Of a stretch of DNA of 64,000 bases, positions 1 through 64,000 are shown piece after piece. The DNA is from Methanofastidiosum sp. GTDB lineage: Archaea; Methanobacteriota_B; Thermococci; Methanofastidiosales; Methanofastidiosaceae. Where the stretch lies: positions 18,093 through 82,092 of the forward strand of contig JABLXD010000007.1 in the NCBI GenBank assembly GCA_013178285.1, in the 5' to 3' direction. A model generated the notes under the pieces. It did not search any database, had not been told where the DNA came from, and was given only the letters and a program-made list of their open reading frames with translations. The position numbers and the translations under genes were made by a program. Positions within the stretch are counted from its first letter, which is position 1, and the number at the start of each line of letters is the position of its first letter.

Positions 1-75
1 ACAAGATATTACTCATTAATCAATGCAAGCTACAAAGGCTCTTTTAATGATTTATATTATGAAATAATAGAGTGA

Positions 76-780
76 TTACTCTATTACAATCAAAGCATCT
101 ACAGCCACAGCACCTTTTTCGGAAACAAATACGGGATTTAAATCAAGTTCTTTTACTTCTGGAAAATCAGAAACAAATTTTGATACTTTAAGCATAATGT
201 CCACTAGTGCATCTATATCTGATGGTTTCTCTCCCCTGACCCCACAAAGCATCTGATGTGATCTAATCTCAGAAATCATTTCGTATGCATCTTCCTTTTC
301 TATAGGGATAATCCTAAATGATACGTCTTTTAATACTTCAACAAAGATACCACCAAGTCCAAACATGAGGACATGGCCGAATTGATTGTCTTTAGAAACT
401 CCTATAATAACTTCTCTTTGCTTTGGCATCATGTGCTGGACTATTACACCTCTTATGTCTGCATCAGGCTTAAAGTTCTTTGAGTTCTGTATTACCTTCC
501 TATATCCTTCTAAAATATCCTCTGCTTTTGATAAATTCAAAAATACTGCACCTGCATCGGTCTTGTGTTGGATATCGGGTGACGCAATTTTTAGTACTAC
601 CGGATACTCTACTTTTCTTGCAATCTTTAGTACTTCTTCTTCAGAAGTTGCAATTCCTTCTTTTGGTACTTTTATCCCATAAGCTTTCATTATTTCCTTA
701 GCTTCATGTTCCATCAAAGAATTTCTTCCTTCAGATTTTACAAATTCCAATATTTTCCTTACGCTCTCTATGGATATCAC
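76..780 (-). CDS. acdB: Acetyl-CoA synthetase (ADP-forming), beta subunit (ATP-grasp domain)
   Basis: The 234 aa protein has ATP-grasp-like motifs (VVLKIASPDIQHKTDAGAV). It overlaps the downstream end of the alpha-subunit gene by about 50 nt, which is the typical two-gene ACD arrangement. Confidence 0.75.
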   Translation of the reverse strand: MISIESVRKILEFVKSEGRNSLMEHEAKEIMKAYGIKVPKEGIATSEEEVLKIARKVEYPVVLKIASPDIQHKTDAGAVFLNLSKAEDILEGYRKVIQNSKNFKPDADIRGVIVQHMMPKQREVIIGVSKDNQFGHVLMFGLGGIFVEVLKDVSFRIIPIEKEDAYEMISEIRSHQMLCGVRGEKPSDIDALVDIMLKVSKFVSDFPEVKELDLNPVFVSEKGAVAVDALIVIE

Positions 781-2140
781 CTCGAACTATTGCATGATTA
801 ACTAAGGCGTATGCTGCTCTAGCTGCTCTCTCAGGAGAAGGATAAACTGCAAGTCCACCTTCTTCCAATTTTCTAAGACATGGAGTTATGATTTCTCCTC
901 CTGCTGCCAGAATAATAATGGGTTTATCAGAATTCTTTTTAATATTGAGGATTATGTCTGCAGAATCTAAGGAAAGTGTTGGAACCTGAAGTAACAAAAT
1001 AACTACGATTAAACCTACGTCTTTATCTTCCATAAGGGCTTTTAGAGCAATTTCATAACGTTCTTTATCTGCATCTCCAACTAAGTCCATTGGATTTGAA
1101 ACAACTACTCTTTCGGGAAACTGGGTCTTTAGCTTTTCTACTGTGTCTTCACCCAAATTGGCAAGTCTAAGTCCATTCATTTCTAATGCATCTGCGGTCA
1201 TTACCCCTAGTCCACCGGCATTAGTCAAAATTGCAACCCCATCACTCTTAGGATAAACCTGTTTTTCTAGAGCTTTTGCCATGTCAAAAAGTTCTTCAAA
1301 ATTACTTGCCCTTATTATGTGAGATTGTTTAAATGCAGAGTCATATATTATATCCTCTCCTGCAAGGCTTCCAGTATGACTTGAAGCGGCTTTAGCTCCA
1401 GATTTAGTTTTGCCGGATTTCAATGCAAGAATAGGAACTTTTTTTGAGGCCCTTTTTGCAGATTCCATAAATCTAAGACCACGACGTATACCTTCAATAT
1501 ACAAACAAATAACTTTTGAGGTTTCATCATCATATAAATAGTCAATAAGGTCGGCTTCATTGACATCTATTTTATTTCCATAGCTTACAACTTTTGATAT
1601 TCCAATTCTTTCCTTACTTGTCCAGTCCAATATAAGTCCTGCAAATGCCCCGCTCTGTGAAATAAAAGAAATATTACCTTTTTGGGGGAAAGAAATTTTC
1701 TCCTTTGATAAAAATACTGTATTTACGCCAGAAAAATTATCATAAATTCCTATACAATTTGGGCCTATTATTCTAATGCCATATTTATTAGATATCTCTA
1801 ATAGATTAGCTTCCCTCTCTTTTTCTCCAATTTCTGAAAAGCCTCCAGAAACTATAACTACTCCCTTTACACCTTTTTTACCACATTCCTCTAAAACGTC
1901 AGCAACATATTGTGCTGGAATGGCTATAACTGCCATTTCAATAGTTTTGGGCACGTCAAGTATACTCTTGTAACTAGGTTTGCCAAAAATAGGTTTTTGT
2001 TTAATATTTATTGGGTATAGTTCTCCGGGAAAATCTTCAAGGAGATTTTTCATTATTTCATAACCCACACTCCCAACTGTATCTGAAGCGCCTATGACGG
2101 CTATAGAAGAAGGATTAAAAAAGAAATCTAAGTCTTTCAT
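731..2140 (-). CDS. acdA: Acetyl-CoA synthetase (ADP-forming), alpha subunit (CoA-binding / succinyl-CoA-synthetase-like domains)
   Basis: The 469 aa protein has an N-terminal CoA-binding Rossmann region (IAVIGASDTVGSVGY) and a CoA-ligase domain (GPNCIG). Its size and its pairing with the beta subunit match archaeal ACD I. Confidence 0.8.
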   Translation of the reverse strand: MKDLDFFFNPSSIAVIGASDTVGSVGYEIMKNLLEDFPGELYPINIKQKPIFGKPSYKSILDVPKTIEMAVIAIPAQYVADVLEECGKKGVKGVVIVSGGFSEIGEKEREANLLEISNKYGIRIIGPNCIGIYDNFSGVNTVFLSKEKISFPQKGNISFISQSGAFAGLILDWTSKERIGISKVVSYGNKIDVNEADLIDYLYDDETSKVICLYIEGIRRGLRFMESAKRASKKVPILALKSGKTKSGAKAASSHTGSLAGEDIIYDSAFKQSHIIRASNFEELFDMAKALEKQVYPKSDGVAILTNAGGLGVMTADALEMNGLRLANLGEDTVEKLKTQFPERVVVSNPMDLVGDADKERYEIALKALMEDKDVGLIVVILLLQVPTLSLDSADIILNIKKNSDKPIIILAAGGEIITPCLRKLEEGGLAVYPSPERAARAAYALVNHAIVRGDIHRERKENIGICKI

Positions 2141-2191
2141 ATTTTCACAAACTTCTATGGTATTAGCTAATTTAAATATATTTTGTAAAAT

Positions 2192-3704
2192 CTATATTTT
2201 TATCAATTCATCTTTTAATATAGATCTAGTCCTGCCCACAGTTTCTGGGTTAATAGAGTCCCCAAATATATCGTTGAATATCCTATAATATAATAGTTCT
2301 TCTTTTGATCTTAAAATTGTATTTTTTCCTATATTTTTTTCTTTGTCGAATTCCTTATTCGATATCTGATTCTCTGCATGATTTGCCATCAAATCTTTTG
2401 ACCCGGCACCATGAGAGAATTTTTCTTTTGGCCTATGAATTTTCATACGGCAGCATATCTTTGAATGCTTCTCTTAAAATATATTTTTCAACTCTTTTTT
2501 TGTGATGTAATTTCCAGGTTACAGGGATCCCTAATGAAGTTTCAATAACATTTTTGTCCAGAAAAGGTACTCTTGCTTCTAAACTAAATGCCATGGTCAT
2601 CCTATCGGTACGTTGAAGATTTGTGTTATGTAGGTTAGATATCAGATTATATAATTCACTTTGAAATTCATACGGATTAGATATTTCTGACATGTATTTA
2701 TATCCACCAAACAATTCATCTGCGCCCTCACCAGTTAATATTACTTTAACATATTTTGAAGCCAGCTTTGCTAGAAAATAATTTGGGACTGCGCTTCGAA
2801 TTAATGCAGCATCAAAAGACTCCAAGTGCTTTATCACTGTAGGGAGGGCTTTTAGAATATCTTCAGCATCATATAAATAAGTATGATGATTAGTATCCAA
2901 ATATTCAGAAACCATTAAGGATAATTCCAAATCTTTACATCCAAGTGTACCCACAGCAAAAGTATCCAAAGGATCTTTTTGCTCTCTTGCTAGGGCCGTT
3001 ATAATACTACTATCAAGCCCACCACTTAAAGCAACGCCAAGTGGAACATTTTCATCTACAATCAATCTTAAGTTAACAGCCTTTTTTAGAGAGTCTTTTA
3101 TTTTAATTAAATCTTCCTCCAAAAATGGATCTGTTTTTAGATTTGGTATTAATGAATTAGAGAAATCATAATATTTTTTGAATCCAAAGTTGGAATGCCA
3201 ATATGTTCCACTAGGGAATTCAATAATTCTCCCGCCTAAACCTGATAGGGCTTTAATCTCTGAAGCAAAATAAATTGTGTCTTCATTTATTATATAATAC
3301 AAAGGTTTAATCCCAATAGGATCCCTTGCCAAAAATAAGCTATTTTTGTTAATTATAGCAAATGAAAACATACCATTAAATTTGTTCACGATTTCTGGGC
3401 CATACTTTAAATAAAGTCTTAAAATTGTTTCTGTGTCCGAATCGGTTGAAAATTCCTCATCTGTGAGTGAACGAAGATTCTGATGATTGTATATCTCTCC
3501 ATTAAAAACTATTAAATGATCTTTATATTCCATTGGTTGTATCCCAGAATCAACATCAATAATGGCAAGCCTGCAGTGTCCATAGACGCCCATTTCAGAT
3601 TCAATAATATTGTTGTCGTCTGGCCCTCTATGAAGAATTTTAAATAATCCTTTTGATACACTATTCTTATCTTTGCTAGGAAAGCTTCCAATAAAACCAC
3701 ACAT
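2192..3704 (-). CDS. asnB: Asparagine synthetase (glutamine-hydrolysing) AsnB, interrupted by a single-nucleotide frameshift near 2440-2446
   Basis: The 423 aa ORF (2433-3704) starts with Met-Cys (MCGF, a class II Ntn amidotransferase nucleophile) and has the PP-loop SGGLDSS. The 84 aa ORF (2192-2446) in another frame carries the AsnB C-terminal signature (HRPKEKFSHGAGS, LLYYRIFNDIFG). The junction lies in an A4/T4 run (gaaaat). Confidence 0.75.
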
Positions 3705-3824
3705 TATGCTCCCTCCTAAAGAATAAAATTAGTAAATAAAATCTTTAGGAATCTTCTTCTAGAGAATCTTTTGGGAGGGCCTTTAAATAATTAACTATTT
3801 TTAAAAATAAATAGAAAAGATTAT

Positions 3825-5696
3825 TCAAGAAGATTTGATGATTTCTTCTATCTTTTCTTTTACGATTTTATTAATTAAACTACCATCTACTTTTCCCCTA
3901 AATTCCTTCATGCATAAACCCATTAGTGGAGAAATAGCACGGTCTCCTTTTTCTATTATGAAATCTCTTTTCTCTAGGATAATTTTCTCAATTGCAGATT
4001 CAACGTCAGAAGAATTGTTCTCTGAAGAGAACTCTGATAAGACTTTTTCAATATCTTCTCCTTTTGAAACTCTCTTCAAAACCTCTTCAATCCCTTCTTT
4101 TGCTATAATCCCTTTTGATACTTTTTCAAAGAGTAAGTATAGGATTTCATCATCTGTTACATATCCTTCTTCTCTTTCTAGATTTTTTGAAAGATCTAAA
4201 GCTTTTATAAATATAGTAGATTTTATATCAAGGGAAGATGAAACTTTTTCAAAAAGTTCAGGGCCTTCATAAACTATTCTTTCCGCCTCTTCCTTCTTAA
4301 GCCCATATTTGTCGATAAATCTGTTAACCTTCTCATCAAAAGTTTCAGGCAGATTAATTTTAATTTTTTCTATTAATTCTGATTGAATAGAAAATGGAGG
4401 GATATCGGTTTCAGGATACATCCTTGCCCTTCCTGGAAGTGGACGAGAATATTTTGAATTCCCATCTTCTAATGCATCCCTTGTTTCATTGGGAACTTCA
4501 GAAAATGCCTTTTTGCACCTCTCAAAGACTTCTTCTAAAGCCTTATAGCATATGTTCTCCTTCCCAGTTACGATAACAAAAGAATCCATTTCTTCAATCT
4601 TAAGTTTTGTTTTTACTTTAGTTACTTCATCTATTGTTATTCCATAGTTTGGAAGTTCATCTATATGGAATAGTCCAGAGAGTCCATATGTTTTCACATG
4701 ATCCGCTAGTTCTGTTCCAAATCTTCGCCCTTTTTGAATTTCATTTCCAAGAATTCCTCTGAAATTTTTCAATTTTATTGCATAGACTCCTCCATTCTTT
4801 TTGATGGAACTAGCAATTATCTTAGATGAAGTATTATTAAAAATATCAGTAAGTTCAGTGACCTTAAACTCAAGATCTTTTTCAGATCCTCTTTTATACA
4901 ATTCTTTCTTAATTTCAACGAGATTGATCTGTCTTTCAATTTCTCTTTCAATCCATAAAGGTATCATTTCTAGTTTTTGGACTCCTTTTAGTTCAACTCT
5001 TCCACCTTCTCTAATGGAAACATTTAGATCTTGTCTTATTGTTCCTAAACCTCTCTTTACCTTCCCCGTTGCCCTTAAGATTTGCCCCAAAATATATGCC
5101 GCTTCTTTTGCCTGTTCGGGATTAGAAATATCGGGGCCAGTAGCTATTTCAACTAAAGGTATTCCCAATCTATCAAGCCTAAATGTTTTAGTGGTATCAT
5201 CTTGACTAATTAATCTAGCCGCGTCTTCCTCGAGACATACTGTTAGAATTGAAACTGGACCTTCTTTAGTTTCAATGTATCCATCTGTTGATATAAGCAT
5301 GGTTCTCTGAAAAGCAGAGGTATTTGATCCATCAAGAACAGTTTTTCTCATCACCTGTATCTCTTCAACTATATTAGAATTAAGCAGTAAAGAAACTTCA
5401 ACTCCAATTACCTTGGCTTCTTCAGAAACAAGATGGGGTGGTTCTTCATCAAGTTCAACTAGACAGTTTGTATCATAATATTGGTAGATATAGGTTTTAC
5501 CCCTCATATATTCTTTTAAAGCGGCAACGTCTACTTCACCTATTTCAGAAGGGGTTGGCCTTAGTTTTCTTTCAATTGTATCAAAAGGATCATCAGTTCT
5601 AAGAACTGTTGGACAATCACAAAATAGTTTTCTTTTAGTATTTAATTGTTGATGGATTTCTAATCCTACTCTAAGTCCAAGTTCCTTATAGTCCAT
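3825..5696 (-). CDS. gatE: Glutamyl-tRNA(Gln) amidotransferase subunit E
   Basis: The 623 aa protein has the GatE N-terminus MDYKELGLRVGLEIHQQLNT..KLFCDCPT. It overlaps gatD by 11 nt. Confidence 0.9.
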   Translation of the reverse strand: MDYKELGLRVGLEIHQQLNTKRKLFCDCPTVLRTDDPFDTIERKLRPTPSEIGEVDVAALKEYMRGKTYIYQYYDTNCLVELDEEPPHLVSEEAKVIGVEVSLLLNSNIVEEIQVMRKTVLDGSNTSAFQRTMLISTDGYIETKEGPVSILTVCLEEDAARLISQDDTTKTFRLDRLGIPLVEIATGPDISNPEQAKEAAYILGQILRATGKVKRGLGTIRQDLNVSIREGGRVELKGVQKLEMIPLWIEREIERQINLVEIKKELYKRGSEKDLEFKVTELTDIFNNTSSKIIASSIKKNGGVYAIKLKNFRGILGNEIQKGRRFGTELADHVKTYGLSGLFHIDELPNYGITIDEVTKVKTKLKIEEMDSFVIVTGKENICYKALEEVFERCKKAFSEVPNETRDALEDGNSKYSRPLPGRARMYPETDIPPFSIQSELIEKIKINLPETFDEKVNRFIDKYGLKKEEAERIVYEGPELFEKVSSSLDIKSTIFIKALDLSKNLEREEGYVTDDEILYLLFEKVSKGIIAKEGIEEVLKRVSKGEDIEKVLSEFSSENNSSDVESAIEKIILEKRDFIIEKGDRAISPLMGLCMKEFRGKVDGSLINKIVKEKIEEIIKSS

Positions 5697-6975
5697 TCTT
5701 ATCCCCCTTTATACGATAGTTTATCTCTCCAGCCATATTATCAAGCATGTTTCTTTTTACCTCAAAGTAGTCGTTTGTGTGGCCTAAAATCCAAGATAGT
5801 TTGAGATATGCCGTTTCAGGTAGCATATCTTCAGCGTATATTACACCCATCTCTTCCATTATCCTTCCGTTGGAGTACACAAATGGGTCTACCCTACCAA
5901 ATAGGCACTGTGTTGCAAAAACAACTATTATGCCTTGCTCCCTCGCTCTTTTAATTGAATTTACCCAAGAAAACTTTTCATTAATTGTATCTGTTGGAAC
6001 ATGACCTAGAGCTGACGCCTCAATCACTAACCCTTTGTATCCTTTGTCAATATAATAATCAAGGATTTCTGGGTTAAAATTTGGATATGCCTTAATAATT
6101 GCAGTCCTTTCTTCCATCTCTATGTCCGCATATACTTCATTATCGTCATTTCTTAATCTATAATCTGATATTTTCTCAAATTTTCCATTCATGAATACTT
6201 TGGCTAAAGGAGATGTATTTATGGGCCTAAATGTATCCCTTCTTGTAGAATGCATTTTTCTGACTTTTGTTCCTCTTAGGACATTGCAATAGGTATCGCT
6301 CATTTCTCCGTGCATCACTATAACAGCTTCACCCATATCTGACTGCCCGGCGATATATGAAGCACATATTAAATTCATAGAACCATCAAAACTTCCCCTA
6401 TCAGGACTTCTTTGTGCACCTACTAGACAAACTGGTTTTGATAGATTTTGGAGCATGAAGGATAATGCAGCGGAAGTATAATGTAGTGTATCAGTTCCAT
6501 GAGTGATAATAACTCCTTTTGATCCAGCGTTTAATTCTTTCGCTGCTTCTTTGGCCAATATTCTATAGCATTCAAAAGTCATTGATTCGGAGGCTATCTG
6601 AAAAGGAGATGAGATATTTCTAAAAGTTGCTATATCTGAGAGTTCAGGTGCCATAAAAAATATTTCTTCCGGTTTCATAAGCCATCTGACTCCCCCCGTT
6701 TCATAATCTACTCTCGAAGCGATTGTCCCTCCTGTAGAAATCAAAGATATTTCAGGGATATCCTTACGTTTTTGGAACTTAACTTCAGAAAATATTTTTG
6801 GTTTTTCTTTTTTCTCTACGTTTATTATTTCAACGGACTCTTTTCTAAAACCAATATTATATCCATTAGATAATTTAATAATAATTGAATCTTTTTTAGG
6901 AGAAGGTATGACTATTCCTTCGTAACTAATTTTACCCCTCCTTAATGTAATAACATCTCCAACTTGTGGCTCCAT
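5686..6975 (-). CDS. gatD: Glutamyl-tRNA(Gln) amidotransferase subunit D (asparaginase-like)
   Basis: The 429 aa protein has the L-asparaginase motif STGGTIAS after an N-terminal extension. It forms an operon with gatE, which is archaea-specific. Confidence 0.9.
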   Translation of the reverse strand: MEPQVGDVITLRRGKISYEGIVIPSPKKDSIIIKLSNGYNIGFRKESVEIINVEKKEKPKIFSEVKFQKRKDIPEISLISTGGTIASRVDYETGGVRWLMKPEEIFFMAPELSDIATFRNISSPFQIASESMTFECYRILAKEAAKELNAGSKGVIITHGTDTLHYTSAALSFMLQNLSKPVCLVGAQRSPDRGSFDGSMNLICASYIAGQSDMGEAVIVMHGEMSDTYCNVLRGTKVRKMHSTRRDTFRPINTSPLAKVFMNGKFEKISDYRLRNDDNEVYADIEMEERTAIIKAYPNFNPEILDYYIDKGYKGLVIEASALGHVPTDTINEKFSWVNSIKRAREQGIIVVFATQCLFGRVDPFVYSNGRIMEEMGVIYAEDMLPETAYLKLSWILGHTNDYFEVKRNMLDNMAGEINYRIKGDKNGL

Positions 6976-7060
6976 ATTTAAGAATAAGAAGAATACTATA
7001 TAAGTGTTTTACATATTAAAAAAATTAGAAAATAAAATAATAGATGAAATAAAAATAGAT

Positions 7061-8308
7061 TTAGTAACCAAACCCTCTTGCCTTCATTGCGTCGACTACT
7101 CTTTGGATTGCAACTGCATAAGAAGCTGTTCTCATGTCAATGTTGTATTTTTCCTTAGCCGCGATTACGTCCCAGAAAGCTTTTGTCATCTTCTTGTCAA
7201 GTTTTTCGTATACTTCATCTGCAGACCAGTAGTAATTCATTAGATTCTGGACCCACTCAAAGTAAGATACTGTTACACCACCTGCATTGCATAAGAAGTC
7301 AGGTAGCTGGTAAACTCCCTTTTTAATAAGTATTTCATCGGCTTCAGGGGTAACTGGCCCGTTTGCAAGTTCGGCCACCATTTTTGCTTGGATCTTGTCT
7401 GCATTTTTAGCAGTGATTTGATTTTCAAGTGCAGAAGGACATAGGATATCACATTTAAGGAATAATAGTTCTTCATTAGTTATGTTTTTTGCACCAGGGA
7501 AGTCCACGACAGAGCCTGTTTTTTCCTTATGCTCAAGGACCTTATATGGGTCAAGTCCTGCTTCGTTATAAATTCCTCCTTGAGAATCAGAAACAGCTAT
7601 GACTTTTGAACCTTGGTCATGTAGGAATTGTGCAATGTATGAACCTGCATTTCCATATCCCTGAACTGCAGTTGTTGTTTTCTTCATATCCCATTTCAAA
7701 TACTTTACATATTCTCTAATTGTGTACCATGCACCTTTTGCAGTTGCGTCTCCTCTTCCTAGTGAACCCCCTATAGACAAAGGCTTTCCGGTAATAACTC
7801 CTGGAGAGTAGTGTTGCCTTATCTTAGAGAATTCATCCATCATCCATCCCATTATTTTTGGATTGGTATAAACATCAGGAGCTGGAACATCTAACTCTGG
7901 ACCAATAAATTTGTAAATTGCTGCAATAAATCCTCTGGAAAGTCTCTCAATTTCTCGATCGCTCATTTCCTTTGGATTACAAATTATTCCTCCTTTTCCC
8001 CCTCCGTATGGGATATCGACGACTGCGCATTTCCACGTCATCCAAGCGGCAAGTGCCCTTACTTCTGATGGAGATACATTCCAGTGATATCTTATACCTC
8101 CTTTTGTTGGACCTCTGGCATCGTTATATTGACATCTATAACCAGTAAAAACCTTAACATTACCATTGTCCATAGTAACTGGCACGGTTACCTCAAGAAA
8201 TCTTTTTGGCCTTTTAAGTGCCTCGTATATTCCTTCATCAAGTTTCAGAACTTTGTTTACTTTTTCAAGTTGTTTTAATACATTTTCAAAAGGATCTATG
8301 TTTTCCAT
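7061..8308 (-). CDS. gdhA: Glutamate dehydrogenase (Glu/Leu/Phe/Val dehydrogenase family)
   Basis: The 415 aa protein has the GGGKGG glycine-rich motif, the K-containing catalytic region and an NAD(P)-binding GYGNAGSY motif. Confidence 0.9.
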
Positions 8309-8510
8309 AGAATACCTCCCCTTTGGAATGTTAAATTTTTAAGTATTTAAATCTTAGTTATTTTCTTTGGCAGAAAAAGTTACAATTTGACATTAAATTA
8401 TCAAACATAATGCCAGTTTTACCTATTTTAAAATTAATTAGATTATAAATGGCCTTAAATTGTACAAAAAAATAAGTGAAAAAATAGTTAAGCCGTACGA
8501 TATTCGGAGG

Positions 8511-9131
8511 TTATATATCCTCTTCCATAAGGGTAACCATATACTTGTTAAATAGAAGATCTTTCCCTGGAAAACTTTCCCCATGTCCTGGAAAAACTTC
8601 TTTAACTTTAATATCGCATAGCTTTTTTAAAGATTCCTTTAAATCTTCAAGACTTCCGGATGGCAAGTCATATCTGCCAACTGATCCTTTGAAAACGGTG
8701 TCACCTGAAAAGAGGTAACTCTTATCTTCTTCAAGTAGGCACATTGATCCTGATGTATGCCCAGGTGTATGAATTACTTTAAGCAAGTAATCTCCAAGAT
8801 CAATTTCATCGTTTTCTTTGAGGGGATTTACATCTTTAAATCCTTCAAAAGTTTCTGAAAATCCCCAGAAAAAAGTTTTCTCTGATCCATTCTTTATGTC
8901 AAGGTAGTCTTTTTCATGCGCATATATCGGTACCTGAAAAAATTTATTGCCGCCGATATGGTCGTAGTGACAATGCGTATTAATAATAATATCTATTTGT
9001 AAATCATTTTCATCTACATAATCGTATATTCTGTAGTTTTTGTATGTTCCTGTATCAATTAGTGCAGTTATATCACTTTCAAGGATGTAACAATTAGAGT
9101 CAACACCAATGGACTCTATAAAATGAAACAT
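8511..9131 (-). CDS. MBL-fold metallo-hydrolase (glyoxalase II-like)
   Basis: The 206 aa protein has the HxHxDH motif (HCHYDHIGG) and the later His/Asp ligands HTPGHT and GD. Confidence 0.7.
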   Translation of the reverse strand: MFHFIESIGVDSNCYILESDITALIDTGTYKNYRIYDYVDENDLQIDIIINTHCHYDHIGGNKFFQVPIYAHEKDYLDIKNGSEKTFFWGFSETFEGFKDVNPLKENDEIDLGDYLLKVIHTPGHTSGSMCLLEEDKSYLFSGDTVFKGSVGRYDLPSGSLEDLKESLKKLCDIKVKEVFPGHGESFPGKDLLFNKYMVTLMEEDI

Positions 9132-9135
9132 TTAA

Positions 9136-11130
9136 TCACGCTTGTACTCCTAGAGATTCTTTTAATTTTGTTAGATTTTTAATAAAATCTGAATTTTTAT
9201 TTGTTATTAGTACATAGCTCAAAATATCTTCTAGTCTCTTTACTGGAACTATTTTAATCTGTTCTCTCTTTGATTTTTCTATGTATACGTCATCTTTGTT
9301 TGAGTCAGGGATAATTACTTCTTTCATTCCACTCTCTAGGGCAGCCTCTATTTTAGCAGTGACTCCGCCTATTGGAAGAACATCACCTCTAACTGAAAGT
9401 GACCCAGTCATTGCAACATCTTGTCTTATTGGAAGTTCTTCGAGTGCAGAGATAACTGCTGTTGCAACAGATACACTAGCACTATCTCCTTCAACCCCTT
9501 CATATGCTTGAAGGAACTGGATAGTAATATCAAAGCTAGATAAATCCTTGTTCGAATATCTCTTTATTAAAGAGGATACAATAGATATTGACTCCTTTGC
9601 AATTTCTCCGAGTTTTCCTGTTGCAATTACATTTCCATGAGATTTTGAGGAGGATCTACTAACACCGACCTCTATAGGCGTAATAATTCCACTTCCTTCA
9701 CCCAAAACAGCAAGCCCGTTAACTTTTCCTATCTGGGCCCCTGTGGATCCAAATATCTGGTAAGCTTTTTTCCTATCAATATAGTCATCAGCTATTTGAT
9801 GTTCAAGAGACCTAGAAAGTTTTCTTGCTTCAACAATATGCTCAACTGTAACAATATTATCTCCTCTAGATAATGCTACGTCGCCAGCTGCCCTTACCAT
9901 TCCACCAAGTTCTCTCAATCTCAAGGTAAGGTGATTCTTTCTGTTACTTCTCCTTCTTGCTTCTTGAACAATTTCAGCTACTGCGTCAAGGGAGAAATGT
10001 GGTATTTTTGCATCTTTTTTAACTTCCTGTGCAACAAATCTTACAATCTTTTTAATGTTCTCTTCGTTGGCAGGCATTGAATTTTCCATGTAAACTTCAT
10101 AACCATAACCTCTAACTCTTGAACGTAATGCAGGGTGCATGTCTCTTAAAGTTTCAAGATTTCCGGCAGCAACTAAAACAAAGTTACAGGGAACTTTTTC
10201 AGTTCTAACCATTGCACCAGAACTCATTTCGCTTTGCCCAGTTATGGGATATGCTTTTTCTTGCATACCTGTAAGAATGGCTTGTTGCATCTGGATTTTT
10301 AATGTTGAGATTTCATCTATGAACAGTAATCCTTTGTGAGCCTTGTGGATCATACCCGCTTCAACTCTTTCATGCGCAGGCGTACCAAGCCCTCCCGACT
10401 GGAATGGGTCATGTCTGACATCCCCAAGTAATGCCCCGGCGTGAGCACCTGTTCCATCCAAAAACGGAGCATGGTCCCACTTAGAATTATCAACTAATAC
10501 CTTTGGAATCATGACTTGATTTTTAATCCTAAATGTCTGCCTTCCAAAGAATATAATAACTGCGAGGAAAAGTCCCCAGAGTAACTGTCCTTGAGTTAAT
10601 GCGATTACAACGATTGCACCTATGACAAAGAAAAGTATCATTCTTTTAGTTTCTTCCTGTTTTTTTGCCATAGCTTTGTGCTCATCTATTATGAGCCTAG
10701 CCTTGCCCCTTGGAACAGTTCTTATTCTAGGCGTGTTTGGATCATCAGGATTTGGATATGCCAAGATATCTTCAAGATCCTCTTTTGGCAAAAGTTCTGC
10801 CATTGCCAATCCAAGCATTGATTTTCCTGTTCCAGGTTCTCCTATTAATAGTACATTTCTCCTTTGTTTTGCTGCGGTCTTAACGATTTCAACTGCGTGG
10901 TCCTGACCAATAACTTGATCAATTAAGTTCTCGGGAACTTCTATTTCTTCTGTAGTTGTAACATCATAAAATGATTTAATTTGTTCTCTAACTTTTTTAA
11001 CTTCTTCAGTTATGTCTACTAATTCTTCATTTAATACCTTAACATTATTTTCTTCTGATTCCGGAATAGAAGATTTTTTCTTTGCCATTACTATTTCCTC
11101 TAGAAAGACTTTAGCGTTTATAGTTATCAA
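9136..11130 (-). CDS. lonB: Archaeal membrane-bound ATP-dependent Lon protease (LonB)
   Basis: The 664 aa protein has Walker A GEPGTGKS, two hydrophobic helices inserted in the AAA+ module, and a C-terminal Lon proteolytic domain with Ser-Lys dyad context (MTGSLSVRGDVLPIGGVTAKIEAA). Confidence 0.9.
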   Translation of the reverse strand: MITINAKVFLEEIVMAKKKSSIPESEENNVKVLNEELVDITEEVKKVREQIKSFYDVTTTEEIEVPENLIDQVIGQDHAVEIVKTAAKQRRNVLLIGEPGTGKSMLGLAMAELLPKEDLEDILAYPNPDDPNTPRIRTVPRGKARLIIDEHKAMAKKQEETKRMILFFVIGAIVVIALTQGQLLWGLFLAVIIFFGRQTFRIKNQVMIPKVLVDNSKWDHAPFLDGTGAHAGALLGDVRHDPFQSGGLGTPAHERVEAGMIHKAHKGLLFIDEISTLKIQMQQAILTGMQEKAYPITGQSEMSSGAMVRTEKVPCNFVLVAAGNLETLRDMHPALRSRVRGYGYEVYMENSMPANEENIKKIVRFVAQEVKKDAKIPHFSLDAVAEIVQEARRRSNRKNHLTLRLRELGGMVRAAGDVALSRGDNIVTVEHIVEARKLSRSLEHQIADDYIDRKKAYQIFGSTGAQIGKVNGLAVLGEGSGIITPIEVGVSRSSSKSHGNVIATGKLGEIAKESISIVSSLIKRYSNKDLSSFDITIQFLQAYEGVEGDSASVSVATAVISALEELPIRQDVAMTGSLSVRGDVLPIGGVTAKIEAALESGMKEVIIPDSNKDDVYIEKSKREQIKIVPVKRLEDILSYVLITNKNSDFIKNLTKLKESLGVQA

Positions 11131-11291
11131 GCCTTTAAAAATATATCGTACTTATTATATAAGTTGTATATTTAGCAAATATTTTACATAAATTTATTAT
11201 TGGAATAATCATAAATTAATAAAAAGATGGACAAAATAAAAAAATAGAAAAATATATTAATGATTAGGCATACCAAATTCAAGGTGTTAAA

Positions 11292-12140
11292 ATGTTTGTT
11301 ACATCGCTCTCATCAAAACAAACTTTACAGCAGTTAAAGGGAGATTTCAAATTAATCGATTGCCATTTTGAAAGATTTCCTGATGGAGAAGGCTATGTCA
11401 GATTTGACGAAAAGGTAAAAAATGTTAAAGAGATTCTTATAGTACAATCATTATATTACCCGCAGGACGAGCATATAATGCAACTTTTTTTCATGATTGA
11501 TGCATTAAAAGACCTAAACATCAAAATTAATCTTCTAATTCCATATATGGCTTATGCAAGACAAGACAAGAGATTTAAAGACTGGGAATCTGTATCAGGT
11601 ATTTCTCTAGCAAAGATGATAGATAGATTCGATTTAGAATCCAAATATACGGTAGATATACACGATCTTAAAGTCACAAAAGCTATGAACGGAGAAAATT
11701 TGTCAGCTATGCCGTTGATCGCAGATTATTTGATGGATCTAAATCTAAAAGAGCCCGTTATTATTTCTCCTGACAAGGGCTCAGTTGAAAGGGCAAAAAT
11801 AGTTGCAGACCAAATGGACGCAGAGTTTGATCATCTTGAGAAAACAAGGCTTTCCGGGGACACAGTGGAGATAAGACCAAAAGAGATTAATACTAAGAAC
11901 AGAGACGTAGCAATTGTTGACGATATCATATCAACTGGGGGAACTATGGCAAAGGCATGTGAAGTCCTAAAAAGAGAAGGAACACTAAAAGTACTATCTG
12001 GGGCAACACACCTCCTAATGATATCAAATGCTGAGGAAAGACTAAAAAAGGCAGGAATAGACGGAATTTTTGGTTCTGATTCTATACCTTCCAAATTCTC
12101 GGACATCTCAATTGCATCTATAATAGAAGAAATGTTTTAG
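11292..12140 (+). CDS. prs: Ribose-phosphate pyrophosphokinase (PRPP synthetase)
   Basis: The 282 aa protein has the PRPP-binding loop VAIVDDIISTGGTMAKA. Confidence 0.85.
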   Translation: MFVTSLSSKQTLQQLKGDFKLIDCHFERFPDGEGYVRFDEKVKNVKEILIVQSLYYPQDEHIMQLFFMIDALKDLNIKINLLIPYMAYARQDKRFKDWESVSGISLAKMIDRFDLESKYTVDIHDLKVTKAMNGENLSAMPLIADYLMDLNLKEPVIISPDKGSVERAKIVADQMDAEFDHLEKTRLSGDTVEIRPKEINTKNRDVAIVDDIISTGGTMAKACEVLKREGTLKVLSGATHLLMISNAEERLKKAGIDGIFGSDSIPSKFSDISIASIIEEMF

Positions 12141-12148
12141 GGGATTAA

Positions 12149-12694
12149 ATGATTGATCTTGGGGAAGTAAAAAAGCTAAGGAAAAAATTTGGGATAACCC
12201 AAAAAGAGTTAGCCGACAAAGCAGGAGTTACTCAAGCTTACATAGCTAAACTTGAAAACAAACAAATTGATCCAAAACTTTCTACCTTCAACAAGATCTT
12301 AAATGCCTTAGAAGAGCTAAGGGCAAGAATGAAAAAAATAGAGGATGTTATGATTTCGCCAGTAATCTTTGTTCACCCCAAGGATAAAGTTAGTGACGCT
12401 ATAACAATAATGGCAAAATATAATATATCACAACTACCTGTCATGAGAAATGGAATACCAGTAGGTAGCCTTTCTGAGAAATCACTTGTAAAAAAACTTG
12501 GGCTTGGGAAAATATGTGAGAGTCCAGACCTCACAGTATCTGAGATCATGGATGAAAGTTTTCCAGTAGTTTCCAAGAGGCAAAGTTTTGTCGAAGTTTA
12601 TACCTTGCTAAAAGAAAATCAAGCCGTTCTTATAGAAGAAATGGGAAGGGTCGTAGGGATAATTACCAGGGCAGACATCCTCGATAAAATATAA
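12149..12694 (+). CDS. Transcriptional regulator with an XRE-type HTH domain and a CBS domain pair
   Basis: The N-terminal HTH is FGITQKELADKAGVTQAYIAKLE. The C-terminal half has CBS-like motifs (PVMRNGIPVGSLSEKSL, VVGIITRADIL). Confidence 0.7.
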   Translation: MIDLGEVKKLRKKFGITQKELADKAGVTQAYIAKLENKQIDPKLSTFNKILNALEELRARMKKIEDVMISPVIFVHPKDKVSDAITIMAKYNISQLPVMRNGIPVGSLSEKSLVKKLGLGKICESPDLTVSEIMDESFPVVSKRQSFVEVYTLLKENQAVLIEEMGRVVGIITRADILDKI

Positions 12695-12752
12695 TATTTT
12701 AATAGTTAATTTTAAAAACAAATCTTCATTCCATAGGAAAAGGAGGTTTGAC

Positions 12753-13202
12753 ATGCCAATAATTAATTTTAATATTACAAAAGCTGAAGTAGAAAAGAAA
12801 AAATTGGAGAAGGCCCCTGAGGGTCCAGTAAGTTTCACGCAGACACCAAACATTGTCTCAATTAAAGAGATGCAAATGTCTGGCCCCGGAGGAAGATTAA
12901 ACGTCTTAGATGTTGAGTTTGATTTCCTTTCAAATTATGAGCCTGCAGTAGGTAGTGCAAGCATAAAGGGAAATGTTTACTATCAAGAAGGCGAAGAGTT
13001 CAGAAAGAAAATCATTGAACAGTGGGAAGGTAAAAAGCAACTAGACACAGCATTTTTTGATGAAGTCATTAATGGAATAAATGCTAAATGCTACGTATTT
13101 TCAATGATGTTGATAAAGGAACTAGGCCTTCCAATCGCAACACCTTTTAGATACAGCGCTTCTCCAGACGCTGCTAAGGCTGAAAAGCCAAAGAAGAAAT
13201 AA
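12753..13202 (+). CDS. Hypothetical protein (149 aa, Lys-rich C-terminus) with a strong SD AGGAGGT
   Basis: The ORF has a good RBS and no motif I recognise. It lies immediately upstream of the methyltransferase-corrinoid fusion gene. Confidence 0.4.
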   Translation: MPIINFNITKAEVEKKKLEKAPEGPVSFTQTPNIVSIKEMQMSGPGGRLNVLDVEFDFLSNYEPAVGSASIKGNVYYQEGEEFRKKIIEQWEGKKQLDTAFFDEVINGINAKCYVFSMMLIKELGLPIATPFRYSASPDAAKAEKPKKK

Positions 13203-13277
13203 TTTTTCTATAATTAATTCTATATTTTTTCTTTTAAATTAAAAATTTATTAATGTTTTTTTAACTGATTAAATAAT

Positions 13278-13296
13278 TGGATGGCTAGACCATCCA
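13278..13296. promoter_or_regulatory. Hairpin TGGATGG-ctaga-CCATCCA (7 bp GC-containing stem) between the hypothetical ORF and the methyltransferase gene
   Basis: This perfect 7 bp inverted repeat with a 5 nt loop stands out in AT-rich intergenic DNA, about 90 nt upstream of the TTG start at 13385. Confidence 0.3.
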
Positions 13297-13384
13297 TGAA
13301 AAAGCTTTTATAAATTAATCAGAAGGAACAATCGGGTTAGTTAACCTAATTTTATTTGGTTGGCTACATAAAGGAGGAGATTAT

Positions 13385-15138
13385 TTGGCATTAAGAGAAA
13401 TGACACCATATAGAAGATTTATGTCAGCTATGGCCGGTGGTCGTGTTGACAGAACACCTACTATAGTACTTTCAAACTTTTGTAAAGAATTAATGGCTTC
13501 AACAAACGTTACCTGGCCAGCATGTCAGACTGATTCAAAGGTTATGGCACAGTTCCAGGCAGGCAGATATGAAGTTTGGGGATTAGATTTACTTATATCC
13601 CACAATGATTTAGTATCTGAATCAACTATGCTTGGTGCAGATATTGATTTAGGAACTGATTTAAGACATCCATCTGTATTAAAACATGTTCTTGAAAACA
13701 CTGACCCAACAAAATACAACTTGCCAAAAGACGTTATATCCAAGGGAAGAAATCCAATTGTTGAAGGTTCAACTAAGATTCTAGTCGAAAAATATGAAAA
13801 ACTTGTTCCTGTTTTTAGAACTGTTACAGGTCCAATGACCATTGCAGGTCACCTTTGGGGCGTAGACAGAATATTAATGTGGTCAAAACAAGAAGAAAAG
13901 AAATTTGAAGCTTGTCTTGATATTTGTACTGATCTTTGTATTGAAATCTTAGGAACTCTGTTGATTCAAGTGGCGCAGATGGATTTTACATGCCTGATCC
14001 AACAGCTTCAGGAGACTTACTTGATCCAAAGGATTACCAGTACTTCCTTGAGCCAAGATATAAGAGAATGACAAAGGAATTAAAAGATACTATGTCTATC
14101 TTACATATCTGTGGTGACACAAGAGGTTACATGGACAGGATACCACACTCTGGATTTGATGCATTCTCATTCGAGGCACCTGGTACCTCAGTTAAAGAAG
14201 CAGTTATGGGTCTTGGAGACAGGGTTACACTCGTCGGAAGTTTGGAAACAATCCCAGTCGTCATGATGGGTACACCAGAATATGTTTACACACAATCACT
14301 TAGAGATATTGCAGATGGAGTAGATATTCTTTCTCCAGCATGCGGTACACCACCAATGACTCCAAATGCAAACATAAGGGCCATGGTAGAAGCTTGTGGG
14401 CCAAAGAAAGTAAAGAGAAAAGTCGTTGCGCTAAGCAAAGAAGAGATTATAAAGAAGTACACACCAGCAAAACCTGAATTTGCAGAAATTACAAAAGCAG
14501 TCATGATAGGTGACGCAGATAAAGCTGAAAAGCTCGTAGTAGCTGCACTCGAAAAAGGATTAAAGCCAATTGATTTAGTAGAGGAAGCATTGTTACCTGG
14601 TGCAATTGGTGTAGCAGAAATGTACGATGGTGGATACGCATTCGTTCCTGAAATATTACTCGCTGCAAACGCAATGAAGAAAGGTATCAGCCACTGCCAG
14701 AGCGCAATGGGAGATGTCAAGCCAAAAGGTAAGATTATTATGCACGTTGCATTCGGTGACGTTCACGCCATTGGAAAAGACATTGTAAAGTCAATCTTGA
14801 TTGCAAAGGGATACCAAGTTACTGATCTAGGGGCAAGTGTTCCATGGGATAAAGTAATTGAAGCTGCAAAGAAAGAAAAACCTGATGTAGTATCCGGTAC
14901 TGCTTTAATGACAACAACAAGAACTGCATTCCCCAAGGTAGCCGAACTTATGAAGAAGGAAGGATTAGAGGTCCCATTCATAGTTGCCGGTGGAGCAGTC
15001 GACCCAGCTTACGCAGAGACAATGGACTATGCAATATACTGTAAAGGACCAGGAGATGCTGAGCCTGTCTTTGAAGGTATAAGAAAAGGCAAGAAGTGGC
15101 AACAAATCAGAGAAGAAGAACACAAGAAATACAAATAA
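13385..15138 (+). CDS. MtaA/MtsA-family (URO-D fold) methyltransferase fused to a C-terminal corrinoid (B12)-binding domain; interrupted by a 1-nt frameshift near 13945-13955
   Basis: The N-terminus MTPYRRFMSAMAGGRVDRTP matches the methylcobamide:CoM methyltransferase family, and the region CIEIL/NSVDSSGADGFYMPDPTASGDLL aligns with MtaA (SIEYAKAQIEAGADAVMIADPVASPDL). The C-terminal half has B12-binding_2 plus B12-binding motifs (GDVHAIGKDIVKSILIAKGYQVTDLGASVP). It starts at TTG preceded by GGAGG. ORFs 13385-14071 (frame 2) and 13990-15138 (frame 1) overlap. Confidence 0.8.
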
Positions 15139-15262
15139 ATATTTAATTTTTTCTTATTCTTTTTTTATACTAATTTTTCAATTCATTTTTATTTTAGAAG
15201 AGAGTAATCTCTCAAAAACTTTTTATATTTAGACAATTATAATTTATTCTAGGTTGATTTAA

Positions 15263-16003
15263 ATGAAAAAAATTGCTATTATAGGAGGAACTGGCGGACA
15301 GGGCTCGGGACTTGCATTGAGGTGGGCAAGAGCTGGACATGAAGTCTTTATTGGATCTAGGGAAGAGAAAAAGGCCTGTACTTCTGCCGATAGTTTAAAA
15401 ACGATTTGTATTGATACTGCATGCTCTTTGTTAGAAATAGAAAAAACAGATGTCCAAGCTGTAAAGGAAAAAGTTCCTGAAGCGAAGATATCAGGATTTG
15501 ACAATTTAGAAGCTACAAAGAAAGCAGACATAGTAGTGATAAGCGTTCCTTATTCACACTTAATTCCAACAATTGCTTCTATTAAGGAAGCTTTAACTGA
15601 AGGTAAAATAATTGTATCTGTAGTTGTGCCTCTTTCAACTGCTGTGGGCGGAAAAGCAACTACTATGATATCCCCGTGGGAAGGCAGCGCTGCTGAAGTT
15701 ATCCAGAGTTTAGTTCCAGAAAATGTTCAAGTTATTAGCGCATTTCAGAATGTTAGTGCAGATAGGCTTTCTGACCTTGAAAAAGATGTCGATTGTGATA
15801 TAATGGTATGTGGAGGCTCAAAAGATGCAAGAAAAAACATAATGGAACTTGCAAAGGATATACCTGGCGCTAGAGCAATTGATGGTGGACCACTACAAAA
15901 TGCAAGACTTATTGAGCCAATAACTGCATTGTTGATCGGGATGAACATAAGGTACAAAGTCAGAGAAGGAATGGGCATCAGATTTACTTATCTTCCTGAA
16001 TAA
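15263..16003 (+). CDS. fno: F420H2:NADP+ oxidoreductase (F420-dependent NADP reductase)
   Basis: The 246 aa protein has the N-terminal Rossmann motif IAIIGGTGGQGSGLALRWARAGHEVFIGSR. Throughout it resembles Archaeoglobus/methanogen Fno (DCDIMVCGG, IDGGPLQNARLIEPITALLI). Confidence 0.8.
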   Translation: MKKIAIIGGTGGQGSGLALRWARAGHEVFIGSREEKKACTSADSLKTICIDTACSLLEIEKTDVQAVKEKVPEAKISGFDNLEATKKADIVVISVPYSHLIPTIASIKEALTEGKIIVSVVVPLSTAVGGKATTMISPWEGSAAEVIQSLVPENVQVISAFQNVSADRLSDLEKDVDCDIMVCGGSKDARKNIMELAKDIPGARAIDGGPLQNARLIEPITALLIGMNIRYKVREGMGIRFTYLPE

Positions 16004-16020
16004 AAAATAATTTTTTAAAT

Positions 16021-16464
16021 TTATTCTGAGTATAATCCTTCTTTTTTATTATATACTTCTATTATGTTGCCATCTGGATCATAAAAATAGAAGAATCTCT
16101 TGCCATTTATTTTTGGATGGGGGTGTGTAAGCGTTACTGGCTCTGAAACTGTTTCTATGCAATTATTTACAAATTTTTGGTGAAGTGCATCAACATCCTC
16201 AACTTCAAAAGCTATGTGGTTAAATATTGAAGGACTTTCCATGAGGCCATTTTTGAATTCTACTAGCTCGATATTTACTTTGGATTTTTTATCAGATAAT
16301 ACTGCAAATACAACGTCAAAGTCATTTAGACCCGTTACTTTTTCGAACTGTTCACCGTTAATTGGATGTTCAAAGACTGCCTCTAATCCTAGTGTTTCTT
16401 TATAGAATCTTTTTGATGTTTCAAGATTTGAAACAAGTAAGGCTATGTGATTTAAAATTGCCAT
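16021..16464 (-). CDS. VOC family protein (glyoxalase/bleomycin-resistance/dioxygenase fold)
   Basis: The 147 aa protein has the N-terminus LNHIALLVSNLETSKRFYKETLGLE, typical of glyoxalase I-like proteins. Confidence 0.7.
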   Translation of the reverse strand: MAILNHIALLVSNLETSKRFYKETLGLEAVFEHPINGEQFEKVTGLNDFDVVFAVLSDKKSKVNIELVEFKNGLMESPSIFNHIAFEVEDVDALHQKFVNNCIETVSEPVTLTHPHPKINGKRFFYFYDPDGNIIEVYNKKEGLYSE

Positions 16465-16505
16465 AAATACTTTAAGAAATGGATAGTTTTAAAGGTTTTG
16501 AAATG

Positions 16506-16661
16506 ATTACTTTATAATTTTACTAATGTTATAACCGGTTTTAATATAACCTGAAAGAAGGGAGTTTCCATTATATTACAACCTTTATATTGGATAAACT
16601 TCTTTCCCTATTTTCCCTAATTTTTTCCATATCCTTAAATATATGGAAAAGATGAAATTAA
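16506..16661 (+). repeat. Intergenic module A, copy 1 (156 bp), promoter-like, with hairpin and TATA-embedded palindrome
   Basis: This copy is near-identical to 56501-56656 (same length, no indels; differences are concentrated in 16550-16570). It contains TTTATAAT, the stem TAATATAA/TTATATTA, and TTCCATAT-N8-ATATGGAA overlapping TTAAATATAT. Confidence 0.85.
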
Positions 16662-16690
16662 TCAAATTGAATTTAAGTAAGAGAGATTAA

Positions 16691-17068
16691 ATGACATTAG
16701 ACAATAACTTAATTGTTGTATTTTTATTACTTAGCTTAGTCGAACTCTTAACTTTTTTTTCTATTTTAAATAGTCTAAGATATCGTAAATATGGCAAATT
16801 GATTCGAATTGATGCGAATATTCCAGAAACTCATTATACTGGAAATGGTGTTCTAGCCTACCTAATTCTAATCTTTATGTTTGTTAATCTCTTTGCTATA
16901 TTTCTTTTGAAATTTTGGGGTTTCGTATTTTCAGTTCTATGGATAACCTTTAGCAGTATTTTCCTCTACTGGTACTGGCACACCAAGGAAGATCCTCTAA
17001 ATCGTTTCCACTACGAGCAGAAGGTCTGGGAGGATCCAAGGGACAAGAAGAAAAAGGAGACCAACTAA
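16691..17068 (+). CDS. Hypothetical small membrane protein (125 aa, three predicted TM helices)
   Basis: The ORF has hydrophobic segments and a Lys-rich C-terminus. Its stop overlaps the start of the next ORF (TAAATG). Confidence 0.5.
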   Translation: MTLDNNLIVVFLLLSLVELLTFFSILNSLRYRKYGKLIRIDANIPETHYTGNGVLAYLILIFMFVNLFAIFLLKFWGFVFSVLWITFSSIFLYWYWHTKEDPLNRFHYEQKVWEDPRDKKKKETN

Positions 17069-17752
17069 ATGACATCCGACTTCAAACCCGGCAAAGCATA
17101 CCTGATAGAAGGCAAGGGCATAGAACAGGTGAAGAGTGAGATCAAGGATTGGCTTACTGAAAAAGGGATAGAAGTAAAAGAAGAAGATGAAAATTCACTT
17201 ATAGCGTATAATTATTTTTATAGTTTCAAGATTAGCCAGATATGGATTAGTCTAAAATTGGAAAATCACATTTCTGAAACTGTTATCACTTTTGATGAAA
17301 GAGTATATAGGTTTCAGATGTGGTTGATTGTTGGGGGCCAGTACTATTACCTCGACGAAATAAGAAAAGATATGGTAAGGTATCTCAAAGGAAAAGATGA
17401 AATTGGCATCAATACAATTGGCAGATATTGCGCTTTATCATACTTGCCCATGTTGCCTGCCTTAATATTTTGGGGCGTTCCATTCTTTTCGGGAATGTTT
17501 TCCATCGTGCTTGAAGAGAGTATCTGGAATTTATTTATGAAATTATTTCTAATTTTTATCTTAATTGGTAATTTATGCTCTATGTATCTAGAATTTGTCC
17601 CTCTTAGAAAAAAATTAGACGCTCTTGCAAATTCATATGAACACTATATTGAAAAATATTCGGGAGAAGAGTATAAGGTGGACATATTTCCACTTATTGG
17701 ATATTTTTTTATCTGTCTAATATTCTTCTTTTTTATAATTTACCACATATAA
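17069..17752 (+). CDS. Hypothetical membrane protein (227 aa; about 110 aa soluble N-domain followed by TM helices)
   Basis: It is translationally coupled to the upstream ORF, and the pair is bracketed by repeat modules A1 and B1. Confidence 0.5.
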   Translation: MTSDFKPGKAYLIEGKGIEQVKSEIKDWLTEKGIEVKEEDENSLIAYNYFYSFKISQIWISLKLENHISETVITFDERVYRFQMWLIVGGQYYYLDEIRKDMVRYLKGKDEIGINTIGRYCALSYLPMLPALIFWGVPFFSGMFSIVLEESIWNLFMKLFLIFILIGNLCSMYLEFVPLRKKLDALANSYEHYIEKYSGEEYKVDIFPLIGYFFICLIFFFFIIYHI

Positions 17753-17760
17753 GACGAAAT

Positions 17761-17797
17761 TATAGTTTATTAAGTTAAACTTTATAATTTTACTAAT
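17761..17797 (+). repeat. Intergenic module B, copy 1 (TATAGTTTATTAAGTTAAACTTTATAATTTTACTAAT)
   Basis: This copy shares the 22-mer ACTTTATAATTTTACTAAT with module A and matches 58062-58100 almost exactly. It is followed by the hairpin ATTACAgggcttTGTAAT. Confidence 0.7.
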
Positions 17798-17890
17798 ATT
17801 ACAGGGCTTTGTAATATAATGAAGAATTCAATGAACTGTTTTATCTAAGAAAGGAATTAGTATATAAAAATAAATAAAATAAAATTTATT

Positions 17891-18790
17891 TTATGGAACA
17901 ACTAGTTGTATCCTTATTGTGTCAAATGTTCCATTTGTAGAGTAAGCTACCATAGAGATATTATAAGTTCCTGATGGAACGTTTGTACCTACTGTGAATG
18001 TTGCGCTGTATGTACCTATATTATGTGCCTTTATTGTCTGTGTAGCTGGAGTTAATTCTACTGTGACTCCATCTGGGAGCCCAATGAATCTTACTCTTGC
18101 ATCCTTTTGTGTAAAGAATCCTCTGTTCTCAACTTGTATCATTGTCTGCTGTACACCAGGCAAAACATTGAAAGCTGAGATGATTTTACCATCCTTTATT
18201 ATGGTTGCGCCACCGCTAACTGCAAATCCTTCAATGTCGACTTTTGGGTATAAAGCCTGCTTTCCTTTACATTCACAGATTGAGTAAAGTTTCCAGGAAT
18301 AGGTAATAGGACAATCTGAATTCTCGCTGTTTACAACTTGAATACTTTCAAATTCTTTTATTACACTTCCTTGTATAAATTCATTCTCACTAAAAGGAAA
18401 CCTAATATCCACACCATCTACAACTCCGCACTCTGGGTCAAATTGAGGTGAGCTAATCCCGTGTTCTTCTCCTTTATAGTAAGCTGTAATCCAAAAAATT
18501 GCTAGAGGGGGGTCTCCTGTACATTCTATGCATTCTTGTGTTTGCCCTTTTATTTGGAGATAGTAATAACAATCTTCAAGAATAAAAGAAGGTACACTAT
18601 ATGATCTGTTTTCGCCAGGTTGAAGAGTTGTGTTAAATGACCAAACTAGTTTTTCATTATAGCACTCAAAAGGCACCCCTTCAACAAACATATCGTCCAT
18701 TGGATTCTGACCAAGTACTGTTGAAAGGCTACTAATCGCCAATAAAAATATACCAATTAAAGCAATGATTCCTTTTTTCATGTTTACCAC
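17891..18790 (-). CDS. Hypothetical secreted/anchored Cys-rich protein with a C-terminal Ig-like (CARDB-like) domain
   Basis: It has an N-terminal signal/TM segment (MKKGIIALIGIFLLAISSLSTVLGQ) and 9 Cys. The C-terminus has a beta-sandwich-like pattern. Confidence 0.45.
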   Translation of the reverse strand: MVNMKKGIIALIGIFLLAISSLSTVLGQNPMDDMFVEGVPFECYNEKLVWSFNTTLQPGENRSYSVPSFILEDCYYYLQIKGQTQECIECTGDPPLAIFWITAYYKGEEHGISSPQFDPECGVVDGVDIRFPFSENEFIQGSVIKEFESIQVVNSENSDCPITYSWKLYSICECKGKQALYPKVDIEGFAVSGGATIIKDGKIISAFNVLPGVQQTMIQVENRGFFTQKDARVRFIGLPDGVTVELTPATQTIKAHNIGTYSATFTVGTNVPSGTYNISMVAYSTNGTFDTIRIQLVVP

Positions 18791-18887
18791 CTTTAATATT
18801 CATTTAAATGAAATCTTAATATTATATAAAAGTTTTGGATTTTACCGAGGGATTATTTGAAAGGGCCAATTTAAATATCCATTTATA

Positions 18888-18930
18888 TTTTATTAAGTTA
18901 AATTGAACTATTTTACTAAAATTACAAGCC
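18888..18930 (+). repeat. Intergenic module B-like, copy 3 (degenerate)
   Basis: TTTATTAAGTTAAAttgaacTATTTTACTAAaATTACAAGCC combines the B core with the ATTACAAGCC segment seen in module A2. Confidence 0.4.
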
Positions 18931-20018
18931 TAGTATTTATCAGGCCTCATTTTTTTGATAAGCTTTATTTTTTTAGAAATGTCTTTGCCTCTAACTTTCT
19001 CTGTAACCCTGCCCATCTCATTCTGTTTTATAGTAAGATATTCTATTTCTTTTTTCAGTTTAAGATAATGCTCATACCGACGTGCTTCAAGATCACCGTT
19101 TTCAATAGCATTCTTCACAGCACAGCCTGGTTCACTAATATGGGTACAATCTGAAAATCTACAGTTATTTGAAAGTGCTTCTATATCAGAAAAGACATCA
19201 CTAACATCGTCACCATCAGACCATAATTGAAGTTCTCTCATCCCAGGATTATCAATAATCATCCCTCCATTTGGAAGCATAATCATCTCTCTAAAAGTCG
19301 TAGTATGTCTCCCATGGCTATCAGATTTTCTTACAGAACTAACTTTTTGACGGTTTGTGCCAAGTAGTTTATTAATAATAGTTGATTTGCCTACGCCAGA
19401 AGATCCGAGAAGAGCTATAGTCTTTCCTTTTTCAAGATATTGTTCAATTGACTCCAATCCTTCATTTAACTCTGCACTCAAATTATGTATTGGAACATTT
19501 GGGGCTATTTTTTTCACTTCTTCTAACTTTTGATCGAGGTCATTGCAAATATCAGATTTATTTAGTACAATAACTGGCCTTGCGCCACTCTTTGAAACTA
19601 AAGTAAGGTATCTTTCAATCCTCTGGATATTAAAATCATGATCAAGTCCTGATACAATCAAAACCACATCAACATTTGCAAGTAAGACCTGTTCTTCTGT
19701 AAGTTTACCTGCAATTTTTCTAGAGAATTTGCTCTTTCTAGGTAGAACTTCATGAATAGTTCCCTTGTTATTAATCTCAATCTTTATGATCACCCAATCT
19801 CCAACTACGGGGAAATTACTTTTGTCCAGTGTATTAAATCTAAATTTACCAGAAACTCTAGATTCTACCTCGCCTAGTTCTGTAATCACCATGAAGCTTT
19901 TACGTTGGACTTCAGTGATACGGCCAGGTATCAATCCTTCTTCTTTAAATTCGGTAAAATTATCCTCAAAGTAGGAATCCCAGCCGATAGTTTCAAGATC
20001 AATTGATGAATTTTCCAT
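18930..20018 (-). CDS. rsgA: Ribosome small-subunit-dependent GTPase A (circularly permuted GTPase RsgA/YjeQ)
   Basis: Motif order is G4 (NKSD) then G1 (GSSGVGKST) then G3 (DNPG), with an N-terminal OB-fold region and the C-terminal zinc knuckle CRFSDCTHISEPGCAV, which is RsgA-specific. Confidence 0.85.
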   Translation of the reverse strand: MENSSIDLETIGWDSYFEDNFTEFKEEGLIPGRITEVQRKSFMVITELGEVESRVSGKFRFNTLDKSNFPVVGDWVIIKIEINNKGTIHEVLPRKSKFSRKIAGKLTEEQVLLANVDVVLIVSGLDHDFNIQRIERYLTLVSKSGARPVIVLNKSDICNDLDQKLEEVKKIAPNVPIHNLSAELNEGLESIEQYLEKGKTIALLGSSGVGKSTIINKLLGTNRQKVSSVRKSDSHGRHTTTFREMIMLPNGGMIIDNPGMRELQLWSDGDDVSDVFSDIEALSNNCRFSDCTHISEPGCAVKNAIENGDLEARRYEHYLKLKKEIEYLTIKQNEMGRVTEKVRGKDISKKIKLIKKMRPDKY

Positions 20019-20123
20019 TGAATACCCTCTCTTCTATTTTAAGTAGATGCCCTATCTTTTTAAAAAACTAACATATGAAGATAGAACTAAAGATTTTAAT
20101 ATACCTAATAATCTAATAGATTA

Positions 20124-20588
20124 ATGAATATTAGAAGAGCACAAGAAAAAGACTTACCTAGAATACTAGAATTAAACAATATAGAATCTAAATGGGTGGG
20201 TAAAAAGGAAATTAGCTTTTTTCAAAAATACTGGAATATTCCATTCTTCAGTATAATTGAAGATAGCGATAAAGTAGTTGGATTCTTGATGGCTATGGAT
20301 GACTGCACAGATTATGATAGTGTCAATTTTCTATGGTTTAAAAATAAGTTCAGAAAATACTACTATATCGATAGAGTAATTGTTGATGAGTCTATGAGGG
20401 GCAAAGGGATTGCTTCTATGCTATACAAAGAACTGATAAACAATAAAGGGCCAGTACCTCTTGTAGCAGAAGTAGCTATAGAACCTCAAAATGAAGGCTC
20501 AGTCAAATTCCATGATAAAGTTGGATTTAAAGAGGTAGGAACTCTAACATCTGACGGTAAAAAGGTCAGAATGTATTACCTTGATTGA
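20124..20588 (+). CDS. GNAT family N-acetyltransferase
   Basis: The 154 aa protein has the acetyl-CoA-binding motif RGKGIASMLY. Confidence 0.7.
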   Translation: MNIRRAQEKDLPRILELNNIESKWVGKKEISFFQKYWNIPFFSIIEDSDKVVGFLMAMDDCTDYDSVNFLWFKNKFRKYYYIDRVIVDESMRGKGIASMLYKELINNKGPVPLVAEVAIEPQNEGSVKFHDKVGFKEVGTLTSDGKKVRMYYLD

Positions 20589-20633
20589 ATAGATTTTTAT
20601 AATCAAATAATCTAATAGATAACCTGAGAGACT

Positions 20634-20894
20634 ATGAAGAAGAAAAAACCTATTGAGGATACACGTATGAAAGGGTACATCAAAATCTGCCCAAATTGCG
20701 GTAGTACTGATGTTTCTGTTGAATCATTTAATTATATGGTAAGGGATATCTGTAAAGAATGTGGCTATGGAAGTATCAAGGAAAGTGTATTTGTAAACGA
20801 TCTGATATATTTCCCAGAAATCCCTGAAGAGGATATTGAAGAATTCAGAAAAGAGGTTATTCAAAAGAAAAAGAAAGTTAAAAAAGAAGATTAA
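20634..20894 (+). CDS. Small zinc-ribbon protein (86 aa) with a Lys/Glu-rich C-terminus
   Basis: It has CPNCGS...CKECGY (C-x2-C-x17-C-x2-C). It shares an upstream 15-mer with the GNAT gene. Confidence 0.5.
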
Positions 20895-22090
20895 ATCTTA
20901 TCCATATTCTTAATTATTCTCTCGCCAAACTCTGAGCATTTTACTTCAGTTGCGCCTTCCATCTGTCTAGCGAAGTCATATGTGACATATTTTTGTTTTA
21001 TGGTTTCGCCAAAGCTCTTTTCAACTAAAGTTGCAGCTTCCTTCCATCCAAGGTAGTTTAGCATCATGACGCCAGAAAGTAATAATGATCCTGGATTTAC
21101 TTTGTCCATTCCTGCATATTTTGGTGCAGTACCGTGAGTTGCCTCAAACACAGCGTATCCATCTCCGACATTTCCACCAGGTGCAATTCCAAGTCCGCCA
21201 ACTTGAGCTGCTAGAGCATCAGAGAAGTAATCCCCATTTAGGTTTGGCATGACAAGCACGTCGTATTCAGCCGGTCTTAAAAGAACTTGTTGGAACATAT
21301 TGTCAGCTATAGCATCTTTTAGAACGATGCCAGAATCTTTATACTCAGTATAAGGGATAATCTTACCTTTGTAATCCTGGTTAGCAAGATCATATGCCCA
21401 GTTCTTAAAAGCCCCTTCTGTGTATTTCATTATGTTCCCTTTGTGTACTACAGTTACAGACTTCCTATTATTTTCAATTGCAAAATCAAATGCTTTCTTA
21501 ACAATTCTCTTTGTTCCAAACTCTGAAATGGGTTTTATACCAATGCTAGAGTTTTTTCTTATTTTTACTCCAAACTGTGTTTCAAGATAAGAAATAACTT
21601 TATTAGCTTCTTCAGAACCGGCAGGCCATTCTATCCCAGAATAAACATCTTCGGTATTTTCTCTATAAACAATCATGTCAACGTATTCTGGATGTTTCAT
21701 TGGAGAAGGGAGTCCAGTATAGTATCTAACTGGTCGTATACATGCATAAAGGTCAAGAACTTGCCTTAGGGTAACGTTAATACTTCTTATACCCCCTCCA
21801 ACTGGAGTTGTTAAAGGCCCTTTAATACCTACTATGCACTCTTTAATCTTTTCAACTGTTTCATCCGGAAGCCAACTTTTTGTTTTATTGAAAGCTTTTT
21901 CTCCAGCCAATACTTCAGTCCAGTATATTTTTCTCTTGCTTCCGTATGCTTTTTGAATAGCAGCATCCATAATCTTTTGGGATGCCTTCCATATATCAGG
22001 ACCTATCCCATCCCCTTCAATGAAAGGAATAATCGGGAAATCTGGAACATCAATCTTCCCAGATTTTATTGTAATTAAATCTCCACTCAT
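20891..22090 (-). CDS. icd: Isocitrate dehydrogenase (NADP-dependent, homodimeric prokaryotic type)
   Basis: The 399 aa protein has the signature [25 protein letters not shown] and the [10 protein letters not shown] motif. Confidence 0.9.
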
Positions 22091-22091
22091 T

Positions 22092-24008
22092 TTATCTCCT
22101 CATTTTGTTATATACATAATTTAAGGCCCCTCCGGCCTTCAAAAGTTCTAGATCCCTACTCAAAAGATTTTTATTGAGCTTGTATGTTTGACTCTTTGTA
22201 ATGTTCTTACAGACGATGTTACTAAAGTCCCCTATCTCAATTAATAGCTCATCGCCAGAATCTATTCTGTCATAGTCTTTTTCATCAGAAAATGTAAGCG
22301 GAACTATCCCAAAGTTAACTAAATTTGCATGATGTATCCTTGCAAAACTTTTAGCAATTACAGCCTTAACCCCCAAAAACATTGGAGCTATTGCAGCGTG
22401 CTCCCTTGAGGATCCTTGACCATAATTACTACCTCCAACTATGAATCCTCCACCTTTAGCTTTCGCCCTTGAAGGGAAGTCTTTGTCTATCCTTTCAAAA
22501 GCGTATTCGGATATTTTTGGGATGTTTGACCTTAGTGGCAATATCTTTGCCCCTGCAGGCATTATATCATCAGTTGTAATATTATCCCCTGTTTTTAATA
22601 AGACGGAGCCTTTCAAAGGATCTTTTAGACTCTCGTTTCTTGGAACAGGTTTTATATTTGGCCCTCTAATTATTTCTACATCTTTTCCATCTTCTTTTGG
22701 AAAGATGAACAAGTTATCATTTATCTCAAACTTTTCAGGCATGTCTATTTTAGGGTATTTGCCCAATTTTCTTGGATCTGTGATGACCCCATAAAGAGCT
22801 GCTGCAACTGCAACTTCCGGGCTTACTAAGTAAATATCTGCATCTTTTGTCCCACTTCTACCTTTGAAATTCCTGTTAAATGTCCTAAGAGAAGTACCTC
22901 CGGATGTGGGGGCTTGGCCCATCCCTATGCATGGCCCACATGTGCACTCCAAAATTCTTGCTCCGGCATCTACAATATTCTTTAGATGGCCATCCTTGAC
23001 TATCATTGAAAGAACTTGTTTAGAGCCTGGAGAAACTACAAAACTGACATTCGGATGAACTGTCTTACCTTTAAGAACTTCAGATACTAGCGCTAAATCC
23101 TTGTAGGATGAATTAGTACAACTTCCAATTGCAACTTGGGATACTTTAGTGCCTTCAATTTCACTTATTTTTACAACATTATCGGGCATGTGTGGTTTTG
23201 CAATCATTGGCTCCAATTTGCCTAAATCAATAGCAATAGTTTCAGAGTATTCTGCAGTATTATCGGCTTCAAGTTTCTTCCATTGGGCCTCTCTTCCCTC
23301 AGATTCCATAAACTTTTTTGTTATTTTATCGCTTGGGAAAATAGAAGTTGTTGCCCCTAGTTCAGTTCCCATATTTGTAATTGTTGCTCTTTCTGGAACG
23401 GATAAACTTTCAATACCTTTACCTGTAAACTCAAATATTTTATTTACTCCGCCTTTAACGGATAATCTTCTCAACAGTTCTAAAATTACATCCTTTGCAG
23501 AAGTCCAATCAGAAAGCTCCCCATCGAGACAAACTTCTATAATGTTTGGCATTTTCAAGTAAAATGGCTCACCTGCCATTGCAAGTGCTACGTCAAGCCC
23601 TCCGGCCCCCATAGAAATCATGCCTATTCCGCCACCTGTTGGTGTGTGACTGTCAGACCCAAGAAGAGTTTTTCCGGGTATGCCAAATCGCTCAAGATGT
23701 AGCTGGTGACAAATTCCATTTCCAGGTCTTGAAAAAACTAGGCCATATTTTTTCGCAACACTTTGTAGATATGCGTGATCGTCTGCATTTTCAAATGAAG
23801 TCTGTAAGGTATTGTGGTCAACATAACTTACGGATAACTCAGTTTTTACTCGTGGAACTCCCATTGCTTCAAACTGTAGATAGGCTAGCGTACCTGTTGC
23901 ATCCTGTGTCAAAGTCTGATCTATTTTAATTCCAATAAGACTTTGACTTTGCATCTCGCCCTCAACTAAATGAGCAGATATAACTTTTTCAGAAACATTA
24001 TATGCCAT
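22092..24008 (-). CDS. acn: Aconitase-family hydratase (compact about 640 aa form; probable aconitate hydratase)
   Basis: It has the Fe-S cluster ligand regions (SDSHT, CTNSSY, CGPCIG) and a C-terminal swivel domain ([15 protein letters not shown]). It sits directly upstream of icd. Confidence 0.8.
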
Positions 24009-24125
24009 ATTAACACCAATTGTTCACTATAAGCTCTTTTCTTTGGTATATTGAATATGTTTTTAAGTTTAGTGGGTACATTAAGGCAAATTATTGTAAT
24101 AAATAAAACAAATGAGTGAAAATGA

Positions 24126-24650
24126 CTAATCTAATTCTATTGTTTCTATATCCTCTACCTTCTTCTCTTCATATCTTATTATCGTGAGATTTTTTATTTT
24201 ACCAAATACTTCAAAGTTCATCTCGTTTAACTCGTCAACGAGTTTCTTGCATTCATTTGCATTTATAGAATTACCAACACCTATATGAGGAAGATACTGA
24301 ATAGCAAGGAAATGCTCATCTTTTAGCTTACCTGAATAAAATTTATCATGAAATTTTGTAATACCGCTAAATCCTTCATCGGGCACTAAAAATGCATGCC
24401 AGTAATCATTGAATGCATCCTTGTTTAGCACTGCACATCTAAGACAAAAATCTACCTTTTTAAGGTCTTTAGACTTTTCTTTAATTTCAGAAATTAGTTG
24501 TTTTTGATTCAAATAAAAAACGGGAAATACAAGAGTAAAATGGGGTTTTACGGCATCATAATAAAGCTCATCATTTTTACTTCTTAGTTCCTGAATCCAA
24601 TTGAAATCCTTCTTTTTGAGTTCTGGATATGCAATAACTAAAAATGACAT
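24126..24650 (-). CDS. 2H phosphoesterase superfamily protein (LigT / 2'-5' RNA ligase-like)
   Basis: The 174 aa protein has two H-x-T/S-x motifs (PHFTLVFP and PHIGVGN). Confidence 0.65.
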   Translation of the reverse strand: MSFLVIAYPELKKKDFNWIQELRSKNDELYYDAVKPHFTLVFPVFYLNQKQLISEIKEKSKDLKKVDFCLRCAVLNKDAFNDYWHAFLVPDEGFSGITKFHDKFYSGKLKDEHFLAIQYLPHIGVGNSINANECKKLVDELNEMNFEVFGKIKNLTIIRYEEKKVEDIETIELD

Positions 24651-24704
24651 GATTACTAATTTATTTACTATAATAAAAATATATCTATTTACTATTGATC
24701 TTTT

Positions 24705-25460
24705 TCATAACCATTTTTTGAACCAATCTAAAGTAAGTCCTATAAGTTCAGACTCATGCTCTTCTTTTGAAAACATGTGGTCTGACCCTTTTATGACAAT
24801 AAAATTCTTTGGATCATTTGCATTTTCATATATCTCTTGTGAATTAACAATAGAAACTAGTTCATCGTTTTCAGGATGGATTACAAGAATTGGTGCTTTT
24901 ATTCTTTGTACCAATTTAGTTGCATCTTGTTTTTTTAAATCTAGATAAAATCCATAGTTTATCCTTATCTTTCCTCTTTTCCAAGAGGGAAATGTTATGT
25001 AACCATCGTTCTTCCATTGAGCTTCCTTTTCCTTAAAGAGCGTATCCCACTCAAGCTTTGCTGGAGCTGCTGCTGAGACTAATGCCTTAATTCGATTATC
25101 ATTTGCAGCTGCGTTTATTGCAACTAGTCCTCCAAGTGAATGCCCGATTATACCTATTTTTGAGATACCTTTCTCCTCAAGAAAATCAATTGCGGAGATA
25201 ATATCATTGGTCTGATTAGTTACACTCATCTCCTCACATGTACCTTCAGATTCACCTATGCAATCACTAAAGTCAAATCTAAGTGCGCATATTCCGTTAT
25301 CTGAGAGTGTTTTTGCGAGATTAAAGTAATGTTTAACTTCTTTGAATCCAGTGAAGTGACTTGAAATTATGGCACATCTATCCCCTTCACCGTCAAGTAT
25401 GCCAACTATCTTAAGCCCTCTTGAATTAAAAAAAGATACTTTCTGCACAGTCATGAACAA
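24705..25460 (-). CDS. Alpha/beta hydrolase (esterase / dienelactone-hydrolase-like)
   Basis: It has the nucleophile elbow GHSLGG and a later HPENDELV motif (Asp/His of the triad). Confidence 0.7.
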   Translation of the reverse strand: MFMTVQKVSFFNSRGLKIVGILDGEGDRCAIISSHFTGFKEVKHYFNLAKTLSDNGICALRFDFSDCIGESEGTCEEMSVTNQTNDIISAIDFLEEKGISKIGIIGHSLGGLVAINAAANDNRIKALVSAAAPAKLEWDTLFKEKEAQWKNDGYITFPSWKRGKIRINYGFYLDLKKQDATKLVQRIKAPILVIHPENDELVSIVNSQEIYENANDPKNFIVIKGSDHMFSKEEHESELIGLTLDWFKKWL

Positions 25461-25538
25461 GAATATGTAAATAAAAATAAAAAGATAATGTAATTCTTAC
25501 TTGACCCCAAACTATTTATAGAAAGAAGTCTTATTGTA

Positions 25539-25754
25539 ATGGGGATTTTTATGTCTGAAGTTGCGAAAGTGATTGAGGTAGTTGGAAAATCTGAAATAAG
25601 TTGGGAAGATGCGGTATCAAAAGCAGTCTTTGTTGCTTCGAAAACCGTCCACGGTATTAAAGGCGTGGAAATTGAAAAGTTAACAGGAAAAGTAAGTGAT
25701 GGCAAGATAACTAAGTACAAAGCCAATGTTAAATTGATCTTTGTTGTTGAATAA
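25539..25754 (+). CDS. Dodecin-family flavin-binding protein
   Basis: The 71 aa protein has the pattern KVIEVVGKSEISWEDAV...KYKANVKLIFVV, which matches the dodecin beta-alpha-beta-beta fold signature. Confidence 0.65.
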   Translation: MGIFMSEVAKVIEVVGKSEISWEDAVSKAVFVASKTVHGIKGVEIEKLTGKVSDGKITKYKANVKLIFVVE

Positions 25755-25764
25755 ATTAAATTTT

Positions 25765-26436
25765 TTATTTTTTATTTATGTTTACAATGTGCCAGAATCT
25801 GTTATATGCCTCACTTTTGGGATTGGATAACTCTTTTAGAACTGCAGTTGCGCCACTTGCAAAATCAATTGGTTTTTCTTTGAATAAAGAAACTACTTCG
25901 GATATGTCAATTTCTTTATAGGATAACTCTTCTATTGACCCATCTTCATTTTCATCTGTAATTACTATTGTTGAATCGGCAGGTATGGAGAGAATATACC
26001 CTGTCATATACCCCACATTAATAGAGGCGGAATTATCAAATCCTGTTATAAGCTCCCCAACCTTTGTAAATCTTATCAAATCTCTGGATGAGAATACATA
26101 AGGCCTGCCATCAGTTGAAACGGCAATTTCTTCTCTAGTTTCTCTTAAAGCAGTTTTATCATTTGATTCTTCGATTACCTTTGGCCCCAACATTAGAATT
26201 GGTTCATAAGTAACATGGCCACCGTTAAAATCATATTTACTTGGGTCTATTTTTCTCTTTTTTGATCTTATGTGTAGGATTGTTTTTTCTGTTCCTCTAA
26301 TTATTGGGATAATGTTCACAGATATGTGAGGTATCCTAAAGTTACTGTGGACAATGTCCCTTCTAACAAATCCTCCTACAGAAAAACTATCGCCTTCTTT
26401 TACTATAAAAGGCAGATATTCTTTATTTTCAGACAT
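25765..26436 (-). CDS. Hypothetical protein, possibly a divergent Nudix-like hydrolase
   Basis: It has a Nudix-box-like stretch GGHVTYEPILMLGPKVIEESNDKTALRETREEIAV, which is GX5EX7REUXEEXGU with G replaced by A. The similarity is weak. Confidence 0.3.
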   Translation of the reverse strand: MSENKEYLPFIVKEGDSFSVGGFVRRDIVHSNFRIPHISVNIIPIIRGTEKTILHIRSKKRKIDPSKYDFNGGHVTYEPILMLGPKVIEESNDKTALRETREEIAVSTDGRPYVFSSRDLIRFTKVGELITGFDNSASINVGYMTGYILSIPADSTIVITDENEDGSIEELSYKEIDISEVVSLFKEKPIDFASGATAVLKELSNPKSEAYNRFWHIVNINKK

Positions 26437-26445
26437 AGACTAACC

Positions 26446-29268
26446 TTATTTGATAAAATTTAGTTCCCCATATCTCTCTTTATACTTACCAACAGCTACT
26501 GGAGCCCCAATTAGTAATCTCCTAGCAGTGTTATATACACTTGGCATTTTTTCTTGTGATATACTTGACATAATATCAACAAGTACTTTGATCAAATCCA
26601 AATGGTATTTTTCTTCCATATCATCGATATTTCCAAATACTTTTATTGCATTGACAGCTGTATACTCATTTATTTTAGAGAGTTTTATTATTGAATTTTT
26701 CAAGAAATCTCTTCCCTCTTCAGTCTCTAATGATTTTTTCCTATTGTGTGCAAATTGAACATAAAGTGCTCTTTGGTCGTTAGATTGCTCTATTCTAAAT
26801 GAATCGGAACTCTCAATTTTTTTAATTATTTTTAATGTATCTTCGCTACTGTTTGATGAGATAATTGCAAGAAATGACTCCCAGCTTACTAGATTCTTTC
26901 TTGACCTTTCCTCCACTAATTTAAGAACTTCCATTTTATCCCTTGCAGAACTATTGAGGTACAGGGAAAAAGCCGTTAGCTTATCTGTTGCAGAATCTGA
27001 CCCCTCAAGTTGTTCTTTTATAATATTGTGAATGTCTTGTGTATCAATTGAAGCCAATAAAGATAAAGCAAGATTTTTTACCTGTCTTCTTTTTATTTCG
27101 ATACTTTTAGTTTCAACATAGTTTTTTCCTTGACAAGGTACATTATATTTATTATATATCTCTAAAATTTCTTTCTTGTATTTTTTTCCGATTGATTCCA
27201 TTAGTTTCTTTTTAACATAATACATTTTTGTATAATGATGTGCAAATTTTCTTTCATCCACTGATTCAAATATGGTAAGGAACTGACCACCTGCATTTTC
27301 CATTAGATTTTCATCTGAGAGTAATTCATAATAAAGATCTATTATTTCTTCAGTTGGCTCAAGATTTAGATTATCCAAAAGTCTCATCTTCTCCGTATCG
27401 AGAAGTTTATAAAAAGATACATATTTAGCAATCAAATTTTTATCTTTTCTTATCTGGGAAATAATTTCTTTAGAGGGAATGTCAAAAGTTATCTTGCCAT
27501 AGAAAGAATAATCTCTATTCAAAGATAAAAAGTGAGGCTCTGGAATATTATCAAATTCTATACTTGACTCTTGGCCTTCTATTTTTGTAATTACATCTAT
27601 GATATCATTGCCATTGCTGTCTAAGATAGCAATTTTTAATGGGAAGGTCCAGTATACTCCTTCGTGTGGAGTCAATTGTTTTAATTTAATTGTTAATTTT
27701 TTGAGTTTTTGATCGTACTTAGTTTTTATATCGACTGTGGGAAAACCTGTTTGTTTTAACCACTGTTTTGACATTTCATAAAAACTCATGCCTGAAACTT
27801 CTTCCATCGCTTTAATCCAGTCTTCAGTTGTTGCATTTCCATGGCTGAATCTCTTGTGGTACAAATCCAGACCCTTAACAAACTTTTCTTTCCCCATTAA
27901 AGTTTCAATCATTTTTACAAATTCGGGAGCTTTGACATAAGTGACCCCCGTTATCAATTCATTGGGATCATTAAAGCCATCTGGTAATATTGGCATAACA
28001 GATGAACCTTGATCAGAAGCAAATGTTCCGCTGCTTGGAGCAAGTAAAGTTAATACAGTTTTTAATCTTCCATAATCCTTTCCAAAAAGGAATTCATGGT
28101 ACTGTTTTTCAATGATGACTGTAACTGCTTCGTTTAACCATATTTGAAAAGGATCTTTTCCTGTAACTTCTGAGCCATTTAGGTTATGGTAATATTCATG
28201 TACCTTGACAGAAGTCATGTATTCAAATCCTCCATCTGTCATGTCATCGAAAGGCATAATTCTATTAGTGCTAATTGTTGTATTCCCGACATTTTCCATT
28301 CCGCCAAAGTCAGAATTTTGCATTCCAATTTCGCGATAGACTGTCCCAGTGTATTTGTATCCTGGGATTATTCTACCATTTAACTCAGACAATCTATTCC
28401 TCAACGATTGAAGTTTTTGACTGTTCCCTTCAATTTTATATTCTTCTCTTTCTTCGATTAAGGACATCATTTCATTTCTGATGTCAAGATTATCGTATTG
28501 ATTTGGCCCTGTAAAAATATATGTCCATAATACACAGTTGTGCAGTACATCCAATGCTTTTTCCACTATTTCTTTAACTGAATCTGGTGGAACAAGTAAT
28601 TCTAACATGAACTTGTGTCCATCGGGGTACTCAACTTCTCTTGTATAAGTTGAATAAGTTCCAACTCCTAAAAAGAAAAGATATGGCGCCATAGGAGTTA
28701 TTAGATTGGCATATTTTATTCTGTCTCTTCCTCCGCCAATGGAATGTCTTTCTTCAACTATGTCCCCATTTGTGATTAAATTGGTATATCTCTCGTCTGC
28801 AATAATTGTGGTTGTGTAAGTGCATTTTGCCATCATATCATCAAAACATGGAACGATTCTTTGGAATCCCCACTGTTGGCATTGGGTAATTTGTTGTGGT
28901 GGTGCTCCTTGAGGAGTCTCATCATAATATAGCCCTTCTAAGATATTTTTAGTCGGCTTACATATGGTTTCTGTATTGATTACGAACTCAGTATCAGGAG
29001 GAACAGGATTCTGAAAATTTATAATAATGATATTTTCATCTTTTCTATATTCGTAATTAGTCTCACCATTATCTACGGATATTGATAAGATTTCCAGATT
29101 TTTTGCGTTAAGTTCAATCTTCGATAAAGGTAATTTTAGCGATTTAATCCTAAGTTTTGATTTAACATTTGTATATGTATCGTATACATCAAAAACTAAA
29201 TCCATATGAATTACTTTGACTGGAAGATCCTTGAAATCCTCAGGATAATACTTGAACATTCTTTTCAT
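26446..29268 (-). CDS. M1-family zinc aminopeptidase (aminopeptidase N / tricorn-interacting-factor-like) with a long C-terminal helical domain
   Basis: The 940 aa protein has the exopeptidase motif GGMEN and the zinc motif HEYYHN...WLNEA (HExxH-x18-E). Confidence 0.85.
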   Translation of the reverse strand: MKRMFKYYPEDFKDLPVKVIHMDLVFDVYDTYTNVKSKLRIKSLKLPLSKIELNAKNLEILSISVDNGETNYEYRKDENIIIINFQNPVPPDTEFVINTETICKPTKNILEGLYYDETPQGAPPQQITQCQQWGFQRIVPCFDDMMAKCTYTTTIIADERYTNLITNGDIVEERHSIGGGRDRIKYANLITPMAPYLFFLGVGTYSTYTREVEYPDGHKFMLELLVPPDSVKEIVEKALDVLHNCVLWTYIFTGPNQYDNLDIRNEMMSLIEEREEYKIEGNSQKLQSLRNRLSELNGRIIPGYKYTGTVYREIGMQNSDFGGMENVGNTTISTNRIMPFDDMTDGGFEYMTSVKVHEYYHNLNGSEVTGKDPFQIWLNEAVTVIIEKQYHEFLFGKDYGRLKTVLTLLAPSSGTFASDQGSSVMPILPDGFNDPNELITGVTYVKAPEFVKMIETLMGKEKFVKGLDLYHKRFSHGNATTEDWIKAMEEVSGMSFYEMSKQWLKQTGFPTVDIKTKYDQKLKKLTIKLKQLTPHEGVYWTFPLKIAILDSNGNDIIDVITKIEGQESSIEFDNIPEPHFLSLNRDYSFYGKITFDIPSKEIISQIRKDKNLIAKYVSFYKLLDTEKMRLLDNLNLEPTEEIIDLYYELLSDENLMENAGGQFLTIFESVDERKFAHHYTKMYYVKKKLMESIGKKYKKEILEIYNKYNVPCQGKNYVETKSIEIKRRQVKNLALSLLASIDTQDIHNIIKEQLEGSDSATDKLTAFSLYLNSSARDKMEVLKLVEERSRKNLVSWESFLAIISSNSSEDTLKIIKKIESSDSFRIEQSNDQRALYVQFAHNRKKSLETEEGRDFLKNSIIKLSKINEYTAVNAIKVFGNIDDMEEKYHLDLIKVLVDIMSSISQEKMPSVYNTARRLLIGAPVAVGKYKERYGELNFIK

Positions 29269-29300
29269 ATTTGCACCTTTTCATCTTGAGAGTAAAATAA

Positions 29301-30119
29301 TTAAGTTTTCTTTGGATTTTTATTTTTTGATTTATTTGAAGTTTTTTTCTTCTTTGTTTTTTTAGTTTCAATTATCAGCGGCTTTAACCCACCTTTTTGT
29401 ATAACGAAATTGACCCAATTAGTATAATGATCCGCACCTTTAATTTTTCTGACTCTTATCTGTTTTAGAAGTATATCTGAAGCCATGTAAGTCGGATCAT
29501 ATCTTAAATCTATAATTCCATCCACAATATAATCAAATACGTCAGCAAATCCTTCAAATGCCTTAAGACCATAATGTAGTGTCGTGACAAACAATACATT
29601 TCTTTCCTTTGTTCCTCTAGCCCTCCAATTTTTAACGGAGTCTACTACTTGAGAAGGATCTGACAAGGTCATAAATTCAGTGAGGGAGTCAATCAACACT
29701 ATACCTTTTCCATCCATATTTAATTCGTCCATTATACTAACTAATTTATCCGTAAAATTGGGTAAGTCATCTGGCTCTCTTAGAACAGTAATACATTTTT
29801 CATCGTAATCTGTTTTCATCCTAAAAGAAAAACAGTCTAAAAATCTGATCAAGCCCTTTTCACAAAAAGGAGTAAGATCCCAACCTAAACTACTGATATC
29901 TGAGAAAACAGACGCTGGAGAGTTATCTAATGCAACGTATATTACGGGTTCCCCTTTTTTAAGAAATCTATAACATAACTCCCCAAGGATTGCAGATTTA
30001 CCTGTTCCTCCCTCCCCGAGCAATACCATAAATGAGTCTCTAGGGAGACCATCAATTATTAAATCATCTAAAAGCTGTATATCTGTCTTAATATTTTGGC
30101 GTTCTTTGAAACCTTTCAT
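29301..30119 (-). CDS. KaiC-like RecA-superfamily ATPase with a poly-Lys C-terminal tail
   Basis: It has Walker A GEGGTGKS and Walker B VLIDSL. This is the COG0467-type archaeal KaiC/RadA-like ATPase. Confidence 0.7.
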   Translation of the reverse strand: MKGFKERQNIKTDIQLLDDLIIDGLPRDSFMVLLGEGGTGKSAILGELCYRFLKKGEPVIYVALDNSPASVFSDISSLGWDLTPFCEKGLIRFLDCFSFRMKTDYDEKCITVLREPDDLPNFTDKLVSIMDELNMDGKGIVLIDSLTEFMTLSDPSQVVDSVKNWRARGTKERNVLFVTTLHYGLKAFEGFADVFDYIVDGIIDLRYDPTYMASDILLKQIRVRKIKGADHYTNWVNFVIQKGGLKPLIIETKKTKKKKTSNKSKNKNPKKT

Positions 30120-30218
30120 AAATATTACTAAGTCTCAAACTATAAAAGAGTAATTATGTTAATATTATACCATTATTCAAACACAAGCTTTAAGAAATTC
30201 AAAATATAATAATTATCG

Positions 30219-30488
30219 ATGAAAAGAGTAAGAATTTATGTCTCGGGACAAGTACAAGGAGTTTTTTATCGTGCTAATGCCCAAAAAGAAGCTGAAAGGC
30301 TTAAAGTTACTGGTTATGTGAGGAATCTCCAAGATGGTAGAGTAGAAGCGGTGATAGAGGGAGAAGATCTTTGTGTTAATAAGATGATTCAATGGTGTGA
30401 AGTTGGTCCAAAGTATGCCAGAGTAGATAAGGTCGAAGTAATAAACGAACAGTACAAGGGAGAATTCAAAGAGTTTTTAATTAGATAA
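30219..30488 (+). CDS. acyP: Acylphosphatase
   Basis: The 89 aa protein has signature 1 VSGQVQGVFYR and signature 2 GYVRNLQDGRVE. Confidence 0.85.
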   Translation: MKRVRIYVSGQVQGVFYRANAQKEAERLKVTGYVRNLQDGRVEAVIEGEDLCVNKMIQWCEVGPKYARVDKVEVINEQYKGEFKEFLIR

Positions 30489-31343
30489 TTATTGGCATTT
30501 TGTATCTTTTCCTAAATGATATCCCTCAAATTCTGTTAGTACCTCAAATCCTGTATATCCTCTGCAATACATTTTGTCAAGTGCATGGCAAAGTATTGAA
30601 GAAGCGTGATCACCGGTGCAATGGAATCCAAACAAAGTTATTCCATATTTTTTAAGATACTCTATGGTTAAAGATATCCTTTTTTCATCTGCTGAAACAA
30701 GGTGTGTCCCCCCCAGAACTAAAAAAACGTCATCGCCTATAATATCCTTAGAATGCTCAATTGTATTTAAAAGGCCGGAATGATTACAGCCTAAGATCAC
30801 AACTCCACCAACATTTGTTTTAATAACTAAAGCTTGGTCATCAGGTATATCGTCATGATTATACTTCGACCCTACTTTCTTCTGAAATATTGTTGAGACT
30901 TTCTCAAAATCAAAAGTTCTCTCTATTTCTCCAGTAGTAAATATATTCTTAGACAATTCGACGCTTTCTTTAGTAAGCAAGATCTCTTGTAAGTCTTTAT
31001 CCTTAAATGGGGCACCTATATATTTAGGTCCCTCGGGAGTTTTTTTATATTTTTGATCGAAAATAGAGGGATGGGCAAATATTTTTGCATTTGTATGTTT
31101 CATTATGCCGATTAATCCGCCTGTATGATCATAATGCCCATGACTAATGAAGATTTTAGATATCTCCTCTTTTTTTTCACCTAATACCTCTAAATTATGA
31201 TTAAGCACTTCAAAAGTTTTGCCAGTGTCGAATAATATTTTTTCTTTATTTTCAATTAAAAAACTAATTCCATGCTCTCCCCAAAAATTTGAGGAAAGCT
31301 TTACATTATTATCTACAACACATTTAATCTTTGCATGCATCAT
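30489..31343 (-). CDS. MBL-fold metallo-hydrolase (COG1237-type, archaeal)
   Basis: It has the HxHxDH motif (SHGHYDHTGG) and later His/Asp/Cys ligands. Confidence 0.65.
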   Translation of the reverse strand: MMHAKIKCVVDNNVKLSSNFWGEHGISFLIENKEKILFDTGKTFEVLNHNLEVLGEKKEEISKIFISHGHYDHTGGLIGIMKHTNAKIFAHPSIFDQKYKKTPEGPKYIGAPFKDKDLQEILLTKESVELSKNIFTTGEIERTFDFEKVSTIFQKKVGSKYNHDDIPDDQALVIKTNVGGVVILGCNHSGLLNTIEHSKDIIGDDVFLVLGGTHLVSADEKRISLTIEYLKKYGITLFGFHCTGDHASSILCHALDKMYCRGYTGFEVLTEFEGYHLGKDTKCQ

Positions 31344-32116
31344 AATCCTTCCAATATTTCAAATATACCTCCAAGATCTATTTCATATTTTTCTATTTTA
31401 CCTTCATCACATAATCTTGATATTTCTGGATCGATTGGTATTGTGCCAACAATTGGGACTCCCATCTTGTTGTCATCACCATTCCCAAACACTTTGATTT
31501 TACTACCACAATCCGGACATGTTGCATAAGACATATTTTCTACAGCACCAATAATTTTAACATTTAGTTCTTGAGCCATCGATATTGCTTTTTTTACAAT
31601 TGTTGCGGCAAGAATCTGAGGAGATGTTACTACTAAAAATCCATCTAATTTGATACTCTGCATTAATGTCAACTGAACATCACTTGTTCCAGGAGGGAGA
31701 TCGAACAATAAATAGTCGAGTTCATCCCAAATAATATCTGCAAGGAACTGAGATACTGCTCCGCTAATCATTGGGCCCCTCCATATTACAGCATCTTCAT
31801 TTTTAGGCAAGAGTAGACTCATTGACATTATTTTGATTCCACTTTCAGTTAGTACTGGCATTATACCTGAGCTACCACCTATTGGTTTTTCGTTTGTGCC
31901 AAACATCATGGGTATACTTGGCCCCGTTATATCGAGGTCTAATATGCCTACACTTTTTCCTTGTTTAGCTAGATAAGACGCAATTAATGAAGTAACAACA
32001 GATTTTCCAACGCCTCCTTTACCGCTCCCAATAGCTATTTTTTTGCCAATTTTTGACATTCTTTCATCAATGTTCATCTTTTGAACTTTCAGTTGTTCTT
32101 GAAGGTTAGAAACCAT
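31340..32116 (-). CDS. apbC: Mrp/NBP35/ApbC-family Fe-S cluster carrier ATPase
   Basis: It has the deviant Walker A GKGGVGKS and the CPDCG (CxxC) cluster-binding motif. Confidence 0.85.
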   Translation of the reverse strand: MVSNLQEQLKVQKMNIDERMSKIGKKIAIGSGKGGVGKSVVTSLIASYLAKQGKSVGILDLDITGPSIPMMFGTNEKPIGGSSGIMPVLTESGIKIMSMSLLLPKNEDAVIWRGPMISGAVSQFLADIIWDELDYLLFDLPPGTSDVQLTLMQSIKLDGFLVVTSPQILAATIVKKAISMAQELNVKIIGAVENMSYATCPDCGSKIKVFGNGDDNKMGVPIVGTIPIDPEISRLCDEGKIEKYEIDLGGIFEILEGL

Positions 32117-32277
32117 TTATACCACGTTGGAATATTTATTCAATACTATTTAAAACTTTTTAGATATGCCTAAAATAAAAAAAATTAAAAATAATAGAAA
32201 ATATTAGGAATATGTCATCTATATTTACATTAAATGCAAAACGTTTATAAAGAAATTAAGTCCTTAATTTATATAGT

Positions 32278-33690
32278 ATGAACAAATCAATAACTATCCT
32301 TTTAATTTTATTAATGCTATTTTCTACTTTTGGAACCTATATTGGTGCCCAAGATGAAGATGAAAAAAGTTTGTTGCCTGAAGTTTCTCTAGATTATCCC
32401 ACTGAAGCAACACCAAATCAGGAGATTAAAGTTAGTGTAAAAGTGAAAAATACAGTAAATGATGTAATGTGGGATACACTTGCATATATTGATGAAGATT
32501 CAATGACAAAGGAAGCTAAAGCTGCTTTTCAGATAGTAGAAGGAAAGAAATTATTTCCTGTTCGAATGGATCCTGAACAAGAAGAAACTGTTATTTTAAC
32601 TGTTAAAATAACGACTAAGGCACTGAGTGGAGAATACTTGCTTCCTGTAGTTGTGGCAACTGGTATAGGTGGATGTAGGGAAGGTTGTGAGCCATCTTTA
32701 CTGACTGTATTTTCAACTATCAAGATTAAAAGAAATGACCCATTAATCACTTTAGAATTTGATAAATATCAAATAGATATCGAGCAAGGAGTTTGTGAAG
32801 TTGAACTTGTAGTTCCTTATTTACCAAATATTCCTTTCAGAATAACAAATATTAACAATACTGAGTCAGCATACAATCTGAAGATGACTGTTGTCCAAGA
32901 CACTCCTATGGTAAAAGGGATAATCGACCCTCCTGTAAATCAAAGTGTACTTCAACCAGGTGGGCAAATTACTGGATCGTTATATATCAGAGCTTCTTAT
33001 GAGGCCCCTATTGGAACGCAGGTCATAAGAGTAAGACTTACTTATTCTGACAAATATGGGGCAGACTATGATATGTTTAGAGAGATTGGAGCAACAGTGA
33101 AAAATGTTGGTAAGAACTTTTATGACCAAGGAAGACTTTACTATGACGCATGTGACTATGAAAATGCAAAAATATCTTTAAATCAGGCAAGGGAAATTTA
33201 CGAAGAAAATAACAACATATTAGTTGTACAAGAAATTGACAAGTTAATAAAAAGAATGGAAGCGAATGACAAATTTATGCAGGGTCAAACTAGATTTTTT
33301 GCAGGCGACTTGAAAAATGCAGTAACATATTATTCTGAAGCAAAGACACTTTACACTGAAATTAATGACTGTCAAGCAGTACAATTGTGTGAAGATGCTA
33401 TGAACGCTGCCAATAGGCCTCTTGGCGGAATACTTGGAGGAGTATCCGGTTCAGGAGGAGAAAGCCTAACCACATTTTCTATCCACACAATAATTGAAAT
33501 TGTCCTTGCAATTATTGTTGCTATACTACTTATTATAATAATTAGGGGAAAAGGTGGAAGTGGAGGCGGTAGAAAACTTACACTACCTGGAAAGATTTCT
33601 AGGCCATCACAGCAACAAAGTAATAGACCATCTCAACAGCCCATATCAAGACCTTCTGCAGAACCCATAAGGCCTCTCAAAAAATTCTAA
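32278..33690 (+). CDS. Hypothetical cell-surface protein (signal peptide, C-terminal TM anchor, Gly/Ser and Pro/Gln/Ser-rich tail)
   Basis: It has an N-terminal hydrophobic leader ILLILLMLFSTFGTYIGA. Near the C-terminus it has the TM helice IIEIVLAIIVAILLIIII followed by a GGSGGG linker and PSQQ repeats. Confidence 0.5.
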   Translation: MNKSITILLILLMLFSTFGTYIGAQDEDEKSLLPEVSLDYPTEATPNQEIKVSVKVKNTVNDVMWDTLAYIDEDSMTKEAKAAFQIVEGKKLFPVRMDPEQEETVILTVKITTKALSGEYLLPVVVATGIGGCREGCEPSLLTVFSTIKIKRNDPLITLEFDKYQIDIEQGVCEVELVVPYLPNIPFRITNINNTESAYNLKMTVVQDTPMVKGIIDPPVNQSVLQPGGQITGSLYIRASYEAPIGTQVIRVRLTYSDKYGADYDMFREIGATVKNVGKNFYDQGRLYYDACDYENAKISLNQAREIYEENNNILVVQEIDKLIKRMEANDKFMQGQTRFFAGDLKNAVTYYSEAKTLYTEINDCQAVQLCEDAMNAANRPLGGILGGVSGSGGESLTTFSIHTIIEIVLAIIVAILLIIIIRGKGGSGGGRKLTLPGKISRPSQQQSNRPSQQPISRPSAEPIRPLKKF

Positions 33691-33699
33691 ATTTTATTT

Positions 33700-34578
33700 T
33701 TAATATATTACTTTATTTAAAGGATATTCTATTATTCCTTCTGCACCAGCGCTTTTTAATTTAGGTATTAAATCTCTAATTATTTTTTCATCGACTATTG
33801 TTTCAACTGCGACCCAACCATCTGAACTTAAATTAGAAATAGTTGGTTTTCTTAAAGCGGGTAGAACTGAGATTACTTCTTCAAGATTTGATTTCTGAAC
33901 GTTCATCTTAACTCCGACCATTGATTCTGCTGCTAATGCACCCTTCAACAACATGAAAAGATCTTCGGTCTTTTTTCTTTTCCAGCTGCTCTTCCATGAT
34001 TCTTTATTACTTATCAGAACTGTTGTAGATTCTAATAGTGTATCAAGAACTCTAAGATTGTTAGCTTTGAGGGATGATCCTGTTTCAGTAAGATCCACTA
34101 TTGCATCGACAAGCTCTGGAACTTTTACTTCTGTAGCGCCCCAAGAGAACTCTACTGATGCATCTACTCCTTTGTCAGTCAAGTATTTCTTTGTAATATT
34201 GACTACTTCAGTTGCAATTCTTTTTCCGTTAAGGTCCTCAATAGTCTTTATTTTTGAAGAATCTGAAACAGCTAAGACCCACCTTACAGGTTTTAATCCT
34301 TGTTTTGCATAGACTAGTTTTCCTACGTTAACTACATCTGCATTGTTTTCAATTACCCAATCTAATCCAGTTAAACCTATGTCAATTATTCCTTTTTCTA
34401 CATACCTTGGTATTTCTTGTGCTCTAATCAATAAGCATTCGATATTTGTATCATCAATCGACGGTTTATAAGACCTAGAAGAGATATTGATAGAATAACC
34501 TGCTTTTTTAAACATATTAAGGGTAGATTCCTGTAAGCTACCTTTGGGCAATCCAATTTTAAGCATCATTTCTCTCAC
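33700..34578 (-). CDS. hisG: ATP phosphoribosyltransferase (long form)
   Basis: The 292 aa protein has the N-terminus [24 protein letters not shown] and a C-terminal regulatory domain. Confidence 0.85.
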
Positions 34579-34694
34579 TTTTTAATTATAAATCTGGTCC
34601 TTGAAAACTGTTTATATATTTTATGCACTAAATCCTATAATCTCTTTATTATATTTACAAAAGAGATAAATAAAAAGAAATTTTAATAGTAATT

Positions 34695-35237
34695 ATGCCA
34701 TATGAAAAACATTTAGAAGGGGAGAAAGCATTAAATTTTTGTTTATACAATAAAGATGAAAAAAAGGTCTGTTTAAATGAAATAAAAAGTGATTGGATAG
34801 TACTCTTCTTTTTTGATAAAAGTATTCTTGAATCTGAGAATTCCGACATACTTTACTACTCAAAAGTAAAAGATGATTTTAAAGAATTAAAGGCAGAATT
34901 GGTTGGAGTTGGCCCTGTGTCACAAAAAGAAATTAGTAATTTTTGCTTAGAACATAATCCAGATATAATGCTACTAAGCGATTTTGATTACAAAGTATCA
35001 GAAGAGTATGGCGTAGTATTTCTTGATAAAGAAAATAACAAGAGAATCCTTCCAATGACATTTCTAATTAACAAAAAAGGTATTGTATCTAAAGTATGGA
35101 ACAGAGAAAAGATGTATTATAGGTTTTCTGGATATGCAGACAATTTAATTGAGTTATGGGAACAAAGTAAGATGTGGGCCCATATAACTAAAGTAATAGA
35201 TGCCATAGAGTTACTGGATAAAGCCCAAAATAGTTAA
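34695..35237 (+). CDS. Redoxin/peroxiredoxin-fold protein that lacks the peroxidatic Cys
   Basis: It has the AhpC/TSA-like topology (WIVLFFFDKS in place of the FTFVCPTE motif), so it may be non-catalytic or use a different residue. Confidence 0.4.
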   Translation: MPYEKHLEGEKALNFCLYNKDEKKVCLNEIKSDWIVLFFFDKSILESENSDILYYSKVKDDFKELKAELVGVGPVSQKEISNFCLEHNPDIMLLSDFDYKVSEEYGVVFLDKENNKRILPMTFLINKKGIVSKVWNREKMYYRFSGYADNLIELWEQSKMWAHITKVIDAIELLDKAQNS

Positions 35238-35998
35238 AATAAATTTATCCTTTCTAAAACTTTCTTAGTCAATTCACTATTGGAAACTATAACTCCTTTA
35301 GAAGAATTGGATAAGCTATTCCCAAAAAAATCAATGGCAATCCCGCCAGCTTCTTCACAAATCAATGAGCCAGCAACTGCATCATAATAATTGATTTTAT
35401 TTTTTATAAAAATGTCATATCTACCTTCTGCAACAAATGCCATATTAATTGAAGTAGATTGATTTAGACGGATACCCAGAACATCTTTTGAAAATGAAGA
35501 AATTATCTTAAAAAATTCTTCATGAAAATCCCTATCTTTAGTTAAATCTGTTACTATTAGGGAATCGGTAAGATTGAGTTTATTAGAAATAAAAATTCTT
35601 TTATCATTAATATAAGCACCCTTGCCTTTTTCTGCAAAGTAAAAATCTTCAGTTATTGGATTGTATATTACTGAAAGGATTGGGCTATCATTCTTTAATA
35701 AAGCAATAGAAACAGAGAACAATGGGATACATCTAGAAAAATTTATTGTTCCGTCAAGTGCGTCAACTAACCATTTGTATTCTGATTCTTTATTTCCAGA
35801 ATACCCGCATTCTTCGCACAAAAAAGAATGATTTGGATATTTTTGACTTATTATCTCCATTGCTTTATTTTCAGATTCATAGTCTGCATCAGTAACTAGA
35901 TCAAAATCTCCCTTTTTATAAATTCCACAATCATTTCTATAATATTTTTTTAAGATTTCACCAGATGCTCTTGCAGCACTGAAGGCAGTTTGAAGCAT
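35234..35998 (-). CDS. suhB: Inositol monophosphatase / fructose-1,6-bisphosphatase family protein
   Basis: It has the IMPase motifs WLVDALDGTINF and the C-terminal GG..D region. Confidence 0.8.
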   Translation of the reverse strand: MLQTAFSAARASGEILKKYYRNDCGIYKKGDFDLVTDADYESENKAMEIISQKYPNHSFLCEECGYSGNKESEYKWLVDALDGTINFSRCIPLFSVSIALLKNDSPILSVIYNPITEDFYFAEKGKGAYINDKRIFISNKLNLTDSLIVTDLTKDRDFHEEFFKIISSFSKDVLGIRLNQSTSINMAFVAEGRYDIFIKNKINYYDAVAGSLICEEAGGIAIDFFGNSLSNSSKGVIVSNSELTKKVLERINLF

Positions 35999-36002
35999 AA
36001 AT

Positions 36003-36401
36003 TCAACCTTTAATTAATTTTACATGTATTTTTCTTGATCGTGGCCCATCAAATTCCATGAAAAATATTTGCTGCCATGTTCCTAAAGAAATTTTTCCAT
36101 TCTCAATAATAATTGTTTTAGAAGGGCCGATTATAGAACTCTTTATATGGGCATCAGAATTTCCTTCGAGATGTTTGTAATTCCTATTGTGAGGTACCAA
36201 TTCTGATAAGAAATTGTTTATGTCGTCAACAACTGAAGGATCGTAACCTTCATTAATCATTATACCAGTAGTAGTGTGTGGAGAATAAATTACACATAAT
36301 CCAGAGGAAATATTTGATTTGGATATAATAGATTCTACATATTTTGTTATTTCTATTGAGTCAATTCTCTTGTTTGTTTTTAGATTTATGGTGTTATCCA
36401 A
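36003..36401 (-). CDS. YjbQ/UPF0047 family protein (secondary thiamine-phosphate synthase-like)
   Basis: The 132 aa protein has the conserved SPHTTTGIMINE and HLEGNSDAH motifs. Confidence 0.75.
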   Translation of the reverse strand: MDNTINLKTNKRIDSIEITKYVESIISKSNISSGLCVIYSPHTTTGIMINEGYDPSVVDDINNFLSELVPHNRNYKHLEGNSDAHIKSSIIGPSKTIIIENGKISLGTWQQIFFMEFDGPRSRKIHVKLIKG

Positions 36402-36402
36402 A

Positions 36403-37992
36403 TTATCCTCTCATTCTAATTTTAACAACTTTTCCTCTATTTAAATTTTTCATGACCTCTCCTGAAACTATCGCCTCTCCCACCCCAATACATTTATTAT
36501 TTTTCTGAACAATCACATCGTCACCGGGCCTAATGTTACTGGAACAACTTACGATTCCTTTTGAGAAAATATCCCCTCTTAAATCAAAATCTATGTTTAC
36601 CCATAATGAATCTTTAATTAATTCGCCACCTTTAACATTGACTTTGATTTTATTCTGGAAAATACCAATGTTTTTCTTATTAAATAGTAAGTCAGTGCTT
36701 TTTCTTCTTTCTTGATAATCAAATGGTAAATCAAATTCTTTTTTAAATTGAAAAGAAAACATTTTTTGTGCTTTTATCTTATATTCATTTAAAGGCTCTT
36801 TATCCCAAAAAATTCTATTAGCTTCAAGTATATTTTTTAATTCTTCAAGAGAACCTTTTGTATATAATATCTCAAAAGGTAGTTTTTCGAGAGCTTTTAA
36901 ATAAGGGCTATTTTCACCGAAGTGAGCAATTACAATTGGATTATTACATTTATTTAGTAAGGAAAGCAATAATTCAGAAAGGCAATCCAACTCTTCCTGA
37001 CTCCAGTGACCAGTGACTGGAATATCATAGTCTGCATAATCTTCAAGTTCCCTTGGAACTACGCCCAAAGGAGAGGTAAGAATCAACTGAGAGATATTAG
37101 AGTATTTATCTTTTAGAAAATCTTTTAGAAATGAAATAATTTTTGTATGGGATTTAGATACGCGATAAGGTTTTTTTGCACTGCATGGAAGTAATAAAAT
37201 TATATCTGTAGACGGAGAATAATATTCCTCTATTTCATTTCTCCATCTCACAACTTGGGGTCTTTCCAAGGAAATATCGTCTATGTAATAAGAACGTTTA
37301 AATTCTCTTCGTAAATGAATTTCAAATGAATCATAAAATTCTTTGTAAAGTATTCTTAGTAATCTTCTCGAATCTACAGACCCGTTAGAATACATCTCAA
37401 CTATTTCCGGCGATGGATTTGAGAGATACTCCTTAAAAAAATGCTCATTGTTTTCTTCATGTAAAAACAAATCAAATCCTATAAATAGGAATATTGGGAT
37501 TTCATAATTTTTTGAATTGATGAAAAAAAGTGAAGAGGGATATTTTTCTTTTAATCTAAAAAAGAAATCGAGAAGAATTCTTTCATCTGGTATTCTTTTG
37601 AAAAAATAAATAGATTTTTCAGGTATTGCCTCAAAAAGTTCTTGATTAATTTCTTTATATTTCGTGAGATATATTGGAAGACAATCATCAGTATTTTGAT
37701 TGGTTATGGAAATGTTCAAACTAGATAGTTTTTTAGCCTCTTTTAAGGGTAAGTCAAAAGGTATATCAATCAGTGGGGCTGTTGTCAAATCATATTTTTC
37801 TCTTTTGTAAGTTTCAGAAACAAGATAAGATATGGGCTTTTCTATAGTTATGCTGCCAAATTGTAAAAAATTCATATTATTCTTAATAAGGAACGGAGTA
37901 TTTTCTAAAGTACTATTTAGGGAGACTTTACCCAGCCTATGGCCATCTTCATATAGTATTTCAAATGAAAGATTATTTTCCAATGACATCAT
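36403..37992 (-). CDS. arcS: Archaeosine synthase (ArcS), with a C-terminal PUA domain
   Basis: It has the ArcS signature PC-x3-KPY-x2-S-x2-H (LLLPCSAKKPYRVSKSH). The C-terminal PUA region is GDDVIVQKNNKCIGVGEAIVSGEVM. Confidence 0.7.
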   Translation of the reverse strand: MMSLENNLSFEILYEDGHRLGKVSLNSTLENTPFLIKNNMNFLQFGSITIEKPISYLVSETYKREKYDLTTAPLIDIPFDLPLKEAKKLSSLNISITNQNTDDCLPIYLTKYKEINQELFEAIPEKSIYFFKRIPDERILLDFFFRLKEKYPSSLFFINSKNYEIPIFLFIGFDLFLHEENNEHFFKEYLSNPSPEIVEMYSNGSVDSRRLLRILYKEFYDSFEIHLRREFKRSYYIDDISLERPQVVRWRNEIEEYYSPSTDIILLLPCSAKKPYRVSKSHTKIISFLKDFLKDKYSNISQLILTSPLGVVPRELEDYADYDIPVTGHWSQEELDCLSELLLSLLNKCNNPIVIAHFGENSPYLKALEKLPFEILYTKGSLEELKNILEANRIFWDKEPLNEYKIKAQKMFSFQFKKEFDLPFDYQERRKSTDLLFNKKNIGIFQNKIKVNVKGGELIKDSLWVNIDFDLRGDIFSKGIVSCSSNIRPGDDVIVQKNNKCIGVGEAIVSGEVMKNLNRGKVVKIRMRG

Positions 37993-39280
37993 CCACTATC
38001 TCTTTAGCATAACCAATATATTTCTCAGGATTTAACGCATCGTCTATTTCAGATTCAGATAAAAGTTCTGTTATCTTTTTATCCTTCTTAACATTGTCAA
38101 TAAATAGACCTTCTTTCATAGAAACTAATCTCATTATTTCATGAGCGTCTTGTCTACCCATTCCCTTCTCAACTAGCTTTAGCATTAGTACCTCCGCTAA
38201 ATTTGAATAGCCAGTAAGCCCCAAATTCTTTTTTACATTTGACTCGTAGAATACTAAATTGGATAGAACTTTGATAGTTCCTTTGAGCATTTCATCCAAA
38301 AGAATAAATGACTCGGGATGGATTACCCTTTCACAAGAAGAGTTGGTAAGATCTCTCTCATGCCACAGAGGATTGTTTAAGAGGGCAGGAAACACATTAG
38401 AATATAATACTCTTGCAAGACCACATATTTTTTCACAAGTTACTGGATTTTTTTTGTTTGGCATGGTTGAAGATCCAACTTGTTTTTTACCAAATCCTTC
38501 TGCAATCTCCATTATCTCTGTTCTTTGAAGATTTCTTATTTCCAATGCCAGTTTATCTAAAGTTGAAGCTATAGAAGCCAAAGAAAACATAACGTCTGCA
38601 TATATGTCCCTAGATACAACTTGATTTGATATTTTTGCCATTTTAATACCAAGTATATCTCCCACTCTTTTCTGTAATTCAGGCCCATCTTTATATGATG
38701 CCATAGTTCCAACTGCACCAGAAATCTTTCCAGAAACGTTACTATATGAGAATTCAAGCCTATCATTCGCCCTTCTTATTTCATCTAAGAAGATTGCAAA
38801 CTTCATTCCATAAGTCGTTGGTATAGCATGCTGCCCATGAGTTCTTCCTACACAAACTGTATCTCTATATTTTTTGGATAATTCTATTAATATATTCTCA
38901 AGTTTATTTAAATCCCGAAATATAATCTTGAATGCTTCAACAAATTGAAGGGCCGTTGCAGAATCATTAATGTCATTAGAAGTTGCTCCTAGGTGAACAT
39001 ACTTTCCGTACTCACCACATTGTTCCGATAAAGAAAGAACTAACGCCATAATATCGTGATTGATCTCAGCTTCAATCTCTTTCATTCTTTCAAGAGAAAC
39101 ATATTTTGTATTTGCTTTTTTGAAGATCTCATTTCCTGCTTCTTTTGGTATATGGCCTAATTCTGAATGGGCCTTTGCTATTGCACCTTCAACTAGAAGC
39201 ATCTTATTTAGCCTCTCCTCCTCATCAAATATTTTTCTCATCTCAACAGAACCATATCTATTATCAATCGGATGGATCAT
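37973..39280 (-). CDS. purB: Adenylosuccinate lyase
   Basis: It has the fumarate-lyase signature GSSTMPNKKNP and a PurB-like N-terminus IDNRYGS. Confidence 0.9.
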   Translation of the reverse strand: MIHPIDNRYGSVEMRKIFDEEERLNKMLLVEGAIAKAHSELGHIPKEAGNEIFKKANTKYVSLERMKEIEAEINHDIMALVLSLSEQCGEYGKYVHLGATSNDINDSATALQFVEAFKIIFRDLNKLENILIELSKKYRDTVCVGRTHGQHAIPTTYGMKFAIFLDEIRRANDRLEFSYSNVSGKISGAVGTMASYKDGPELQKRVGDILGIKMAKISNQVVSRDIYADVMFSLASIASTLDKLALEIRNLQRTEIMEIAEGFGKKQVGSSTMPNKKNPVTCEKICGLARVLYSNVFPALLNNPLWHERDLTNSSCERVIHPESFILLDEMLKGTIKVLSNLVFYESNVKKNLGLTGYSNLAEVLMLKLVEKGMGRQDAHEIMRLVSMKEGLFIDNVKKDKKITELLSESEIDDALNPEKYIGYAKEIVDDVIGK

Positions 39281-39393
39281 TATTACACCTAATCTATTTT
39301 TCTGAATAAAGTTTATTAAGTTTTTTGAGATATATTATTCTATCTAAAAAAAGTAACCGAAAGATATATCATTAACTAGTAATTCTTATAATT

Positions 39394-39648
39394 ATGGATT
39401 ATACTAGTATTATTGGTCTAACTGCTGCTTTCCTTACTACCGTTTCTTCATTACCTCAAGTGATAAAGACTATTAAATTAAAGGAAACGAGAGATATTTC
39501 TTTTTGGATGTGGACTTTTCTTTCTCTAGGAATATTTTTGTGGTTAATTTATGGTATTTTTAGAAACGATCTACCAATTATATTGGCAAATGGTATATCT
39601 CTGTTTTTAGTACTTATTGTCCTAGGATTAAAAATAAAATACAAATAA
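39394..39648 (+). CDS. SemiSWEET / PQ-loop family small sugar transporter (3 TM)
   Basis: The 84 aa protein has three hydrophobic helices and the LPQ motif in TM1 (TVSSLPQVIKTIK). Confidence 0.7.
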   Translation: MDYTSIIGLTAAFLTTVSSLPQVIKTIKLKETRDISFWMWTFLSLGIFLWLIYGIFRNDLPIILANGISLFLVLIVLGLKIKYK

Positions 39649-39649
39649 C

Positions 39650-40417
39650 TCAGTTTTTTCCATTACATTCTTTGATCATTTCTTTTAGTTCAACTGCTTC
39701 ATCTATTACTTTCCAGCCTTCACCTAAATAAATAGTATTAACTAGATTTTTTAGAAAAGCAAGATTTGATTTAGGATCGTTAAGGTCATATTTTGCTACT
39801 AAATTTAATATTTTTTCTAGAAAAGAAAAGGTAACTGGATAATCTTCTTTAAGTAGTTCGATCAAATCTTCTTTAATTTCTTCAGAACAATTTAATACAT
39901 CGTCTGCAAATAAAAGTGCAAATTCTGCCCACCTGTCCCCTAGCATGATTTCTGGGCCCCTAGTCAAATTATTAAGATTAGATTTTGCTCTTGTATCAAT
40001 CATTTTTTGAGGGTCGTGCCCATTTTCTCTCTGAAGTTTGTAAAGAGGTGGATGCTGAGCTAGAGAATTCATATTTATGTCTATCCCCATTTGTTGAGTA
40101 TATTTATTGGCTAATCCTTTGAATCCTCTAATCATCAAGATCCAATGTCCTATTTCGTGAGTTATCAATAAAGGATCGAATGATTTTGGATTTTCAAGCC
40201 ATATGGGCAAAACTACTCTTCCATCTATCACGCCCGGGTATGCGCTGTTAAGTTCTCCAGGTATATGTTTTAGTTCAGGATTATCTTTCCTGTTGCCTAT
40301 CATAATTTCTATTGGATATCCAAGAATGTCTTGAGAATATTTTTTCCATAAATCTAATATTCTTATAGTTGGCTCATCCGCCAAGTTTCTAATATAACTT
40401 TCAGAAAAAGGTTTCAT
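39650..40417 (-). CDS. Hypothetical protein with an HExxH motif (putative zinc metallopeptidase)
   Basis: It has LITHEIGHWILM (HEIGH). It has no signal peptide and I recognise no family. Confidence 0.4.
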   Translation of the reverse strand: MKPFSESYIRNLADEPTIRILDLWKKYSQDILGYPIEIMIGNRKDNPELKHIPGELNSAYPGVIDGRVVLPIWLENPKSFDPLLITHEIGHWILMIRGFKGLANKYTQQMGIDINMNSLAQHPPLYKLQRENGHDPQKMIDTRAKSNLNNLTRGPEIMLGDRWAEFALLFADDVLNCSEEIKEDLIELLKEDYPVTFSFLEKILNLVAKYDLNDPKSNLAFLKNLVNTIYLGEGWKVIDEAVELKEMIKECNGKN

Positions 40418-40443
40418 TTAATCACACCAATAAAATACAAATA

Positions 40444-41058
40444 TTAATCATTATCTGCTCCTTTCATAATTTCAATTCCTTCTTTTATAAGGAATATAAA
40501 AATTATTACCCCAACTATCGGATCAGCTTGCCAGAATCCAAAAAAATAATTCAAAGATAGCCCGAAAAAAAGGGGTAAAGATAAGAAAGCACATGCAAGC
40601 GTTTCTTTTGAATCGGCAATAAGGGATTTGCTATTGATTTTTTTTCCAATAATATTTTTTTGATAAAAAAGGATTGGCATTATCAAAATCGATGCTATTG
40701 AAATAATTATTCCTGCTAACGAAGGATCAGGCTTTTCGGTTATTAAGATTTTTCTGATTGATTCGATTAATACATAAAAACCTAAGATAAGAAAAGTTAA
40801 TCCAACTAACTTAGTTGCTTTTTTTTCCACATTTAGTTCTTCATATTCGTCTACAAAACCGTGTTTTTTTAATCTCCAGATCAATATAATCCCAGATAAA
40901 GATTCAACTACGCTATCAAGCCCAAATCCAACTAAAGCTATACTATTTGAAAGTGTTCCAAAAATTATTGAAAAAAATGCCTCAAATATATTATATGCTA
41001 CAGTAAAGTATTCAAGGAACAATCCTTTCTTATATAGATTCTCCATAATAAATCCCAC
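40444..41058 (-). CDS. Cation diffusion facilitator-like membrane protein (transmembrane domain only, 204 aa)
   Basis: It has CDF TM signatures (SNSIALVGFGLDSVVESLSGIILIW) but no C-terminal cytoplasmic domain. Confidence 0.55.
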   Translation of the reverse strand: MGFIMENLYKKGLFLEYFTVAYNIFEAFFSIIFGTLSNSIALVGFGLDSVVESLSGIILIWRLKKHGFVDEYEELNVEKKATKLVGLTFLILGFYVLIESIRKILITEKPDPSLAGIIISIASILIMPILFYQKNIIGKKINSKSLIADSKETLACAFLSLPLFFGLSLNYFFGFWQADPIVGVIIFIFLIKEGIEIMKGADND

Positions 41059-41092
41059 CTTTAAATGGATATAAACCTATCTTAATAAAAAA

Positions 41093-42316
41093 CTAAATAT
41101 CGCAATTTTTACAAAATATATCAATTAAACGAGAAAATATGGGAGGTATAAAATTAGATTCATAATGATATCCTATATCAACTATACCTTTATCGAATAC
41201 TTCATTAACTTGAGTAGTCTTTCGATTTAATTTAAAGAAAGAAGAAGTATCAGAACCTGTGTCGATTGCTTTACTCTCTCCTCCTAAATAATAATTGCCT
41301 CCGGGACCAATTGTGAATAATGGATCAGAAATTATAAAGTCATTATCTCCAATACCATAATTAATTTTATTCTTCCATAAGATATTTTTTCTTTGAACTA
41401 TTTGTCCATCGTTATAAATTCCATAATTATTATTTGAAATAATATTGTTTTGAAGTTCAATAGCTCCTTTATTATAGATACCAAATCCAGAATCATAGCC
41501 ATTAGAATCAACTGTGTTATTTATCAAAACGCCCTTAGAATTTACAGAATCAATTAGAACTCCTTTTAAGTTACTAGCGAAAAGATTATTTTTAGAGTAA
41601 AGCTCGACTGGACCAAAAATTTGGATACCAGTATTATTGTTGAAAAACACTGAATTTTGAACTTTTAAATCAATAAGACTCTCTGGAGAAAAAGAGTATG
41701 CAGTGAGACTAGAAGAATTTGAAAAACTTGAGTTATTTATCTCTAAATTTATTGAATCATATTTTGAGCCGCCATCTCTTATTGAGACCTCGCCTACTTC
41801 AGGTGCTGAACTTTCACCATAATAGATGTCACATCTATTAATTGTCATCTTATAGTTTCTAACAACATATGTGGCAGAAATTAATGCAACATCTCCAATA
41901 TTTTCAAATTTACAATCAGATAAAACTAGATTCATAGAAGTGTTAGGGAGATAATTTTCAAAAATGATGGTCTCAGAAGTTTTTGCATTTTTGAATGTAA
42001 TACCTGAAATTGTAACTATCATTGGATTTGCATTGTTTTGAGTCTTATAGATATTAAATTTGTGATCATCGAGAATAATTATGGTCTTATCTGAGCCATC
42101 GCCCACAATGGGAAGGCTTTTCCCAGATATATTTACATCGTCTTTTAGAGTATGGATACCTTCATGTATGTATACAATGTCCCAGCTACATGTATTTTGG
42201 GTAATTGTATACGCCAAATCATCGCCAGGATATATGTGGTAGGAAGTTGCATAAACAGATTGCCCAAAGAATAGAATTAAACTCAAGGATAATAAGAAAA
42301 TAATGGCTCTTCTCAT
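41093..42316 (-). CDS. Secreted right-handed parallel beta-helix repeat protein (NosD/pectate-lyase-like fold)
   Basis: It has a signal peptide MRRAIIFLLSLSLILFFGQSVYA and many N/S/G-rich repeat turns (NNTGIQI, NSKGVLINNTVDSNGYDSGFGIYNKGAIELQNNIISNNNYGIYNDG). Confidence 0.6.
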   Translation of the reverse strand: MRRAIIFLLSLSLILFFGQSVYATSYHIYPGDDLAYTITQNTCSWDIVYIHEGIHTLKDDVNISGKSLPIVGDGSDKTIIILDDHKFNIYKTQNNANPMIVTISGITFKNAKTSETIIFENYLPNTSMNLVLSDCKFENIGDVALISATYVVRNYKMTINRCDIYYGESSAPEVGEVSIRDGGSKYDSINLEINNSSFSNSSSLTAYSFSPESLIDLKVQNSVFFNNNTGIQIFGPVELYSKNNLFASNLKGVLIDSVNSKGVLINNTVDSNGYDSGFGIYNKGAIELQNNIISNNNYGIYNDGQIVQRKNILWKNKINYGIGDNDFIISDPLFTIGPGGNYYLGGESKAIDTGSDTSSFFKLNRKTTQVNEVFDKGIVDIGYHYESNFIPPIFSRLIDIFCKNCDI

Positions 42317-42448
42317 GATAAATATATTATCAGAAACTCAATTAAAAAATTAAGTATAATATATTATAGGCTACCTTGACTACCAAGAATTATAGTATAA
42401 CCAATTACTTGGGAACAAATATTTAAAACAAATAGAATAGTCCAATAT

Positions 42449-43360
42449 ATGCCTCAGGCATCACCAAGATTAGATAGAACTGAAAAAGGTCAAAGAGTAA
42501 CATTAATTGGACTTCTTGTAAATATAGTTCTAACAATCTTCAAATTTATTGCTGGAGTACTTGGTCAAAGCACTGCGATGATTGCTGATTCAGTACATTC
42601 TATTTCAGACACTGCATCCGATATTGTAGTTCTATTAGGATTTCAATACGTAAAAAAGCCTGTAGATGAGTCTCATAATTATGGTCACGGTAAAATAGAA
42701 ACTTTGTCAACAGCAATTGTAGGCCTGATGCTAATAGTTGTAGCTTTATTTATCGTTTTTTCGGGAACTGAAAAACTATTAAAGTCTATTCAAGGCGTTA
42801 TACTGGCAAAACCCGAAAATATTGCTTTCTATGCCGCAATAGTGTCAATAATAGTCAAGGAATTAATGTATAGGTATACAATAAAAGTAGGTAAAAATAT
42901 TAATAGCTCATTGATTATTGCAAATGCTTGGCACCATAGGTCCGATGCATTTTCTTCGATAGGTACTATGATAGGTATTGGAGGCGCAATTTTTCTAGGG
43001 GAAAAATGGCGAATCTTAGACCCCATAGCTGCTATTTTTGTTAGTGTGCTCATCCTTAAAGTTGCAATTGAAATATTAAGAGATAGTGTGAAGGAGTTAA
43101 TTGAAACATCAGTGGATGAAGAAACTAAAAAAGAATTATTAAAAGTTATTTCAAATGTTGATGGAGTTAAAGATTTTCATAAATTAAGAATAAGGCATAT
43201 AGGACATTATTACTCTATGAGCATACATATTTTGGTGGATAAATCTCTAAACATCGTTGAAGCTCATCAAATTTCAGATACGGCCGAAAAGGAAATAAGA
43301 AATTATCTTGGCCCTGAAACTCTTATCACTATCCATATTGAACCAGATGATAAAAATTAA
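42449..43360 (+). CDS. Cation diffusion facilitator family transporter (full length)
   Basis: It has HSISDTASDIVVLLG in TM2, HHRSDAFSSIG in TM5, and a C-terminal cytoplasmic domain. Confidence 0.85.
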   Translation: MPQASPRLDRTEKGQRVTLIGLLVNIVLTIFKFIAGVLGQSTAMIADSVHSISDTASDIVVLLGFQYVKKPVDESHNYGHGKIETLSTAIVGLMLIVVALFIVFSGTEKLLKSIQGVILAKPENIAFYAAIVSIIVKELMYRYTIKVGKNINSSLIIANAWHHRSDAFSSIGTMIGIGGAIFLGEKWRILDPIAAIFVSVLILKVAIEILRDSVKELIETSVDEETKKELLKVISNVDGVKDFHKLRIRHIGHYYSMSIHILVDKSLNIVEAHQISDTAEKEIRNYLGPETLITIHIEPDDKN

Positions 43361-43410
43361 TTTGTAGAGATAGTAATTATTTTGTTACTAAAAAATCAAG
43401 AGGATTTTTA

Positions 43411-43605
43411 ATGGTTGATAACTCTCCAGGCTCTCGTATTGAAAGAGTGAAAAAATTAAATATTCAACATAATAGTTTTTCAGCTAAAGATATGATTGGT
43501 GTGGATGACTTCAAAGAACTGTCGGATATTTTTAAAGATGAACCAATAGTTATAGAGAAATTTAAATTAATGAGAAAAATAATTGGAAAAAAAAGAGAGA
43601 AATAG
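43411..43605 (+). CDS. Hypothetical small protein (64 aa)
   Basis: This is only an ORF; I recognise no motif. Confidence 0.25.
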   Translation: MVDNSPGSRIERVKKLNIQHNSFSAKDMIGVDDFKELSDIFKDEPIVIEKFKLMRKIIGKKREK

Positions 43606-44254
43606 AAAAGTATATAAAATTAAAATCAAGATAATATGCATGGATAAAAGTCGTATTATTAGTTTATTAGGAGGTATTATACTAATTGTAGCTGCTTTTT
43701 TGCCATTCTTTTATTTTATTGATGGCTGGTACTCTATTTTTGAGATTACATACGCTGTGTTAATGAATTTTACCAATAACGCAACTATGCAGAACTTTTT
43801 ACTTCAAATAAATCCATCCTACGGAATGGCTGCTATGACCTTAGCACTGATGGTTGCAGGATTTTTCCTACTTGTTATTGGGGGTTTGTTAGCAATCATT
43901 AAAAAATCTGGGGGATCAGTAGCAGGTCCTGGAGGAATGGTAGTACTAACAATAGCAGGTTTTCTTTACGCCGGAGCATTAATATTTGGATTTCTAGCAA
44001 TTGGATTTTATTTGGGCTGGGTCGGCGCGATTCTATGTATCATAGGTGGAGCAATATCCCCCGATAAAGACAAAAGCAGAGTTAATGTTTCAGTAAATCA
44101 ACAGCAAAATGTTACAACTACTGGAACACCTATTACTTCAAATCAAAACACAAACAATCCACCACAAAATAAAGATATTAAGTTTTGTAATCAATGCGGA
44201 TACCAAAATAAAAAAGATACTTCGTTCTGCGTTAATTGCGGCAATAGATTATAA
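43583..44254 (+). CDS. Hypothetical polytopic membrane protein with a C-terminal zinc ribbon (likely start near 43637)
   Basis: It has four hydrophobic helices and then FCNQCGYQNKKDTSFCVNCGNR (C-x2-C-x10-C-x2-C). Confidence 0.45.
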   Translation: MEKKERNRKVYKIKIKIICMDKSRIISLLGGIILIVAAFLPFFYFIDGWYSIFEITYAVLMNFTNNATMQNFLLQINPSYGMAAMTLALMVAGFFLLVIGGLLAIIKKSGGSVAGPGGMVVLTIAGFLYAGALIFGFLAIGFYLGWVGAILCIIGGAISPDKDKSRVNVSVNQQQNVTTTGTPITSNQNTNNPPQNKDIKFCNQCGYQNKKDTSFCVNCGNRL

Positions 44255-44409
44255 CTTTTTTTATTTTAATCTATTTTCTATTAAATTAATTCTATTACGA
44301 ATTTCGTAATATTGTAACTAAATAAATTGTCAAGGGAAACATTTATTAGTGATTGATATTACTTTTTAACATACTTCCACATGGGAGTACGAAAACGGAG
44401 GTATTAAGA

Positions 44410-45186
44410 ATGAAAAGAATAGGACAAATAAGCATTGTATTACTATTGGTATTGGCTGTCGTTGCAGCCAGTGGATGTACTGGTACACAAAGCAGAAAAT
44501 TAGTAGAAGAAGGATACCTTACCATTGGTACTGAAGCTCAGTTCCCCCCTTTTGAAATAAGGAAGGCTGATGGAAGTTTCTACGGTTTTGATATTGCTTT
44601 GGGTGAAGCTTTAGCTAAAGAACTAGGACTTAAGCCAAAGTTCGTTGATACTGATTTTGCTTCAATAATTGCATCACTAAATTCTGGAAAATTTGACATT
44701 GCCATGTCTGCTATGACTATAACTGAAGAAAGAAAGAAAACAGTTAACTTCTCAGATTCATACTTTGATGCCGGTCTTAGCATGGCCGTTCCATTCAACA
44801 GCAACGTGCAAACAATTAATGACCTAAATGGCGCAATAGTTGGCGTTCAACTTGGAACTACAGGAGATCTATACGCATCTGAACTCAAAAACATAAAAGA
44901 AGTAAAGAGATACAACCATGCGCCAGACGCATTTCTAGACATGAAAAACGGAAAATTAGACGCAGTAATTAACGATGACGTTGTTTCAAAGCCTATCGTT
45001 GCAAGTGACCCTACAGCATTCAAGATTGTTGGTGGATTACTTACAGTAGAAGAATATGGAATTGCAATTCCAAAAGACAATCCAGACTTACTCGTGAAAG
45101 TAAACGCAGCCCTTAAAAAACTCAAAGAAAACGGAACCTACGACCAAATATACGACCAATACATAGTTAACTGGTCTGAAGAATAA
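44410..45186 (+). CDS. Amino-acid ABC transporter substrate-binding lipoprotein (GlnH/HisJ-like)
   Basis: The signal/lipobox is MKRIGQISIVLLLVLAVVAASGC, after a GGAGGT SD at the right spacing. It has a periplasmic-binding-protein type 3 fold. The track ORF starting at 44353 probably over-extends. Confidence 0.8.
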   Translation: MKRIGQISIVLLLVLAVVAASGCTGTQSRKLVEEGYLTIGTEAQFPPFEIRKADGSFYGFDIALGEALAKELGLKPKFVDTDFASIIASLNSGKFDIAMSAMTITEERKKTVNFSDSYFDAGLSMAVPFNSNVQTINDLNGAIVGVQLGTTGDLYASELKNIKEVKRYNHAPDAFLDMKNGKLDAVINDDVVSKPIVASDPTAFKIVGGLLTVEEYGIAIPKDNPDLLVKVNAALKKLKENGTYDQIYDQYIVNWSEE

Positions 45187-45197
45187 AAAAGAAAAAG

Positions 45198-45872
45198 GTG
45201 ACCAAAGTGGTGGGACTAGGATTTCAATTTGATTTATTTGTAAGAATACTTCCAGAGTTATTACGGGGTGCAGCTATAACTGTTCAGCTTACTGCATTTT
45301 CTGTTGCTATAGGAACTTTAATCGGACTATTGATGGGTATTGCAAGAATTTCACACTATCGAATTATTAATGCCCCGGCTACGCTGTATGTTGAATTCAT
45401 CCGAGGAACGCCGCTTTTGGTCCAAATAATGATAGTTTATTATGGATTACCTGCATTAGGGGTAAATCTCGATCAATATACTTCTGGTATACTTGCTTTA
45501 TCTATTAACAGTGGTGCATATATCGCTGAAATATTTAAAGCAGGAATTAAATCAATTAAAAAGGGACAAACTGAAGCCTCGATTTCATTGGGATTGAATT
45601 ATATACAAACAATGAGATATGTAATATTGCCACAAGCAACTAGAAATATTCTCCCGGCTTTAGGAAACGAATTTATAGCTTTATTAAAAGATTCTTCACT
45701 TGTTTCAGTAATAGCTATCTCTGAACTTTTAAGACGTGGTATGATTGTTTATTCAAGAACTTATGATGCGTGGACGCCACTACTTGGCGTTGCATTAATT
45801 TATCTTTGTATTACTATACCACTCTCCAGGGCAGTCCAATACATTGAAAAGAGGTGGGAAATACATGATTAG
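45198..45872 (+). CDS. Amino-acid ABC transporter permease (GlnP/HisM-like)
   Basis: It has the EAA-loop region [21 protein letters not shown] and five TM helices. Confidence 0.85.
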
Positions 45873-46653
45873 AGATACTCTCAAAAGAAAAAAATCTAAA
45901 TTTACAAATGGAACTTCAAATGGAGCTCCTATGATAAAAATGACACATGTAAAAAAATCTTTTGGAGATCTAGTTGTACTGAAGGACATTAATCTTGAAA
46001 TAAAGAAAGGTGAAGTCTTAGTAGTTCTCGGACCTTCTGGATCAGGTAAAAGTACTTTGATTAGATGTATTAATAGGTTGGAGAAAATAGATGAGGGCCA
46101 AATTATACTAGAAGGAACGGACATCTATTCTCCAGATATGGATGTTCATGAGTTAAGGACAAAAGTTGGAATGGTATTCCAACAATTCAATTTGTTCCCG
46201 CATATGAAGGTACTAGACAATGTGATTCTTTCCCCGATAAAAGTTAAGAAGATTTCCAAAGATGTTGCAAAGAAAGAAGCATTAGAACTACTAAAAAAGG
46301 TGGGACTTGAAGACAAATCTAACTCTTATCCTCATGAACTTTCTGGAGGGCAACAACAAAGAGTTGCAATTGCAAGAGCACTTGCTATGAATCCTGATGT
46401 TATGTTGTTTGATGAAGTTACATCTGCTCTAGATCCAGAACTTGTTAAAGGAGTTCTCGAAACAATGAAAGAACTTGCAAAAATGGGAATGACTATGATT
46501 GTTGTCACCCACGAAATGGGATTTGCAAAAGAAGTAGCAGATAGAGTTATTTTCATGGATGAAGGATATATAATCGAAGAAAATGAACCTAAAGAGCTAT
46601 TTGAAAATCCAAAGAATCCAAGAACTCAGGCATTTATATCAAAGATACTATAA
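45866..46653 (+). CDS. Amino-acid ABC transporter ATP-binding protein (GlnQ-like)
   Basis: It has Walker [10 protein letters not shown], the signature [15 protein letters not shown] and Walker [12 protein letters not shown]. The start was chosen at the ATG after a GAGGTG SD. Confidence 0.85.
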
Positions 46654-46688
46654 TAAACCATAAATATTCTTTTTTTATTAATAGTAAT

Positions 46689-47489
46689 ATGACAAAAAAA
46701 ATTTTAATATTAACGTTGACTTTAATTAGTTTGATATTGAGTTTAGGTTGCATAGGCCAAGGGTCTAATCCAAAAATAGAGAAAGATATACTTTACCAAT
46801 ACTCAACCATTGAAGCTCTTTTAGAAGGAATTTATGATGGCAACATGACTTTCGGAGAACTTGGGGCCCATGGAGACTATGGACTTGGAACAGTCAATGC
46901 TCTAGATGGGGAAATGATTCAAGTTGATGGAAAGTTTTACCAAATAAAGATTGATGGAGTAGCCTATCCAATTTCTGATAACGAAAAAACTCCATTTGCG
47001 GTAGTATCCTTTTTTGATCTGGATAAATCCGTTAAAATTAATGGCCCATTGAATTACAAGCAATTTACAGAGTATCTTGATGAAAATATACCTACAAATA
47101 ATCTCTATTATATGGTGGTAGTAAAAGGTAATTTTGATTACATAAAGACTAGAAGCGTCCCTAGACAGCAATCACCTTACGTGCCCTTAGTCAAAGCAAT
47201 AGAGGGGCAAAAAACTTTTGAATTCACCAATGTAAGGGGAACATTGATAGGTTTTAGGATGCCTGAATACATAGGGGATATGAACGTTCCAGGATATCAC
47301 TTCCACTTTATTACCGAAGATAAAAAAGCTGGAGGTCATGTTTTAGAATTGATTATTCAAGATCAAGAAGCATATATTGATTATACCGATAACTTCTTTA
47401 TGAAAGTCCCAGAAAATAAATTATTCTACAATTTGAATTCCGGACAAGGCAATGAAGAAGATGTCCAAACAGTCGAGAAAGGAAAATAA
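46689..47489 (+). CDS. budA: Alpha-acetolactate decarboxylase with a lipoprotein-type signal peptide
   Basis: It has the ALDC family motifs YQYSTIEALLEGIYDG, GLGT and HFHFITED (His metal ligands). The leader is MTKKILILTLTLISLILSLGC. Confidence 0.8.
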   Translation: MTKKILILTLTLISLILSLGCIGQGSNPKIEKDILYQYSTIEALLEGIYDGNMTFGELGAHGDYGLGTVNALDGEMIQVDGKFYQIKIDGVAYPISDNEKTPFAVVSFFDLDKSVKINGPLNYKQFTEYLDENIPTNNLYYMVVVKGNFDYIKTRSVPRQQSPYVPLVKAIEGQKTFEFTNVRGTLIGFRMPEYIGDMNVPGYHFHFITEDKKAGGHVLELIIQDQEAYIDYTDNFFMKVPENKLFYNLNSGQGNEEDVQTVEKGK

Positions 47490-47568
47490 GACGCCCTAGT
47501 AGGTATTATTTTTCTATTAATTCTCATTTTTTATAAAAATATATAAATCCAAATATTTAATATTCATC

Positions 47569-48132
47569 ATGGATGTAAAAGAAGCCATAAATAAAAGAAG
47601 AGCATATAGATCTTTAGAGCCTGCAGAGATAACGCCGGACATCATTAATTCACTAGCTGGAAGTGCTCAACTTTCACCTTCTTGTTTTAATAATCAACCG
47701 TGGAGATACGTATTCGTTACAGACTCTGAGAAACTTATTGAAATGCATTCTGCACTTTCCCAAGGGAATGAATGGGCCAAAGCTGCATCAATGATTATAG
47801 CTGTATTTTCTAAAAAAGAAAATGACTGTTTGATAAAAGATAGAGAGTACTACTTATTTGACACCGGTATGGCTACTGCGTTCATAATATTGAGGGCAAC
47901 TGAAATTGGATTAGTTGCCCATCCAATCGCAGGATTCAGCCCGAAAAAAACAAGAGAGATACTAGAGATACCTGATGAGATGAATGTAATTACTCTTGTT
48001 ATAGTTGGAAAACATTCTTCTAATATGAATCCTTTAATGAATGAAGATCAGATAGAAGTTGAAAAGGAAAGGCCAGAAAGATTACAAGTTAATAAATTTG
48101 TTTTTATGAACAAATACATGGCCAATAAATAA
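47569..48132 (+). CDS. Nitroreductase family protein
   Basis: It has the N-terminal KRRAYRSLEP motif and the FMN-binding fold pattern. Confidence 0.8.
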   Translation: MDVKEAINKRRAYRSLEPAEITPDIINSLAGSAQLSPSCFNNQPWRYVFVTDSEKLIEMHSALSQGNEWAKAASMIIAVFSKKENDCLIKDREYYLFDTGMATAFIILRATEIGLVAHPIAGFSPKKTREILEIPDEMNVITLVIVGKHSSNMNPLMNEDQIEVEKERPERLQVNKFVFMNKYMANK

Positions 48133-48232
48133 ATTCAAGTAAACTTATATATACAATGAAGGTGTCTTGATATAATAGAAAATCTTAATAAAACATTATA
48201 TTTTTTGATTCATATAATAGGAGGGTAATCAA

Positions 48233-49936
48233 ATGGAAGGTATTTCTATTGTTCTTTGTGGTGAAGCTGGTCAAGGTATAGAAACTATAGAGGACATTCT
48301 AACAAGAATATTAAAAATTTCAAGATACAATGTCTTTTCTGCAAGAGAATATATGTCTAGAGTCAGAGGAGGTATCAATTCAACAGAAATACGTGTGTCT
48401 CCAAAACGTAATAGGGCTTATGTAGATAGAATTGACTTATTATTTGCTTTGAGTAAAAACTCTATCAATCATCTAAAAGGTAGGATAACGGAAAATACAA
48501 TAATATTTGGAGATAAAGAGGTAATAGGCGATATTCCAAATGCGGTTGATATACCTTTATCAAAAACTTCTAAAAAAGTGGGAAGTAGTTTATTTTCTAA
48601 TACGATTACTGCAGGAGTAATTTGCGGATTGCTAAATGTTTCAGAATATGAGATAAATGATTTTATTTCAAAATATTTTGAAAGCAAAGGACAAGAGATA
48701 GTTAACAAGAATCTTGAAGCTATTAGTCAAGGATATGAGTTGGCTAATAATATAATAGATTCTGGAGTTTCTATAAAGGCTAGAAGAAGTGACGAAATAT
48801 CTGGAGATTTGGGAAAAGATATTCTTATGTCGGGCAAAGATGCAGTTGCACTTGGAGCTCTTGCAGGAGGATGTAATTTTATTTCGGGTTATCCAATGTC
48901 ACCTGCTACAGGAGTTCTTTCTTTTATGTCAGCACATTCAAAAGAATTTGATATTATAGCCGAACAAGCTGAAGATGAGATAAGTGCAATTAACATGGCC
49001 ATAGGGGCATGGTATGCAGGCGGAAGGGGAATGACCACAACTTCAGGCGGAGGATTTGCTTTGATGGAAGAAGGATTAAGCCTAGCTGGAATGTCTGAAA
49101 CTCCTGTTGTTATCCATATAGGGCAGAGGCCAGGTCCAGCTACAGGACTCCCAACAAGGACGGAACAAGGAGATCTTGACCTTTCATTATATGCAGGCCA
49201 TGGAGATTTTGCTCGAGTGATATTATCTCCAGGAAGTATTGAAGATTGCTTCTATTTATCAAAATATGCTTTTTCTCTAGCAGACAAATACCAGATTCCT
49301 GTTTTTATATTAACAGACCAATATTTGTTAGATTGCCAGTATAATATTACATCTCTAGATTATAAGAAATATGGGGTAAAAAAATATGTAATTAAAACAG
49401 AAAAAGAGTATCAAAGATATCAGTTCACAAAGACTGGAGTTTCTCCAAGAGGTATACCTGGATTTGGAGAGGGATTAATAGTGCAAACTGGAAATGAGCA
49501 TGATGAAACTGGCCATACAACTGAAAATGCAATTATAAGGAAAAAGATGGTTGAAAAGAGATTCAAAGAAAAGCTTAATCAGTTGAAAAATGAGGTCATC
49601 TATCCCGAACTACTTGGAGGTAAAGCATATAAGTTTCTCTTAATAGGGTGGGGATCTACTAAAAATATTGTAGAAGAAGCCCTAAAAGAATTGAAAGAAC
49701 CTCGAATGGGATTTCTTTATTTTAAACAAGTTTACCCACTACCAAGAGAAATGATGGGGTACTTAATAAATGCTCAAAAGATTATTACGATAGAAAATAA
49801 TGCTTCAGGGCAATTTGCAAATCTTATTAAAAAAGAAACGGGTTTTGATATAAAGTATAGAATTTTAAAATATGACGGTAGACCCTTTTCTGTTGAGGAC
49901 GTTGTGACAAAAATAAGGGATATTTTGGAGGAATAA
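48233..49936 (+). CDS. 2-oxoacid:ferredoxin oxidoreductase, fused gamma-alpha subunit
   Basis: It has an N-terminal gamma-like domain ([18 protein letters not shown]) followed by the alpha catalytic domains. The 567 aa size matches the Sulfolobus/Aeropyrum two-subunit OFOR. Confidence 0.85.
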
Positions 49937-49937
49937 A

Positions 49938-50798
49938 ATGGAAGCTAAAGATTTTGATATTCAAAATATTGACATTTCATGGTGCCCTGGATGCGGGAAC
50001 TTTACTTTATTGAAAATACTAAAAGAAACATTTGCAGAACTCCAAATAATGCCAGAAAATTTAGCAGTTATTTCGGGTATTGGACAATCGGCAAAAACTC
50101 CCCACTATTTCAAAAATAATACTTTTCATACATTACATGGCAGAGCTGTTCCCATAGCAACAGCGATAAAAGCAGTTAATCCAAATATAACAGTTATTGC
50201 TGAAGGGGGAGACGGAGACATGTACGGTGAAGGAGGAAATCATATACTTCATGCGATAAGAAGGAATCCAGACATAACAAATATAATACATAATAACATG
50301 GTTTATGGCCTAACTAAAGGACAAGCTTCGCCTACTACAATGTTAGGGGTCAAAACTACGCTACAAACTGATGGTGTTATACTAGAACCTTTCAATCCTA
50401 TAGCAGTTGCAATAGCATTGAATGCTTCTTTTGTTGCCCGTGCGTTTGTGGGAGATATTGAGAAAACAAAAGAAATTCTAAAAAAAGCTATTTCACACAA
50501 AGGATACGCAATAGTAGATATATTCCAGCAATGCCCTTCCTTTAATAAAATAAACACTTTTGAATGGTTTAAACAGAATACTTATTATCTTGAGGATAGC
50601 CATGATCCTTACAATAGAATCGAAGCGTTCAAGAGATCTATTGAGACAGAAAAATTCCCTCTTGGTATTTTCTATATAAATAAAAGAAATTCGTTTGAAG
50701 AAAATCATGACCTATATAAAGACAATAAAGACCCATTATGTTTTAGAGAAAGGGATCAAAACATAATACAGCAATTCATAGACTCAAAAATGCGTTAA
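49938..50798 (+). CDS. 2-oxoacid:ferredoxin oxidoreductase, beta (TPP-binding) subunit
   Basis: It has the Cys ligands WCPGCGN and the TPP motif [12 protein letters not shown]. It lies 2 nt after the alpha subunit. Confidence 0.85.
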
Positions 50799-50827
50799 GT
50801 TATAAATAATTGACATAAATCTTTTAA

Positions 50828-51442
50828 ACTTACCTAATTCTTTCATTTCAGGGTGATAAAATAGCTACAAAGAAAAAGAAGGATGTTACTGAGAAAAAGG
50901 TAACTAAAACTACTAAGGCTGCTACAAAAAAATCAGTTACTCCAAAAGTAGAGAAGAAAGTCGCCTCAACAAAGAAAGAAAAATCATTCTTAAAGGAAAA
51001 CAAGAAGATAGCAATAGTTGGGGCCGTTGCAATAGTATTAGTAATTGCTACAATAGCTGGGTTTTACTACACTCAAGAAAGCGAAAAGGACAAAGTAGAA
51101 GAAGCAGTCAGATTACACATTGAATATTATAACACTAGAAATATTGATGCATACTATGACTTAGTATCTCAAAATTCTAAGGATAAATACGGCATTAAAT
51201 TAGAAGATATATCCAATCTCCTTAATAAAGCTGCATTTGATGGAACAAATATTACAATAGTAAATATAAGCCAGATAACAGTTCAAGGAAATGATGCAGA
51301 AGTTAGAGGGGTAATACTTGCAAAGAACAATCAGGGATCTGAATCAAGATCTTTCGTTGAACTCTATAAAAAGGAAAACGGAGAATGGAAATACGAACAA
51401 AGAATGTGGGAAGATACCGCTACTTCGCAGTCTCCTCAGTAA
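50828..51442 (+). CDS. Membrane-anchored NTF2-like (DUF4878-like) protein; open frame without an ATG/GTG/TTG start (possible ATA start at 50861 after GGTGA)
   Basis: The 200-codon frame-2 ORF is open from 50828 to TAA at 51440-51442. It has a Lys-rich N-terminus, one TM helix (IAIVGAVAIVLVIATIAGFYY) and a C-terminal NTF2-like domain ending ...KENGEWKYEQRMW. It is absent from the ORF track because it has no canonical start. Confidence 0.4.
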   Translation, partial: TYLILSFQGDKIATKKKKDVTEKKVTKTTKAATKKSVTPKVEKKVASTKKEKSFLKENKKIAIVGAVAIVLVIATIAGFYYTQESEKDKVEEAVRLHIEYYNTRNIDAYYDLVSQNSKDKYGIKLEDISNLLNKAAFDGTNITIVNISQITVQGNDAEVRGVILAKNNQGSESRSFVELYKKENGEWKYEQRMWEDTATSQSPQ

Positions 51443-51956
51443 GAATATTTTTACCTTTTTCGGAAGGAACTATTTTTAATTTTGCATTTTTAAATTCTTT
51501 TTTAATCTCTTTTCCATCATAAAGCCTATCTAAAAATAGGGCTAATGCAGATATTTCAGAATGGGGTTGATTTGTCACTGAAAGATTATACGTTGACATT
51601 TCATAAATGTCCTTTGGAACTTTTTCTGCTCCAATTACTATCATAAGGTTTTTATTATTTTTAAAAACAGAATCTTTAATCTCTTCAATTTTATCTTCAA
51701 ACGGAATCCCATACATAGTCAAGTGCACAGATATTCCTTCAAATTTTTTGAAAGCTTGTTTGTATGTTTCAAAATTGACGGAAAAATCTCCGCCCCACCG
51801 CTTACATACACTATCCAAACTTTTTTTTATTTTTTCATCCTTTTCCCAAATAGAAATTGAATTGGCCCCAAAGGTTCTAGAAACTAAGGCAACGTGAGTT
51901 GTGATACGATGATCTCTTTCGGGCCTGTGGCCAATTCTAAGAACTGTGATGCTCAT
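51420..51956 (-). CDS. tRNA (cytidine56-2'-O)-methyltransferase (archaeal SPOUT enzyme aTrm56)
   Basis: The N-terminus ITVLRIGHRPERDHRITTHVALVSRTFGA is the aTrm56 signature, and the protein is 178 aa. Confidence 0.8.
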   Translation of the reverse strand: MSITVLRIGHRPERDHRITTHVALVSRTFGANSISIWEKDEKIKKSLDSVCKRWGGDFSVNFETYKQAFKKFEGISVHLTMYGIPFEDKIEEIKDSVFKNNKNLMIVIGAEKVPKDIYEMSTYNLSVTNQPHSEISALALFLDRLYDGKEIKKEFKNAKLKIVPSEKGKNILTEETAK

Positions 51957-52174
51957 TTTTTGATCATTGTAGAGGACATTTGTACACCAGGAACTCTTCT
52001 AATAGAGCTGGTGAGTATATCAAGCTCTCCTAATTCTTTTACGTTAACTTTAACAATCATATCATATTCGCCATAGAGCTCATGTACTTCAATCACATTC
52101 TTCATGTTAGAAATTTTTTCAATGACATCTTCTTCAGTTCCGGGTTGTACAACACAAAGTATAAATGCTATCAT
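51953..52174 (-). CDS. Standalone Lrp/AsnC C-terminal (RAM) ligand-binding domain protein
   Basis: The 73 aa protein has the beta-alpha-beta-beta-alpha-beta pattern typical of RAM domains (VKVNVKELGELDIL...IRRVPGV). Confidence 0.6.
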   Translation of the reverse strand: MIAFILCVVQPGTEEDVIEKISNMKNVIEVHELYGEYDMIVKVNVKELGELDILTSSIRRVPGVQMSSTMIKK

Positions 52175-52238
52175 TTTTATCCCTTCTTTTTTAAATTTAA
52201 CATATTTTTAAACTTTTTGCATGATGGTTGCCATTTGT

Positions 52239-53018
52239 CTATATTATGCCATAAAATTCAGGCTTTCTATCGTTAAATATGTTATTTTTTGGATTAAGAT
52301 TTTTATCTCTTGCTTTTAATGGATCTACTTCAACTTCATAGCTCTCCTGTTTAGCTTCTGAAGCTCTGAAAATAATCTTCCCATCTGGACCTACAATCTG
52401 GCTCTGCCCAATAAATTTTAATCCCCTTTCTTCACCAACCCTATTTGAGGTAATAGAGTAAACTCTGTTTTGAAGGCATATAGTTTTCATTGCTTCTGGG
52501 CAGTAAGGCATAACCAGATTAGCAGGATGGCATAGTATATCTGCCCCCATGAGTGACAAAGTTCTAGTAGATTCAGGAAAAAACCAATCAAAACAGATCA
52601 TTGTGCCAATTTTAATTCCTTCCACTTCAAATATTTTAAATCCTAAATCGCCAGGAATGAAATAATCCTTCTCATCAAAGAAAAGATGTATTTTTCTGTA
52701 TTTTCCAATATATTCTCCCTTACTAACAACGGCCAGAGAATTATATAATCCCTTTTCTGTTTTTTCAGATAGTCCAAAAACAATTGTTTTATCGTTGCCC
52801 TCAGTAAAATCTTTCAATGTTTTTGTTGTATAGCCATCTGGGATATTTTCAGAAACTTCTAAGACTTCATTCTTATTTTTAAAATTATAGCCAGTATTAA
52901 AAAGTTCGGGTAAAACTATCAATGATGCCTCGTTTTTTTCCATCAATTTGATTGCATTGTCCACATTCTTTTTAACGTCAAGTAGCTCTATATTCATCTG
53001 GATAAATCCTACTTTCAT
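52239..53018 (-). CDS. Carbon-nitrogen hydrolase (nitrilase superfamily)
   Basis: It has the catalytic triad context: E (VLPELF), K (GKYRKIHLF) and C (IGTMICFD). Confidence 0.8.
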   Translation of the reverse strand: MKVGFIQMNIELLDVKKNVDNAIKLMEKNEASLIVLPELFNTGYNFKNKNEVLEVSENIPDGYTTKTLKDFTEGNDKTIVFGLSEKTEKGLYNSLAVVSKGEYIGKYRKIHLFFDEKDYFIPGDLGFKIFEVEGIKIGTMICFDWFFPESTRTLSLMGADILCHPANLVMPYCPEAMKTICLQNRVYSITSNRVGEERGLKFIGQSQIVGPDGKIIFRASEAKQESYEVEVDPLKARDKNLNPKNNIFNDRKPEFYGII

Positions 53019-53040
53019 AAAGCTATTTTAGAATTAATAA

Positions 53041-53721
53041 TTAAAAAGACTTTCTTCCAATGAAGACAATATATCGCCCAAATCTATTTAGTATCGGTAG
53101 AAATATCAACTTTGGATACAACGACCCAATTCTTTTTGTATAATCCTTGAATGTGGCATCTATTTCCTTTTTTGAATAGTACCTTATCCTCACAGATATT
53201 TTCTTTCCACCAGAGTATACGGATAATTTTCCTTTCCTTTTTTTTATGGCCCTCATGGGATTTTTTCCTTCTTTAACTGATTTCATTATCCAAGACATAT
53301 TATAGATATTGCCAACTGTAAATACCAAATAACCGTCTTTTTTTAAGCAGAAGTCTGAGCACTCTTTAAAATTTGAGATATTTGCATGATTCAAGGGGCC
53401 AAAAACCGATATAATATTGTCGAAGGTATTCCCCTTAAATGGAAGTTTTTCCATGTCTGCTACTAGGTAGTAGTTTCCATTCTTGCCATTCTTTGCTTTT
53501 TTAACCATTTCGTAAGATATGTCAGCAGAGATTACTTCGTGCCCTTTATTTTTCAATAATCTCGAGTGATGCCCTGTTCCGCACCCAATATCTAAAGTCA
53601 GACCTAAAGGTAAATTTGAAAGAATCTTTTCTTCTTCCATTCTCATTTTTATATTTAAATTATCAGAATATCTTGAATCATAGTCTTGGGAGAGGGAATC
53701 ATAAAAACGTCTCTTATCCAT
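53041..53721 (-). CDS. Class I SAM-dependent methyltransferase
   Basis: It has motif I LDIGCGTGHHS and motif II/III spacing. Confidence 0.75.
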   Translation of the reverse strand: MDKRRFYDSLSQDYDSRYSDNLNIKMRMEEEKILSNLPLGLTLDIGCGTGHHSRLLKNKGHEVISADISYEMVKKAKNGKNGNYYLVADMEKLPFKGNTFDNIISVFGPLNHANISNFKECSDFCLKKDGYLVFTVGNIYNMSWIMKSVKEGKNPMRAIKKRKGKLSVYSGGKKISVRIRYYSKKEIDATFKDYTKRIGSLYPKLIFLPILNRFGRYIVFIGRKSF

Positions 53722-53820
53722 TTAATCCTATCCTGATATCTTTTTGAGTATAGTCTTTATAGAAGATTATCATAAAATTTTATAAACTAATCCTTTAGAA
53801 GCAGTAAAAGAGTTGCCATT

Positions 53821-54702
53821 ATGAGAAAAATAGGATTTTTTTTATTACTAATCATAGTTTCTTCGGCATGTGTACAATTTACCCCAAGTCAAACGAATGA
53901 GAAAAATTATAGCGTTAAGGAAAATAGTATTATTCCGCCAAAAAAGTATTCAATAGATGACTCTGATATCACCCTTACTTACTATGGGACAATTGATGGG
54001 GTTGAGCTTGGATACCAGATTGCGCCACACAATGTTGCCATGAAATCTTTAGAGGCTTTTTATCGATATCATGATACTGGGAACGAATCTTATCTAACTA
54101 GAGGATTATATCTAGCAGACTGGCTTATGGAGAATGCTGAGTACAGGGATAATGGAACTTTTGTAGTTTGGACATACGATTATCCTTGGCCCCCCTACGA
54201 CCTTAAAGAAGGGTGGACTGGATCCCTAAATCAAGCAACAATAATAAAAGCCCTTTCATTTGCACATTTATATTCTAAGGACGAAAAATATAAGCAAATG
54301 ATTGACAAAAGCCTTAATGCTTTTGAAGTTGAGGTTAAGGATGGTGGGCTCAGGATGATTAGAGAAGATGAAGGCAAGTATTATGTGTGGTACCCAGAGT
54401 ATGCAAAAGAAACTCCCCCTTATGTTCTTAATGGATTTATTACAGTGATTGTTCGTTTGAGAGAGTATTATCTTATTTCAACTGATAAGAAAGCAGAGAG
54501 ACTTTATCTTGAAGGTCTAGCTTCTCTTGAACATTATTTACCAGAATACGATGCCGGAAACAAAAAAAGTTACTACGATGCAATGGGGAATATAGCAAAT
54601 GATCACTACCATGAAATGCATGTTGCCCAATTAGATTCATTATACCAATATACCAAAAATCCAATATTTAGAGAATACAAAGAAAAGTGGGAAAGAAAAT
54701 AA
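53821..54702 (+). CDS. Hypothetical secreted/lipoprotein (293 aa), aromatic-rich
   Basis: The leader is MRKIGFFLLLIIVSSAC. I recognise no catalytic motif. Confidence 0.4.
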   Translation: MRKIGFFLLLIIVSSACVQFTPSQTNEKNYSVKENSIIPPKKYSIDDSDITLTYYGTIDGVELGYQIAPHNVAMKSLEAFYRYHDTGNESYLTRGLYLADWLMENAEYRDNGTFVVWTYDYPWPPYDLKEGWTGSLNQATIIKALSFAHLYSKDEKYKQMIDKSLNAFEVEVKDGGLRMIREDEGKYYVWYPEYAKETPPYVLNGFITVIVRLREYYLISTDKKAERLYLEGLASLEHYLPEYDAGNKKSYYDAMGNIANDHYHEMHVAQLDSLYQYTKNPIFREYKEKWERK

Positions 54703-54705
54703 ATT

Positions 54706-56376
54706 CTAGTAACCTGAATCCTGCCTCTCTGTTGTCTCAAAAGTCGTTTGATCCTTCTTCATAGTTTCAGATATTTTTATTGTTTCCTTTCTAATTTCTT
54801 CTAGCTCTGAGAAAATCATTTTTTCTTTTATTTTTTCTGGAGGTCCAATTTCTACTATGTTTCCTTCAAGTAAGAAACAAGACCTGTCACAGGCATCGAC
54901 AACAAAGTCCGAGTCATGAGTTATTATAATGAAAGTTTGGTCTAAATATTCCCTTGATTTTCTTATTGCATTTGCAATTTCTTTTGTCCCCCTTGGCTCA
55001 TCAAGAATAACAAGATTTGGTTCCTTTATCAAAATCTGTGCCAAAGCAACTGTATGCCGCTCACCTTCAGAAAGCGATTCAGGTGTTTTATGGATAATTT
55101 CTTCGATTTTATTTTTATTAAATCCTACTGCCTCTAGGACATCAGATACTTTTTTTGTTGCTATTTCTATGGGGAGCTTTAATCCAATTGACTCAGTTAA
55201 ATTGTCAAAAACAGTTTTATTTTGGTAGAGAGAGTATTCCTGGTGCAAAATTCCTATATAGGGTGCTGCCCTTATTCTACCTGAAGAGCCATCTTCTTTC
55301 ATATTTATCCATTCATCACCAATTCTAAGTTTAAATTCTCCTTCTTTAAAAGGAATTAACCCCCCTATAATCTTAGAAACGGTAGTTTTCCCAGCCCCAC
55401 TCTTACCTACAATACCAAAGATCTCTTTCTCATTGACGGTAAGGGAGAAATTATCAACGGCTTTAATTACTCCCCTTGATATAGAATAAAAGTATTTTTT
55501 TACATTGACTAGGGATATCATCTCTTTTCCAGTTTCTGTAAAAATCAATTTATAATCGTCTGTGGGATTTATATCTTCTACGATTAGATTGGACGAATCT
55601 AATTCTTCAGTTATCTTTCCTTTGTCAAGAACTAATGCCCTCTCAGTGACTTTGCTAATTATAGAAGATTTTTGAGATGCAACTACTAGACTTTTACTAT
55701 CATTCTTAAAAATGCTAATTAATGTCTTTTCAATAATATCTGAAGTAACAGGATCAAGAGTTTCTGTTGGCTCATCAGCAAACAATACTATTGGATCTAA
55801 TGCGAGTTGCCTAGCTAAAACAAGTCTTTGCTTCTCTCCCCCAGAGAGGTCTCTTGCAACATGAGTCATCCTATGTATCAAGTTAACTTTCTGAAGAATT
55901 TCAATTATTCTAGAATTGATTTCTTTTTCTGGTAATTGCATGTCTACGAATACTTCGTACATGTTTTCAATTACAGATCTCTGCCCGAAAAGTGCAAATG
56001 TTCTCTGAAACATTATCGCCGTTCTTCTCTTCAGCATATTGAAAAATTCAGCGTCTTTCCAAAAATTTATTTTTTTGGGAACGTATTCAGAATTACATTT
56101 AAGGCATTTATTTCCTGCATAGCTTGGGAGATTGATATGTTTACATTTTGGACAATATGAAACAAAGTAGTATACATTTCCCTTTGAAGGGGCGTAACCC
56201 TTTGTACCCCTTAAGATATTGAGTAAAACTGATTTTCCGCTACCTGTAGGGCCATATAACCCTAAGGAATCTCCTTCTTTAATTGAAAAAGAAATATTAT
56301 CCAATATTACTACGTCGTCAACAATAAATGAAAGATTTTCAACTTGAATTAGATTGTGCTTCATTTTAATCCCCAA
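54706..56376 (-). CDS. ABC-type ATPase with two tandem nucleotide-binding domains and a zinc-ribbon insertion in NBD1 (AtwA/EcfA-fusion-like)
   Basis: NBD1 has GPTGSGKS, LSGGEKQRLVLARQL and ADEPTETLD. NBD2 has GKSGAGKT, LSEGERHTVALAQIL and ILDEP. It has the insertion CPKCKHINLPSYAGNKCLKC. Confidence 0.75.
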   Translation of the reverse strand: MGIKMKHNLIQVENLSFIVDDVVILDNISFSIKEGDSLGLYGPTGSGKSVLLNILRGTKGYAPSKGNVYYFVSYCPKCKHINLPSYAGNKCLKCNSEYVPKKINFWKDAEFFNMLKRRTAIMFQRTFALFGQRSVIENMYEVFVDMQLPEKEINSRIIEILQKVNLIHRMTHVARDLSGGEKQRLVLARQLALDPIVLFADEPTETLDPVTSDIIEKTLISIFKNDSKSLVVASQKSSIISKVTERALVLDKGKITEELDSSNLIVEDINPTDDYKLIFTETGKEMISLVNVKKYFYSISRGVIKAVDNFSLTVNEKEIFGIVGKSGAGKTTVSKIIGGLIPFKEGEFKLRIGDEWINMKEDGSSGRIRAAPYIGILHQEYSLYQNKTVFDNLTESIGLKLPIEIATKKVSDVLEAVGFNKNKIEEIIHKTPESLSEGERHTVALAQILIKEPNLVILDEPRGTKEIANAIRKSREYLDQTFIIITHDSDFVVDACDRSCFLLEGNIVEIGPPEKIKEKMIFSELEEIRKETIKISETMKKDQTTFETTERQDSGY

Positions 56377-56500
56377 GAATTACTATTAATAAATCGACAA
56401 TCAATAAAAAGATTTTGATTCTGATAGAGATGCAAAGCTTATAATCTTATTTTTTTGAAGTAAATATAATAAGAAAAAACGTATAAATTATAGGGAAAAA

Positions 56501-56656
56501 ATTACTTTATAATTTTACTAATGTTATAACCGGTTGTAATATAATCCAAAACTAGCAAACTTGTCTTATATTACAAGCCTTATATTGGATAAACTTCTTT
56601 CCCTATTTTCCCTAATTTTTTCCATATCCTTAAATATATGGAAACGATGAAATTAA
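56501..56656 (+). repeat. Intergenic module A, copy 2 (156 bp)
   Basis: It has the same length as copy 1 and is collinear with it. It is identical except for a few flank substitutions and the 21 nt hairpin loop (56545-56565). Confidence 0.85.
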
Positions 56657-58066
56657 ATGAATAGAATGCGAACTGAAGCCGATTTATCGCGCCCACCATT
56701 AATAATATTGATATCCCTAGTACTGGGAATTATCTTAACTGGAATTACAAAGACATACTATGGGCAACCTAAATCCATGAATATTATTTACATTTCAATA
56801 TTGCTTTATATTTTAATCATCGTAACTATTGCCTTGGCTTTATACAAAGGGCTAATAACAGAGATGAGGCACAATATATTTTCAAGGAAGAAAGCATTTG
56901 TCAATGATGAAGAAGAGCCTGAGGATAGTATATATCTAGAAAATATGGAGGGCGGTAAGGATTGCTGTCCTTATTGTAATAAAGAAATATTTGACTACTG
57001 GGATATCTGTCTTTATTGTGGGAATAGTTTGAAGTATAAGAGCAGGTTCAGATTTCTAAACACTAGAAATTTATTTTCAGCAAATAAAGCATCAAGCGAT
57101 TACGAAGAAGATCCTGAAGATAGCATAGATTCAGACGATATGGATGATGATAAGGATTACTGCCCCTACTGTAATGAGGAAATATATGGCAGTTGGGACA
57201 TTTGTCTGCATTGTGGAAAAAATCTAGAATTAAAGAAAGGCATAATTTACAAATTCAAGAATCCCATTTCTATTTTATCTATACTCCTGATAGCTTTTAT
57301 GATAATATGGGCCATAACACTATCCTTTGCTCCAAATGCTGAAGAATATACTATGGAAGGAAATTCATTATACAATCAAGGAAAATACGACGAGGCTCTA
57401 GAGAAGTTTGATAAGGCTTTAGAGATAAATCCTAATTTTGCTTATGCATGGGAAGGCAAGGGTCTTGTACTTCATAATAAAGGAAAATACGACGAGGCTA
57501 TTGAATGTTATGATAGAGCTATTGCCATAAATCCTAATTTTGCTCAGGTTTGGTATAACAAAGGACTTGCATTTGAAGAGCAGAGTAATTATATTAAATC
57601 TATAGAATGCTATGATAAGGCAATTTCAATAGATTTAAACTATATTTACGCGTGGGAAGGAAAGGGAATAGTATTTTATATACAAGGTAATTATCCCCTA
57701 GCGATCGAATGCTATGATAAGGCAATTGCCATAAATCCAAACTATGCATCCGCATGGGTTAACAAAGGGGCTGCTTTTTTAATACAAGGAAAATACGATG
57801 AAGCTATTGAATGCTTTGACAAAGCGATTGTTATAGATCCTAATTTTGCTTATGCTTGGTGTAACAAGGGACTTATACTTGGAGCTCAAGGCAAATACGA
57901 TGAAGCTATTAAATACTATGATAGAGCTATTTTAATCAATCCAAATTTTGCTTTTGCATGGTATAACAAAGGACTTGCACTTAAAAAACAAGGTTTGTAT
58001 TTTGAATCCATTATATGTTTTCAAAAGGCAAAAGAACTTGGTTACAAAGAATCGGCCAATCTATAG
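56657..58066 (+). CDS. Membrane protein with two tandem zinc-ribbon/acidic modules and about 7 C-terminal TPR repeats
   Basis: It has an N-terminal TM helix, then the duplicated module EEEPEDSIY..CCPYCNKEIFDYWDICLYCGNSL and EEDPEDSID..YCPYCNEEIYGSWDICLHCGKNL, a second TM helix, and repeated 34-aa units (W-GKG--L---G-Y-EAIECYDKAI-INPN-A-AW). Confidence 0.65.
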   Translation: MNRMRTEADLSRPPLIILISLVLGIILTGITKTYYGQPKSMNIIYISILLYILIIVTIALALYKGLITEMRHNIFSRKKAFVNDEEEPEDSIYLENMEGGKDCCPYCNKEIFDYWDICLYCGNSLKYKSRFRFLNTRNLFSANKASSDYEEDPEDSIDSDDMDDDKDYCPYCNEEIYGSWDICLHCGKNLELKKGIIYKFKNPISILSILLIAFMIIWAITLSFAPNAEEYTMEGNSLYNQGKYDEALEKFDKALEINPNFAYAWEGKGLVLHNKGKYDEAIECYDRAIAINPNFAQVWYNKGLAFEEQSNYIKSIECYDKAISIDLNYIYAWEGKGIVFYIQGNYPLAIECYDKAIAINPNYASAWVNKGAAFLIQGKYDEAIECFDKAIVIDPNFAYAWCNKGLILGAQGKYDEAIKYYDRAILINPNFAFAWYNKGLALKKQGLYFESIICFQKAKELGYKESANL

Positions 58067-58100
58067 TTTATTAAGTTAAACTTAATAATTTTACTAAGTT
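58062..58100 (+). repeat. Intergenic module B, copy 2
   Basis: TATAGTTTATTAAGTTAAACTTAATAATTTTACTAAGTT overlaps the TAG stop of the TPR gene and matches 17761-17797. Confidence 0.7.
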
Positions 58101-58226
58101 TATTATCCTAGCATAATTTTTTATCTAATTAAGGAAATTATACTAAGACTAATCCAGACCCTATACCCAAAAATTAATCAGTATTTAGATAGATTTTAAA
58201 TATATCTTAAACCTCTTTTATTATAG

Positions 58227-59807
58227 TTGAGGGATTTTGTGATATCTAAATCGGGTAAGGACTTTGACATAATATTAATTACGGCAGAGTATTACGACGA
58301 TCACCCATTATCTCCTTCAGGAGTTATCTCAAGAGTCCTAGAAAGTAAAGGTTACAAAATCGGGATTATAGAAAAACCCTTAACAAAAGAAGATTACCTG
58401 AAACTTGGAACGCCAAAATTATTCTTTGCTGTTACGTCTGGATCTATAGATAGCATGCTCCATAACTATACGCCATTAAAAAAAAAGAGATCAGAAGACC
58501 CGCACTCTAACTTATCTTTGATGCCTGATAGGGCTTTGATAGTATACTGTAACAAGATTAGAGAATACTTCAAGTCGGCAGTGATTGTTATAGGTGGAAT
58601 AGAAGCTTCAATGAGGAGATTTGCCCATTATGATTACTGGAACAATGATATCAGAAGGAGCATTATCTTTGATACTCGAGCAAACATTTTAGTATATGGA
58701 AATGGAGAAAAACAAATTCTTGAAATAGCAGAAAGATCAAGAAAAGGCATCGAACTTAAAGGAATTCCAGGGACATGCATCATAAGTAAAACTTTGGATG
58801 AAGGATTCGAACTGCTTCCTTCGTTTGAAGAAGTAAAAGAAGATCCACTAAAATTTTGTGAAATGCAGAAACTACTTTCAAATAAGAAGAATTTAGCCCA
58901 GTTCTACGATAATAACTATCTCCTTCAATACTCTTATCCAGAATACACAACAGAAGACCTAGATTGGATATACTCACTACCATATTCAAGGAGACTTCAT
59001 CCTAATTCTCTTTTAAAGATGGCAAAATTTTCAGTTGTTACTCATAGAGGTTGTATAGGTAATTGTAATTTTTGCTCACTTAAACTCCACCAAGGAGATA
59101 AAATAGTTTCAAGGAGTGAACGTTCAATCTTAAAAGAAATAGAATCACTAACATCTCATCCAGATTTTAAAGGATATATAGATGATCTTGGTGGGCCTTC
59201 TGCAAATATGTATGGGATGGATTGTGCAGATAAATGCAATCAAGAATGCATTAACTGTAATAAACTAGACAAAAGCCATATGAAATTAATCTCGCTTTTA
59301 AAAAAAGCTAGGGCGATTAAAGGTGTTAAGAAAATATTTGTCAGAAGTGGCATAAGATATGACCTTGCAATAGAAAGTAAGGAATACATCAAAGAACTAT
59401 CAGAGCACCACATATCTGGCTGTCTTAAAATAGCGCCTGAACATTTTTCTGAAAAAGTTTTGACACTTATGAATAAGGATAATTCGAGATTTGATGAATT
59501 TGTTTCTTTCTTTGATAGTATTAACAAAGATAAAAAACAGTATCTTAAGTATTATCTAATGATTTGCCACCCAGGCGATGATGAGAAAGAAATAATGAAA
59601 TTAAAGGAAAAAATAAGTTACCTGTCAAACATTGAAAGGTTTCAAGTTTTTACACCGACGCCCATGACAAATTCCACATGTGTCTATTGGACTGGGATAG
59701 ATCCAAATAGCATGAAAAGAGTTAACGTCATACATGACTACAAAACAAAAAAGAAATTAAAACGCATAATACTACAAGAAATTGATAACAAAAAATCTCG
59801 TAGTTAA
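58227..59807 (+). CDS. YgiQ/UPF0313-family radical SAM protein
   Basis: It has the radical SAM triad CIGNCNFC (C-x3-C-x2-C) and an N-terminal B12-binding-like/Rossmann domain. It starts at TTG. Confidence 0.75.
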   Translation: MRDFVISKSGKDFDIILITAEYYDDHPLSPSGVISRVLESKGYKIGIIEKPLTKEDYLKLGTPKLFFAVTSGSIDSMLHNYTPLKKKRSEDPHSNLSLMPDRALIVYCNKIREYFKSAVIVIGGIEASMRRFAHYDYWNNDIRRSIIFDTRANILVYGNGEKQILEIAERSRKGIELKGIPGTCIISKTLDEGFELLPSFEEVKEDPLKFCEMQKLLSNKKNLAQFYDNNYLLQYSYPEYTTEDLDWIYSLPYSRRLHPNSLLKMAKFSVVTHRGCIGNCNFCSLKLHQGDKIVSRSERSILKEIESLTSHPDFKGYIDDLGGPSANMYGMDCADKCNQECINCNKLDKSHMKLISLLKKARAIKGVKKIFVRSGIRYDLAIESKEYIKELSEHHISGCLKIAPEHFSEKVLTLMNKDNSRFDEFVSFFDSINKDKKQYLKYYLMICHPGDDEKEIMKLKEKISYLSNIERFQVFTPTPMTNSTCVYWTGIDPNSMKRVNVIHDYKTKKKLKRIILQEIDNKKSRS

Positions 59808-59896
59808 ATTTCATACAATGCCTCATCAGTAAATTTTAAATATATTATTCGCCTATAGTAATAGAATAAAAATATCAAAAAAGGAAGTATTTATTA

Positions 59897-60061
59897 ATGA
59901 GTGAAAAAACAATGGAAGGTTTTAGAGGAGAATTCCGGGAAATGCATGAAGCTGTCTGTTCTGAGTGTGGCAATATGACAAAAGTTCCATTTAAACCTGA
60001 CGGGATAAGGCCAGTTTATTGTAAGGATTGCTATAAAAAAAGAAGGGCTAGAAAGTATTAA
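59897..60061 (+). CDS. Small zinc-ribbon protein (54 aa)
   Basis: It has CSECGNMTKVPFKPDGIRPVYCKDCYKK (C-x2-C-x17-C-x2-C) and a basic C-terminus. It is not in the ORF track, which has a 60 aa cutoff. Confidence 0.5.
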   Translation: MSEKTMEGFRGEFREMHEAVCSECGNMTKVPFKPDGIRPVYCKDCYKKRRARKY

Positions 60062-60118
60062 TAACGTCTATTGAATTCAAATAAATATACTCTTGTTAGA
60101 TTGTAAAATAAATAAGGA

Positions 60119-62473
60119 TTAAAAGAAATCCCCAAGGGTCATCTGTTTATTTTTAGAATACTTTAAGTTTTCTTCTGTGTATCCAAATCCTTTAAGAATT
60201 CTCATAACTGCGGGCAATACTTGATTATCAATATAATAATCGGCGTCATATTTATATCCTGCATTTCTAAATGATTCGACGTCAAAAGATCTATCCCTAA
60301 CCATGCCATCCCCACTTTTTACAATAAATGATATCATTGAACCTGCTTTAACTTCCTCTCCTTTTTCTTTCATCCGTTGTGCTACAATGACGTGAGGCCC
60401 TATTTGTTTGTATCTTGATAGGGGCATTGTTAATTGAGTGTATATAATAAGTGAATCTAAAGGAGTTTTACCTTCAATTAACTCTTGGGTAATTTTCCTA
60501 ACAATTTCAGCTGCTTTTTCTGGTCCTTTGCCTTCTAATATAGTTCTTAAAACTTCCTCTTGTGTCTTCTTCGCAATATCGGCCCAATCCCTCCTTACAA
60601 CTTCTAGACCTTTAGTTGTAATATTGTTCTCTTTATCGATGATTGCGTATCTTTTCTTAGAAACGAAAAATCCACGCCTGTAATATCCTTGAAATTCCAG
60701 TTCCATGAAATCAGGGAGGATAGAGTTAACTTTATCTCTAAAATATTTCGATTTTTCCATGTCTTCTGATCCTAATCCTACAAATAAACTGTCAGTATCT
60801 CCATAAAGAACATCCAATCCCATCTCTTCGGCAATTTTTATTGCTTTGTGGATATATTCTCTTCCCCATGAAGCGATGCTTGAAGCCGCTTCTTTTGAAT
60901 ACCATCTTGAACGGGGATACCCCATATAGCCATAGAAAGAGTTAGCAAGGATTTTAAGAGCCCATTGCTGGGATTGATAAATAGTCTTCTCATTTTTATC
61001 AGAAGCTTCCTTTAATTTTTTCTTAATCTGTACCCTTCTTTCGATAAGTTCTTTTAATATTTCAGGAATGAATCCTTTTTTATTGAGACAAAAATTAACT
61101 CCTTCTGGAGAGGTATTATCGCAACAATCACAACCTATTGTATTTGGGTCTATATTGTGTGCAATAATTATGGAGGGATATAGTGACCTAAAGTCAAAAA
61201 CAGCTATGTGCTCGTGAAGTCCTTTTTTAGGGTCCAGAACAAATCCACCTTCATAAGTTTCTGAAGACCTTTCTAGATATTCACTGCCTTTTGGTTTATT
61301 AGGGACTATTGTTTTTTCTTCAAATGCTCTTTTCATTAAAAGGTATTCAACCATATTAGAGGAGGCCATTCGAGACATATCAAAAATATTCTGCCCAACT
61401 ATCCTTGAGAGTTCTATTTCTAGAGGGCCTATTGCAGCACCAATTTCCTTTGCTGCTACAGCATCCTCTTTATTGTATAATGCGACTTTTAATAGTCCTT
61501 CTTGTGTTCCTTCTTCCCAAAACTGATCCATCTCAGCTAGCTGGATTTTACTTTTCTCTTTACCTAAGAAATTGAGATAAACATTTTCAAGGGTGTATTT
61601 ATTTAAACTTAGTAGTTTTCTACTTAGTGGATAAAGGTCAATATGTACCATGCCTGGGATCTTGCTACTATCATTAATTCCTCTTCTATCAATTCTTATT
61701 TCATCTAATACGGGGTGAGATATTTTCAGTTTTTTTGCCCTTTCATATATGTAAGGAAAATCAAAGGTATCCCCGTTGTAAGTATAAAGTATATCAGGAT
61801 TGTACTCTAAAAGAATATCAAAAAATTTCTTTAACATTAATATTTCATTATCAACGACCTCAATATAATCTGCCGTGACATTTTTATAGGTAATTACCTT
61901 ATCAAAATCATTAGTGGAAATACCAACCATGATGATGGGATCATTTTGGGCATCAGGTTTTGCCTTGCAGTATACTTCTATATCAAATGCTAATACTTTT
62001 AGAGACAAATTTAGATTTCCCTCTATTTGGAAATTATTTATAATGGGGATTTCTCCCTCTTTTTCAATTTCAAAATTGTAGTGTATTGCGGGGATAAGAT
62101 TTTTATCAATAAGAAACCTTCTAGCAAAGGGAATGTCATATTCATAAATGTCTGAAATATCTTCTATTTCTTTTCTAAGATTGGGCACATCCGAAGGGTG
62201 ATTAAATATAACTTTTAGGACGGGCACTTTATTGCCAAAAATATATCTCTCTTCAACAATACATTTTTTAATAGTTAAGAATTTCCCATGGGACTCTTTA
62301 CTTATTCCTTCTATAAGCTCCTTTTTAGATTCGATCTCTCTCTGATCGCACACTGCCCAAATATATGGCTCAAAGTCTTTGTAGAATGCCTCTATTTTTG
62401 AATCATTCTTAAGAATTAGTCTAACATATGCTTTCTCGTTGAATGTTTTGTAATCAGAATCTAATACAAACAT
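60119..62473 (-). CDS. polB: DNA polymerase, family B
   Basis: The 784 aa protein has the 3'-5' exonuclease motif FDIEVY and the polymerase motifs YGDTDS, KILANSFYGY and SLYPSII. Confidence 0.9.
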   Translation of the reverse strand: MFVLDSDYKTFNEKAYVRLILKNDSKIEAFYKDFEPYIWAVCDQREIESKKELIEGISKESHGKFLTIKKCIVEERYIFGNKVPVLKVIFNHPSDVPNLRKEIEDISDIYEYDIPFARRFLIDKNLIPAIHYNFEIEKEGEIPIINNFQIEGNLNLSLKVLAFDIEVYCKAKPDAQNDPIIMVGISTNDFDKVITYKNVTADYIEVVDNEILMLKKFFDILLEYNPDILYTYNGDTFDFPYIYERAKKLKISHPVLDEIRIDRRGINDSSKIPGMVHIDLYPLSRKLLSLNKYTLENVYLNFLGKEKSKIQLAEMDQFWEEGTQEGLLKVALYNKEDAVAAKEIGAAIGPLEIELSRIVGQNIFDMSRMASSNMVEYLLMKRAFEEKTIVPNKPKGSEYLERSSETYEGGFVLDPKKGLHEHIAVFDFRSLYPSIIIAHNIDPNTIGCDCCDNTSPEGVNFCLNKKGFIPEILKELIERRVQIKKKLKEASDKNEKTIYQSQQWALKILANSFYGYMGYPRSRWYSKEAASSIASWGREYIHKAIKIAEEMGLDVLYGDTDSLFVGLGSEDMEKSKYFRDKVNSILPDFMELEFQGYYRRGFFVSKKRYAIIDKENNITTKGLEVVRRDWADIAKKTQEEVLRTILEGKGPEKAAEIVRKITQELIEGKTPLDSLIIYTQLTMPLSRYKQIGPHVIVAQRMKEKGEEVKAGSMISFIVKSGDGMVRDRSFDVESFRNAGYKYDADYYIDNQVLPAVMRILKGFGYTEENLKYSKNKQMTLGDFF

Positions 62474-62736
62474 AAAAATATTTATTATTCTTAATATAAA
62501 TAGGTTATTACCCCTAATTTTGGGATTAGTCTACTATAGTATTGGGGATGATTAAGCTAGTTCTTTAACACTAGTAGGAAGATTTTTGATATCAGTTACT
62601 TATATTGTTTAAAATACCTTTAATTGAGTTTCCCAAATTTATAACAACACTAATGTTTGTTTCAGACTGTTCTTTGTTAGAGGAACACTAGAATAAAGCA
62701 TATTGATAAAAAAATAATATATAACTTATAATGGAT

Positions 62737-63153
62737 TTAATCGAGTAGTCTTTTCTGACCCTCTAATTTTTGGATAGTGGCAATATTTTGACTTGATTCA
62801 AGGCATCCTAAATAATTTCCATCTTGATCTCTTAATGCATAATATTCTATCATTACCTTCTCTTTTTCACCATTTTTTCCAAGAGGGAGGTCAATCCAAA
62901 ATCTTGCCTTATCTCTTATCCCTTCTTTCATCTCACTGATTATCTGTTCAACTTTGTCAAGACTTCTTTCAGGATGGCACTGCCTAACGTCCCTTCCTAA
63001 AGCTGCTTCCGGTCTTTTAAATATTCTTGTCTCGTGTTTATTCCAAGCCAAGACCTTATCATCTTCATTTAGAACTGAAAATTCAATAGGGATGGTTTCA
63101 AGAATTGCTTCAAGTATTTTACCATCAATTTTTCCAATCATATAATCTACCAT
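62737..63153 (-). CDS. PAS-fold domain protein (DUF438-like)
   Basis: The 138 aa protein has a single PAS-like core with the conserved VRQCHPERS segment. Confidence 0.5.
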   Translation of the reverse strand: MVDYMIGKIDGKILEAILETIPIEFSVLNEDDKVLAWNKHETRIFKRPEAALGRDVRQCHPERSLDKVEQIISEMKEGIRDKARFWIDLPLGKNGEKEKVMIEYYALRDQDGNYLGCLESSQNIATIQKLEGQKRLLD

Positions 63154-63171
63154 GAGATTCCGATTATTTTA

Positions 63172-63510
63172 TTATAATACCTTTGTTTGTTCAGTTGGCC
63201 TTGGAACTTTAACAACAAGGAAACGAAATAATTTATCGCTTTGATTTAGTAATCTGTGCGGAATCTTTGCAGGGCTCTCAATAAGTAAATCTGGATATAC
63301 TTCTTCCTTTTCATCTCCGATTTCTACAATTCCTTTTCCTTCGAGCACGTAAAAAAATACATCAACAGGAGTGATGTGTTTTAAAAGAGCTTCTCCAGGT
63401 TTTAATGTTATATGGATAGCTTGTGCCTTTTCGGAGTCATATAATTTTCTAACATCCACTTTATGTGGGGTTTCAATAATTTTTTGTTCATTTACTTTAA
63501 CTATTTTCAT
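63172..63510 (-). CDS. Cupin-domain protein
   Basis: The 112 aa protein has the two-motif cupin pattern (HITLKPGEALLKH ... FYVLEGKGIVEIGDE ... PAKIPHRL). Confidence 0.6.
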   Translation of the reverse strand: MKIVKVNEQKIIETPHKVDVRKLYDSEKAQAIHITLKPGEALLKHITPVDVFFYVLEGKGIVEIGDEKEEVYPDLLIESPAKIPHRLLNQSDKLFRFLVVKVPRPTEQTKVL

Positions 63511-63520
63511 TTGATCACCT

Positions 63521-63928
63521 TTATATTTTTATAGAATCAAATTTACAGATCTTTTCACATTCATAGCATAAAATACATTTGCTACCTATTATCTTCATTT
63601 TTTCGTTATTTAATTCTATTGCTTCTGTGGGGCATGCTTTCTTGCACAAATTACAGTTTGTGCAGGAGTGATTGTCTATATTGGGCATTAATAATCTATT
63701 TAACGAGGGTAATTTCATTATTAAACCAAAAGGACATAAATAATTGTGCCACAGGTCAGAAGTAAATAACGCCAATATGGGAAATGCAACTATTAGAAAT
63801 GGAATTTTTATTTTAATTGGAATTATTAAGCCAGAAATTTTTAATATTATCAAAATCAGTAGTATAACTGAAATTGGATAATAAATAGATCCTTTCTTTA
63901 ATAAACTGGGTGTTTTAATTTTTTTCAA
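63521..63928 (-). CDS. Membrane-anchored 2x[4Fe-4S] ferredoxin-domain protein (N-terminus may extend beyond the annotated Met or the window)
   Basis: It has two hydrophobic helices and then CTNCNLCKKACP and CILCYECEKIC ferredoxin motifs. Confidence 0.6.
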   Translation of the reverse strand: MKKIKTPSLLKKGSIYYPISVILLILIILKISGLIIPIKIKIPFLIVAFPILALFTSDLWHNYLCPFGLIMKLPSLNRLLMPNIDNHSCTNCNLCKKACPTEAIELNNEKMKIIGSKCILCYECEKICKFDSIKI

Positions 63929-64000
63929 ACCTAATTTATTAACAATGTGCCCCCATCCCTTGTCGAACGCGTGGAAAGGGCAAAAATAACCACAGAATAT

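Follow-up and report, generated by a model that had tools for sequence, protein, structure and literature searches.

The gene under study, which lies in a MAG of Candidatus Methanofastidiosum (WSA2) and appears there to be broken into two reading frames, is very probably (a probability of about 0.85) an intact and functional fusion gene for a predicted methylated-thiol:coenzyme M methyltransferase, with the frame break being a one-base deletion error in the MAG consensus. The window analyzed, by which we mean the whole stretch of 64,000 nucleotides, holds the gene and the site of the break as follows.

13385..15138, + strand: gene for a fused MT2 (MtaA/MtsA-like) methyltransferase and corrinoid-binding protein (Pfam, NCBIfam, orthologues)
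between 13948 and 13949, + strand: frameshift site, one A missing (DNA alignment)

Identity of the gene and its host

With the missing base put back the gene is 1755 nt long and encodes 584 aa, starting at a TTG at 13385 with GGAGG upstream at 13373-13377. Intact orthologues of 584 aa match it over 100% of their length with 96% (P0001) and 86% (P0002) identity, and their deposited name is “Methylated-thiol--coenzyme M methyltransferase” from Ca. Methanofastidiosum methylothiophilum. Full-length identity together with a conserved neighbourhood place the fusion in the Methanofastidiosum methylated-thiol:CoM methyltransferase orthologous group. The group as known from Ca. M. methylothiophilum (KYC45501.1, 584 aa; genomes LNJC/LNJE/LNGC of Nobu et al. 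2016) has 86-96% identity and the same domain order and neighbourhood, and as a system the window gene differs from it solely in the one base missing from the MAG. That Methanofastidiosum has a fused MT2/corrinoid protein is in itself not new, the gene having been both annotated and treated in the literature before, and the methylated-thiol specificity of the whole orthologous group is predicted. The preliminary description had deduced a methanogen-like host, and this agrees with what is published for the lineage, an H2-dependent methanogen that reduces methylated thiols, with transcript support (PMC7382037; PMC7302380; PMC10654671); that methylated thiols donate the methyl group in the living cell is a genome-based prediction with metatranscriptome support (PMC7382037).

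The frameshift site

At the break the window reads GAAATC-TTAGGAAC whereas all other assemblies read GAAATCATTAGGAAC (Ile-Ile-Arg), that is, ATC followed directly by TTAGG as opposed to ATC ATT AGG. A single change of frame between 13945 and 13955, explained by a one-base indel, had been proposed from the letters of the window, and DNA alignment bears this out, narrowing it to one base lost between 13948 and 13949. Loss of an A from the AAA run at 13944-13946 was also considered and was ruled out by the same alignment. Seven independent assemblies, each from the same strain or a near-identical one, have the A (L031, L034, L036, L040, L042, L043 and L044, comprising GCA_013415705.1, GCA_040773945.1, four ENA assemblies and the Logan assembly of SRR6186653), and the restored gene equals the L040 gene base for base, as it does nine further contigs wherever they overlap it. 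In other species, 8/8 orthologues and 3/3 paralogues are in frame at this position. On either side of the site most of the differences from other species are synonymous, the counts of synonymous to non-synonymous changes against L001 being 49:12 upstream and 106:29 downstream. The public MAG itself contains the error, since its “hypothetical protein” of 228 aa, NPV50318.1 (locus tag HPY60_03870), equals the ORF with the frameshift down to the residues read out of frame at its end.

Sequencing error, fresh pseudogenization and recoding had all been offered as explanations of the indel, and the last is excluded, since all orthologues are in frame. Recoding or programmed ribosomal frameshifting would restore the full-length protein from a frameshifted mRNA, as might be imagined from two halves that are both intact ORFs with no residue lost, but the frame change occurs in 0/11 of the orthologues and paralogues from other species and in 0/7 of the near-identical strains, and there is no slippery heptamer of the form X XXY YYZ at GAA ATC TTA GGA.

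A second deletion and the error pattern of the assembly

The asparagine synthase gene in the window is likewise split, in this case by a private deletion of 2 nt (TT, at about 2440), and it is intact at 504 aa in six other assemblies. Compared with the Logan contigs of SRR6186653 over about 57 kb, the window shows two mismatches and two deletions, the latter being those in the fusion gene and in asparagine synthase. Deletions as numerous as substitutions, both of them in conserved genes, form a pattern of technical error and not one of evolution, and the second private deletion combined with the seven assemblies that carry the A makes a consensus error of the MAG the most likely source of the frameshift. 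A noisy long-read assembly, rich in indels, was also considered, and the count of just two indels and two mismatches in about 57 kb ruled it out. One other pair of ORFs, 76-780 and 731-2140, was considered as a further frameshift and rejected; these are normal ADP-forming acetyl-CoA synthetase alpha and beta subunits and are called alike in other assemblies.

Error was thus favoured among the explanations first offered, and a fresh pseudogene is unlikely. In that explanation the deletion would be real, a very recent and private loss of function in a sub-population that dominated the source sample of the MAG, and it draws on the facts that the deposited MAG contains the deletion, so that the assembler had support for it, and that the site is not a homopolymer slip. 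Against it, this base is all that distinguishes the gene from its counterpart in the seven other assemblies, and the SRR6186653 assembly, which is independent and shows no further difference over 2601 nt, contains the A. The asparagine synthase frameshift would moreover require two simultaneous nulls set against only two substitutions in about 57 kb, and a null allele of the fusion gene should be strongly counter-selected because the fusion appears to be the lineage's entry point for methyl groups (our reading of PMC7302380 and PMC7382037).

Both private deletions fall in a common 10-nt context, TGAAATYATT (p about 0.008), which could reflect a systematic sequencing error or else a real site-specific process; a further copy of the motif, at 17538-17547, is intact. 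De Bruijn assemblers seldom invent deletions, and because of this and the non-homopolymer site some reads may truly carry the deletion. There is a very slim chance that both deletions are real and that a process specific to the sequence TGAAATYATT produced them, for instance mutation or editing at hotspots set by the motif; if so, part of the population of this uncultured methanogen would hold key genes as null alleles.

Another alternative would be that the site lies within an exact repeat common to the fusion gene and a stand-alone paralogue (341-349 aa, 80-83% identical), and that in resolving this repeat the assembler brought a deletion, whether real in the paralogue or itself erroneous, into the fusion gene. 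In many assemblies short-read contigs do break off or begin somewhere from about 13522 to 13965, the right-hand contigs starting at 13889, 13911 and 13936, which are about 13965-(k-1) for k = 77, 55 and 31, and the longest exact matches between fusion and paralogue lie within 13865-13947. The exact repeat is nevertheless presumed, the look-up having returned the paralogue of another sample and not that of the same strain, and every paralogue seen is in frame. The asparagine synthase deletion is at no contig break, so a repeat is not needed for errors of this kind to arise in the MAG, and such a transfer between copies is very unlikely.

Domains and motifs of the fusion protein

The protein restored under the preferred reading, a consensus error in an intact gene, has a methyltransferase domain followed by a corrinoid-binding module.

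13394..14400, + strand: MT2 methyltransferase domain (URO-D/TIM-barrel fold), residues 4-339 (match to PDB MtaA 4AY7)
14104-14112 and 14341-14343, + strand: putative zinc-motif codons, His-x-Cys and Cys respectively (alignment with MtaA 4AY7)
14482..15057, + strand: corrinoid-binding module (Pfam; match to MtaC 2I2X_B)
14482-14697, + strand: B12-binding_2 cap (Pfam 55.6 bits, cut-off 23)
14728-15057, + strand: B12-binding Rossmann domain (Pfam 77.8 bits, cut-off 32.1)
14758-14775, + strand: DxHxxG lower-ligand motif GDVHAIGKD, with D459, H461 and G464 invariant in the fusion family

The two frames divide a single domain between them. The frame-2 ORF (13385..14071, 228 aa) matches positions 3-200 of the Pfam URO-D profile (E 4.5e-27), and its continuation in frame 1 (13945..15138) matches URO-D positions 197-343 (E 2e-24), B12-binding_2 (E 6e-15) and B12-binding (E 8e-22). 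Residues 4-339 pass the NCBIfam cut-offs of both NF004889 (methylcobalamin:CoM methyltransferase; 289.6 bits, cut-off 244) and TIGR01463 (MtaA/CmuA family; 264.1 bits, cut-off 235.4). The proposed architecture of an MtaA-family domain joined to B12-binding_2 and B12-binding domains therefore holds by Pfam and NCBIfam cut-offs, the C-terminal domains each scoring above the gathering threshold, and the corrinoid motif GDVHAIGKD that had been read from the translation is present and invariant in the family.

Against MtaA (4AY7) the N domain aligns with an E of 1.1e-47 and 30.7% identity, its HIC (241-243) and Cys320 falling on HICG and PGCG, and H241, C243 and C320, which we take to be the zinc ligands from the MtaA structure, are invariant across eight diverse fusions. 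The C domain aligns with MtaC (2I2X_B) with an E of 1.5e-47 and 39.1% identity, DVHAIG falling on GDVHDIGKN. Among the NCBIfam profiles the N domain favours no substrate-specific equivalog, scoring 251.9 bits against a cut-off of 400 for MtaA (NF040654) and 174.5 against 600 for MtbA (NF041608). For the C domain the nearest family is MtaC, the corrinoid protein of the methanol system, and the MtaC equivalogs NF040669 and NF040655 were missed at 206.5 against 450 bits and 194.6 against 420 bits.

Neighbouring genes and the upstream region

The genes and elements adjoining the fusion are these.

12149..12694, + strand: regulator with HTH_3 (XRE-type) and two CBS domains (Pfam; synteny within the genus)
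12753..13202, + strand: 149-aa orphan protein, p149 (conserved neighbour within the genus)
13278..13296, no strand assigned: palindrome TGGATGG-N5-CCATCCA, probable transcription-factor operator (conservation in 22 loci)
13298..13315, + strand: BRE/TATA-like element GAAAAAGC TTTTATAAAT, putative promoter of the fusion gene (nearly invariant in alignment A2)
15263..16003, + strand: NADPH-dependent F420 reductase, Fno/NpdG (TIGR01915 248.5 bits, cut-off 149.8; synteny)

The neighbours named in the preliminary description are both present, Fno downstream (TIGR01915, npdG) and the HTH_3 regulator with two CBS domains upstream (Pfam), and the order GDH, MBL, LonB, Prs, HTH-CBS, p149, fusion, Fno and glyoxalase is conserved across loci L001-L005, L007, L009 and L011. 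The same description had suggested that the 149-aa protein and the hairpin at 13278-13296 might belong with the fusion, for example as substrate-specific partners. For the protein this finds no support: it has no Pfam or NCBIfam match, its homologues were found in Methanofastidiosum only, its AF2 model (pLDDT 77) has SecB and SecB-like chaperones as best fold matches with weak scores, and its gene is absent beside the fusion of 54% identity in L012, so that synteny is lost in the sister clade. The hairpin stood as a structure and was reassigned in role. It is a palindrome with perfect 7-bp arms, invariant across 22 loci of the genus around a variable loop, and it occurs only upstream of the fusion gene, being absent at the paralogues and in the 54%-identity clade; folded as RNA it gives -10 kcal/mol with z = -2.5. 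Its conservation and its position upstream of the BRE/TATA-like element make it look like an operator, where the element at 13298..13315 is read as a probable BRE/TATA from the archaeal promoter consensus. The HTH-CBS regulator is, by inference, a candidate to bind the palindrome. Searches of the region upstream of the fusion at the Rfam gathering threshold gave no riboswitch or known RNA, no tRNA was found in the window, and neither P0093 nor PolB nor the radical-SAM ORF had an exact-sequence match on record.

Comparison with known systems

The fusion resembles Methanosarcina MtaA (4AY7) and MtaC (2I2X chain B) in zinc motif and DxHxxG motif and differs in that both are carried on one polypeptide in Methanofastidiosum; no MtaB-type MT1 was found in the window. 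It shares its concept with the methylthiol systems, M. barkeri MtsA/MtsB and Methanosarcina acetivorans MtsD, MtsF (CmtA) and MtsH, which likewise combine corrinoid and MT2 domains, MtsD/F/H and the window fusion each doing so in one polypeptide, and MtsD/F/H have been proposed to run both methylthiol:CoM half-reactions (bioRxiv 10.1101/548461; PMC10762971; PMC7374477). No named Methanosarcina fusion was among the matches looked up, the 20 clusters looked up being from other lineages.

The description of the gene as CmuA-like was right as to architecture and not as to close sequence relationship. CmuA of Methylorubrum extorquens CM4 (pCMU01, NC_011758.1) has a collinear arrangement of MtaA-like N-terminal and corrinoid C-terminal domains, and by tblastn residues 5-547 of the fusion align in one piece with cmuA of KT950741 and of pCMU01 (E 4e-30), at an identity of 25-26%. 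CmuA is bacterial, acts on methyl halides and works with CmuB and tetrahydrofolate, unlike the window fusion, and no cmuB-like gene was seen among the window genes surveyed. In a search of 1.84 billion representatives the best matches outside Methanofastidiosa were from Hadarchaeum yellowstonense (KUO42471.1), Bacillota (HHV55129.1), Armatimonadota (MCL5283569.1) and Thermanaeromonas toyohensis (WP_157109975.1). These proteins have the same full-length architecture in hosts that are non-methanogens, which shows that such a fusion is widespread and in no way peculiar to the window gene.

Proposed mechanism and significance

By the precedents of MtsA/MtsB and MtsD/F/H, and by the published interpretation of genomes and transcriptomes, the substrate and the two half-reactions may be sketched. 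The C-terminal corrinoid domain would carry cob(I)amide with His461 as its lower ligand, and the zinc-dependent N-terminal MT2 domain (His241/Cys243/Cys320) would first methylate Co(I) at the expense of a methyl thioether (methanethiol, dimethylsulfide or similar). In the second half-reaction the MT2 domain would methylate the coenzyme M thiolate from CH3-Co(III), and the methyl-CoM would then be reduced to methane with electrons derived from H2.

The finding matters chiefly for quality control. In a public MAG the signature methanogenesis enzyme of the lineage (HPY60_03870) is annotated as a hypothetical protein of 228 aa because of one base lost from the consensus, and asparagine synthase on the same contig is broken likewise. 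In many short-read MAGs the presumed stretch shared with a stand-alone paralogue breaks contigs inside the fusion gene, which leads to partial annotations as “uroporphyrinogen decarboxylase” and “cobalamin-binding”. Automated metabolic reconstruction from the present MAG would wrongly score the methyl-entry enzyme of this methanogen as absent.

A split methyltransferase gene and its intact relatives

In the window the fusion gene is covered by two open reading frames:

13385..14071, plus strand: fusion ORF 1, frame 2, 228 aa
13990..15138, plus strand: fusion ORF 2, frame 1, the frame being open already from 13945

Against Pfam, ORF 1 matched URO-D at profile positions 3-200 (E 4.5e-27) and ORF 2 matched URO-D at 197-343 (E 2e-24), so that a single URO-D domain is split with no residue missing, as the preliminary description had claimed. 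ORF 2 also matched B12-binding_2 (E 6e-15) and B12-binding (E 8e-22), in agreement with the corrinoid-binding domain proposed for the C-terminal part. The two neighbours named in that description were likewise recovered: the upstream gene encodes an HTH-CBS regulator (Pfam HTH_3 plus 2xCBS) and the downstream gene is Fno, an NADPH-dependent F420 reductase (TIGR01915, 248.5 bits vs a cut-off of 149.8). The account of the locus was accurate.

Full-length orthologues differ from the window gene by exactly one 1-nt gap. In a multiple alignment, 8 orthologues and 3 stand-alone paralogues read ATY/ATA (A/G)TY/ATA AGA (Ile-Ile/Val-Arg) where the window has ATC-TTAGG. Near-identical strains read GAAATCATTAGGAAC and the window reads GAAATC-TTAGGAAC; the contigs carrying the A come from GenBank and Logan (L031, GCA_013415705.1; L036, GCA_040773945.1; L043, the Logan assembly of SRR6186653) and from ENA (L034 and L044, ERZ724082; L040, ERZ724080; L042, ERZ724084). 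Once an A is placed between 13948 and 13949, the 1755-nt gene matches the intact L040 gene, and likewise all overlapping segments of nine further contigs, with 0 mismatches. A 416-aa partial protein from GCA_013415705.1 (P0003) equals the product encoded downstream in the window and spans the frameshift site with CIEIIRNSV. Changes relative to other species are mostly synonymous both upstream and downstream of that site. The deposited protein NPV50318.1 (HPY60_03870, 228 aa, "hypothetical protein", Ca. Methanofastidiosum sp.) is the frameshifted ORF including its out-of-frame tail, so the window derives from the public MAG that holds this protein. Recoding was excluded, as the frame change is not conserved in relatives and no slippery heptamer is present.

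Origin of the missing base

Four Logan contigs of run SRR6186653 tile the window:

1-13522: contig _24978
13936-16535: contig _350137
16623-56530: contig _1705 (compared over 16623-39268 and 43821-56530)
58068-64000: contig _32381

Over about 57 kb these contigs differ from the window by 2 mismatches and 2 deletion events in all. The first deletion is the fusion-gene frameshift and the second splits an asparagine synthase gene:

2433..3704, minus strand: asparagine synthase, 423 aa
2192..2446, minus strand: asparagine synthase, 84 aa, separated from the former by a private frameshift at ~2440/2441

Here the window lacks the TT of TATGAAA[TT]ATTCATAGG, so that TATGAAA--ATTCATAGG replaces TATGAAATTATTCATAGG. 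The gene is whole (504 aa) in six other assemblies, including Logan SRR6186653_24978, which otherwise shows 0 mismatches over 8140 nt. Two frameshifting deletions against two substitutions, each deletion lying in a conserved gene and at odds with an independent assembly of seemingly the same population, form the signature of a consensus error, and we regard an error of this kind in one public MAG as the best explanation of the fusion-gene frameshift, with a probability of about 0.85. That the deletion is a real private mutation is improbable; it keeps a small share because the frameshift site is not a homopolymer and the comparison is of assemblies, not reads.

A consensus error could be related to repeated sequence. 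Methanofastidiosum genomes also hold stand-alone MT2 paralogues of 341-349 aa that are 80-83% identical to the N domain of the fusion, and the longest runs over which the fusion matches these paralogues exactly are within 13865-13947. In many public short-read assemblies, contigs break off or begin within the fusion gene, at ~13522-13965 (loci L006, L008, L010, L016, L019, L021-L036 and L041-L044), and right-hand contigs start at 13889, 13911 and 13936, that is, at ~13965 minus (k-1) for k = 77, 55 and 31. The breaks likely stem from near-exact stretches shared with a stand-alone paralogue. Broken contigs have given rise to partial database entries under the names 'uroporphyrinogen decarboxylase family protein' or 'methylmalonyl-CoA mutase cobalamin-binding domain'. 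From the break pattern and the exact-match positions, an exact repeat probably spans the missing base. For the asparagine synthase deletion, which is away from any contig break, no repeat is needed as an explanation. Both deletions (13940-13955 and 2435-2450) share the 10-nt context TGAAATYATT (p ~0.008 in a random-pair test), which occurs undamaged just once in the window, at 17538-17547. The shared motif may point to a context in which sequencing or consensus errors arise systematically.

Gene order and upstream elements

The order GDH, MBL-fold protein, LonB, Prs, HTH-CBS, the 149-aa protein p149, fusion, Fno and glyoxalase is conserved genus-wide. The p149 gene (12753-13202) directly follows the XRE-type HTH-CBS gene; the protein had no Pfam or NCBIfam match, and its homologues are confined to Methanofastidiosum. 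Its AF2 model, of medium confidence (pLDDT 77), has four long beta-strands and two helices, with weak best PDB matches to SecB and the Rv1957 SecB-like chaperone (E 5e-3, TM 0.37-0.49). The suggestion that p149 is a substrate-specific partner of the fusion found no support, as nothing links it to methyl transfer and the neighbours of the sister-clade fusion locus L012 include neither p149 nor HTH-CBS nor Fno.

Upstream of the fusion gene, and only there, is a conserved element:

13278-13296: palindrome TGGATGG-N5-CCATCCA, arms invariant and loop variable in 22 loci

It was not found at paralogue loci or at L012, where the fusion has 54% identity. It lies downstream of the T-rich tract that trails p149 and adjoins a nearly invariant GAAAAAGC-TTTTATAAAT, by its sequence a putative BRE/TATA element. 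Given this position, the likeliest role is that of a putative transcription-factor operator, with the neighbouring HTH-CBS protein as a candidate for binding it. Invariant arms offer no covariation, and an RNA hairpin (dG -10 kcal/mol, z = -2.5) is a possible alternative. A second small palindrome, GGTTAGTTAACC (13334-13347), sits between the TATA-like element and the fusion-gene Shine-Dalgarno, is nearly invariant genus-wide, and might serve as another operator close to where transcription begins.

Repeats elsewhere in the window

A 173-nt direct repeat (16500-16672 and 56495-56667, 87% identical, 40 kb apart) is intergenic in both copies, just upstream of ORF starts 16691 and 56657; it holds TATA-like and short inverted-repeat segments and had no Rfam match. 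Strains L040-L042 part from the window sequence immediately after 16640. Between the glyoxalase and RsgA-like GTPase genes, ~16690-18900 contains three ORFs (125, 227 and 299 aa) without family match, which are missing in other species (L001, L006, L008), where the two genes are adjacent. The 173-nt repeat and a 56-nt repeat, with copies at 17758, 18881 and 58059, bound this segment, which may be a small strain-specific island. The ORF at 56657-58066 encodes a TPR protein with a double zinc-ribbon N-terminus and five tandem 102-nt (34-aa) DNA-level repeat units, 64-74% identical to each other.

Relatives and putative function

The fusion gene is already known and annotated. The joined translation matched intact 584-aa proteins at 96% (P0001) and 86% (P0002) identity, and P0002, like members of the P0001 cluster, is already deposited under a functional name (Methylated-thiol--coenzyme M methyltransferase). 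All 30 loci in a scan of GTDB species genomes belonged to MAGs of Methanofastidiosum or Methanofastidiosia. Searching 1.84 billion representatives in full with HMMER gave 3255 relatives at E <= 1e-30. Full-length fusions with the same domain order as in the window were numerous among them, in Hadarchaeum, Bacillota, Armatimonadota and Thermanaeromonas, which makes the methyltransferase-corrinoid architecture a common one; fusions with reverse domain order occur too.

The N domain (residues 4-339) scored above the curated cut-offs of NF004889 (methylcobalamin:CoM methyltransferase) and TIGR01463 (MtaA/CmuA family), and below every cut-off of the substrate-specific equivalog models. Compared with M. 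mazei MtaA (4AY7) it shows 30.7% identity, and the His-x-Cys ... Cys motif lines up. The C domain shares 39.1% identity with M. barkeri MtaC (2I2X_B), in which GDVHDIGKN is the aligned counterpart of GDVHAIGKD. In aligned fusions with identities as low as 27%, H241, C243, C320, D459, H461 and G464 never change. CmuA of pCMU01 is collinear over residues 5-547 at just 25-26% identity. MtsD/F/H of M. acetivorans, in which a corrinoid domain is fused to an MT2 domain, have been proposed for both half-reactions of methylthiol:CoM transfer (bioRxiv 10.1101/548461); by that description they represent the same concept as the window fusion.

The Methanofastidiosum lineage has been described as an H2-dependent, methylated-thiol-reducing methanogen, with metatranscriptome support (PMC7382037; PMC7302380; PMC10654671). 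By analogy with the MtsA/MtsB precedent (PMC7374477), a methyl thioether at the N-domain zinc site would methylate Co(I) on the C domain, and the same zinc site would then activate CoM-SH as methyl acceptor.

Follow-up and report, generated by a model that had tools for sequence, protein, structure and literature searches.

Accessory cassettes beside a conserved, bacterial-type rsgA gene in Candidatus Methanofastidiosum point to site-specific, non-autonomous mobile elements

Methanofastidiosum is an uncultured methyl-reducing methanogen that is common in digesters. The 64-kb stretch of Candidatus Methanofastidiosum DNA analyzed here (the window) places a gene for a bacterial-type RsgA GTPase next to two membrane-protein genes and a secreted-protein gene, with three copies of a repeat in between. 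This arrangement raises the question of whether RsgA arrived together with its neighbors, as a preliminary description of the sequence had suggested for an island at 16465-20018, or whether genes with separate histories have come to lie side by side.

Gene order around rsgA and the limits of the insertion

Our synteny sample consisted of eight Methanofastidiosum contigs fetched around rsgA (L001-L008), which represent four genomic contexts. All eight keep the order aconitase, ICDH, Zn-ribbon, (GNAT), RsgA, VOC, Fno. In these relatives RsgA and VOC are separated by 72-140 nt, and no membrane-protein or secreted-protein gene lies between them. In the window, an insertion of 2,393 nt (16527-18919) separates the stop codon of RsgA from the promoter region of VOC, and the breakpoints placed by blastn (16536 and 18910, overlapping by 21 nt) likewise leave both VOC and RsgA outside. 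The membrane duo and the secreted-protein gene are indeed an accessory insertion, and this part of the proposed island stands, but VOC and RsgA, which lie on either side, are not members of it. Nor can the earlier statement that the stretch contains no housekeeping genes be upheld, since VOC, RsgA and usually GNAT are conserved in order across the relatives. The ORF coordinates first given are all correct (Table 1), and the identities assigned to Fno (npdG; TIGR01915, 248 bits) and VOC are backed by profile matches.

If the whole of 16465-20018 were one horizontally acquired island, RsgA would have come with the cassette, and a bacterial-type RsgA does indeed lie beside repeat-flanked accessory genes. 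However, the relatives, which have no membrane and secreted genes here, all keep RsgA next to VOC in the same gene order, and the insertion includes neither RsgA nor VOC. Base composition, a check proposed at the outset, also separates the genes: RsgA is native (GC3 0.262, window mean 0.264; codon distance 0.120 vs 0.145), and only memA and memB deviate (GC3 0.36, approximately +2.6 sd). Because all eight contigs have an RsgA orthologue within a syntenic region, RsgA was not acquired together with the cassette; synteny has already refuted the idea of a single island, to which we give practically no weight.

Table 1. Coordinates of the features discussed, in window positions
Feature	Position	Strand	Remarks
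VOC/glyoxalase-family gene	16021..16464	-	Pfam Glyoxalase 3.4e-17; directly downstream of RsgA in L001-L008; core synteny, outside the insertion
attL core, CTTTATA-ATTTTACTAA	16510..16526	+	native left flank and core; 10-bp identity segment 16517-16526
Cassette 1 left arm, type I (first described as the A module)	16527..16690	+	87% identical to 56495-56667, ~80 nt identical
memA	16691..17068	+	125 aa, 3 hydrophobic segments; cassette 1 cargo
memB	17069..17752	+	227 aa; N-terminal soluble domain, C-terminal hydrophobic segments; cassette 1 cargo
Internal att junction	17766..17796	+	cassette 1 right arm TTTATTAAGTTAAA, then CTTTATA, then ATTTTACTAA
Cassette 2 left arm, type II (TATTACAGGGCTTTGTAATATAA...TGTTTTATCTAAGAAAGG...)	17797..17890	+	same ~85 nt in L107, L090, L109
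Secreted all-beta protein	17891..18790	-	299 aa, 8 Cys, conserved C-terminal beta-sandwich; cassette 2 cargo
attR	18889..18919	+	cassette 2 right arm TTTATTAAGTTAAA, then TTGAACT, then ATTTTACTAA; followed by native flank and RsgA stop codon
rsgA	18930..20018	-	bacterial-type circularly permuted GTPase; genus-wide core synteny; stop codon 18930-18932
GNAT acetyltransferase	20124..20588	+	syntenic neighbor in most relatives; missing from L001/L002
Second-site attL core, CTTTATAATTTTACTAA	56505..56521	+	empty site in L009 has one copy
Cassette 3	56522..58080	+	type I left arm, membrane TPR protein, right arm; 58097 is the end including the attR core
Cassette 3 cargo	56657-58066		469-aa membrane protein, double zinc ribbons, 7 TPR repeats; Pfam TPR_1 2.7e-72, DZR 5.5e-06
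Second-site attR core, CTTAATAATTTTACTAA	58081..58097	+	right end of cassette 3

The archaeal RsgA

RsgA matches Pfam RsgA_GTPase (8.7e-52, 175.9 bits, cutoff 30) and passes the cutoff of TIGR00157 (175 bits, cutoff 100), and it falls below the cutoffs of the subfamily models NF008931 (347-residue type; 186 bits vs 360) and NF008932. Both features by which the gene had been recognized are in the sequence: the permuted G4-G1-G3 order of the G-domain (NKSD153, GSSGVGKS205, DNPG256) and the C-terminal zinc motif C286-RFSD-C291-T-H293-ISEPG-C299, a C-x4-C-x-H-x5-C arrangement that aligns with the motif in 1U0L and 2RCN. The best PDB match has an E value of 6.5e-37, and the N-terminal OB domain gives a weak signal just under the cutoff (Pfam RsgA_N, 24.4 bits vs 27, E 2.4e-05). 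We infer that the protein would still act as a GTPase and dock on the small ribosomal subunit at its conserved decoding region. It resembles the bacterial small-subunit biogenesis GTPase RsgA/YjeQ/EngC (e.g., T. maritima 1U0L, E. coli 2YKR/5NO2) in its permuted G-domain, zinc motif and TIGR00157 score, and differs in being encoded by an archaeon, in belonging to a subfamily of ~355-365 aa and in its basic C-terminal tail.

RsgA is 69-82% identical in L001-L008. Identity to the bacterial subfamily is 52%, and to canonical RsgA it is 31-35%. In a neighbor-joining tree of the 120 nearest hits, with canonical RsgA as the outgroup, all archaeal-labelled sequences form one clade with the window RsgA (287 of 300 bootstraps), nested among bacterial RsgA of ~355 aa. 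About one third of this clade carries taxon labels, and by these source labels the labelled members are Methanofastidiosum, ANME-2/Methanosarcinales and Aenigmarchaeota. Given this nesting and the native composition of the gene, the data point to an ancient acquisition from a bacterium by an archaeon; the horizontal acquisition proposed earlier is thus upheld as to its bacterial source, but not as a recent event. In our reading, rsgA was gained long ago by an archaeal ancestor, has since fully ameliorated and has been inherited vertically within the genus. A 2022 review lists RsgA as having no archaeal counterpart (PMC9032327), in agreement with the first impression that the gene is unusual for archaea. 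The archaeal clade corrects this review-level statement of absence. It is coherent and could serve for studies of how a bacterial 30S factor works on the ribosome of an archaeon.

Cassette ends, cargo and exchange among strains

The three repeat copies reported at site 1 were found at 16490-16538, 17760-17808 and 18883-18931. Within them, a 17-bp core, CTTTATA-ATTTTACTAA, bounds each of two tandem cassettes that make up the insertion and have no integrase gene, one of 1,270 nt (memA and memB) and one of 1,123 nt (secreted protein). In L006-L008, where the site is empty, this core is present once. In the 64-kb window it occurs 4-5 times, always at an att position, against 0.05 copies expected by chance; in L108 the core is a variant, ACTACTAAC. 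Conserved arms extend 20-170 nt past the core on the element side only. The left arm has the consensus T[G/A]TTA[T/C]A followed by two TTGTAATATAA-type sites, and the right arm has the consensus ...TTTATTAAGTTAAA. All four exact copies of TTGTAATATAA in the window fall within left arms. The paired sites are inverted in type I arms (16539-16549 and 16571-16581 in cassette 1) but direct in type II arms, so they do not simply form an RNA hairpin. The left arm of cassette 1, which is of a type also present in L093 (twice), L095 and L094, further contains a palindrome, TTCCATAT-N8-ATATGGAA, at 16625-16648 and probably carries its own promoter, TTAAATATA. Since the heptamer is the chromosomal version on the attL side and depends on the element on the attR side, strand exchange most likely takes place inside ATTTTACTAA. 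From these patterns we read the site-1 repeats, which the preliminary description had treated as a side feature, as the att junctions of mobile cassettes, and as the key to the locus.

The membrane duo is uncharacterized and coupled, as first described: neither protein has a Pfam or NCBIfam match, each has three hydrophobic segments by hydropathy, and the TAA of memA runs straight into the ATG of memB. Homologues of memA (42-47% identity) are found in cassettes of L093 and L099, where the L099 copy lies between an integrase gene and att. Only 19 relatives of memB exist among 1.84 billion representative proteins, and the L093 cassette carries a homologue with 83% identity. The secreted protein of cassette 2 has the N-terminal signal-like hydrophobic segment and C-terminal beta-sandwich that fit its earlier portrayal as secreted with an Ig-like C-terminus, but its cysteines number 8 rather than 9. 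Its AF2 model is all-beta (pLDDT 79.9), with high confidence in the C-terminal beta-sandwich, and Foldseek returned only generic FnIII/Ig-like matches (TM 0.24-0.31). Among its 191 homologues, most of which are unlabelled, every source label is Methanofastidiosum or Methanofastidiosa; the C-terminal ~130 aa are 62-72% conserved and the N-termini vary.

A second site in the window holds cassette 3. Six other genomes lack this cassette, as does a strain with 98% identity (L009), in which the empty site has one core and the ABC ATPase and radical-SAM genes lie only 272 nt apart. In a second species pair, the att is empty in L015 and filled by another cassette in L094. At site 1, at site 2 and in the L094/L015 pair, the direct repeats at the two ends match the one copy that the empty site carries. 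Besides window cassettes 1-3, metagenomes yielded at least five more complete elements (L090, L093, L094, L096 and L109); these eight measure 1.1-2.7 kb, and all keep both full arms around unrelated cargo. At site 1 of L109 the order is RsgA, att, a Cys-rich gene, att and an HxlR cassette, and L108, with an RsgA 98% identical, has a different cassette beside RsgA. Cassette replacement among strains was seen at both chromosomal sites. Together these comparisons demonstrate, at the level of sequence, that cassettes insert precisely and site-specifically at a recurrent att, accrete in tandem and replace one another between strains.

Could the repeats be ordinary promoter or terminator modules, between which homologous recombination or deletion occurs without a dedicated recombinase? 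The core does hold a TATA-like TTTATAAT and is placed as a promoter would be with respect to the cassette genes, VOC and the radical-SAM gene. However, the core is rare and confined to att, the conserved arms lie on the element side only, the cassettes are polar with distinct left and right arms, and an integrase gene is adjacent at two loci. We therefore regard this explanation as very unlikely. A MITE or DDE transposon was rejected, as the left and right arms do not form inverted repeats and the flanking repeat is identical across independent loci and genomes. An IMEX using Xer at a single dif was rejected as well, with two occupied sites 40 kb apart in one window.

A candidate integrase, the proposed mechanism and related systems

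Profile searches (Pfam/NCBIfam) found no recombinase gene in cassettes 1-3, and there is no integrase gene within the 64-kb window, where no ORF of at least 60 aa is a homologue of the L099 integrase (blastp E <= 1e-5). In other genomes, a tyrosine recombinase (Pfam 5e-25, PHROG integrase 6e-38) ends ~0.6 kb upstream of att in L099 and 2.3 kb upstream of att in L107. In L099 a tailed-virus block that includes TerL (PHROG 8.5e-41) and a methylase comes after att, and L100, L091 and L098 show the same arrangement. No att was found within 10 kb of distant paralogues of the integrase (74% and 59% identity; L102, L104-L106), and the DNA fetched for IMG/VR relatives of the virus block held neither att nor integrase. 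The att-associated integrase matches XerA-like models best; it scores 36-41 bits on NF011946 (cutoff 435) and 70 bits on the integron-integrase model TIGR02249 (cutoff 265).

The explanation we favor, with a probability of about 0.75, is that an old, vertically kept RsgA stands beside site-specific, non-autonomous cassettes that are mobilized in trans. We propose that a circular cassette with an attP (right arm, core, left arm) would recombine with a chromosomal attB through an Xer-like tyrosine integrase, supplied in trans by a related integrative element or by a temperate tailed virus using the same att. The repeated 11-mers of the left arm would be putative arm-type sites for protein binding, and type I cassettes would supply their own promoter. 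A fuller picture, which we hold tentatively and at somewhat less than even odds, is of a platform in Methanofastidiosum in which promoter-bearing, recombinase-less mini-cassettes of 1-3 kb, mostly with membrane, secreted or TPR cargo, are captured, stacked and swapped at dispersed 17-bp cores by a zinc-ribbon-tailed Xer-like integrase shared with a temperate tailed virus.

Another account is that the cassettes are immobile stumps of larger integrated viruses or plasmids that decayed by internal deletion, with just the att-proximal "moron" genes remaining between attL and attR. The memA homologue between integrase and att in L099, the virus-like block bordered by the same att and the reported loss of the integrase gene from archaeal plasmids after integration (PMC8371274) all fit. 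However, eight independent elements have both arms complete in 1.1-2.7 kb around unrelated cargo, and they recur in varied combinations at two chromosomal sites in close strains. Repeated independent decay would hardly yield this pattern, and we consider the account unlikely.

Mobilized cassettes would form part of a cassette-shuffling system previously undescribed in these archaea. The literature searched holds almost nothing on mobile elements of Methanofastidiosum, with "integrase" co-mentioned only in an unrelated review, and the family is not among the entries of a plasmid survey. The cassette family offers a testable recombination site, with a 10-bp crossover and defined arms, together with a candidate integrase. 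Its sites are a hotspot at which close strains differ by whole envelope-protein genes, which is relevant to virus-host interplay, to MAG binning and assembly breaks and possibly to archaeal genetic tools. If real, the platform would amount to a new class of non-autonomous integrative element in archaea, one that drives strain-level variation of the cell surface.

In their behavior the cassettes recall integrons, which occur in archaea (PMC9668308): like integron cassettes and CALINs they are short (1-4 genes), recombinase-less, arranged in tandem arrays and shuffled among strains, and the right-arm GTTAAAC fits GTTRRRY. Yet that they are integron cassettes, recombined by an IntI-type integrase at folded attC hairpins, is scarcely credible. 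The att-associated integrase is far below the integron-integrase cutoff and better matched by XerA-like models, junction patterns put the exchange in ATTTTACTAA rather than at G|TT, and empty chromosomal sites have neither GTTAAAC nor a GTTRRRY at the junction. No attC-type R''/R' palindrome was seen, DNA folds are weak for two of three sites, and the text of PMC9668308 mentions neither Methanofastidiosa nor Thermococci. The targets of insertion are also cores dispersed in the chromosome and not an attI, and type I cassettes apparently have their own promoter.

The cassettes are best read as a new variant of archaeal integrative elements with integron-like behavior. Known archaeal integrated elements with tyrosine integrases include proviruses and cryptic integrated elements and by definition have an integrase of their own; the att of PsiM100 is AT-rich and intergenic, and the cryptic elements span 2.6-98 kb, with a median of 17 kb (PMC8371274, PMC6563490). 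The cassettes share with them direct repeats that copy the empty site, an AT-rich intergenic target, tandem integration at one site and an associated Xer-like integrase; they differ in having no integrase and yet keeping both conserved arms. Cis-mobilizable elements (CIMEs) have at their ends the att sites that an autonomous relative uses, have no recombination genes and stand in tandem with elements at the same site. The CIME concept and tandem accretion are reviewed for Streptococcus ICE families (PMC5704250). The Methanofastidiosum cassettes are likewise recombinase-less, att-bounded and in tandem. In contrast to Streptococcus CIMEs, they are archaeal and much smaller (1.1-2.7 kb), they use at least two intergenic attB sites 40 kb apart rather than the 3' end of one gene, and their presumed helper is a tailed virus or a cryptic element rather than an ICE.

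The insertion between rsgA and the VOC gene

In all eight contigs of relatives compared around rsgA, the gene order is aconitase, ICDH, a Zn-ribbon protein, GNAT (not in every contig), RsgA, VOC, Fno and a fused URO-D/corrinoid methyltransferase, and the RsgA-VOC spacing is only 72-140 nt. This makes the VOC gene and rsgA part of the lineage's conserved core, and the sole difference of the window at this spot is extra DNA between them. The preliminary description had drawn an accessory-looking island without housekeeping archaeal genes that included both; its observation is largely real, but the boundaries were wrongly placed, as the breakpoints found by blastn (16536 and 18910, overlapping by 21 nt) leave both genes outside. 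Where this site is empty (L006-L008), the relatives read ...gaaaatatg CTTTATAATTTTACTAA aattattaacctag, the last being the RsgA stop. The window retains their left flank and a 17-bp core, a heptamer followed by ATTTTACTAA, and then continues into new DNA. The core recurs inside and at the end of the insertion, which therefore consists of two units of 1,270 and 1,123 nt, the first carrying memA and memB and the second the secreted protein. Across the window there are four matches to the core, against 0.05 expected by chance. The three repeat copies noted earlier are present, and the membrane duo thought to be translationally coupled was confirmed as two adjoining ORFs (Table).

Table. Features of the two att sites and neighbouring genes (window positions)
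Feature	Position	Strand	Basis or remark
Fno/npdG	15263-16003	+	TIGR01915, 248 bits
VOC/glyoxalase gene	16021-16464	-	profile search
Site 1 repeat copies	16490-16538, 17760-17808, 18883-18931		
Site 1 left core	16510-16526		
memA	16691-17068	+	ORF listing
memB	17069-17752	+	ORF listing; joined to memA as TAA-ATG
Site 1 internal core	17780-17796		
Secreted protein, 299-aa ORF	17891-18790	-	ORF listing
Site 1 right core	18903-18919		TTGAACTATTTTACTAA; native right flank from there on
rsgA	18930-20018	-	Pfam RsgA_GTPase 8.7e-52; TIGR00157
GNAT gene	20124-20588	+	profile search
Site 2 left core	56505-56521		
TPR/double-zinc-ribbon membrane protein (cassette 3)	56657-58066		right arm after gene
Site 2 right core	58081-58097		CTTAATAATTTTACTAA

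The comparison with relatives also revealed other differences. A perfect 15-bp direct repeat, AATAATCTAATAGAT, lies on both sides of the GNAT gene (20107-20121 and 20606-20620); L001 and L002 lack this gene and retain one diverged copy of the repeat region. The gene for the fused URO-D/corrinoid-binding methyltransferase (13385-15138), uninterrupted in L001, L003 and L006 (579-584 aa), lacks 1 nt near 13949 in the window and reads there as two overlapping ORFs; this split form reflects either pseudogenization or a fault in the assembly. At 24690-25489 the window has a 251-aa ORF with 32% identity over 143 aa to a hydrolase-like ORF from a cassette of L093, L001 has an AhpC/redoxin gene and a small ORF, and L003 and L006 have neither; no att-like motif was detected there. 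Finally, about 1.4 kb of L009 (14286-15680), encoding most of a 472-aa multi-pass membrane protein that by eye looks like a putative sodium:solute symporter, is missing from the window at 62505-62737, a junction with no att motif.

A family of cassettes with shared ends

A second site of the same kind lies between ABC ATPase and radical-SAM genes, where a 173-nt stretch at the left end is 87% identical to 16500-16672. In L009, whose flanking proteins are 98% identical to those of the window, this gap is 272 nt with a single core, and the blastn breakpoints overlap by 23 nt; the site is also empty in six other genomes. The likeness between the two empty sites extends past the core, as CTTTATAATTTTACTAA-RWTTATTAWCCTAGYAT. 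The 34-residue TPR units of cassette 3 are encoded by five head-to-tail 102-nt repeats, 64-74% identical, at 57377-58031.

A scan of metagenomes for right arm-N7-ATTTTACTAA picked up 12 contigs, of which 11 are relevant; the other, L092, is a chance match in Bacteroidota. With the window, these contigs provide eight complete elements with both junctions, 1.1-2.7 kb long and with unrelated cargo: memA with memB, the secreted beta protein, the TPR protein, a 365-aa membrane protein (L094), repeat-rich secreted proteins (L090, L096) and an HxlR-cupin-hydrolase-flavodoxin set (L093). The L094 element occupies the ABC/radical-SAM site of another species, for which L015 is the empty counterpart. At the RsgA site, L109 carries RsgA, att, a secreted protein (94% identical), att and an HxlR cassette, while L108 (RsgA 98% identical) carries another cassette and a variant core; thus cassette content differs between very close strains. 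Our verdict is that the site 1 pair and the sibling 40 kb away are members of a non-autonomous, site-specific cassette family. The right-arm pattern had zero viral matches in IMG/VR, and an IMG/VR match to the core and left end (L089) was dismissed as a chance match within a coding region. One cassette-rich contig, L095, contains a 333-aa ORF (933-1934) with a weak Pfam DDE_Tnp_1 match (E 0.003); IS elements may also populate cassette arrays.

The predicted recombination site of a free cassette would run from right arm through core into left arm as TTTATTAAGTTAAA-CTKWATR-ATTTTACTAA-TGTTATA. Left junctions at sites 1 and 2, for both of which the empty site is known, carry the chromosomal CTTTATA ahead of ATTTTACTAA, whereas at right junctions this heptamer depends on the element (CTTAATA, TTGAACT, CTGAATG and others). 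This contrast between a chromosomal and an element-specific heptamer places the predicted strand exchange within ATTTTACTAA. Several candidates for dyad symmetry around the core were weighed, and none was consistent between sites. A pair of TTGTAATATAA-type sites is present in left arms of both types, as an inverted repeat in type I and as a direct repeat in type II. The window has four exact copies, every one of them in a left arm; this argues for putative protein-binding arm sites rather than RNA structure. A structured RNA leader in the A module of the repeats was rejected on the same grounds, the paired 11-mers being inverted in one type but direct in the other. A palindrome and, 20-50 nt ahead of the cargo start codon, a TTAAATATA box close the type I arms, which therefore likely contain a promoter. 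The window has neither a tRNA that could serve as target nor a member of a known RNA family, as Rfam at its gathering thresholds and ARAGORN gave no hits.

Most cassette cargo consists of membrane or secreted proteins. MemA, MemB and the secreted protein matched no family in Pfam, NCBIfam or PHROGs, and for MemB a set of 1.84 billion representative proteins contained only 19 relatives. All labelled members of the secreted-protein family are from Methanofastidiosum or Methanofastidiosa; their C-terminal ~130 residues are conserved at 62-72% and their N-termini are variable. The AF2 model has two beta domains (pLDDT 79.9), and Foldseek against the PDB gave only generic beta-sandwich, FnIII/Ig-like matches, so that the Ig-like C-terminal domain proposed earlier is acceptable as a fold class; the cysteine count, given as nine, is eight. 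We speculate that the cargo may serve to vary the envelope or to exclude viruses.

Identity and origin of RsgA

The assignment of RsgA, with its permuted G motifs and zinc knuckle, holds on profile, motif and structural evidence: TIGR00157 scores 175 bits (cutoff 100), NKSD153, GSSGVGKS205 and DNPG256 follow in permuted order, the zinc motif is C286-x4-C291-x-H293-x5-C299, and the protein aligns to solved YjeQ/RsgA structures with E down to 6.5e-37. In composition the gene is native, with GC 0.351 (window mean 0.341), GC3 0.262 (0.264) and codon-usage distance 0.120 (0.145); the only mildly deviant genes are memA and memB (GC3 0.36).

A 2022 review lists YjeQ/YloQ as without an archaeal counterpart (PMC9032327). 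The best matches of the window RsgA are Candidatus Methanofastidiosum proteins (98%, 79-83% and 66-70% identity). The closest relatives beyond that genus are archaeal-labelled, an ANME-2/Methanosarcinales cluster (67%) and Aenigmarchaeota with 'archaeon' sequences (58-64%), followed by bacteria at 50-54% (Elusimicrobia/Endomicrobia, Bacillaceae, Leptospira). A tree of the nearest hits was built by neighbor-joining only, the outgroup being RsgA of T. maritima and Salmonella. In it the window sequence, every archaeal-labelled hit and 18 unlabelled hits, 30 sequences in all, formed one clade in 287 of 300 bootstraps. Methanofastidiosum RsgA was monophyletic in 200/200, and sequence P0029 branched with the bacterial part, apart from the archaeal clade. 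This clade falls among bacterial members of a ~355-aa subfamily, to which it is 52% identical, versus 31-35% to canonical RsgA.

The parsimonious reading of these sequence relationships would be one old bacterium-to-archaeon transfer, then vertical descent in Methanofastidiosum, with probable exchange between archaea. Labels in the clade are sparse, and its members from outside Methanofastidiosum are putatively archaeal. The suspected horizontal origin stands, as a probable ancient bacterial transfer, but arrival with the neighboring cassette is refuted by synteny. RsgA is best taken as an anciently acquired gene, now native. What is of interest at this locus is the repeat-bounded cassette pair, with its sibling 40 kb off.

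Two archaeal-labelled bins show other contexts. In L112 (8001-10228; 'archaeon' MAG JBDRKL010000006) an Obg-type GTPase, a second bacterial-style ribosome-associated GTPase, directly follows the RsgA homologue in an operon-like pair. In L113 (8001-11375) an archaeal-clade homologue has a tyrosine integrase and a series of small ORFs 1 kb away, which hints that RsgA itself may be carried on mobile DNA in some lineages.

A candidate integrase and known systems

The cassettes encode no recombinase. In L099, a tyrosine recombinase gene (Pfam 5e-25; PHROG integrase 6e-38) precedes a memA homologue and att, and blastp of this integrase against window ORFs of at least 60 aa gave no match at E <= 1e-5. 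Past the att lies a block common to L100, L091 and L098, with a large terminase (PHROG 8.5e-41) and a DNA methylase. These contigs (L099 1-4024, L100 1-5266, L091 and L098) represent a tailed-virus-like element of Methanofastidiosum with TerL, an N6/N4 methylase and a conserved 90-aa ORF adjoining att. Relatives of the block in IMG/VR (L114-L119) have 64-74% TerL identity, and neither att nor integrase was found in the stretches retrieved from them; IMG/VR yielded no relatives of the L099-type integrase.

Methanofastidiosum MAGs hold many members of this integrase family, which are ~405 aa long and carry a zinc ribbon at the C-terminus. Among curated models archaeal XerA fits best, with 121 bits, under the cutoff of 220, and the integron-integrase model gives 70 bits against a cutoff of 265. 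A 77% paralogue on the 348-kb contig L107 has att 2.3 kb downstream, and paralogues of 74% and 59% identity have none nearby. A link between the L099-type integrase and the cassette att is therefore no more than suggestive.

A literature search found no description of such cassettes, or of any integrase-based element, in Methanofastidiosum. Integrases acting at AT-rich intergenic att sites have been described in archaea, as has tandem integration (PMC8371274, PMC6563490). Those integrated elements encode their own integrase, whereas the Methanofastidiosum cassettes do not. Membership among integrons fails on integrase, attC architecture and crossover site; as functional analogues, bacterial cis-mobilizable elements and integron cassettes come nearest.

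Follow-up and report, generated by a model that had tools for sequence, protein, structure and literature searches.

Within a stretch of 64,000 nucleotides from a Candidatus Methanofastidiosum MAG, referred to here as the window, two similar intergenic modules of 156 bp (module A, 16506-16661; module B, 56501-56656) lie upstream of non-homologous genes. Module A precedes genes of 125 and 227 aa, and module B precedes a TPR gene. The locus raises the question of what the module is and how it came to stand in front of different genes. Comparison with related genomes suggested that it is probably the conserved 5' end shared by small gene cassettes of one family, which is specific to Candidatus Methanofastidiosum. 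Such cassettes may be an archaeal way to move ready-to-express genes without a transposase of their own.

Copies of the module

Alignment and a repeat finder (family D2) showed that the two copies were collinear and equal in length. Outside the loop (16550-16570 in copy A and 56545-56565 in copy B), 4 differences were counted in 121 compared columns, corresponding to an identity of 96.7%. The description of two near-identical collinear copies in the first-pass annotation was thus confirmed, but its figure of about 98% was slightly too high. Sub-patterns of the module of 24-36 nt occurred exactly twice in the window, compared with 0-0.01 times in shuffled sequences, and the earlier proposal that the module was functional or recently exchanged DNA, not a chance resemblance, was supported. 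A third copy of the module was found in the same sample, upstream of the genes of contig L036. In addition, the window contained three partial copies on the same strand, at 17762-17819, 18885-18936 and 58063-58114, by which the cargo genes were bracketed. The partial copies had been absent from the first description.

It had been cautioned that the two copies could be an assembly artefact, and the origin of the window from a MAG and the stopping of short-read contigs in the repeat would be compatible with this or with a chimera. The Logan contigs of SRR6186653 indeed ended within the module on both sides, as expected of a true repeat. In two independent assemblies of other samples (L032 from JGI and L047 from ENA), the module was spanned with unique flanks on both sides, and single contigs with unique flanks were also obtained for L041 and L037, so that independent samples and sequencing centres were represented. 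The contig breaks together with the spanning assemblies ruled out this objection, and the probability of an artefact was regarded as practically negligible.

Architecture of the cassettes

Each unit consisted of a left end (a half-site centred on TTACTAA), a hairpin, a putative promoter/operator block of ~50 bp (the R-part), one to five small genes and the right end ATAGTTTATTAAGTTAA, which provides stop codons in all three frames. Where a right end meets a left end, they form a composite site of 37 bp, D3, which reads ATAGTTTATTAAGTTAA followed by ACTTTATAATTTTACTAAT and was identical in sequence across copies. D3 contains the palindrome P1 (21 bp, TTATTAAGTT-A-AACTTWATAA) and a second palindrome P2 (ATAATT-TTACTAA-AATTAT) centred on the invariant TTACTAA. 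The two ends of a cassette are 10-bp inverted repeats of each other, namely the two arms of P1. The parts in the window are as follows.

16506-17778: cassette A1, with module A at its 5' end
16506-16661, + strand: module A, composed of L-part, loop, hairpin 3' arm, connector, R-part and relic
16506-16549, + strand: L-part of module A, the right half of D3, containing the invariant TTACTAA (16520-16526) and the small hairpin H1 (16528-16546)
16537-16583, + strand: hairpin H2, with arms GGTTTTAATATAA and TTATATTACAACC and a 21-nt loop at 16550-16570, in which modules A and B differ
16571-16583: 3' arm of the hairpin, followed by the connector
16603-16648, + strand: R-part of module A, putative promoter/operator, with direct half-sites TTTCCCTAT, TTTCCCTAAT and TTTTTCCATAT
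16625-16648, + strand: palindrome in the R-part of module A, TTCCATAT-CCTTAAAT-ATATGGAA
16635-16642, + strand: TATA-like box TTAAATAT of copy A
16652-16661: short relic
16691-17752, + strand: cargo of A1, two coupled genes, one for a membrane protein of 125 aa (16691-17068) and one for a protein of 227 aa (17069-17752)
17762-17819, + strand: D3a, junction of A1 and A2, with the A1 right end ATAGTTTATTAAGTTAA at 17762-17778
17779-17819, + strand: left end of A2 within D3a, ACTTTATAATTTTACTAAT plus H1
17779-18901: cassette A2, without the R-part promoter block
17891-18790, - strand: cargo of A2, a 299-aa secreted-protein gene
18885-18936, + strand: D3c, an attR-type site, with the cassette right end ATATTTTATTAAGTTAA at 18885-18901 and then the host-type half ATTGAACTATTTTACTAAAATTACAAGCC...
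56501-58079: cassette B, with module B at its 5' end
56501-56656, + strand: module B
56501-56544: L-part of module B, with TTACTAA at 56515-56521, followed by the loop at 56545-56565
56598-56643: R-part of module B, with its palindrome at 56620-56643
56630-56637, + strand: TATA-like box TTAAATAT of copy B
56657-58066, + strand: cargo of B, encoding a membrane protein of 469 aa that has TPR repeats and a double zinc ribbon
58063-58114, + strand: D3b, an attR-type site, with the cassette right end ATAGTTTATTAAGTTAA at 58063-58079
58080-58114, + strand: host-type half in D3b, ACTTAATAATTTTACTAAG..., which matches the empty site of L044

It was observed that the first 42 nt of the module recurred at 17779-17819 and in part at 58080 and 18902, each time preceded by ATAGTTTATTAAGTTAA (by ATATTTTATTAAGTTAA at D3c) directly after the stop codon of the cargo; the TAG of the 469-aa gene even lay inside the D3 left half. 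The same bracket was found in L036, L032, L047, L013 and L041, in the last of these in both orientations. Cassettes occupied intergenic sites singly or in tandem, and in the tandem array of L032 a full D3 plus module separated the two cassettes. Intergenic sites without a cassette showed just a palindrome resembling the right half of D3 (ATAATWTTA-C-TAAWATTAT). In the L041/L037-type species the R-part was present without a recognisable D3 right half upstream and a GGCC-containing motif was found instead, suggesting that the rule for the left end is lineage-specific.

These comparisons changed the reading of several parts of the module. The box TTTATAAT, previously taken for a first BRE/TATA element, is better regarded as belonging to a recombination-type repeat whose centre is the invariant TTACTAA; its position is occupied in another species by TGAATGAT, which is no TATA box. 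The AAAC said to precede it was confined to two related copies of shorter length, at 17779 and 58080; in both modules TTAC stands there. Likewise, the unit proposed to be a portable promoter cassette is more than a promoter: it has a defined 3' end, the D3 left half, and the cassette at 17779-18901 lacks the promoter block. The claim that each module ends immediately before an ATG held for copy B (56656/56657), but copy A ends 29 nt before it.

The cargo consisted mostly of shuffled paralogues of membrane or TPR proteins. The 227-aa protein belongs to a family, 'MTSDF', found only in Methanofastidiosa; its AlphaFold model gave weak KA1/BamC-N-like matches (E ~0.01) without a functional lead. 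Unrelated cargo was also seen: L041 carried an FMN reductase, and in the window and L013 secreted proteins were encoded on the opposite strand. These secreted-protein cassettes carried D3 sites at both ends and had no R-part. Defence-system and family searches on the cargo found nothing.

Scanning a collection of genome contigs from species representatives, of which the source genome is not one, with the 19-mer ACTTTATAATTTTACTAAT yielded 27 matches, and one was meaningful (L013, a Methanofastidiosum MAG). Metagenomes contained two matches to a 22-mer of the R-part, both by chance in unrelated DNA. Viral, plasmid and phage collections searched with D3, the R core, the full element, the cargo family and the L037 integrase were all negative, and a tRNA search found nothing.

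Empty sites and exchange of cargo

At locus A, the left flank followed the empty site of M. methylothiophilum collinearly as far as ...TTTTGAAAT and diverged beyond it, which placed the junction of host and cassette at ~16505/16506. In L045 and L046, the gap between the RsgA and glyoxalase genes was 71 nt and the whole block 16506-18901 was absent. In L044, the YgiQ-AtwA gap was 234 nt and the cassette of locus B was missing. Both gaps retained only the right-half palindrome. The right halves of D3c and D3b in the window matched the empty-site sequence of the sister species, not the cassette consensus. The 'empty' sites could, however, be secondary deletions between direct repeats instead of unoccupied targets.

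At locus B, L047 also carried the module and D3, but its cargo was entirely different. Its flanks were 98.8% and 97.9% identical to those of the window; the identity was lost after 56644 and came back in D3, with four different genes in between. Both break points thus fell in sequence that is conserved, one behind the R-part and one within D3, a position that would suit homologous recombination no less than site-specific recombination. The divergence of the module (about 5%) was not above that of the adjacent flank (about 3%). Furthermore, an 85%-identical orthologue of the 227-aa gene was located in L032 between EamA and CrcB genes, neither of which is in the window. The empty sites and the cargo swap fit the earlier suggestion of a mobile or recombining unit with the module at its 5' end.

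A T/A polymorphism at locus B and an ATTG match at locus A both indicated the centre of P1, and the crossover would lie within D3, probably at this position. The two loci could not be reconciled with one exact core.

The putative promoter/operator block

The 24-nt core TTCCATAT-CCTTAAAT-ATATGGAA of the R-part showed no difference in 9 of the 10 copies, which come from at least four lineages, and had no match in 201 kb of control DNA. All 10 copies faced the adjacent start codon. The distance from the TATA-like TTAAATAT to the first ATG was ~27-32 nt in six of them, a leaderless-type spacing, and 50-73 nt in the others; ordinary genes of the window have TATA-like boxes 25-45 nt upstream. By geometry only, this arrangement corresponds to an archaeal core promoter, in which a TATA box directed toward the gene would lie ~26 nt before the transcription start. 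From the placement of TTAAATAT, transcription would begin at the first start codon or shortly before it. No recognisable purine-rich BRE was present next to the TATA-like box, where the upstream sequence is CCATATCC, an arm of the palindrome. The distance of 40-60 nt to the start codon given in the first-pass annotation applied to copy A (56 nt), but in copy B it was 27 nt. The spacer of the palindrome, which had been equated with the TATA-like element, is in fact CCTTAAAT, and TTAAATAT overlaps both this spacer and the right arm.

In the L034 lineage, all five half-sites were altered (TTCC to TTAC and GGAA to GTAA) in two copies with different genes downstream, and such a coordinated change suggests recognition by a protein rather than a hairpin. 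Together with the invariant core, the joint change makes a fairly strong though indirect case for the half-sites as candidate protein-binding sites. The earlier view of the palindrome TTCCATAT-N8-ATATGGAA over a TATA-like box as operator-like was supported by the invariant core, the orientation toward the gene, the leaderless spacing in 6 of 10 copies and the half-site change in L034. In the proposed arrangement, three direct and one inverted TTCC(A/C)TAT half-sites around the TTAAATAT TATA box would be bound by a dimeric or oligomeric transcription factor, which would occlude or recruit TBP/TFB, and a run of T6-7 just 5' of the palindrome may insulate the promoter from read-through.

The loop and the hairpins

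The 21-nt segment was not generally hypervariable: four of five loops share the consensus CCWAAAACTWGYAAACTTGYC, and copy A is the sole outlier. A hypervariable guide or spacer was therefore rejected, and a programmable or variable region was not supported. DGR-type variation was rejected because the loop differences were not adenine-specific, and a C/D-box or H/ACA reading because consistent boxes were absent by inspection.

The module could instead be a structured RNA, either a 5' leader, a riboswitch-like element or an sRNA of ~85 nt from the TTTATAAT box to the T6 run, with hairpins H2 and H3 as its functional parts. Both copies indeed folded better than shuffled sequences (z of about -3.6), a U-G replacement in L032_2 left H3 paired on the + strand, and the loop of copy A could pair with a downstream pyrimidine tract (16590-16609). 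On the other hand, no Rfam family matched at gathering score anywhere in the window (the best reached 26 bits compared with 80), 18 of 22 pairs were invariant, and the covariation score equalled the shuffle mean. The last figure is uninformative, since the H2 stem was nearly invariant in 5 copies and offered too little variation. In L034 the upstream direct half-sites changed with the palindrome arms, although a hairpin does not need them; the L041/L037-type species lacked H2 and the TTTATAAT box and still conserved the R-part; and the expected transcription start lies downstream of the R-part. Both the RNA and a functional role for its hairpins were judged improbable.

Proposed mechanism and rival explanations

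Comparison established the bracket architecture, the empty sites at both loci, the replacement of cargo, the tandem array elsewhere, the invariant core and the joint half-site change; the exchange mechanism, site-specific or homologous, is our inference from them. A cassette would run from the D3 right half through the AT-rich hairpin H2, the R-part and one to five small genes to the D3 left half ATAGTTTATTAAGTTAA. No recombinase gene was found in the 64-kb window or inside any cassette, and the cassettes appear non-autonomous because none of the examples seen carried one. A recombinase acting in trans on D3 would insert, excise or exchange them, the candidate being an Xer-like tyrosine recombinase, and a circular excised form would join ...TTATTAAGTTAA to ACTTTATAATTTTACTAAT of the same cassette. 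Cassettes in a circular or excised state were not seen. Alternatively or in addition, homologous recombination could use the module and D3 as portable homology arms. In L037-L040, an Xer-like tyrosine recombinase gene lay directly 5' of an R-part array; the integrase locus of L037 had the R-part and no D3, so the link between recombinase and cassettes is weak.

The same data could be read as the signature of a regulon or of paralogues. An operon family would then have been inherited vertically and duplicated, with the module as promoter, D3 as terminator or 3' element and no mobility; purifying selection and gene conversion would maintain the similarity, and the differences between genomes would be deletions. 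That history would accommodate cargo from few paralogous families co-occurring in different orders, the promoter geometry and operator-like design of the R-part, the TTTT following P1 in D3 as a possible weak terminator, and the position of the L047/window break points in conserved sequence. It does not readily explain why sister species lack a cassette at two loci and retain just one half-site there, why cargo is wholly different at one site despite flanks that are 98-99% identical, why orthologous cargo has another neighbourhood in L032, or why unrelated genes (the FMN reductase of L041 and the opposite-strand secreted proteins of the window and L013) are carried. We consider it unlikely.

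A canonical integron, with D3 (and H1/H2) as attC, ordinary cassettes and an IntI elsewhere in the genome, would account for single and tandem non-autonomous small-ORF units with a palindromic site between them, and archaeal MAGs have been reported to contain integrons (PMC9668308). The L037 recombinase also gave a match to the integron-integrase family, but a weak one (67 bits versus a cut-off of 265), and it is nearer to XerA. An integron was nevertheless considered very improbable: D3 is conserved in sequence, H2 (GTTGTAA...TTACAAC) shows by inspection the reverse of the attC R''/R' box order, most cassettes have a 5' promoter of their own, cargo lies on either strand and not in one orientation in a single array, cassettes occur in ones and twos at several intergenic sites away from intI/attI, the window contains no IntI, and the archaeal integron survey makes no mention of Methanofastidiosa. 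That the module is a MITE, or the end of an IS with an outward promoter by chance, is scarcely credible. Such an element would be a repeated intergenic sequence with inverted repeats, and the 10-bp P1 arms would serve as its ends; but no transposase was found in the 11 related Methanofastidiosa loci examined, there were no matches in plasmid, phage or viral collections, and 10 of 10 R-part copies faced an adjacent gene start. Instead of a target-site duplication of fixed length, the flanking repeat was a 17-40-nt copy of the element's own end, and each insertion adjoined a pre-existing copy of that end, which is typical of site-specific rather than DDE transposition.

It is possible, and we suggest it tentatively, that the cassettes represent an undescribed integron-like system, unrelated in sequence to integrons, in which a tyrosine recombinase, dedicated or housekeeping, moves cassettes into and out of many short palindromic TTACTAA-centred sites over the chromosome and each cassette brings its own promoter under one shared transcription factor. 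If so, a newly acquired gene would join a ready-made regulon, and a methanogen-related archaeal class without a cultured representative would possess a platform for cassette exchange that, unlike integrons, has a conserved regulated promoter per cassette and many small chromosomal sites. It would also account for strain-level variation in membrane and TPR proteins and for assembly breaks at these places. Should the regulon part alone hold, there would still be a new and well-defined cis-regulatory motif.

Comparison with known systems

The attC sites of integrons are conserved mainly in structure, and D3 is unlike them in being 37 bp long, identical in sequence across copies and without the R''/L''/L'/R' organisation. 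The likeness lies in small units of one or few ORFs that lack their own recombinase, stand singly or in tandem with a palindromic recombination-type site between them, and have junctions that are hybrids of two halves; in both, the site can provide the stop codon of the cargo. However, integron cassettes rely on Pc, whereas those of Methanofastidiosum mostly have a conserved promoter/operator and are dispersed over the chromosome with no adjacent intI/attI and cargo on either strand. Integron gene cassettes with attC, attI and IntI have been reported also for archaeal MAGs (PMC9668308).

In Acinetobacter plasmids, Xer-dependent dif modules rely for their movement on a housekeeping-type tyrosine recombinase acting in trans, as do IMEX elements (PMC6449649, PMC13141974, PMC5357621). 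They resemble the present system in that gene modules bounded by short palindromic core-type sites are shuffled between close relatives, and the sole recombinase near an array here (L037-L040) is Xer-like. P1 and P2 are of a size suitable for dif, but their arm and spacer lengths differ from 11-6-11 bp; the sites of dif modules are inverted XerC/XerD sites, in contrast to the direct repeats with two overlapping palindromes found here, and the present elements are chromosomal and archaeal.

In the minimal mobile elements of Neisseria, different cassettes occur between conserved flanks in close strains and mobility genes are absent. Cargo exchange at one site is common to both, and homologous recombination would fit the window/L047 break points. 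In contrast, the cassettes described here bring homology arms (module and D3) that recur at several loci, and they are also found at sites that are empty in relatives. Near-identical upstream regions before non-homologous genes in one genome have been called putative mobile promoters (PMC3488235, PMC3575422), and modules A and B and the L036 copy show just this. That category is descriptive, whereas here the promoter belongs to a bracketed unit whose 3' end is defined, and genome comparison lends evidence for both insertion and replacement.

The proposal offers testable sequences. One is a candidate recombination site of 37 bp, and another is a putative 24-bp operator whose natural variation in specificity (TTCC versus TTAC) might point to the cognate regulator through co-variation. 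The candidate promoter/operator and integration site are also compact and might be of use in genetic tools for archaea.

Some archaeal repressor operators overlap the core promoter, as does the NrpR operator GGAA-N6-TTCC in Methanococcus. The R-part is similar in having palindromic TTCC/GGAA half-sites on or beside the TATA box or transcription start, a placement that implies steric control of TBP/TFB or RNA polymerase. It differs in the orientation and spacing of TTCCATAT-N8-ATATGGAA, in the TATA box within the spacer and in three to four extra upstream half-sites. In some species, a further inverted half-site was observed upstream.

Two copies of a module with a predicted promoter

The first-pass annotation had described two collinear, near-identical copies of a 156-bp module, and pairwise alignment bore this out: 16506–16661 (module A) aligned without gaps with 56501–56656 (module B), and 4 of the 121 compared positions differed when a 21-nt segment (16550–16570 / 56545–56565) was left out. 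Apart from tandem TPR units, the repeat finder returned no long dispersed repeat in the window other than the modules, and module sub-patterns of 24–36 nt occurred exactly twice in the window and almost never in shuffles. In the short-read contigs of SRR6186653, the left contig ended 30 nt into the module and the right one began within it. An assembly artefact had been considered, which was opposed by the presence of modules inside single contigs of independent assemblies from other samples; the repeat is present in reads and is real.

A 'Candidatus Methanofastidiosum sp.' MAG encodes a protein with 100% identity to the 227-aa cargo protein, whose relatives were all from Methanofastidiosa. The remaining window genes were archaeal housekeeping genes in synteny with other Methanofastidiosum contigs, and searches of the window found no tRNA and no Rfam family. 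The repeated module is real and functional, and the best description of it is the 5' end, bearing a promoter, of a gene-cassette system specific to the lineage.

Cassette ends and the composite site D3

Bracketing of the cargo by further partial copies had been missed. A 42-nt stretch at the start of the module (ACTTTATAATTTTACTAAT, then a small hairpin H1, then TGTAATATAA) was repeated on the same strand at 17779–17819, with looser copies at 58080 and 18902. Each of these was preceded by ATAGTTTATTAAGTTAA, which started 0–10 nt from the cargo stop codon and carried stops in each of the three frames (TAG, TAA and TAA); the TPR gene of cassette B terminated on this TAG. The ATAGTTTATTAAGTTAA half and the module-start half made up a composite site of ∼37 bp (D3), with one palindrome (P1) of TTATTAAGTT-A-AACTTWATAA and a second (P2) centred on TTACTAA. 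This centre was found in 15 of the 16 copies examined, the exception being one copy at locus L041 of another species (TTACCAA). The repeated module starts and the ATAGTTTATTAAGTTAA halves preceding them therefore led us to read the two loci as bracketed cassettes.

Cassettes and D3 sites in the window
Locus A, in order: glyoxalase gene, module A, 125-aa and 227-aa genes, D3a, 299-aa gene (minus strand), D3c, RsgA gene
16506–17778: cassette A1
17762–17819: D3a (right end ATAGTTTATTAAGTTAA at 17762–17778)
17779–18901: cassette A2
18885–18936: D3c (right end at 18885–18901)
Locus B, in order: AtwA gene, module B, TPR gene, D3b, YgiQ gene
56501–58079: cassette B
58063–58114: D3b (right end at 58063–58079)

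The cargo gene of cassette B contained, at 57377–58031, five tandem 102-bp units of 64–74% identity, which were TPR repeats unrelated to the module.

Empty sites and cargo replacement

The suggestion that the module was the 5' end of a mobile or recombining unit gained support from related loci, with empty sites in L044 and in L045/L046 and replaced cargo in L047. In M. methylothiophilum (L045/L046), whose RsgA was 81% identical to that of the window, the gap between the RsgA and glyoxalase genes was 71 nt and the entire 16506–18901 block was absent. In L044, with AtwA 81% identical, YgiQ adjoined AtwA without the TPR gene. Both empty sites retained only a palindrome like the right half of D3 (ATAATATTA-C-TAATATTAT at one site and ATAATTTTA-C-TAAAATTAT at the second). 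The left flanks in the window were collinear with the empty sites as far as the module start, and D3c and D3b agreed in their right halves with the host empty-site sequence, not the cassette consensus (ATTG... at locus A; CTTAATAA instead of CTTTATAA at locus B), which put the junction at the P1 centre or close to it.

In the near-identical strain L047, AtwA was 99% identical to that of the window and the flanks were 98.8% and 97.9% identical, and the locus-B site had a module and a D3 enclosing four different genes. Past 56644 the two sequences ceased to match, and the match returned within D3. At the level of sequence comparison, these loci showed cassette turnover at fixed sites, as gain or as loss. 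Because these break points lie in conserved sequence, the data fit site-specific and homologous recombination alike, and either would be a candidate mechanism. L047 also had an extra 147-aa acetyltransferase gene (3875–4318; window ∼58131–58160) between D3 and the YgiQ promoter, absent from the window; this made two indels at one hot spot, the second with no D3 at its far side.

A predicted promoter/operator block

The proposal that a palindrome lying over a TATA box acts as an operator was strengthened by the promoter/operator block of the module (R-part). Nine of the 10 copies shared an identical 24-nt core, TTCCATATCCTTAAATATATGGAA; they spanned at least four lineages, with cargo proteins that were often only ∼35% identical. 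Unrelated control DNA totalling 201 kb gave no match to the core. Direct half-sites (TTTCCCTAT / TTTCCCTAAT / TTTTTCCATAT) lay ahead of the core, with an extra upstream inverted half-site in some species. All copies pointed at the adjacent start codon, and TTAAATAT was located 27–32 nt ahead of the ATG in six of the ten, which is the geometry of leaderless archaeal mRNA. TATA-like boxes of ordinary window genes were mostly 25–45 nt upstream, and the YgiQ promoter contained the closely similar TTTAAATATAT.

The orthologous region upstream of the gene in the L034 lineage aligned with the R-part, and its five half-sites were all TTAC/GTAA, not TTCC/GGAA; the variant had a second copy, which sat before another gene. 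Since the change included the direct repeats, it was as predicted by co-evolution with a DNA-binding protein, whereas a hairpin needs only two arms changed. The R-part is a well-supported predicted promoter/operator, and we infer a regulator acting on it.

Hairpin H2 and the module end

The 21-nt segment was the loop of a second hairpin (H2), with a consensus common to four of five loops and copy A as the outlier. Covariation analysis of five modules was uninformative, as 18 of 22 pairs were invariant, and the inverted repeats by themselves account for the folding z-scores of about –3.6. The copy-A loop (16550–16570) was strongly complementary to a pyrimidine tract GGATAAACTTCTTTCCC (16590–16609) 40 nt downstream; the pairing energy of –15.2 kcal/mol was attained by 6 of 2000 shuffles, compared with –3.9 kcal/mol for the copy-B loop. 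We give low weight to the idea that this loop may be an inverted copy of the template-switch type, forming a longer hairpin in copy A alone.

Homology of the two modules stopped at GATGAAATTAA, which in L041 was followed by the start of a TPR gene (ATGAAATTAATCAATG...). A 12-codon ORF (MKLIKLNLSKRD) was observed at 16652–16690, with its stop overlapping the ATG of the 125-aa gene. The opening codons of the ORF matched L041 9174–9189, preceding the TPR gene behind the same promoter. Given the continuation of GATGAAATTAA into that gene, the ORF seems to be what remains of a first gene that was deleted or recombined.

Related loci

In L032, which carried an 85% orthologue of the 227-aa gene, two cassettes stood in tandem in a neighbourhood different from that in the window (EamA, module, three genes, full D3 plus module, one gene, D3, CrcB). 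In L036, from the same sample, the contig began in the last 30 nt of the module, had three small membrane ORFs and ended within D3. L013, from another MAG, had two direct-orientation D3-type sites around an opposite-strand secreted-protein gene, the same arrangement as cassette 17779–18901. L041 had three R-part copies in both orientations, each facing an operon (an FMN reductase gene; TPR + 129 + 191 + 153 aa; 128 + 119 + 84 aa), and D3 closed two of these three units. The cargo proteins were from a few paralogous families in varying orders, plus unrelated genes.

A 68-nt inverted repeat in L041 (9938–10005 and 11420–11487, 94% complementary) joined the gene junctions of two convergent cassettes, and the 5' ends of MTSDF-family genes were highly conserved at the DNA level among paralogues. 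Both are possible internal recombination points, which would explain mosaic cargo, e.g. the 92% identity of L036 and L047 over 595 nt followed by divergence.

A short GGCC-containing motif (TAGGGCCAAAT / TTAAGGCCA) was observed ∼25 nt after D3, and 20–30 nt before the R-part in other species (L041 9096–9121, 11081–11106, 6800–6815, 7820–7835 and 12245–12270; L037 9515–9550 and 11425–11500; window 18863–18871). It may mark the cassette boundary in other species, instead of the H1/H2 region of the window lineage. A conserved block upstream of the R-part (L037 9476–9522, L041 9058–9104) contained a perfect 16-bp palindrome TTAAAGGATCCTTTAA, and followed an integrase gene in one species and an unrelated gene in the other.

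Comparison with known systems

The cassette system was alike in logic to integron cassettes (PMC9668308), Xer-dependent dif modules (PMC6449649, PMC13141974), minimal mobile elements and 'putative mobile promoters' (PMC3488235). The system may belong to the Xer-dependent group; P1 and P2 are palindromes of a fitting size, with arm and spacer lengths other than 11-6-11. Assignment to integrons failed on attC box order as judged by inspection, on IntI with adjacent attI, and on promoterless cassettes of single orientation in one array. The end of a known IS or MITE had been offered as an alternative, and the testable defining features of both were lacking. Phage, plasmid and viral collections gave no match.

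No recombinase was found in the 64-kb window or in any cassette. At L037–L040, an R-part array was immediately preceded by the gene for a 406-aa Xer-like tyrosine recombinase. P. abyssi XerA was the best solved relative of this protein (E = 4e-17), which fell below the NCBIfam XerA cut-off. D3 was absent at this locus. This recombinase is a lead only, as a candidate cassette recombinase.

Other genes in the window

A URO-D/B12-binding methyltransferase at 13385–15138 was split into overlapping ORFs in different frames (13385–14071 and 13990–15138), while its syntenic counterpart in M. methylothiophilum (L045 12472–14226) was one 584-aa ORF; a frameshift, a pseudogene and an assembly error are all possible explanations of the split. 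RsgA is usually a bacterial ribosome-assembly factor. The RsgA-type GTPase at 18930–20018 was conserved and syntenic in Methanofastidiosum, and its nearest relatives outside Methanofastidiosa were from bacteria or DPANN archaea.

Follow-up and report, generated by a model that had tools for sequence, protein, structure and literature searches.

The explanation that we favor for the hairpin sequences in this DNA, and to which we would give about an even chance, is that the inverted repeat represents two protein-binding half-sites kept at a constant distance by a spacer whose sequence is free, and that this pair of half-sites lies at the left edge of cassettes inserted in a site-specific manner. 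The 21-nt centre of the repeat would then vary, most likely, because its length alone is constrained, with no address being encoded there. The repeat occurs twice in the window, by which term we mean the whole stretch of 64 kb under analysis, whose source is a Candidatus Methanofastidiosum MAG; and the two copies, designated W1 and W2, are situated at the left edges of two islands of accessory genes: island A, at 16527-18909, and island B, from 56522 to about 58097.

The alignment of W1 (16506-16661) with W2 (56501-56656) was gapless and corroborated the original prediction of a two-copy hairpin (16541-16584 and 56536-56579), with the arms TAATATAA and TTATATTACAA being present in both copies and with near-identical flanks, since only 3 of the 115 positions aligned outside the loop differed (about 97% identity). 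The loops themselves, CCTGAAAGAAGGGAGTTTCCA at 16550-16570 in W1 and TCCAAAACTAGCAAACTTGTC at 56545-56565 in W2, differed at 12 of 21 positions (57%) without indels; the divergence of roughly 60% that had been predicted is accordingly correct, whereas the count of 14 substitutions was two too many. An inverted-repeat search lengthened the arms of W1 to 13 nt (GGTTTTAATATAA and TTATATTACAACC, 92% complementary and 21 nt apart) and returned those of W2 as TTGTAATATAA and TTATATTACAA. On the + strand of W1, the 5' arm TTTTAATATAA (16539-16549) carries one G-to-T change that leaves a T.C mismatch in the stem, and the 3' arm TTATATTACAA (16571-16581) is invariant in all seven copies that we recovered. 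That arm is followed on the same strand by a conserved, pyrimidine-rich tail (16582-16626), in which a third TTATATT motif (TTATATTGGATAAAC) comes first and T-runs (CCCTATTTTCCCTAATTTTTT) come last, and then by a TATA-box-like element, CCATATCCTTAAATATATGG (16627-16646), from which the cassette genes may be transcribed. The copies L004 and L018a lack the small hairpin of this element but retain its TATA-like core. In W2, likewise on the + strand, the repeat TTGTAATATAA-loop-TTATATTACAA occupies 56534-56576, with the tail, the T-runs, and the TATA-like element at 56577-56641 and the start of the cassette ORF at 56657.

Five further distinct copies came from other Methanofastidiosum assemblies—one each from the loci L024, L012, and L004, and two from L018, with the copy in L023 being a duplicate of one of the latter—so that seven full copies from at least four genomes could be compared. 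The recurrence of the same arms and the same spacing in those five, with a loop of precisely 21 nt in seven of seven, indicates that the repeat is not a product of chance and that the predicted element is real, repeated, and structured. Also borne out was the much greater variability of the centre than of the arms, the average difference between pairs of the seven copies amounting to 35% for the loop as against 0-3% for the arms and 3.7% for the tail; for the short spacers just outside the stem that value reached 48% and 62%. Six of the seven loops are clearly homologous, with the consensus TCCAAAACTAGyAAACTTGyC and five invariant positions, W1 being the outlier. W2 and L024, which are orthologous, differ at 4 of 21 loop positions (T/C, C/A, A/T, and C/T), at 2 of 115 flank positions, and at 11 of 202 fourfold-degenerate sites of atwA. 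A scan of public genomes for the module gave two archaeal matches together with 14 unrelated bacterial ones (12 from Streptococcus), and a scan of metagenomes matched one contig; no match appeared in the viral contigs scanned or, by BLAST, in plasmid and phage sequences, and the module was absent from ten loci (about 160 kb altogether) that were retrieved via the AtwA paralogue P0038 and that all covered a single, largely redundant region around the mcr operon.

Upstream of the repeat is a palindromic core site of 29 bp with an 11-7-11 geometry, whose centre, TTACTAA, was invariant in 18 of 18 sites and whose arms are degenerate. For the 10-nt sequence ATTTTACTAA, 0.85 occurrences would be expected in the window; there are five, all on the + strand and confined to the edges or junctions of the islands. 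The left edges of the two islands contain the cores a1 (16509-16537, with left arm ACTTTATAATT, TTACTAA at 16520-16526, and right arm TGTTATAACCG) and b1 (56504-56532, ACTTTATAATT-TTACTAA-TGTTATAACCG), both of which we assign to an attL type. The right edges, assigned to an attR type, have no hairpin and consist of a U-like arm plus the core ATTGAACTATT-TTACTAA-AATTACAAGCC in a3 (18885-18930) and of a U arm plus the core ACTTAATAATT-TTACTAA-GTTTATTATCC in b2 (58063-58108); a3 runs into the stop codon of rsgA (minus strand, 18930-18932) by one base, the last of that codon, and the U arm of b2 contains the stop codon of the TPR gene. Inside island A, an internal junction, a2 (17762-17807), combines the upstream arm U (ATAGTTTATTAAGTTAAAC) with the core ACTTTATAATT-TTACTAA-TATTACAGGGC. 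All five of these sites read on the + strand.

Empty counterparts of the occupied sites were found in L033, whose neighboring proteins are 95% identical, and in L026 and L027 (81%), where the flanking core genes are adjacent with a single core site between them, in promoter-proximal intergenic DNA beside glyoxalase, atwA/radical-SAM, and PaaK-like genes. The arms of the empty sites are self-complementary at 8-9 of 11 positions in two of the three and at 5 of 11 in L027. The alignment of the W1-side flank with L033 switches within ATTTTACTAA, and the two L033 flank alignments overlap by exactly that 10-nt core, thus defining in the window an insert of 2383 bp; the switch from flank to cassette inside ATTTTACTAA lies 12-20 nt upstream of the inverted repeat. 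The distribution of the arms followed one rule in the five islands compared (A and B of the window, L004, L037, and L024): the left edges have the cassette-type arm without a full U, the right edges have U without the hairpin, and the internal junctions have both; at the left edge of L037 the U arm is partly kept. The empty, left, right, and internal classes reproduce the pattern of attB, attL, attR, and attP that is to be expected when an attP-like site integrates into an attB, and the core has inverted arms around a 7-bp overlap identical in every site, in keeping with the 6-8 bp of the att sites of tyrosine recombinases, with the relation of exchange at the overlap being consistent throughout those five islands and the three empty sites. 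Homologous recombination between short repeats could mimic such a pattern. Genes for a recombinase, transposase, or integrase were absent from the window ORFs that were checked and from those fetched loci that have Pfam-annotated gene tables.

The cassettes measure about 1.3-2.7 kb, contain no integrase, and stand singly or in tandem at conserved intergenic sites of Candidatus Methanofastidiosum, with at least four or five chromosomal target loci in use. Cassette A1 encodes, on the + strand at 16691-17752, two membrane proteins of 125 aa and 227 aa with no function assigned, homologous pairs of which occur in other cassettes, in L024, L019, and L018. Behind the internal junction comes a cassette arm of a different type, type B (17808-17890, + strand), in which TTGTAATATAA at 17809-17819 has no inverted partner 21 nt away; related arms are located at 4686-4800 of L004 and at 9943-9860 of L037, and in all three instances the cargo gene is on the opposite strand—here that of cassette A2 (17891-18790, minus strand), for a secreted-looking protein of 299 aa without a family match. 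Cassette B1 (56657-58066, + strand) carries the gene of a membrane protein of 469 aa with a double zinc ribbon and TPR repeats, which gene is missing at the corresponding position in L024, L026, and L027. In L024, whose AtwA is 99% identical, different cassettes occupy the same site, and in L019—a locus elsewhere in the metagenome sample from which the MAG of the window derives—a homologous cassette has 92.6% identity over the first 600 nt and the same bounding repeats. The cargo proteins gave no recombinase or defence match in NCBIfam and PADLOC.

According to the interpretation that we prefer, the inverted repeat would act at the DNA level as two 11-bp half-sites, TTGTAATATAA and TTATATTACAA, which, being 21 bp apart, would be separated by 32 bp from centre to centre, or about three helical turns, and would belong to the conserved arm, some 150 bp long, with which the cassette begins on its left. 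The likely recombination site would be the 29-bp core just upstream, the geometry of which fits the core sites of tyrosine recombinases, with W1 and W2 constituting the left (attL-type) junctions of the two islands. The arms, the tail, and the promoter-like box would stay near-identical because they are read by proteins and perhaps by RNA polymerase, and the 21-bp spacer, constrained in length alone, would drift at or above the neutral rate; most of the W1 spacer would, in addition, have been replaced by sequence complementary to the tail beside it. The copies, the islands, the empty sites, the site classes, and the differences in substitution rate are observed, and from these we infer the site specificity of the recombination, the binding of proteins to the arms, and the kind of enzyme involved. 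The conservation of the arms in sequence, without compensatory changes, is what would be expected of protein-binding sites and not of a stem kept by pairing only. Spaced half-site operators are comparable in their invariant half-sites, their spacer of fixed length and free sequence, and their position just upstream of a TATA-like box; the repeat differs from ordinary operators in its association with cassette edges.

The original prediction had posed a dilemma, in that a recent duplication should have left the loops identical, whereas an old one should have allowed the flanks to drift. This dilemma mostly dissolves if purifying selection acts on the arms and the tail while the spacer evolves near-neutrally, though the extra divergence of W1 stays outside such an account. 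The W1 loop (16550-16570, + strand) is complementary to its own tail at 16591-16606, with a pairing of 14+4 bp and -14.6 kcal/mol (p of about 0.003-0.005 per loop, before correction for the seven loops tested), which complementarity points to either a local templated patch or selection for pairing as the origin of that loop. A local event within the loop had been anticipated as the circumstance that would count against the prediction: a templated patch would be an event of that kind, but a simple inversion is not what occurred, the reverse complement of the W1 loop being unlike the other loops both by eye and upon sequence comparison.

A real but minor possibility is that the module encodes a short RNA with structure, whether a leader or a small RNA of about 90 nt, whose transcription would be driven by the TATA-like box within the core site; its 5' end would be at the foot of the hairpin and its end at the T-runs, the stem being structural and the loop either free or target-recognizing. 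In W1, W2, L024, and L012, the stem foot is preceded at a distance of some 23-30 nt by the box CTTTATAAT, and runs of T5-T7 follow the tail ahead of a second TATA-like box; such a suitably placed box, the T-runs, and extension pairs compatible with G.T on the + strand would also suit a short transcript. The + strand RNA folded with a z-score of about -2 in five of five copies, with the hairpin formed in four (not in W1), and a stem extension of 2-4 bp is maintained through G.U pairs and one exchange of G-C to C-G. Moreover, the L018a copy faces a convergent gene, so that the module can stand alone, and the complementarity between the W1 loop and the conserved tail reads more naturally as a feature of RNA. 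Against these observations, Rfam 15 gave nothing at the gathering threshold over the whole window and nothing credible for the module at E values up to 10, the best sub-threshold match, rli22, scoring 26 bits versus a threshold of 80. The covariation of the stem proposed in the original prediction as a check was not detected: 10 of the 13 stem pairs never vary, one pair is changed on both sides, and the resulting score falls within the range of the shuffles, 134 of 500 of which reach it, with seven copies giving little power to this test as well as to that of rates; the sole substitution in an arm breaks a pair. At the internal junctions the TATA-like box is degenerate (CTGAATGAT and CTTAATGAT), with a better box 20 nt further upstream, so that the 5' end would not be fixed; no target complementary to the loop exists in the window or in the cassette to which the loop belongs; and the arms of type B, with one half-site and no partner, suit a binding motif better than a stem.

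Improbable in our estimation is that Methanofastidiosum possesses a previously undescribed archaeal system of cassette capture, in which small integrase-free cassettes with promoters of their own would enter several chromosomal 29-bp sites through a trans-acting recombinase, possibly the chromosomal XerA or a relative recruited via the dif-arm-like repeat, and the 21-nt centre, instead of being an inert spacer, could serve as a cassette-specific tag or as the loop of a regulatory RNA. In the hairpin arms, 9 of 11 and 10 of 11 positions agree with the arms of the T. kodakarensis (Thermococcus kodakarensis) dif, TTTTGATATAATGTACCTTATATGACAA (PMC11840125), a resemblance that we also count in favor of the half-site interpretation; the reference is a dif other than Methanofastidiosum's own. 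The archaeal XerA/dif system (PMC2958812, PMC11840125) has in common with the present repeat the dif-like arms of about 11 bp and their inward-facing orientation, and the Xer-dependent dif modules on Acinetobacter plasmids (PMC6449649, PMC13141974) have in common with the cassettes that short sites of recombinase type delimit accessory modules, which are reshuffled between strains. The differences are these: the spacer here is 21 bp in every copy instead of 6 bp (6-8 bp), and a search of the window that allowed up to 3 mismatches gave no version with a spacer of 6 bp; the repeat is multi-copy, with two examples 40 kb apart in the window and more at other loci, whereas dif is a single site near the replication terminus; and the flanking core sites are direct repeats that do not resemble dif. 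A 21-bp spacer being incompatible with catalysis of the dif type, the likeness may be coincidental.

A lambda-type att system is similar in other respects, namely in the inverted core arms around a 7-bp centre identical in every partner, in the four site classes with the arms of the element split between two junctions, and in tandem integration at one locus. Integrated elements that stand in tandem and no longer possess an integrase have been reviewed for archaea (PMC8371274); the present cassettes differ from lambda-type and such integrated elements in their size of about 1.3-2.7 kb without integrase, in their use of intergenic palindromes and not tRNA genes as targets, at no fewer than four or five loci, and in that the recombination is read here from sequence alone. 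If the recombination is truly site-specific, an uncultured lineage of methyl-reducing methanogens would assemble the genes that vary among its strains from small self-expressing cassettes, which would enter defined intergenic sites while lacking an integrase of their own: an archaeal counterpart of integron cassettes or of the Acinetobacter dif modules with a different site architecture, no description of which was found in the searchable literature. The concrete 29-bp target and the arm of about 150 bp would be biochemically testable and might later furnish a tool for gene insertion in archaea. The narrower question of the loop has, most likely, the more ordinary outcome: a spacer without sequence constraint and not an encoded address.

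We regard as distinctly improbable that the inverted repeat is a recombination substrate folding as single-stranded DNA, in the manner of the integron attC or of the CTX phage attP(+), with the stem mimicking a duplex recombinase site and the loop representing the variable terminal structure. In an integron attC, whose length (57-141 nt) and central loop vary from cassette to cassette, the inverse core RYYYAAC is at the 5' end and the core GTTRRRY at the 3' end, the crossover takes place in the R' box (G|TT), and each cassette is closed by the repeat. The resemblance resides in the association with cassettes, always beside the junctions, in arms like Xer/dif half-sites around a variable centre, and in an extra, possibly bulged, base at the stem foot of five of the seven copies (not W1 or L012). 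Those cassettes are, like integron cassettes, small, recombinase-free, and arrayed in a single orientation, with mostly unassigned accessory cargo and, linked to each, an imperfect inverted repeat of variable centre. Nevertheless, the RYYYAAC and GTTRRRY boxes are missing from the expected positions: neither (G)TTGTAATATAA, the 5' arm, nor TTATATTACAA(C/G), the 3' arm, fits its box, and the GTT-containing arm is on the wrong side; a stem of 11-13 bp is too short for two recombinase-binding boxes; the loop is fixed at 21 nt in contrast to the variable length of attC loops; and the hairpin as single-stranded DNA is weak (-5.9 and -7.5 kcal/mol). The repeat, moreover, is at the promoter-proximal end of cassettes that seem self-promoted, and these use several chromosomal sites instead of one attI platform beside intI. 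No IntI-like gene was seen, and an integrase domain, as an IntI beside an attI platform would have, was absent from those window ORFs that were scanned or lay within synteny tables and from the fetched loci for which there are Pfam gene tables. Archaeal integrons and CALINs (attC clusters without integrase) have been reported (PMC9668308). The analogy with attC drawn in the original prediction thus holds insofar as the repeat is tied to an apparently site-specific recombination, but fails as to the position of the crossover, which appears to be at TTACTAA, some 20 nt upstream and outside the hairpin, and not in the loop.

Less probable still is that no site-specific recombination takes place, the core and the module being a shared promoter or operator of a regulon and the islands having arisen through ordinary insertion, deletion, or homologous recombination between these short repeats. 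The core is indeed palindromic like an operator, the empty sites are promoter-proximal to the glyoxalase, atwA/radical-SAM, and PaaK-like genes, and no recombinase was encountered in the ORFs and loci checked. Such a reading is nevertheless difficult to reconcile with the location of all five core occurrences of the window at island edges, with the rule of left, right, and both arms obeyed in five of five islands, or with flank alignments that overlap by exactly the 10-nt core; and at the empty site between glyoxalase and rsgA the gene that the motif faces is convergent and presents its 3' end, so that the motif would have nothing to drive.

The least probable of the alternatives that we weighed is the one nearest to the original prediction, namely that the loop is an actively diversified or positively selected determinant of specificity, which might be the address of a cassette, an antisense seed, or the outcome of targeted hypermutation. 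The difference of 4 of 21 positions between the W2 and L024 loops exceeds the 5.4% of the fourfold-degenerate sites (binomial p of about 0.02 in a single comparison), and the W1 loop shows 12 differences in 21 positions from that of W2, even though the flanks of these two copies resemble each other as closely as do those of strain-level orthologues. Yet the loops did not prove to be unique to each copy, given the homology of six of seven and the five invariant positions, and the spacers outside the stem are at least as variable, so that the loop is not uniquely hypervariable. The search for an antisense seed gave no complement to the W1 or the W2 loop on either strand of the 64 kb at up to 6 mismatches, there was no identical target, and no loop matched its own cassette better than other cassettes. 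Targeted diversification found no backing, in that the substitutions are not adenine-specific and show no adenine bias, and that, of the parts of a diversity-generating retroelement, there is no template repeat to pair with a variable one, and no reverse transcriptase turned up in those window ORFs that were scanned or lay within synteny tables.

Other candidates were rejected on simpler grounds. A generic promoter motif is out because ATTTTACTAA is confined to the island edges of the window. Ends of the IS200/IS605 type, with a TTAC target and a subterminal hairpin, were considered since TTAC is located about 15 nt before the hairpin, but the similarity on both sides of the core together with the palindromic empty site makes them less likely. 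A MITE or an insertion sequence does not agree with cassette ends, TGTTAT... and ...AAACTTTATAA, that are not inverted repeats, or with a "duplication" that is always the same ATTTTACTAA and not variable. The boxes of a box C/D or H/ACA RNA were, by eye, missing in most copies. Finally, a small protein on the minus strand (MEKIRENRERSLSNIKVVI, an ORF of 16-19 aa) is in frame in four copies and frameshifted in L018a, and in its variable codons no position is spared from change; we therefore rejected a coding function for that stretch.

The two copies of the module (a core site, an inverted repeat whose arms enclose a 21-nt loop, a tail, and a TATA-like box) align without gaps between positions 16506-16661 and 56501-56656 of the window. 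A repeat search delimited the inverted repeat of the first copy (W1) as GGTTTTAATATAA / TTATATTACAACC and that of the second (W2, 56534-56576) as TTGTAATATAA / TTATATTACAA, the arm spacing being 21 nt in each. Outside the 21-nt centre 3 of the 115 positions differ, so that the flanks are near-identical, as the original prediction had stated; the loops are likewise diverged and free of indels, though by 12 substitutions on the alignment instead of the 14 reported, and the variable-loop observation is genuine. Our preferred reading, to which we would give about an even chance, makes the loop an inert, fixed-length spacer holding apart two conserved half-sites in one arm of a cassette-integration site. 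Of greater interest than the loop is the cassette system around it, which appears to be undescribed; a search of the literature found no description of such a system. The case for it is a comparative one from a handful of loci, and no recombinase gene was among those checked.

Pattern scans of species-representative genomes and metagenomes, along with contig look-ups via neighbouring proteins, yielded five additional distinct full copies: one each in L004 (a Methanobacteriota MAG), L012 (a 'Thermococci' MAG), and L024 (a strain sharing 99% AtwA identity with the window), and two, L018a and L018b, in a JGI contig of which L023 is the identical ENA contig. In the alignment the loop is exactly 21 nt long in all seven copies and the 3' arm is identical throughout, while the sole 5'-arm substitution is in W1, where the pair is lost. 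The loops—CCTGAAAGAAGGGAGTTTCCA in W1, TCCAAAACTAGCAAACTTGTC in W2, CCAAAAACTTGTAAACTTGTC in L024, CATAAAACTAGCAAACTTGCC in L012, TCCAAAACTAGCAGATTTCTC in L018b, TCCAGAACGAGTACACTTGCC in L004, and TCCCAAACAAGTAAAATTGTC in L018a—prove in this alignment to be homologous and not unique to each copy, W1 being an outlier that differs from every other loop at 10-13 of the 21 positions. The mean pairwise difference is 6.6% in the core site, 48% in the 6-nt spacer 5' of the stem, 2.6% in the 5' arm, 35% in the loop, 0% in the 3' arm, 62% in the 3-nt spacer 3' of the stem, 3.7% in the tail, and 15% in the TATA-like box; the short spacers flanking the stem thus vary no less than the loop. The module interior is also the endpoint of short-read contigs L001 and L019 from the sample behind the window's MAG, and Logan short-read contigs from several samples break in or beside the module or core (L001, 1-72; L019, both ends; L029-L032, first 175 nt). 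This behaviour is consistent with a multi-copy repeat at which assemblies break, and copy numbers in MAGs are therefore probably underestimated. The hairpin search pattern also matched one locus per genome in about a dozen Streptococcus genomes (oralis group: L002, L005, L007, L008, L010, L011, L013-L017), which matches are probably an unrelated conserved AT-rich inverted repeat.

On the atwA side the window and L024 share 99.1% identity. Between them 11 of 202 fourfold-degenerate atwA sites (5.4%), 2 of 115 positions in the module flanks, and 4 of 21 in the loop are different, the excess of the loop over the synonymous rate having a p of about 0.02 as a binomial estimate from this single comparison. 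These rates indicate purifying selection on the arms and tail, and a loop that changes at the neutral rate or somewhat faster. The W1 and W2 flanks resemble each other as strain-level orthologues do, even in the otherwise variable AACCGG spacer, and are therefore recently related, yet 12 of the 21 loop positions differ, so that an extra event is needed. A search of both strands of the 64 kb, allowing up to 6 mismatches, gave no other match to either window loop, direct or complementary, and no loop matches or pairs better within its own cassette than with other cassettes; reading the loop as a specificity determinant, or as the outcome of targeted diversification, finds no support.

The cassette-side arm opens with the hairpin, 1 nt past the right arm of the core; next come a third TTATATT motif (TTATATTGGATAAAC), a pyrimidine-rich stretch with terminal T-runs, and the TATA-like box (CCTTAAATATATGG) some 20-50 nt 5' of the cargo ORF. 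In a second type of cassette arm, type B (window 17808-17890; L004 4686-4800; L037), TTGTAATATAA occupies the same place without an inverted partner. Some 40-45 nt downstream it recurs as a direct repeat, perfect in L004 and of degenerate sequence in the window and L037, and each of the three arms has its cargo gene encoded on the opposite strand. A motif occurring singly, inverted, or directly repeated behaves like a protein-binding site and not like half a stem. In L018 (4434-4487, minus strand) the 3' part of the module (T-rich tail plus CCATATCCTTAAATATATGG) stands without core or hairpin upstream of an orthologue of the 125-aa cassette gene, which occurrence indicates that the tail-plus-promoter part is able to persist alone.

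The core itself is a 29-bp site in which, over 18 sites aligned on the motif, TTACTAA is constant and the flanking 11-nt arms are degenerate; at empty sites 8-9 of the 11 arm positions are self-complementary in two of three cases, and 5 of 11 at L027. A repeat search recovered the same palindrome. The geometry of the lambda, Cre, and Xer sites is the basis for a comparison with tyrosine-recombinase core sites, which share the 11-7-11 arrangement with an invariant asymmetric centre. That comparison also draws on a review (PMC8371274).

The window (33.5% G+C) encodes AtwA, component A2 of methyl-coenzyme M reductase, along with an F420-dependent oxidoreductase and further core genes of archaea; proteins identical to its own are annotated on a 90,129-bp contig of a Candidatus Methanofastidiosum sp. 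MAG. Within the window, ATTTTACTAA occurs five times versus 0.85 expected, always on the plus strand (16517, 17787, 18910, 56512, 58088), and these positions mark the bounds of two accessory-gene blocks. Island A is flanked by a glyoxalase gene (16021-16464) and rsgA (18930-20018), both on the minus strand; island B is flanked by atwA (54706-56376, minus strand) on one side and a YgiQ-type radical SAM gene (58227-59807) on the other. At L033-L036, where the glyoxalase is 95% identical, rsgA adjoins the glyoxalase gene across a 72-nt spacer with a single site, GCTTAATGATT-TTACTAA-AATTATTAATC; a BLAST of L033 against the window gave two flank alignments that overlap in the query by exactly the 10-nt ATTTTACTAA, which defines a window insert of 2383 bp (16527-18909). 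At L026 and L027/L028 (AtwA 81% identical) atwA adjoins the radical SAM gene with one core-type site between. The island A site holds in L037 one different cassette, with a beta-propeller repeat protein gene, and the island B site in L024 holds the module with cargo wholly different from the window's; the first L024 cassette has a homologue (92.6% identity in its initial 600 nt, with the same bounding repeats) in L019, at another place in the sample from which the window's MAG derives. Additional chromosomal loci are in use in L004 and L012.

Left edges (W1, W2, L024, L012, L004_1, L037_1) run from the chromosomal flank through the core and a cassette-type right arm (TGTTAT...) to TTGTAATATAA; right edges (window 18885-18930 and 58063-58108, L037_2, L004_3) run from the upstream arm ATAGTTTATTAAGTTAAAC through the core to the chromosomal flank and have no hairpin; and internal junctions (L004_2, L018a, L018b, window 17762-17890) combine both arms. 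Such a pattern would be expected from recombination of a two-armed element site with a bare core, plus tandem stacking, and the arms are partitioned as when attP and attB yield attL and attR. The window ORFs checked, and those fetched loci that have Pfam gene tables, yielded no recombinase or transposase gene, nor did the cargo proteins match a recombinase or defence family; the recombining enzyme, if any, must act in trans.

The main rival, that the inverted repeat functions as an RNA hairpin, we regard as unlikely. Folding of the plus-strand RNA recovers the hairpin for W2, L024, L004, and L018a (z-scores near -2), and the stem extends by 2-4 bp past an extra, possibly bulged, base, partly through G.T pairs that would be functional only in plus-strand RNA. 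In a covariation test 10 of the 13 stem pairs never vary and one varies on both sides, a score reached in 134 of 500 shuffles, which speaks neither for nor against a structure. As single-stranded DNA the hairpin is weak (-5.9 and -7.5 kcal/mol). 

In the minimum-energy RNA fold of W1 (-18.9 kcal/mol) the hairpin gives way to pairing of the loop with the tail of the same copy over 14+4 bp (16550-16570 with 16591-16606), including an exact 8-mer pair, GAAAGAAG / CTTCTTTC, found by the repeat search. The energy of that duplex (-14.6 kcal/mol) was attained by 0.3% of shuffled loops and 23 of 5000 21-mers drawn at random from the window, a p of about 0.003-0.005 per loop that is subject to correction for the seven loops tested. 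Either an inverted copy templated on the adjacent tail has replaced the W1 spacer, or the loop-tail pairing was selected. The W1 loop is also complementary to the conserved tails of all the other modules.

Among known systems, tandem integration at an att site is the closest in working, and integron cassettes and Acinetobacter dif modules are alike in outline. Methanofastidiosales belongs to the class Thermococci in GTDB. In Thermococcus kodakarensis the dif site reads TTTTGATATAA-TGTACC-TTATATGACAA (PMC11840125), and the hairpin arms match it at 9/11 and 10/11 positions in the same inward orientation. A 6-bp spacer is a defining feature of dif, however, whereas the spacer here is 21 bp, and no 6-bp version of the repeat occurs in the window; for the spacer length and because the sites are multi-copy we reject that identity. 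The suggested integron attC-like core is rejected as well, since the boxes, the crossover position, and the variation in loop length are all wanting and the window ORFs and annotated loci scanned showed no adjacent IntI. No Rfam family matched, and IMG/VR, PLSDB, and a phage collection gave no sequence match.

Strain differences also arise elsewhere: in the mcr operon region of the L004-like species (L041-L050) a ParA-like and an 83-aa gene are variably present between mcrB and the chromate transporter, and a PadR gene beside mcrA is present or absent by strain, with neither module nor TTACTAA core in that region, so that additional routes of gene gain and loss are at work. Five 102-nt tandem units (57377-58031; 64-74% identical) in the cassette ORF 56657-58066 are the ordinary 34-residue TPR repeats of the protein. 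A minus-strand ORF (MEKIRENRERSLSNIKVVI, 16-19 aa) spans the stretch between the TATA-like box and part of the 3' arm (window 16582-16646 and the same region of W2, L012, and L004), its frame being kept in these four copies even over a 9-nt deletion in L004; it is frameshifted in L018a and is probably not coding. At 58098-58222 some 40 nt (GCATAATTTTTTATCTAATTA...) are retained 3' of the right-edge core of island B and, to judge from their recurrence in L024 (4300-4375) ahead of an acetyltransferase cassette, look like the leftover of a lost cassette. Finally, an extra palindrome with a CCGG centre, ATGTTATAACCGG / CCGGTTGTAATAT (16526-16547 and 56521-56542), bridges the right arm of the core and the 5' arm of the hairpin, GTTATAAC being identical to its own reverse complement.
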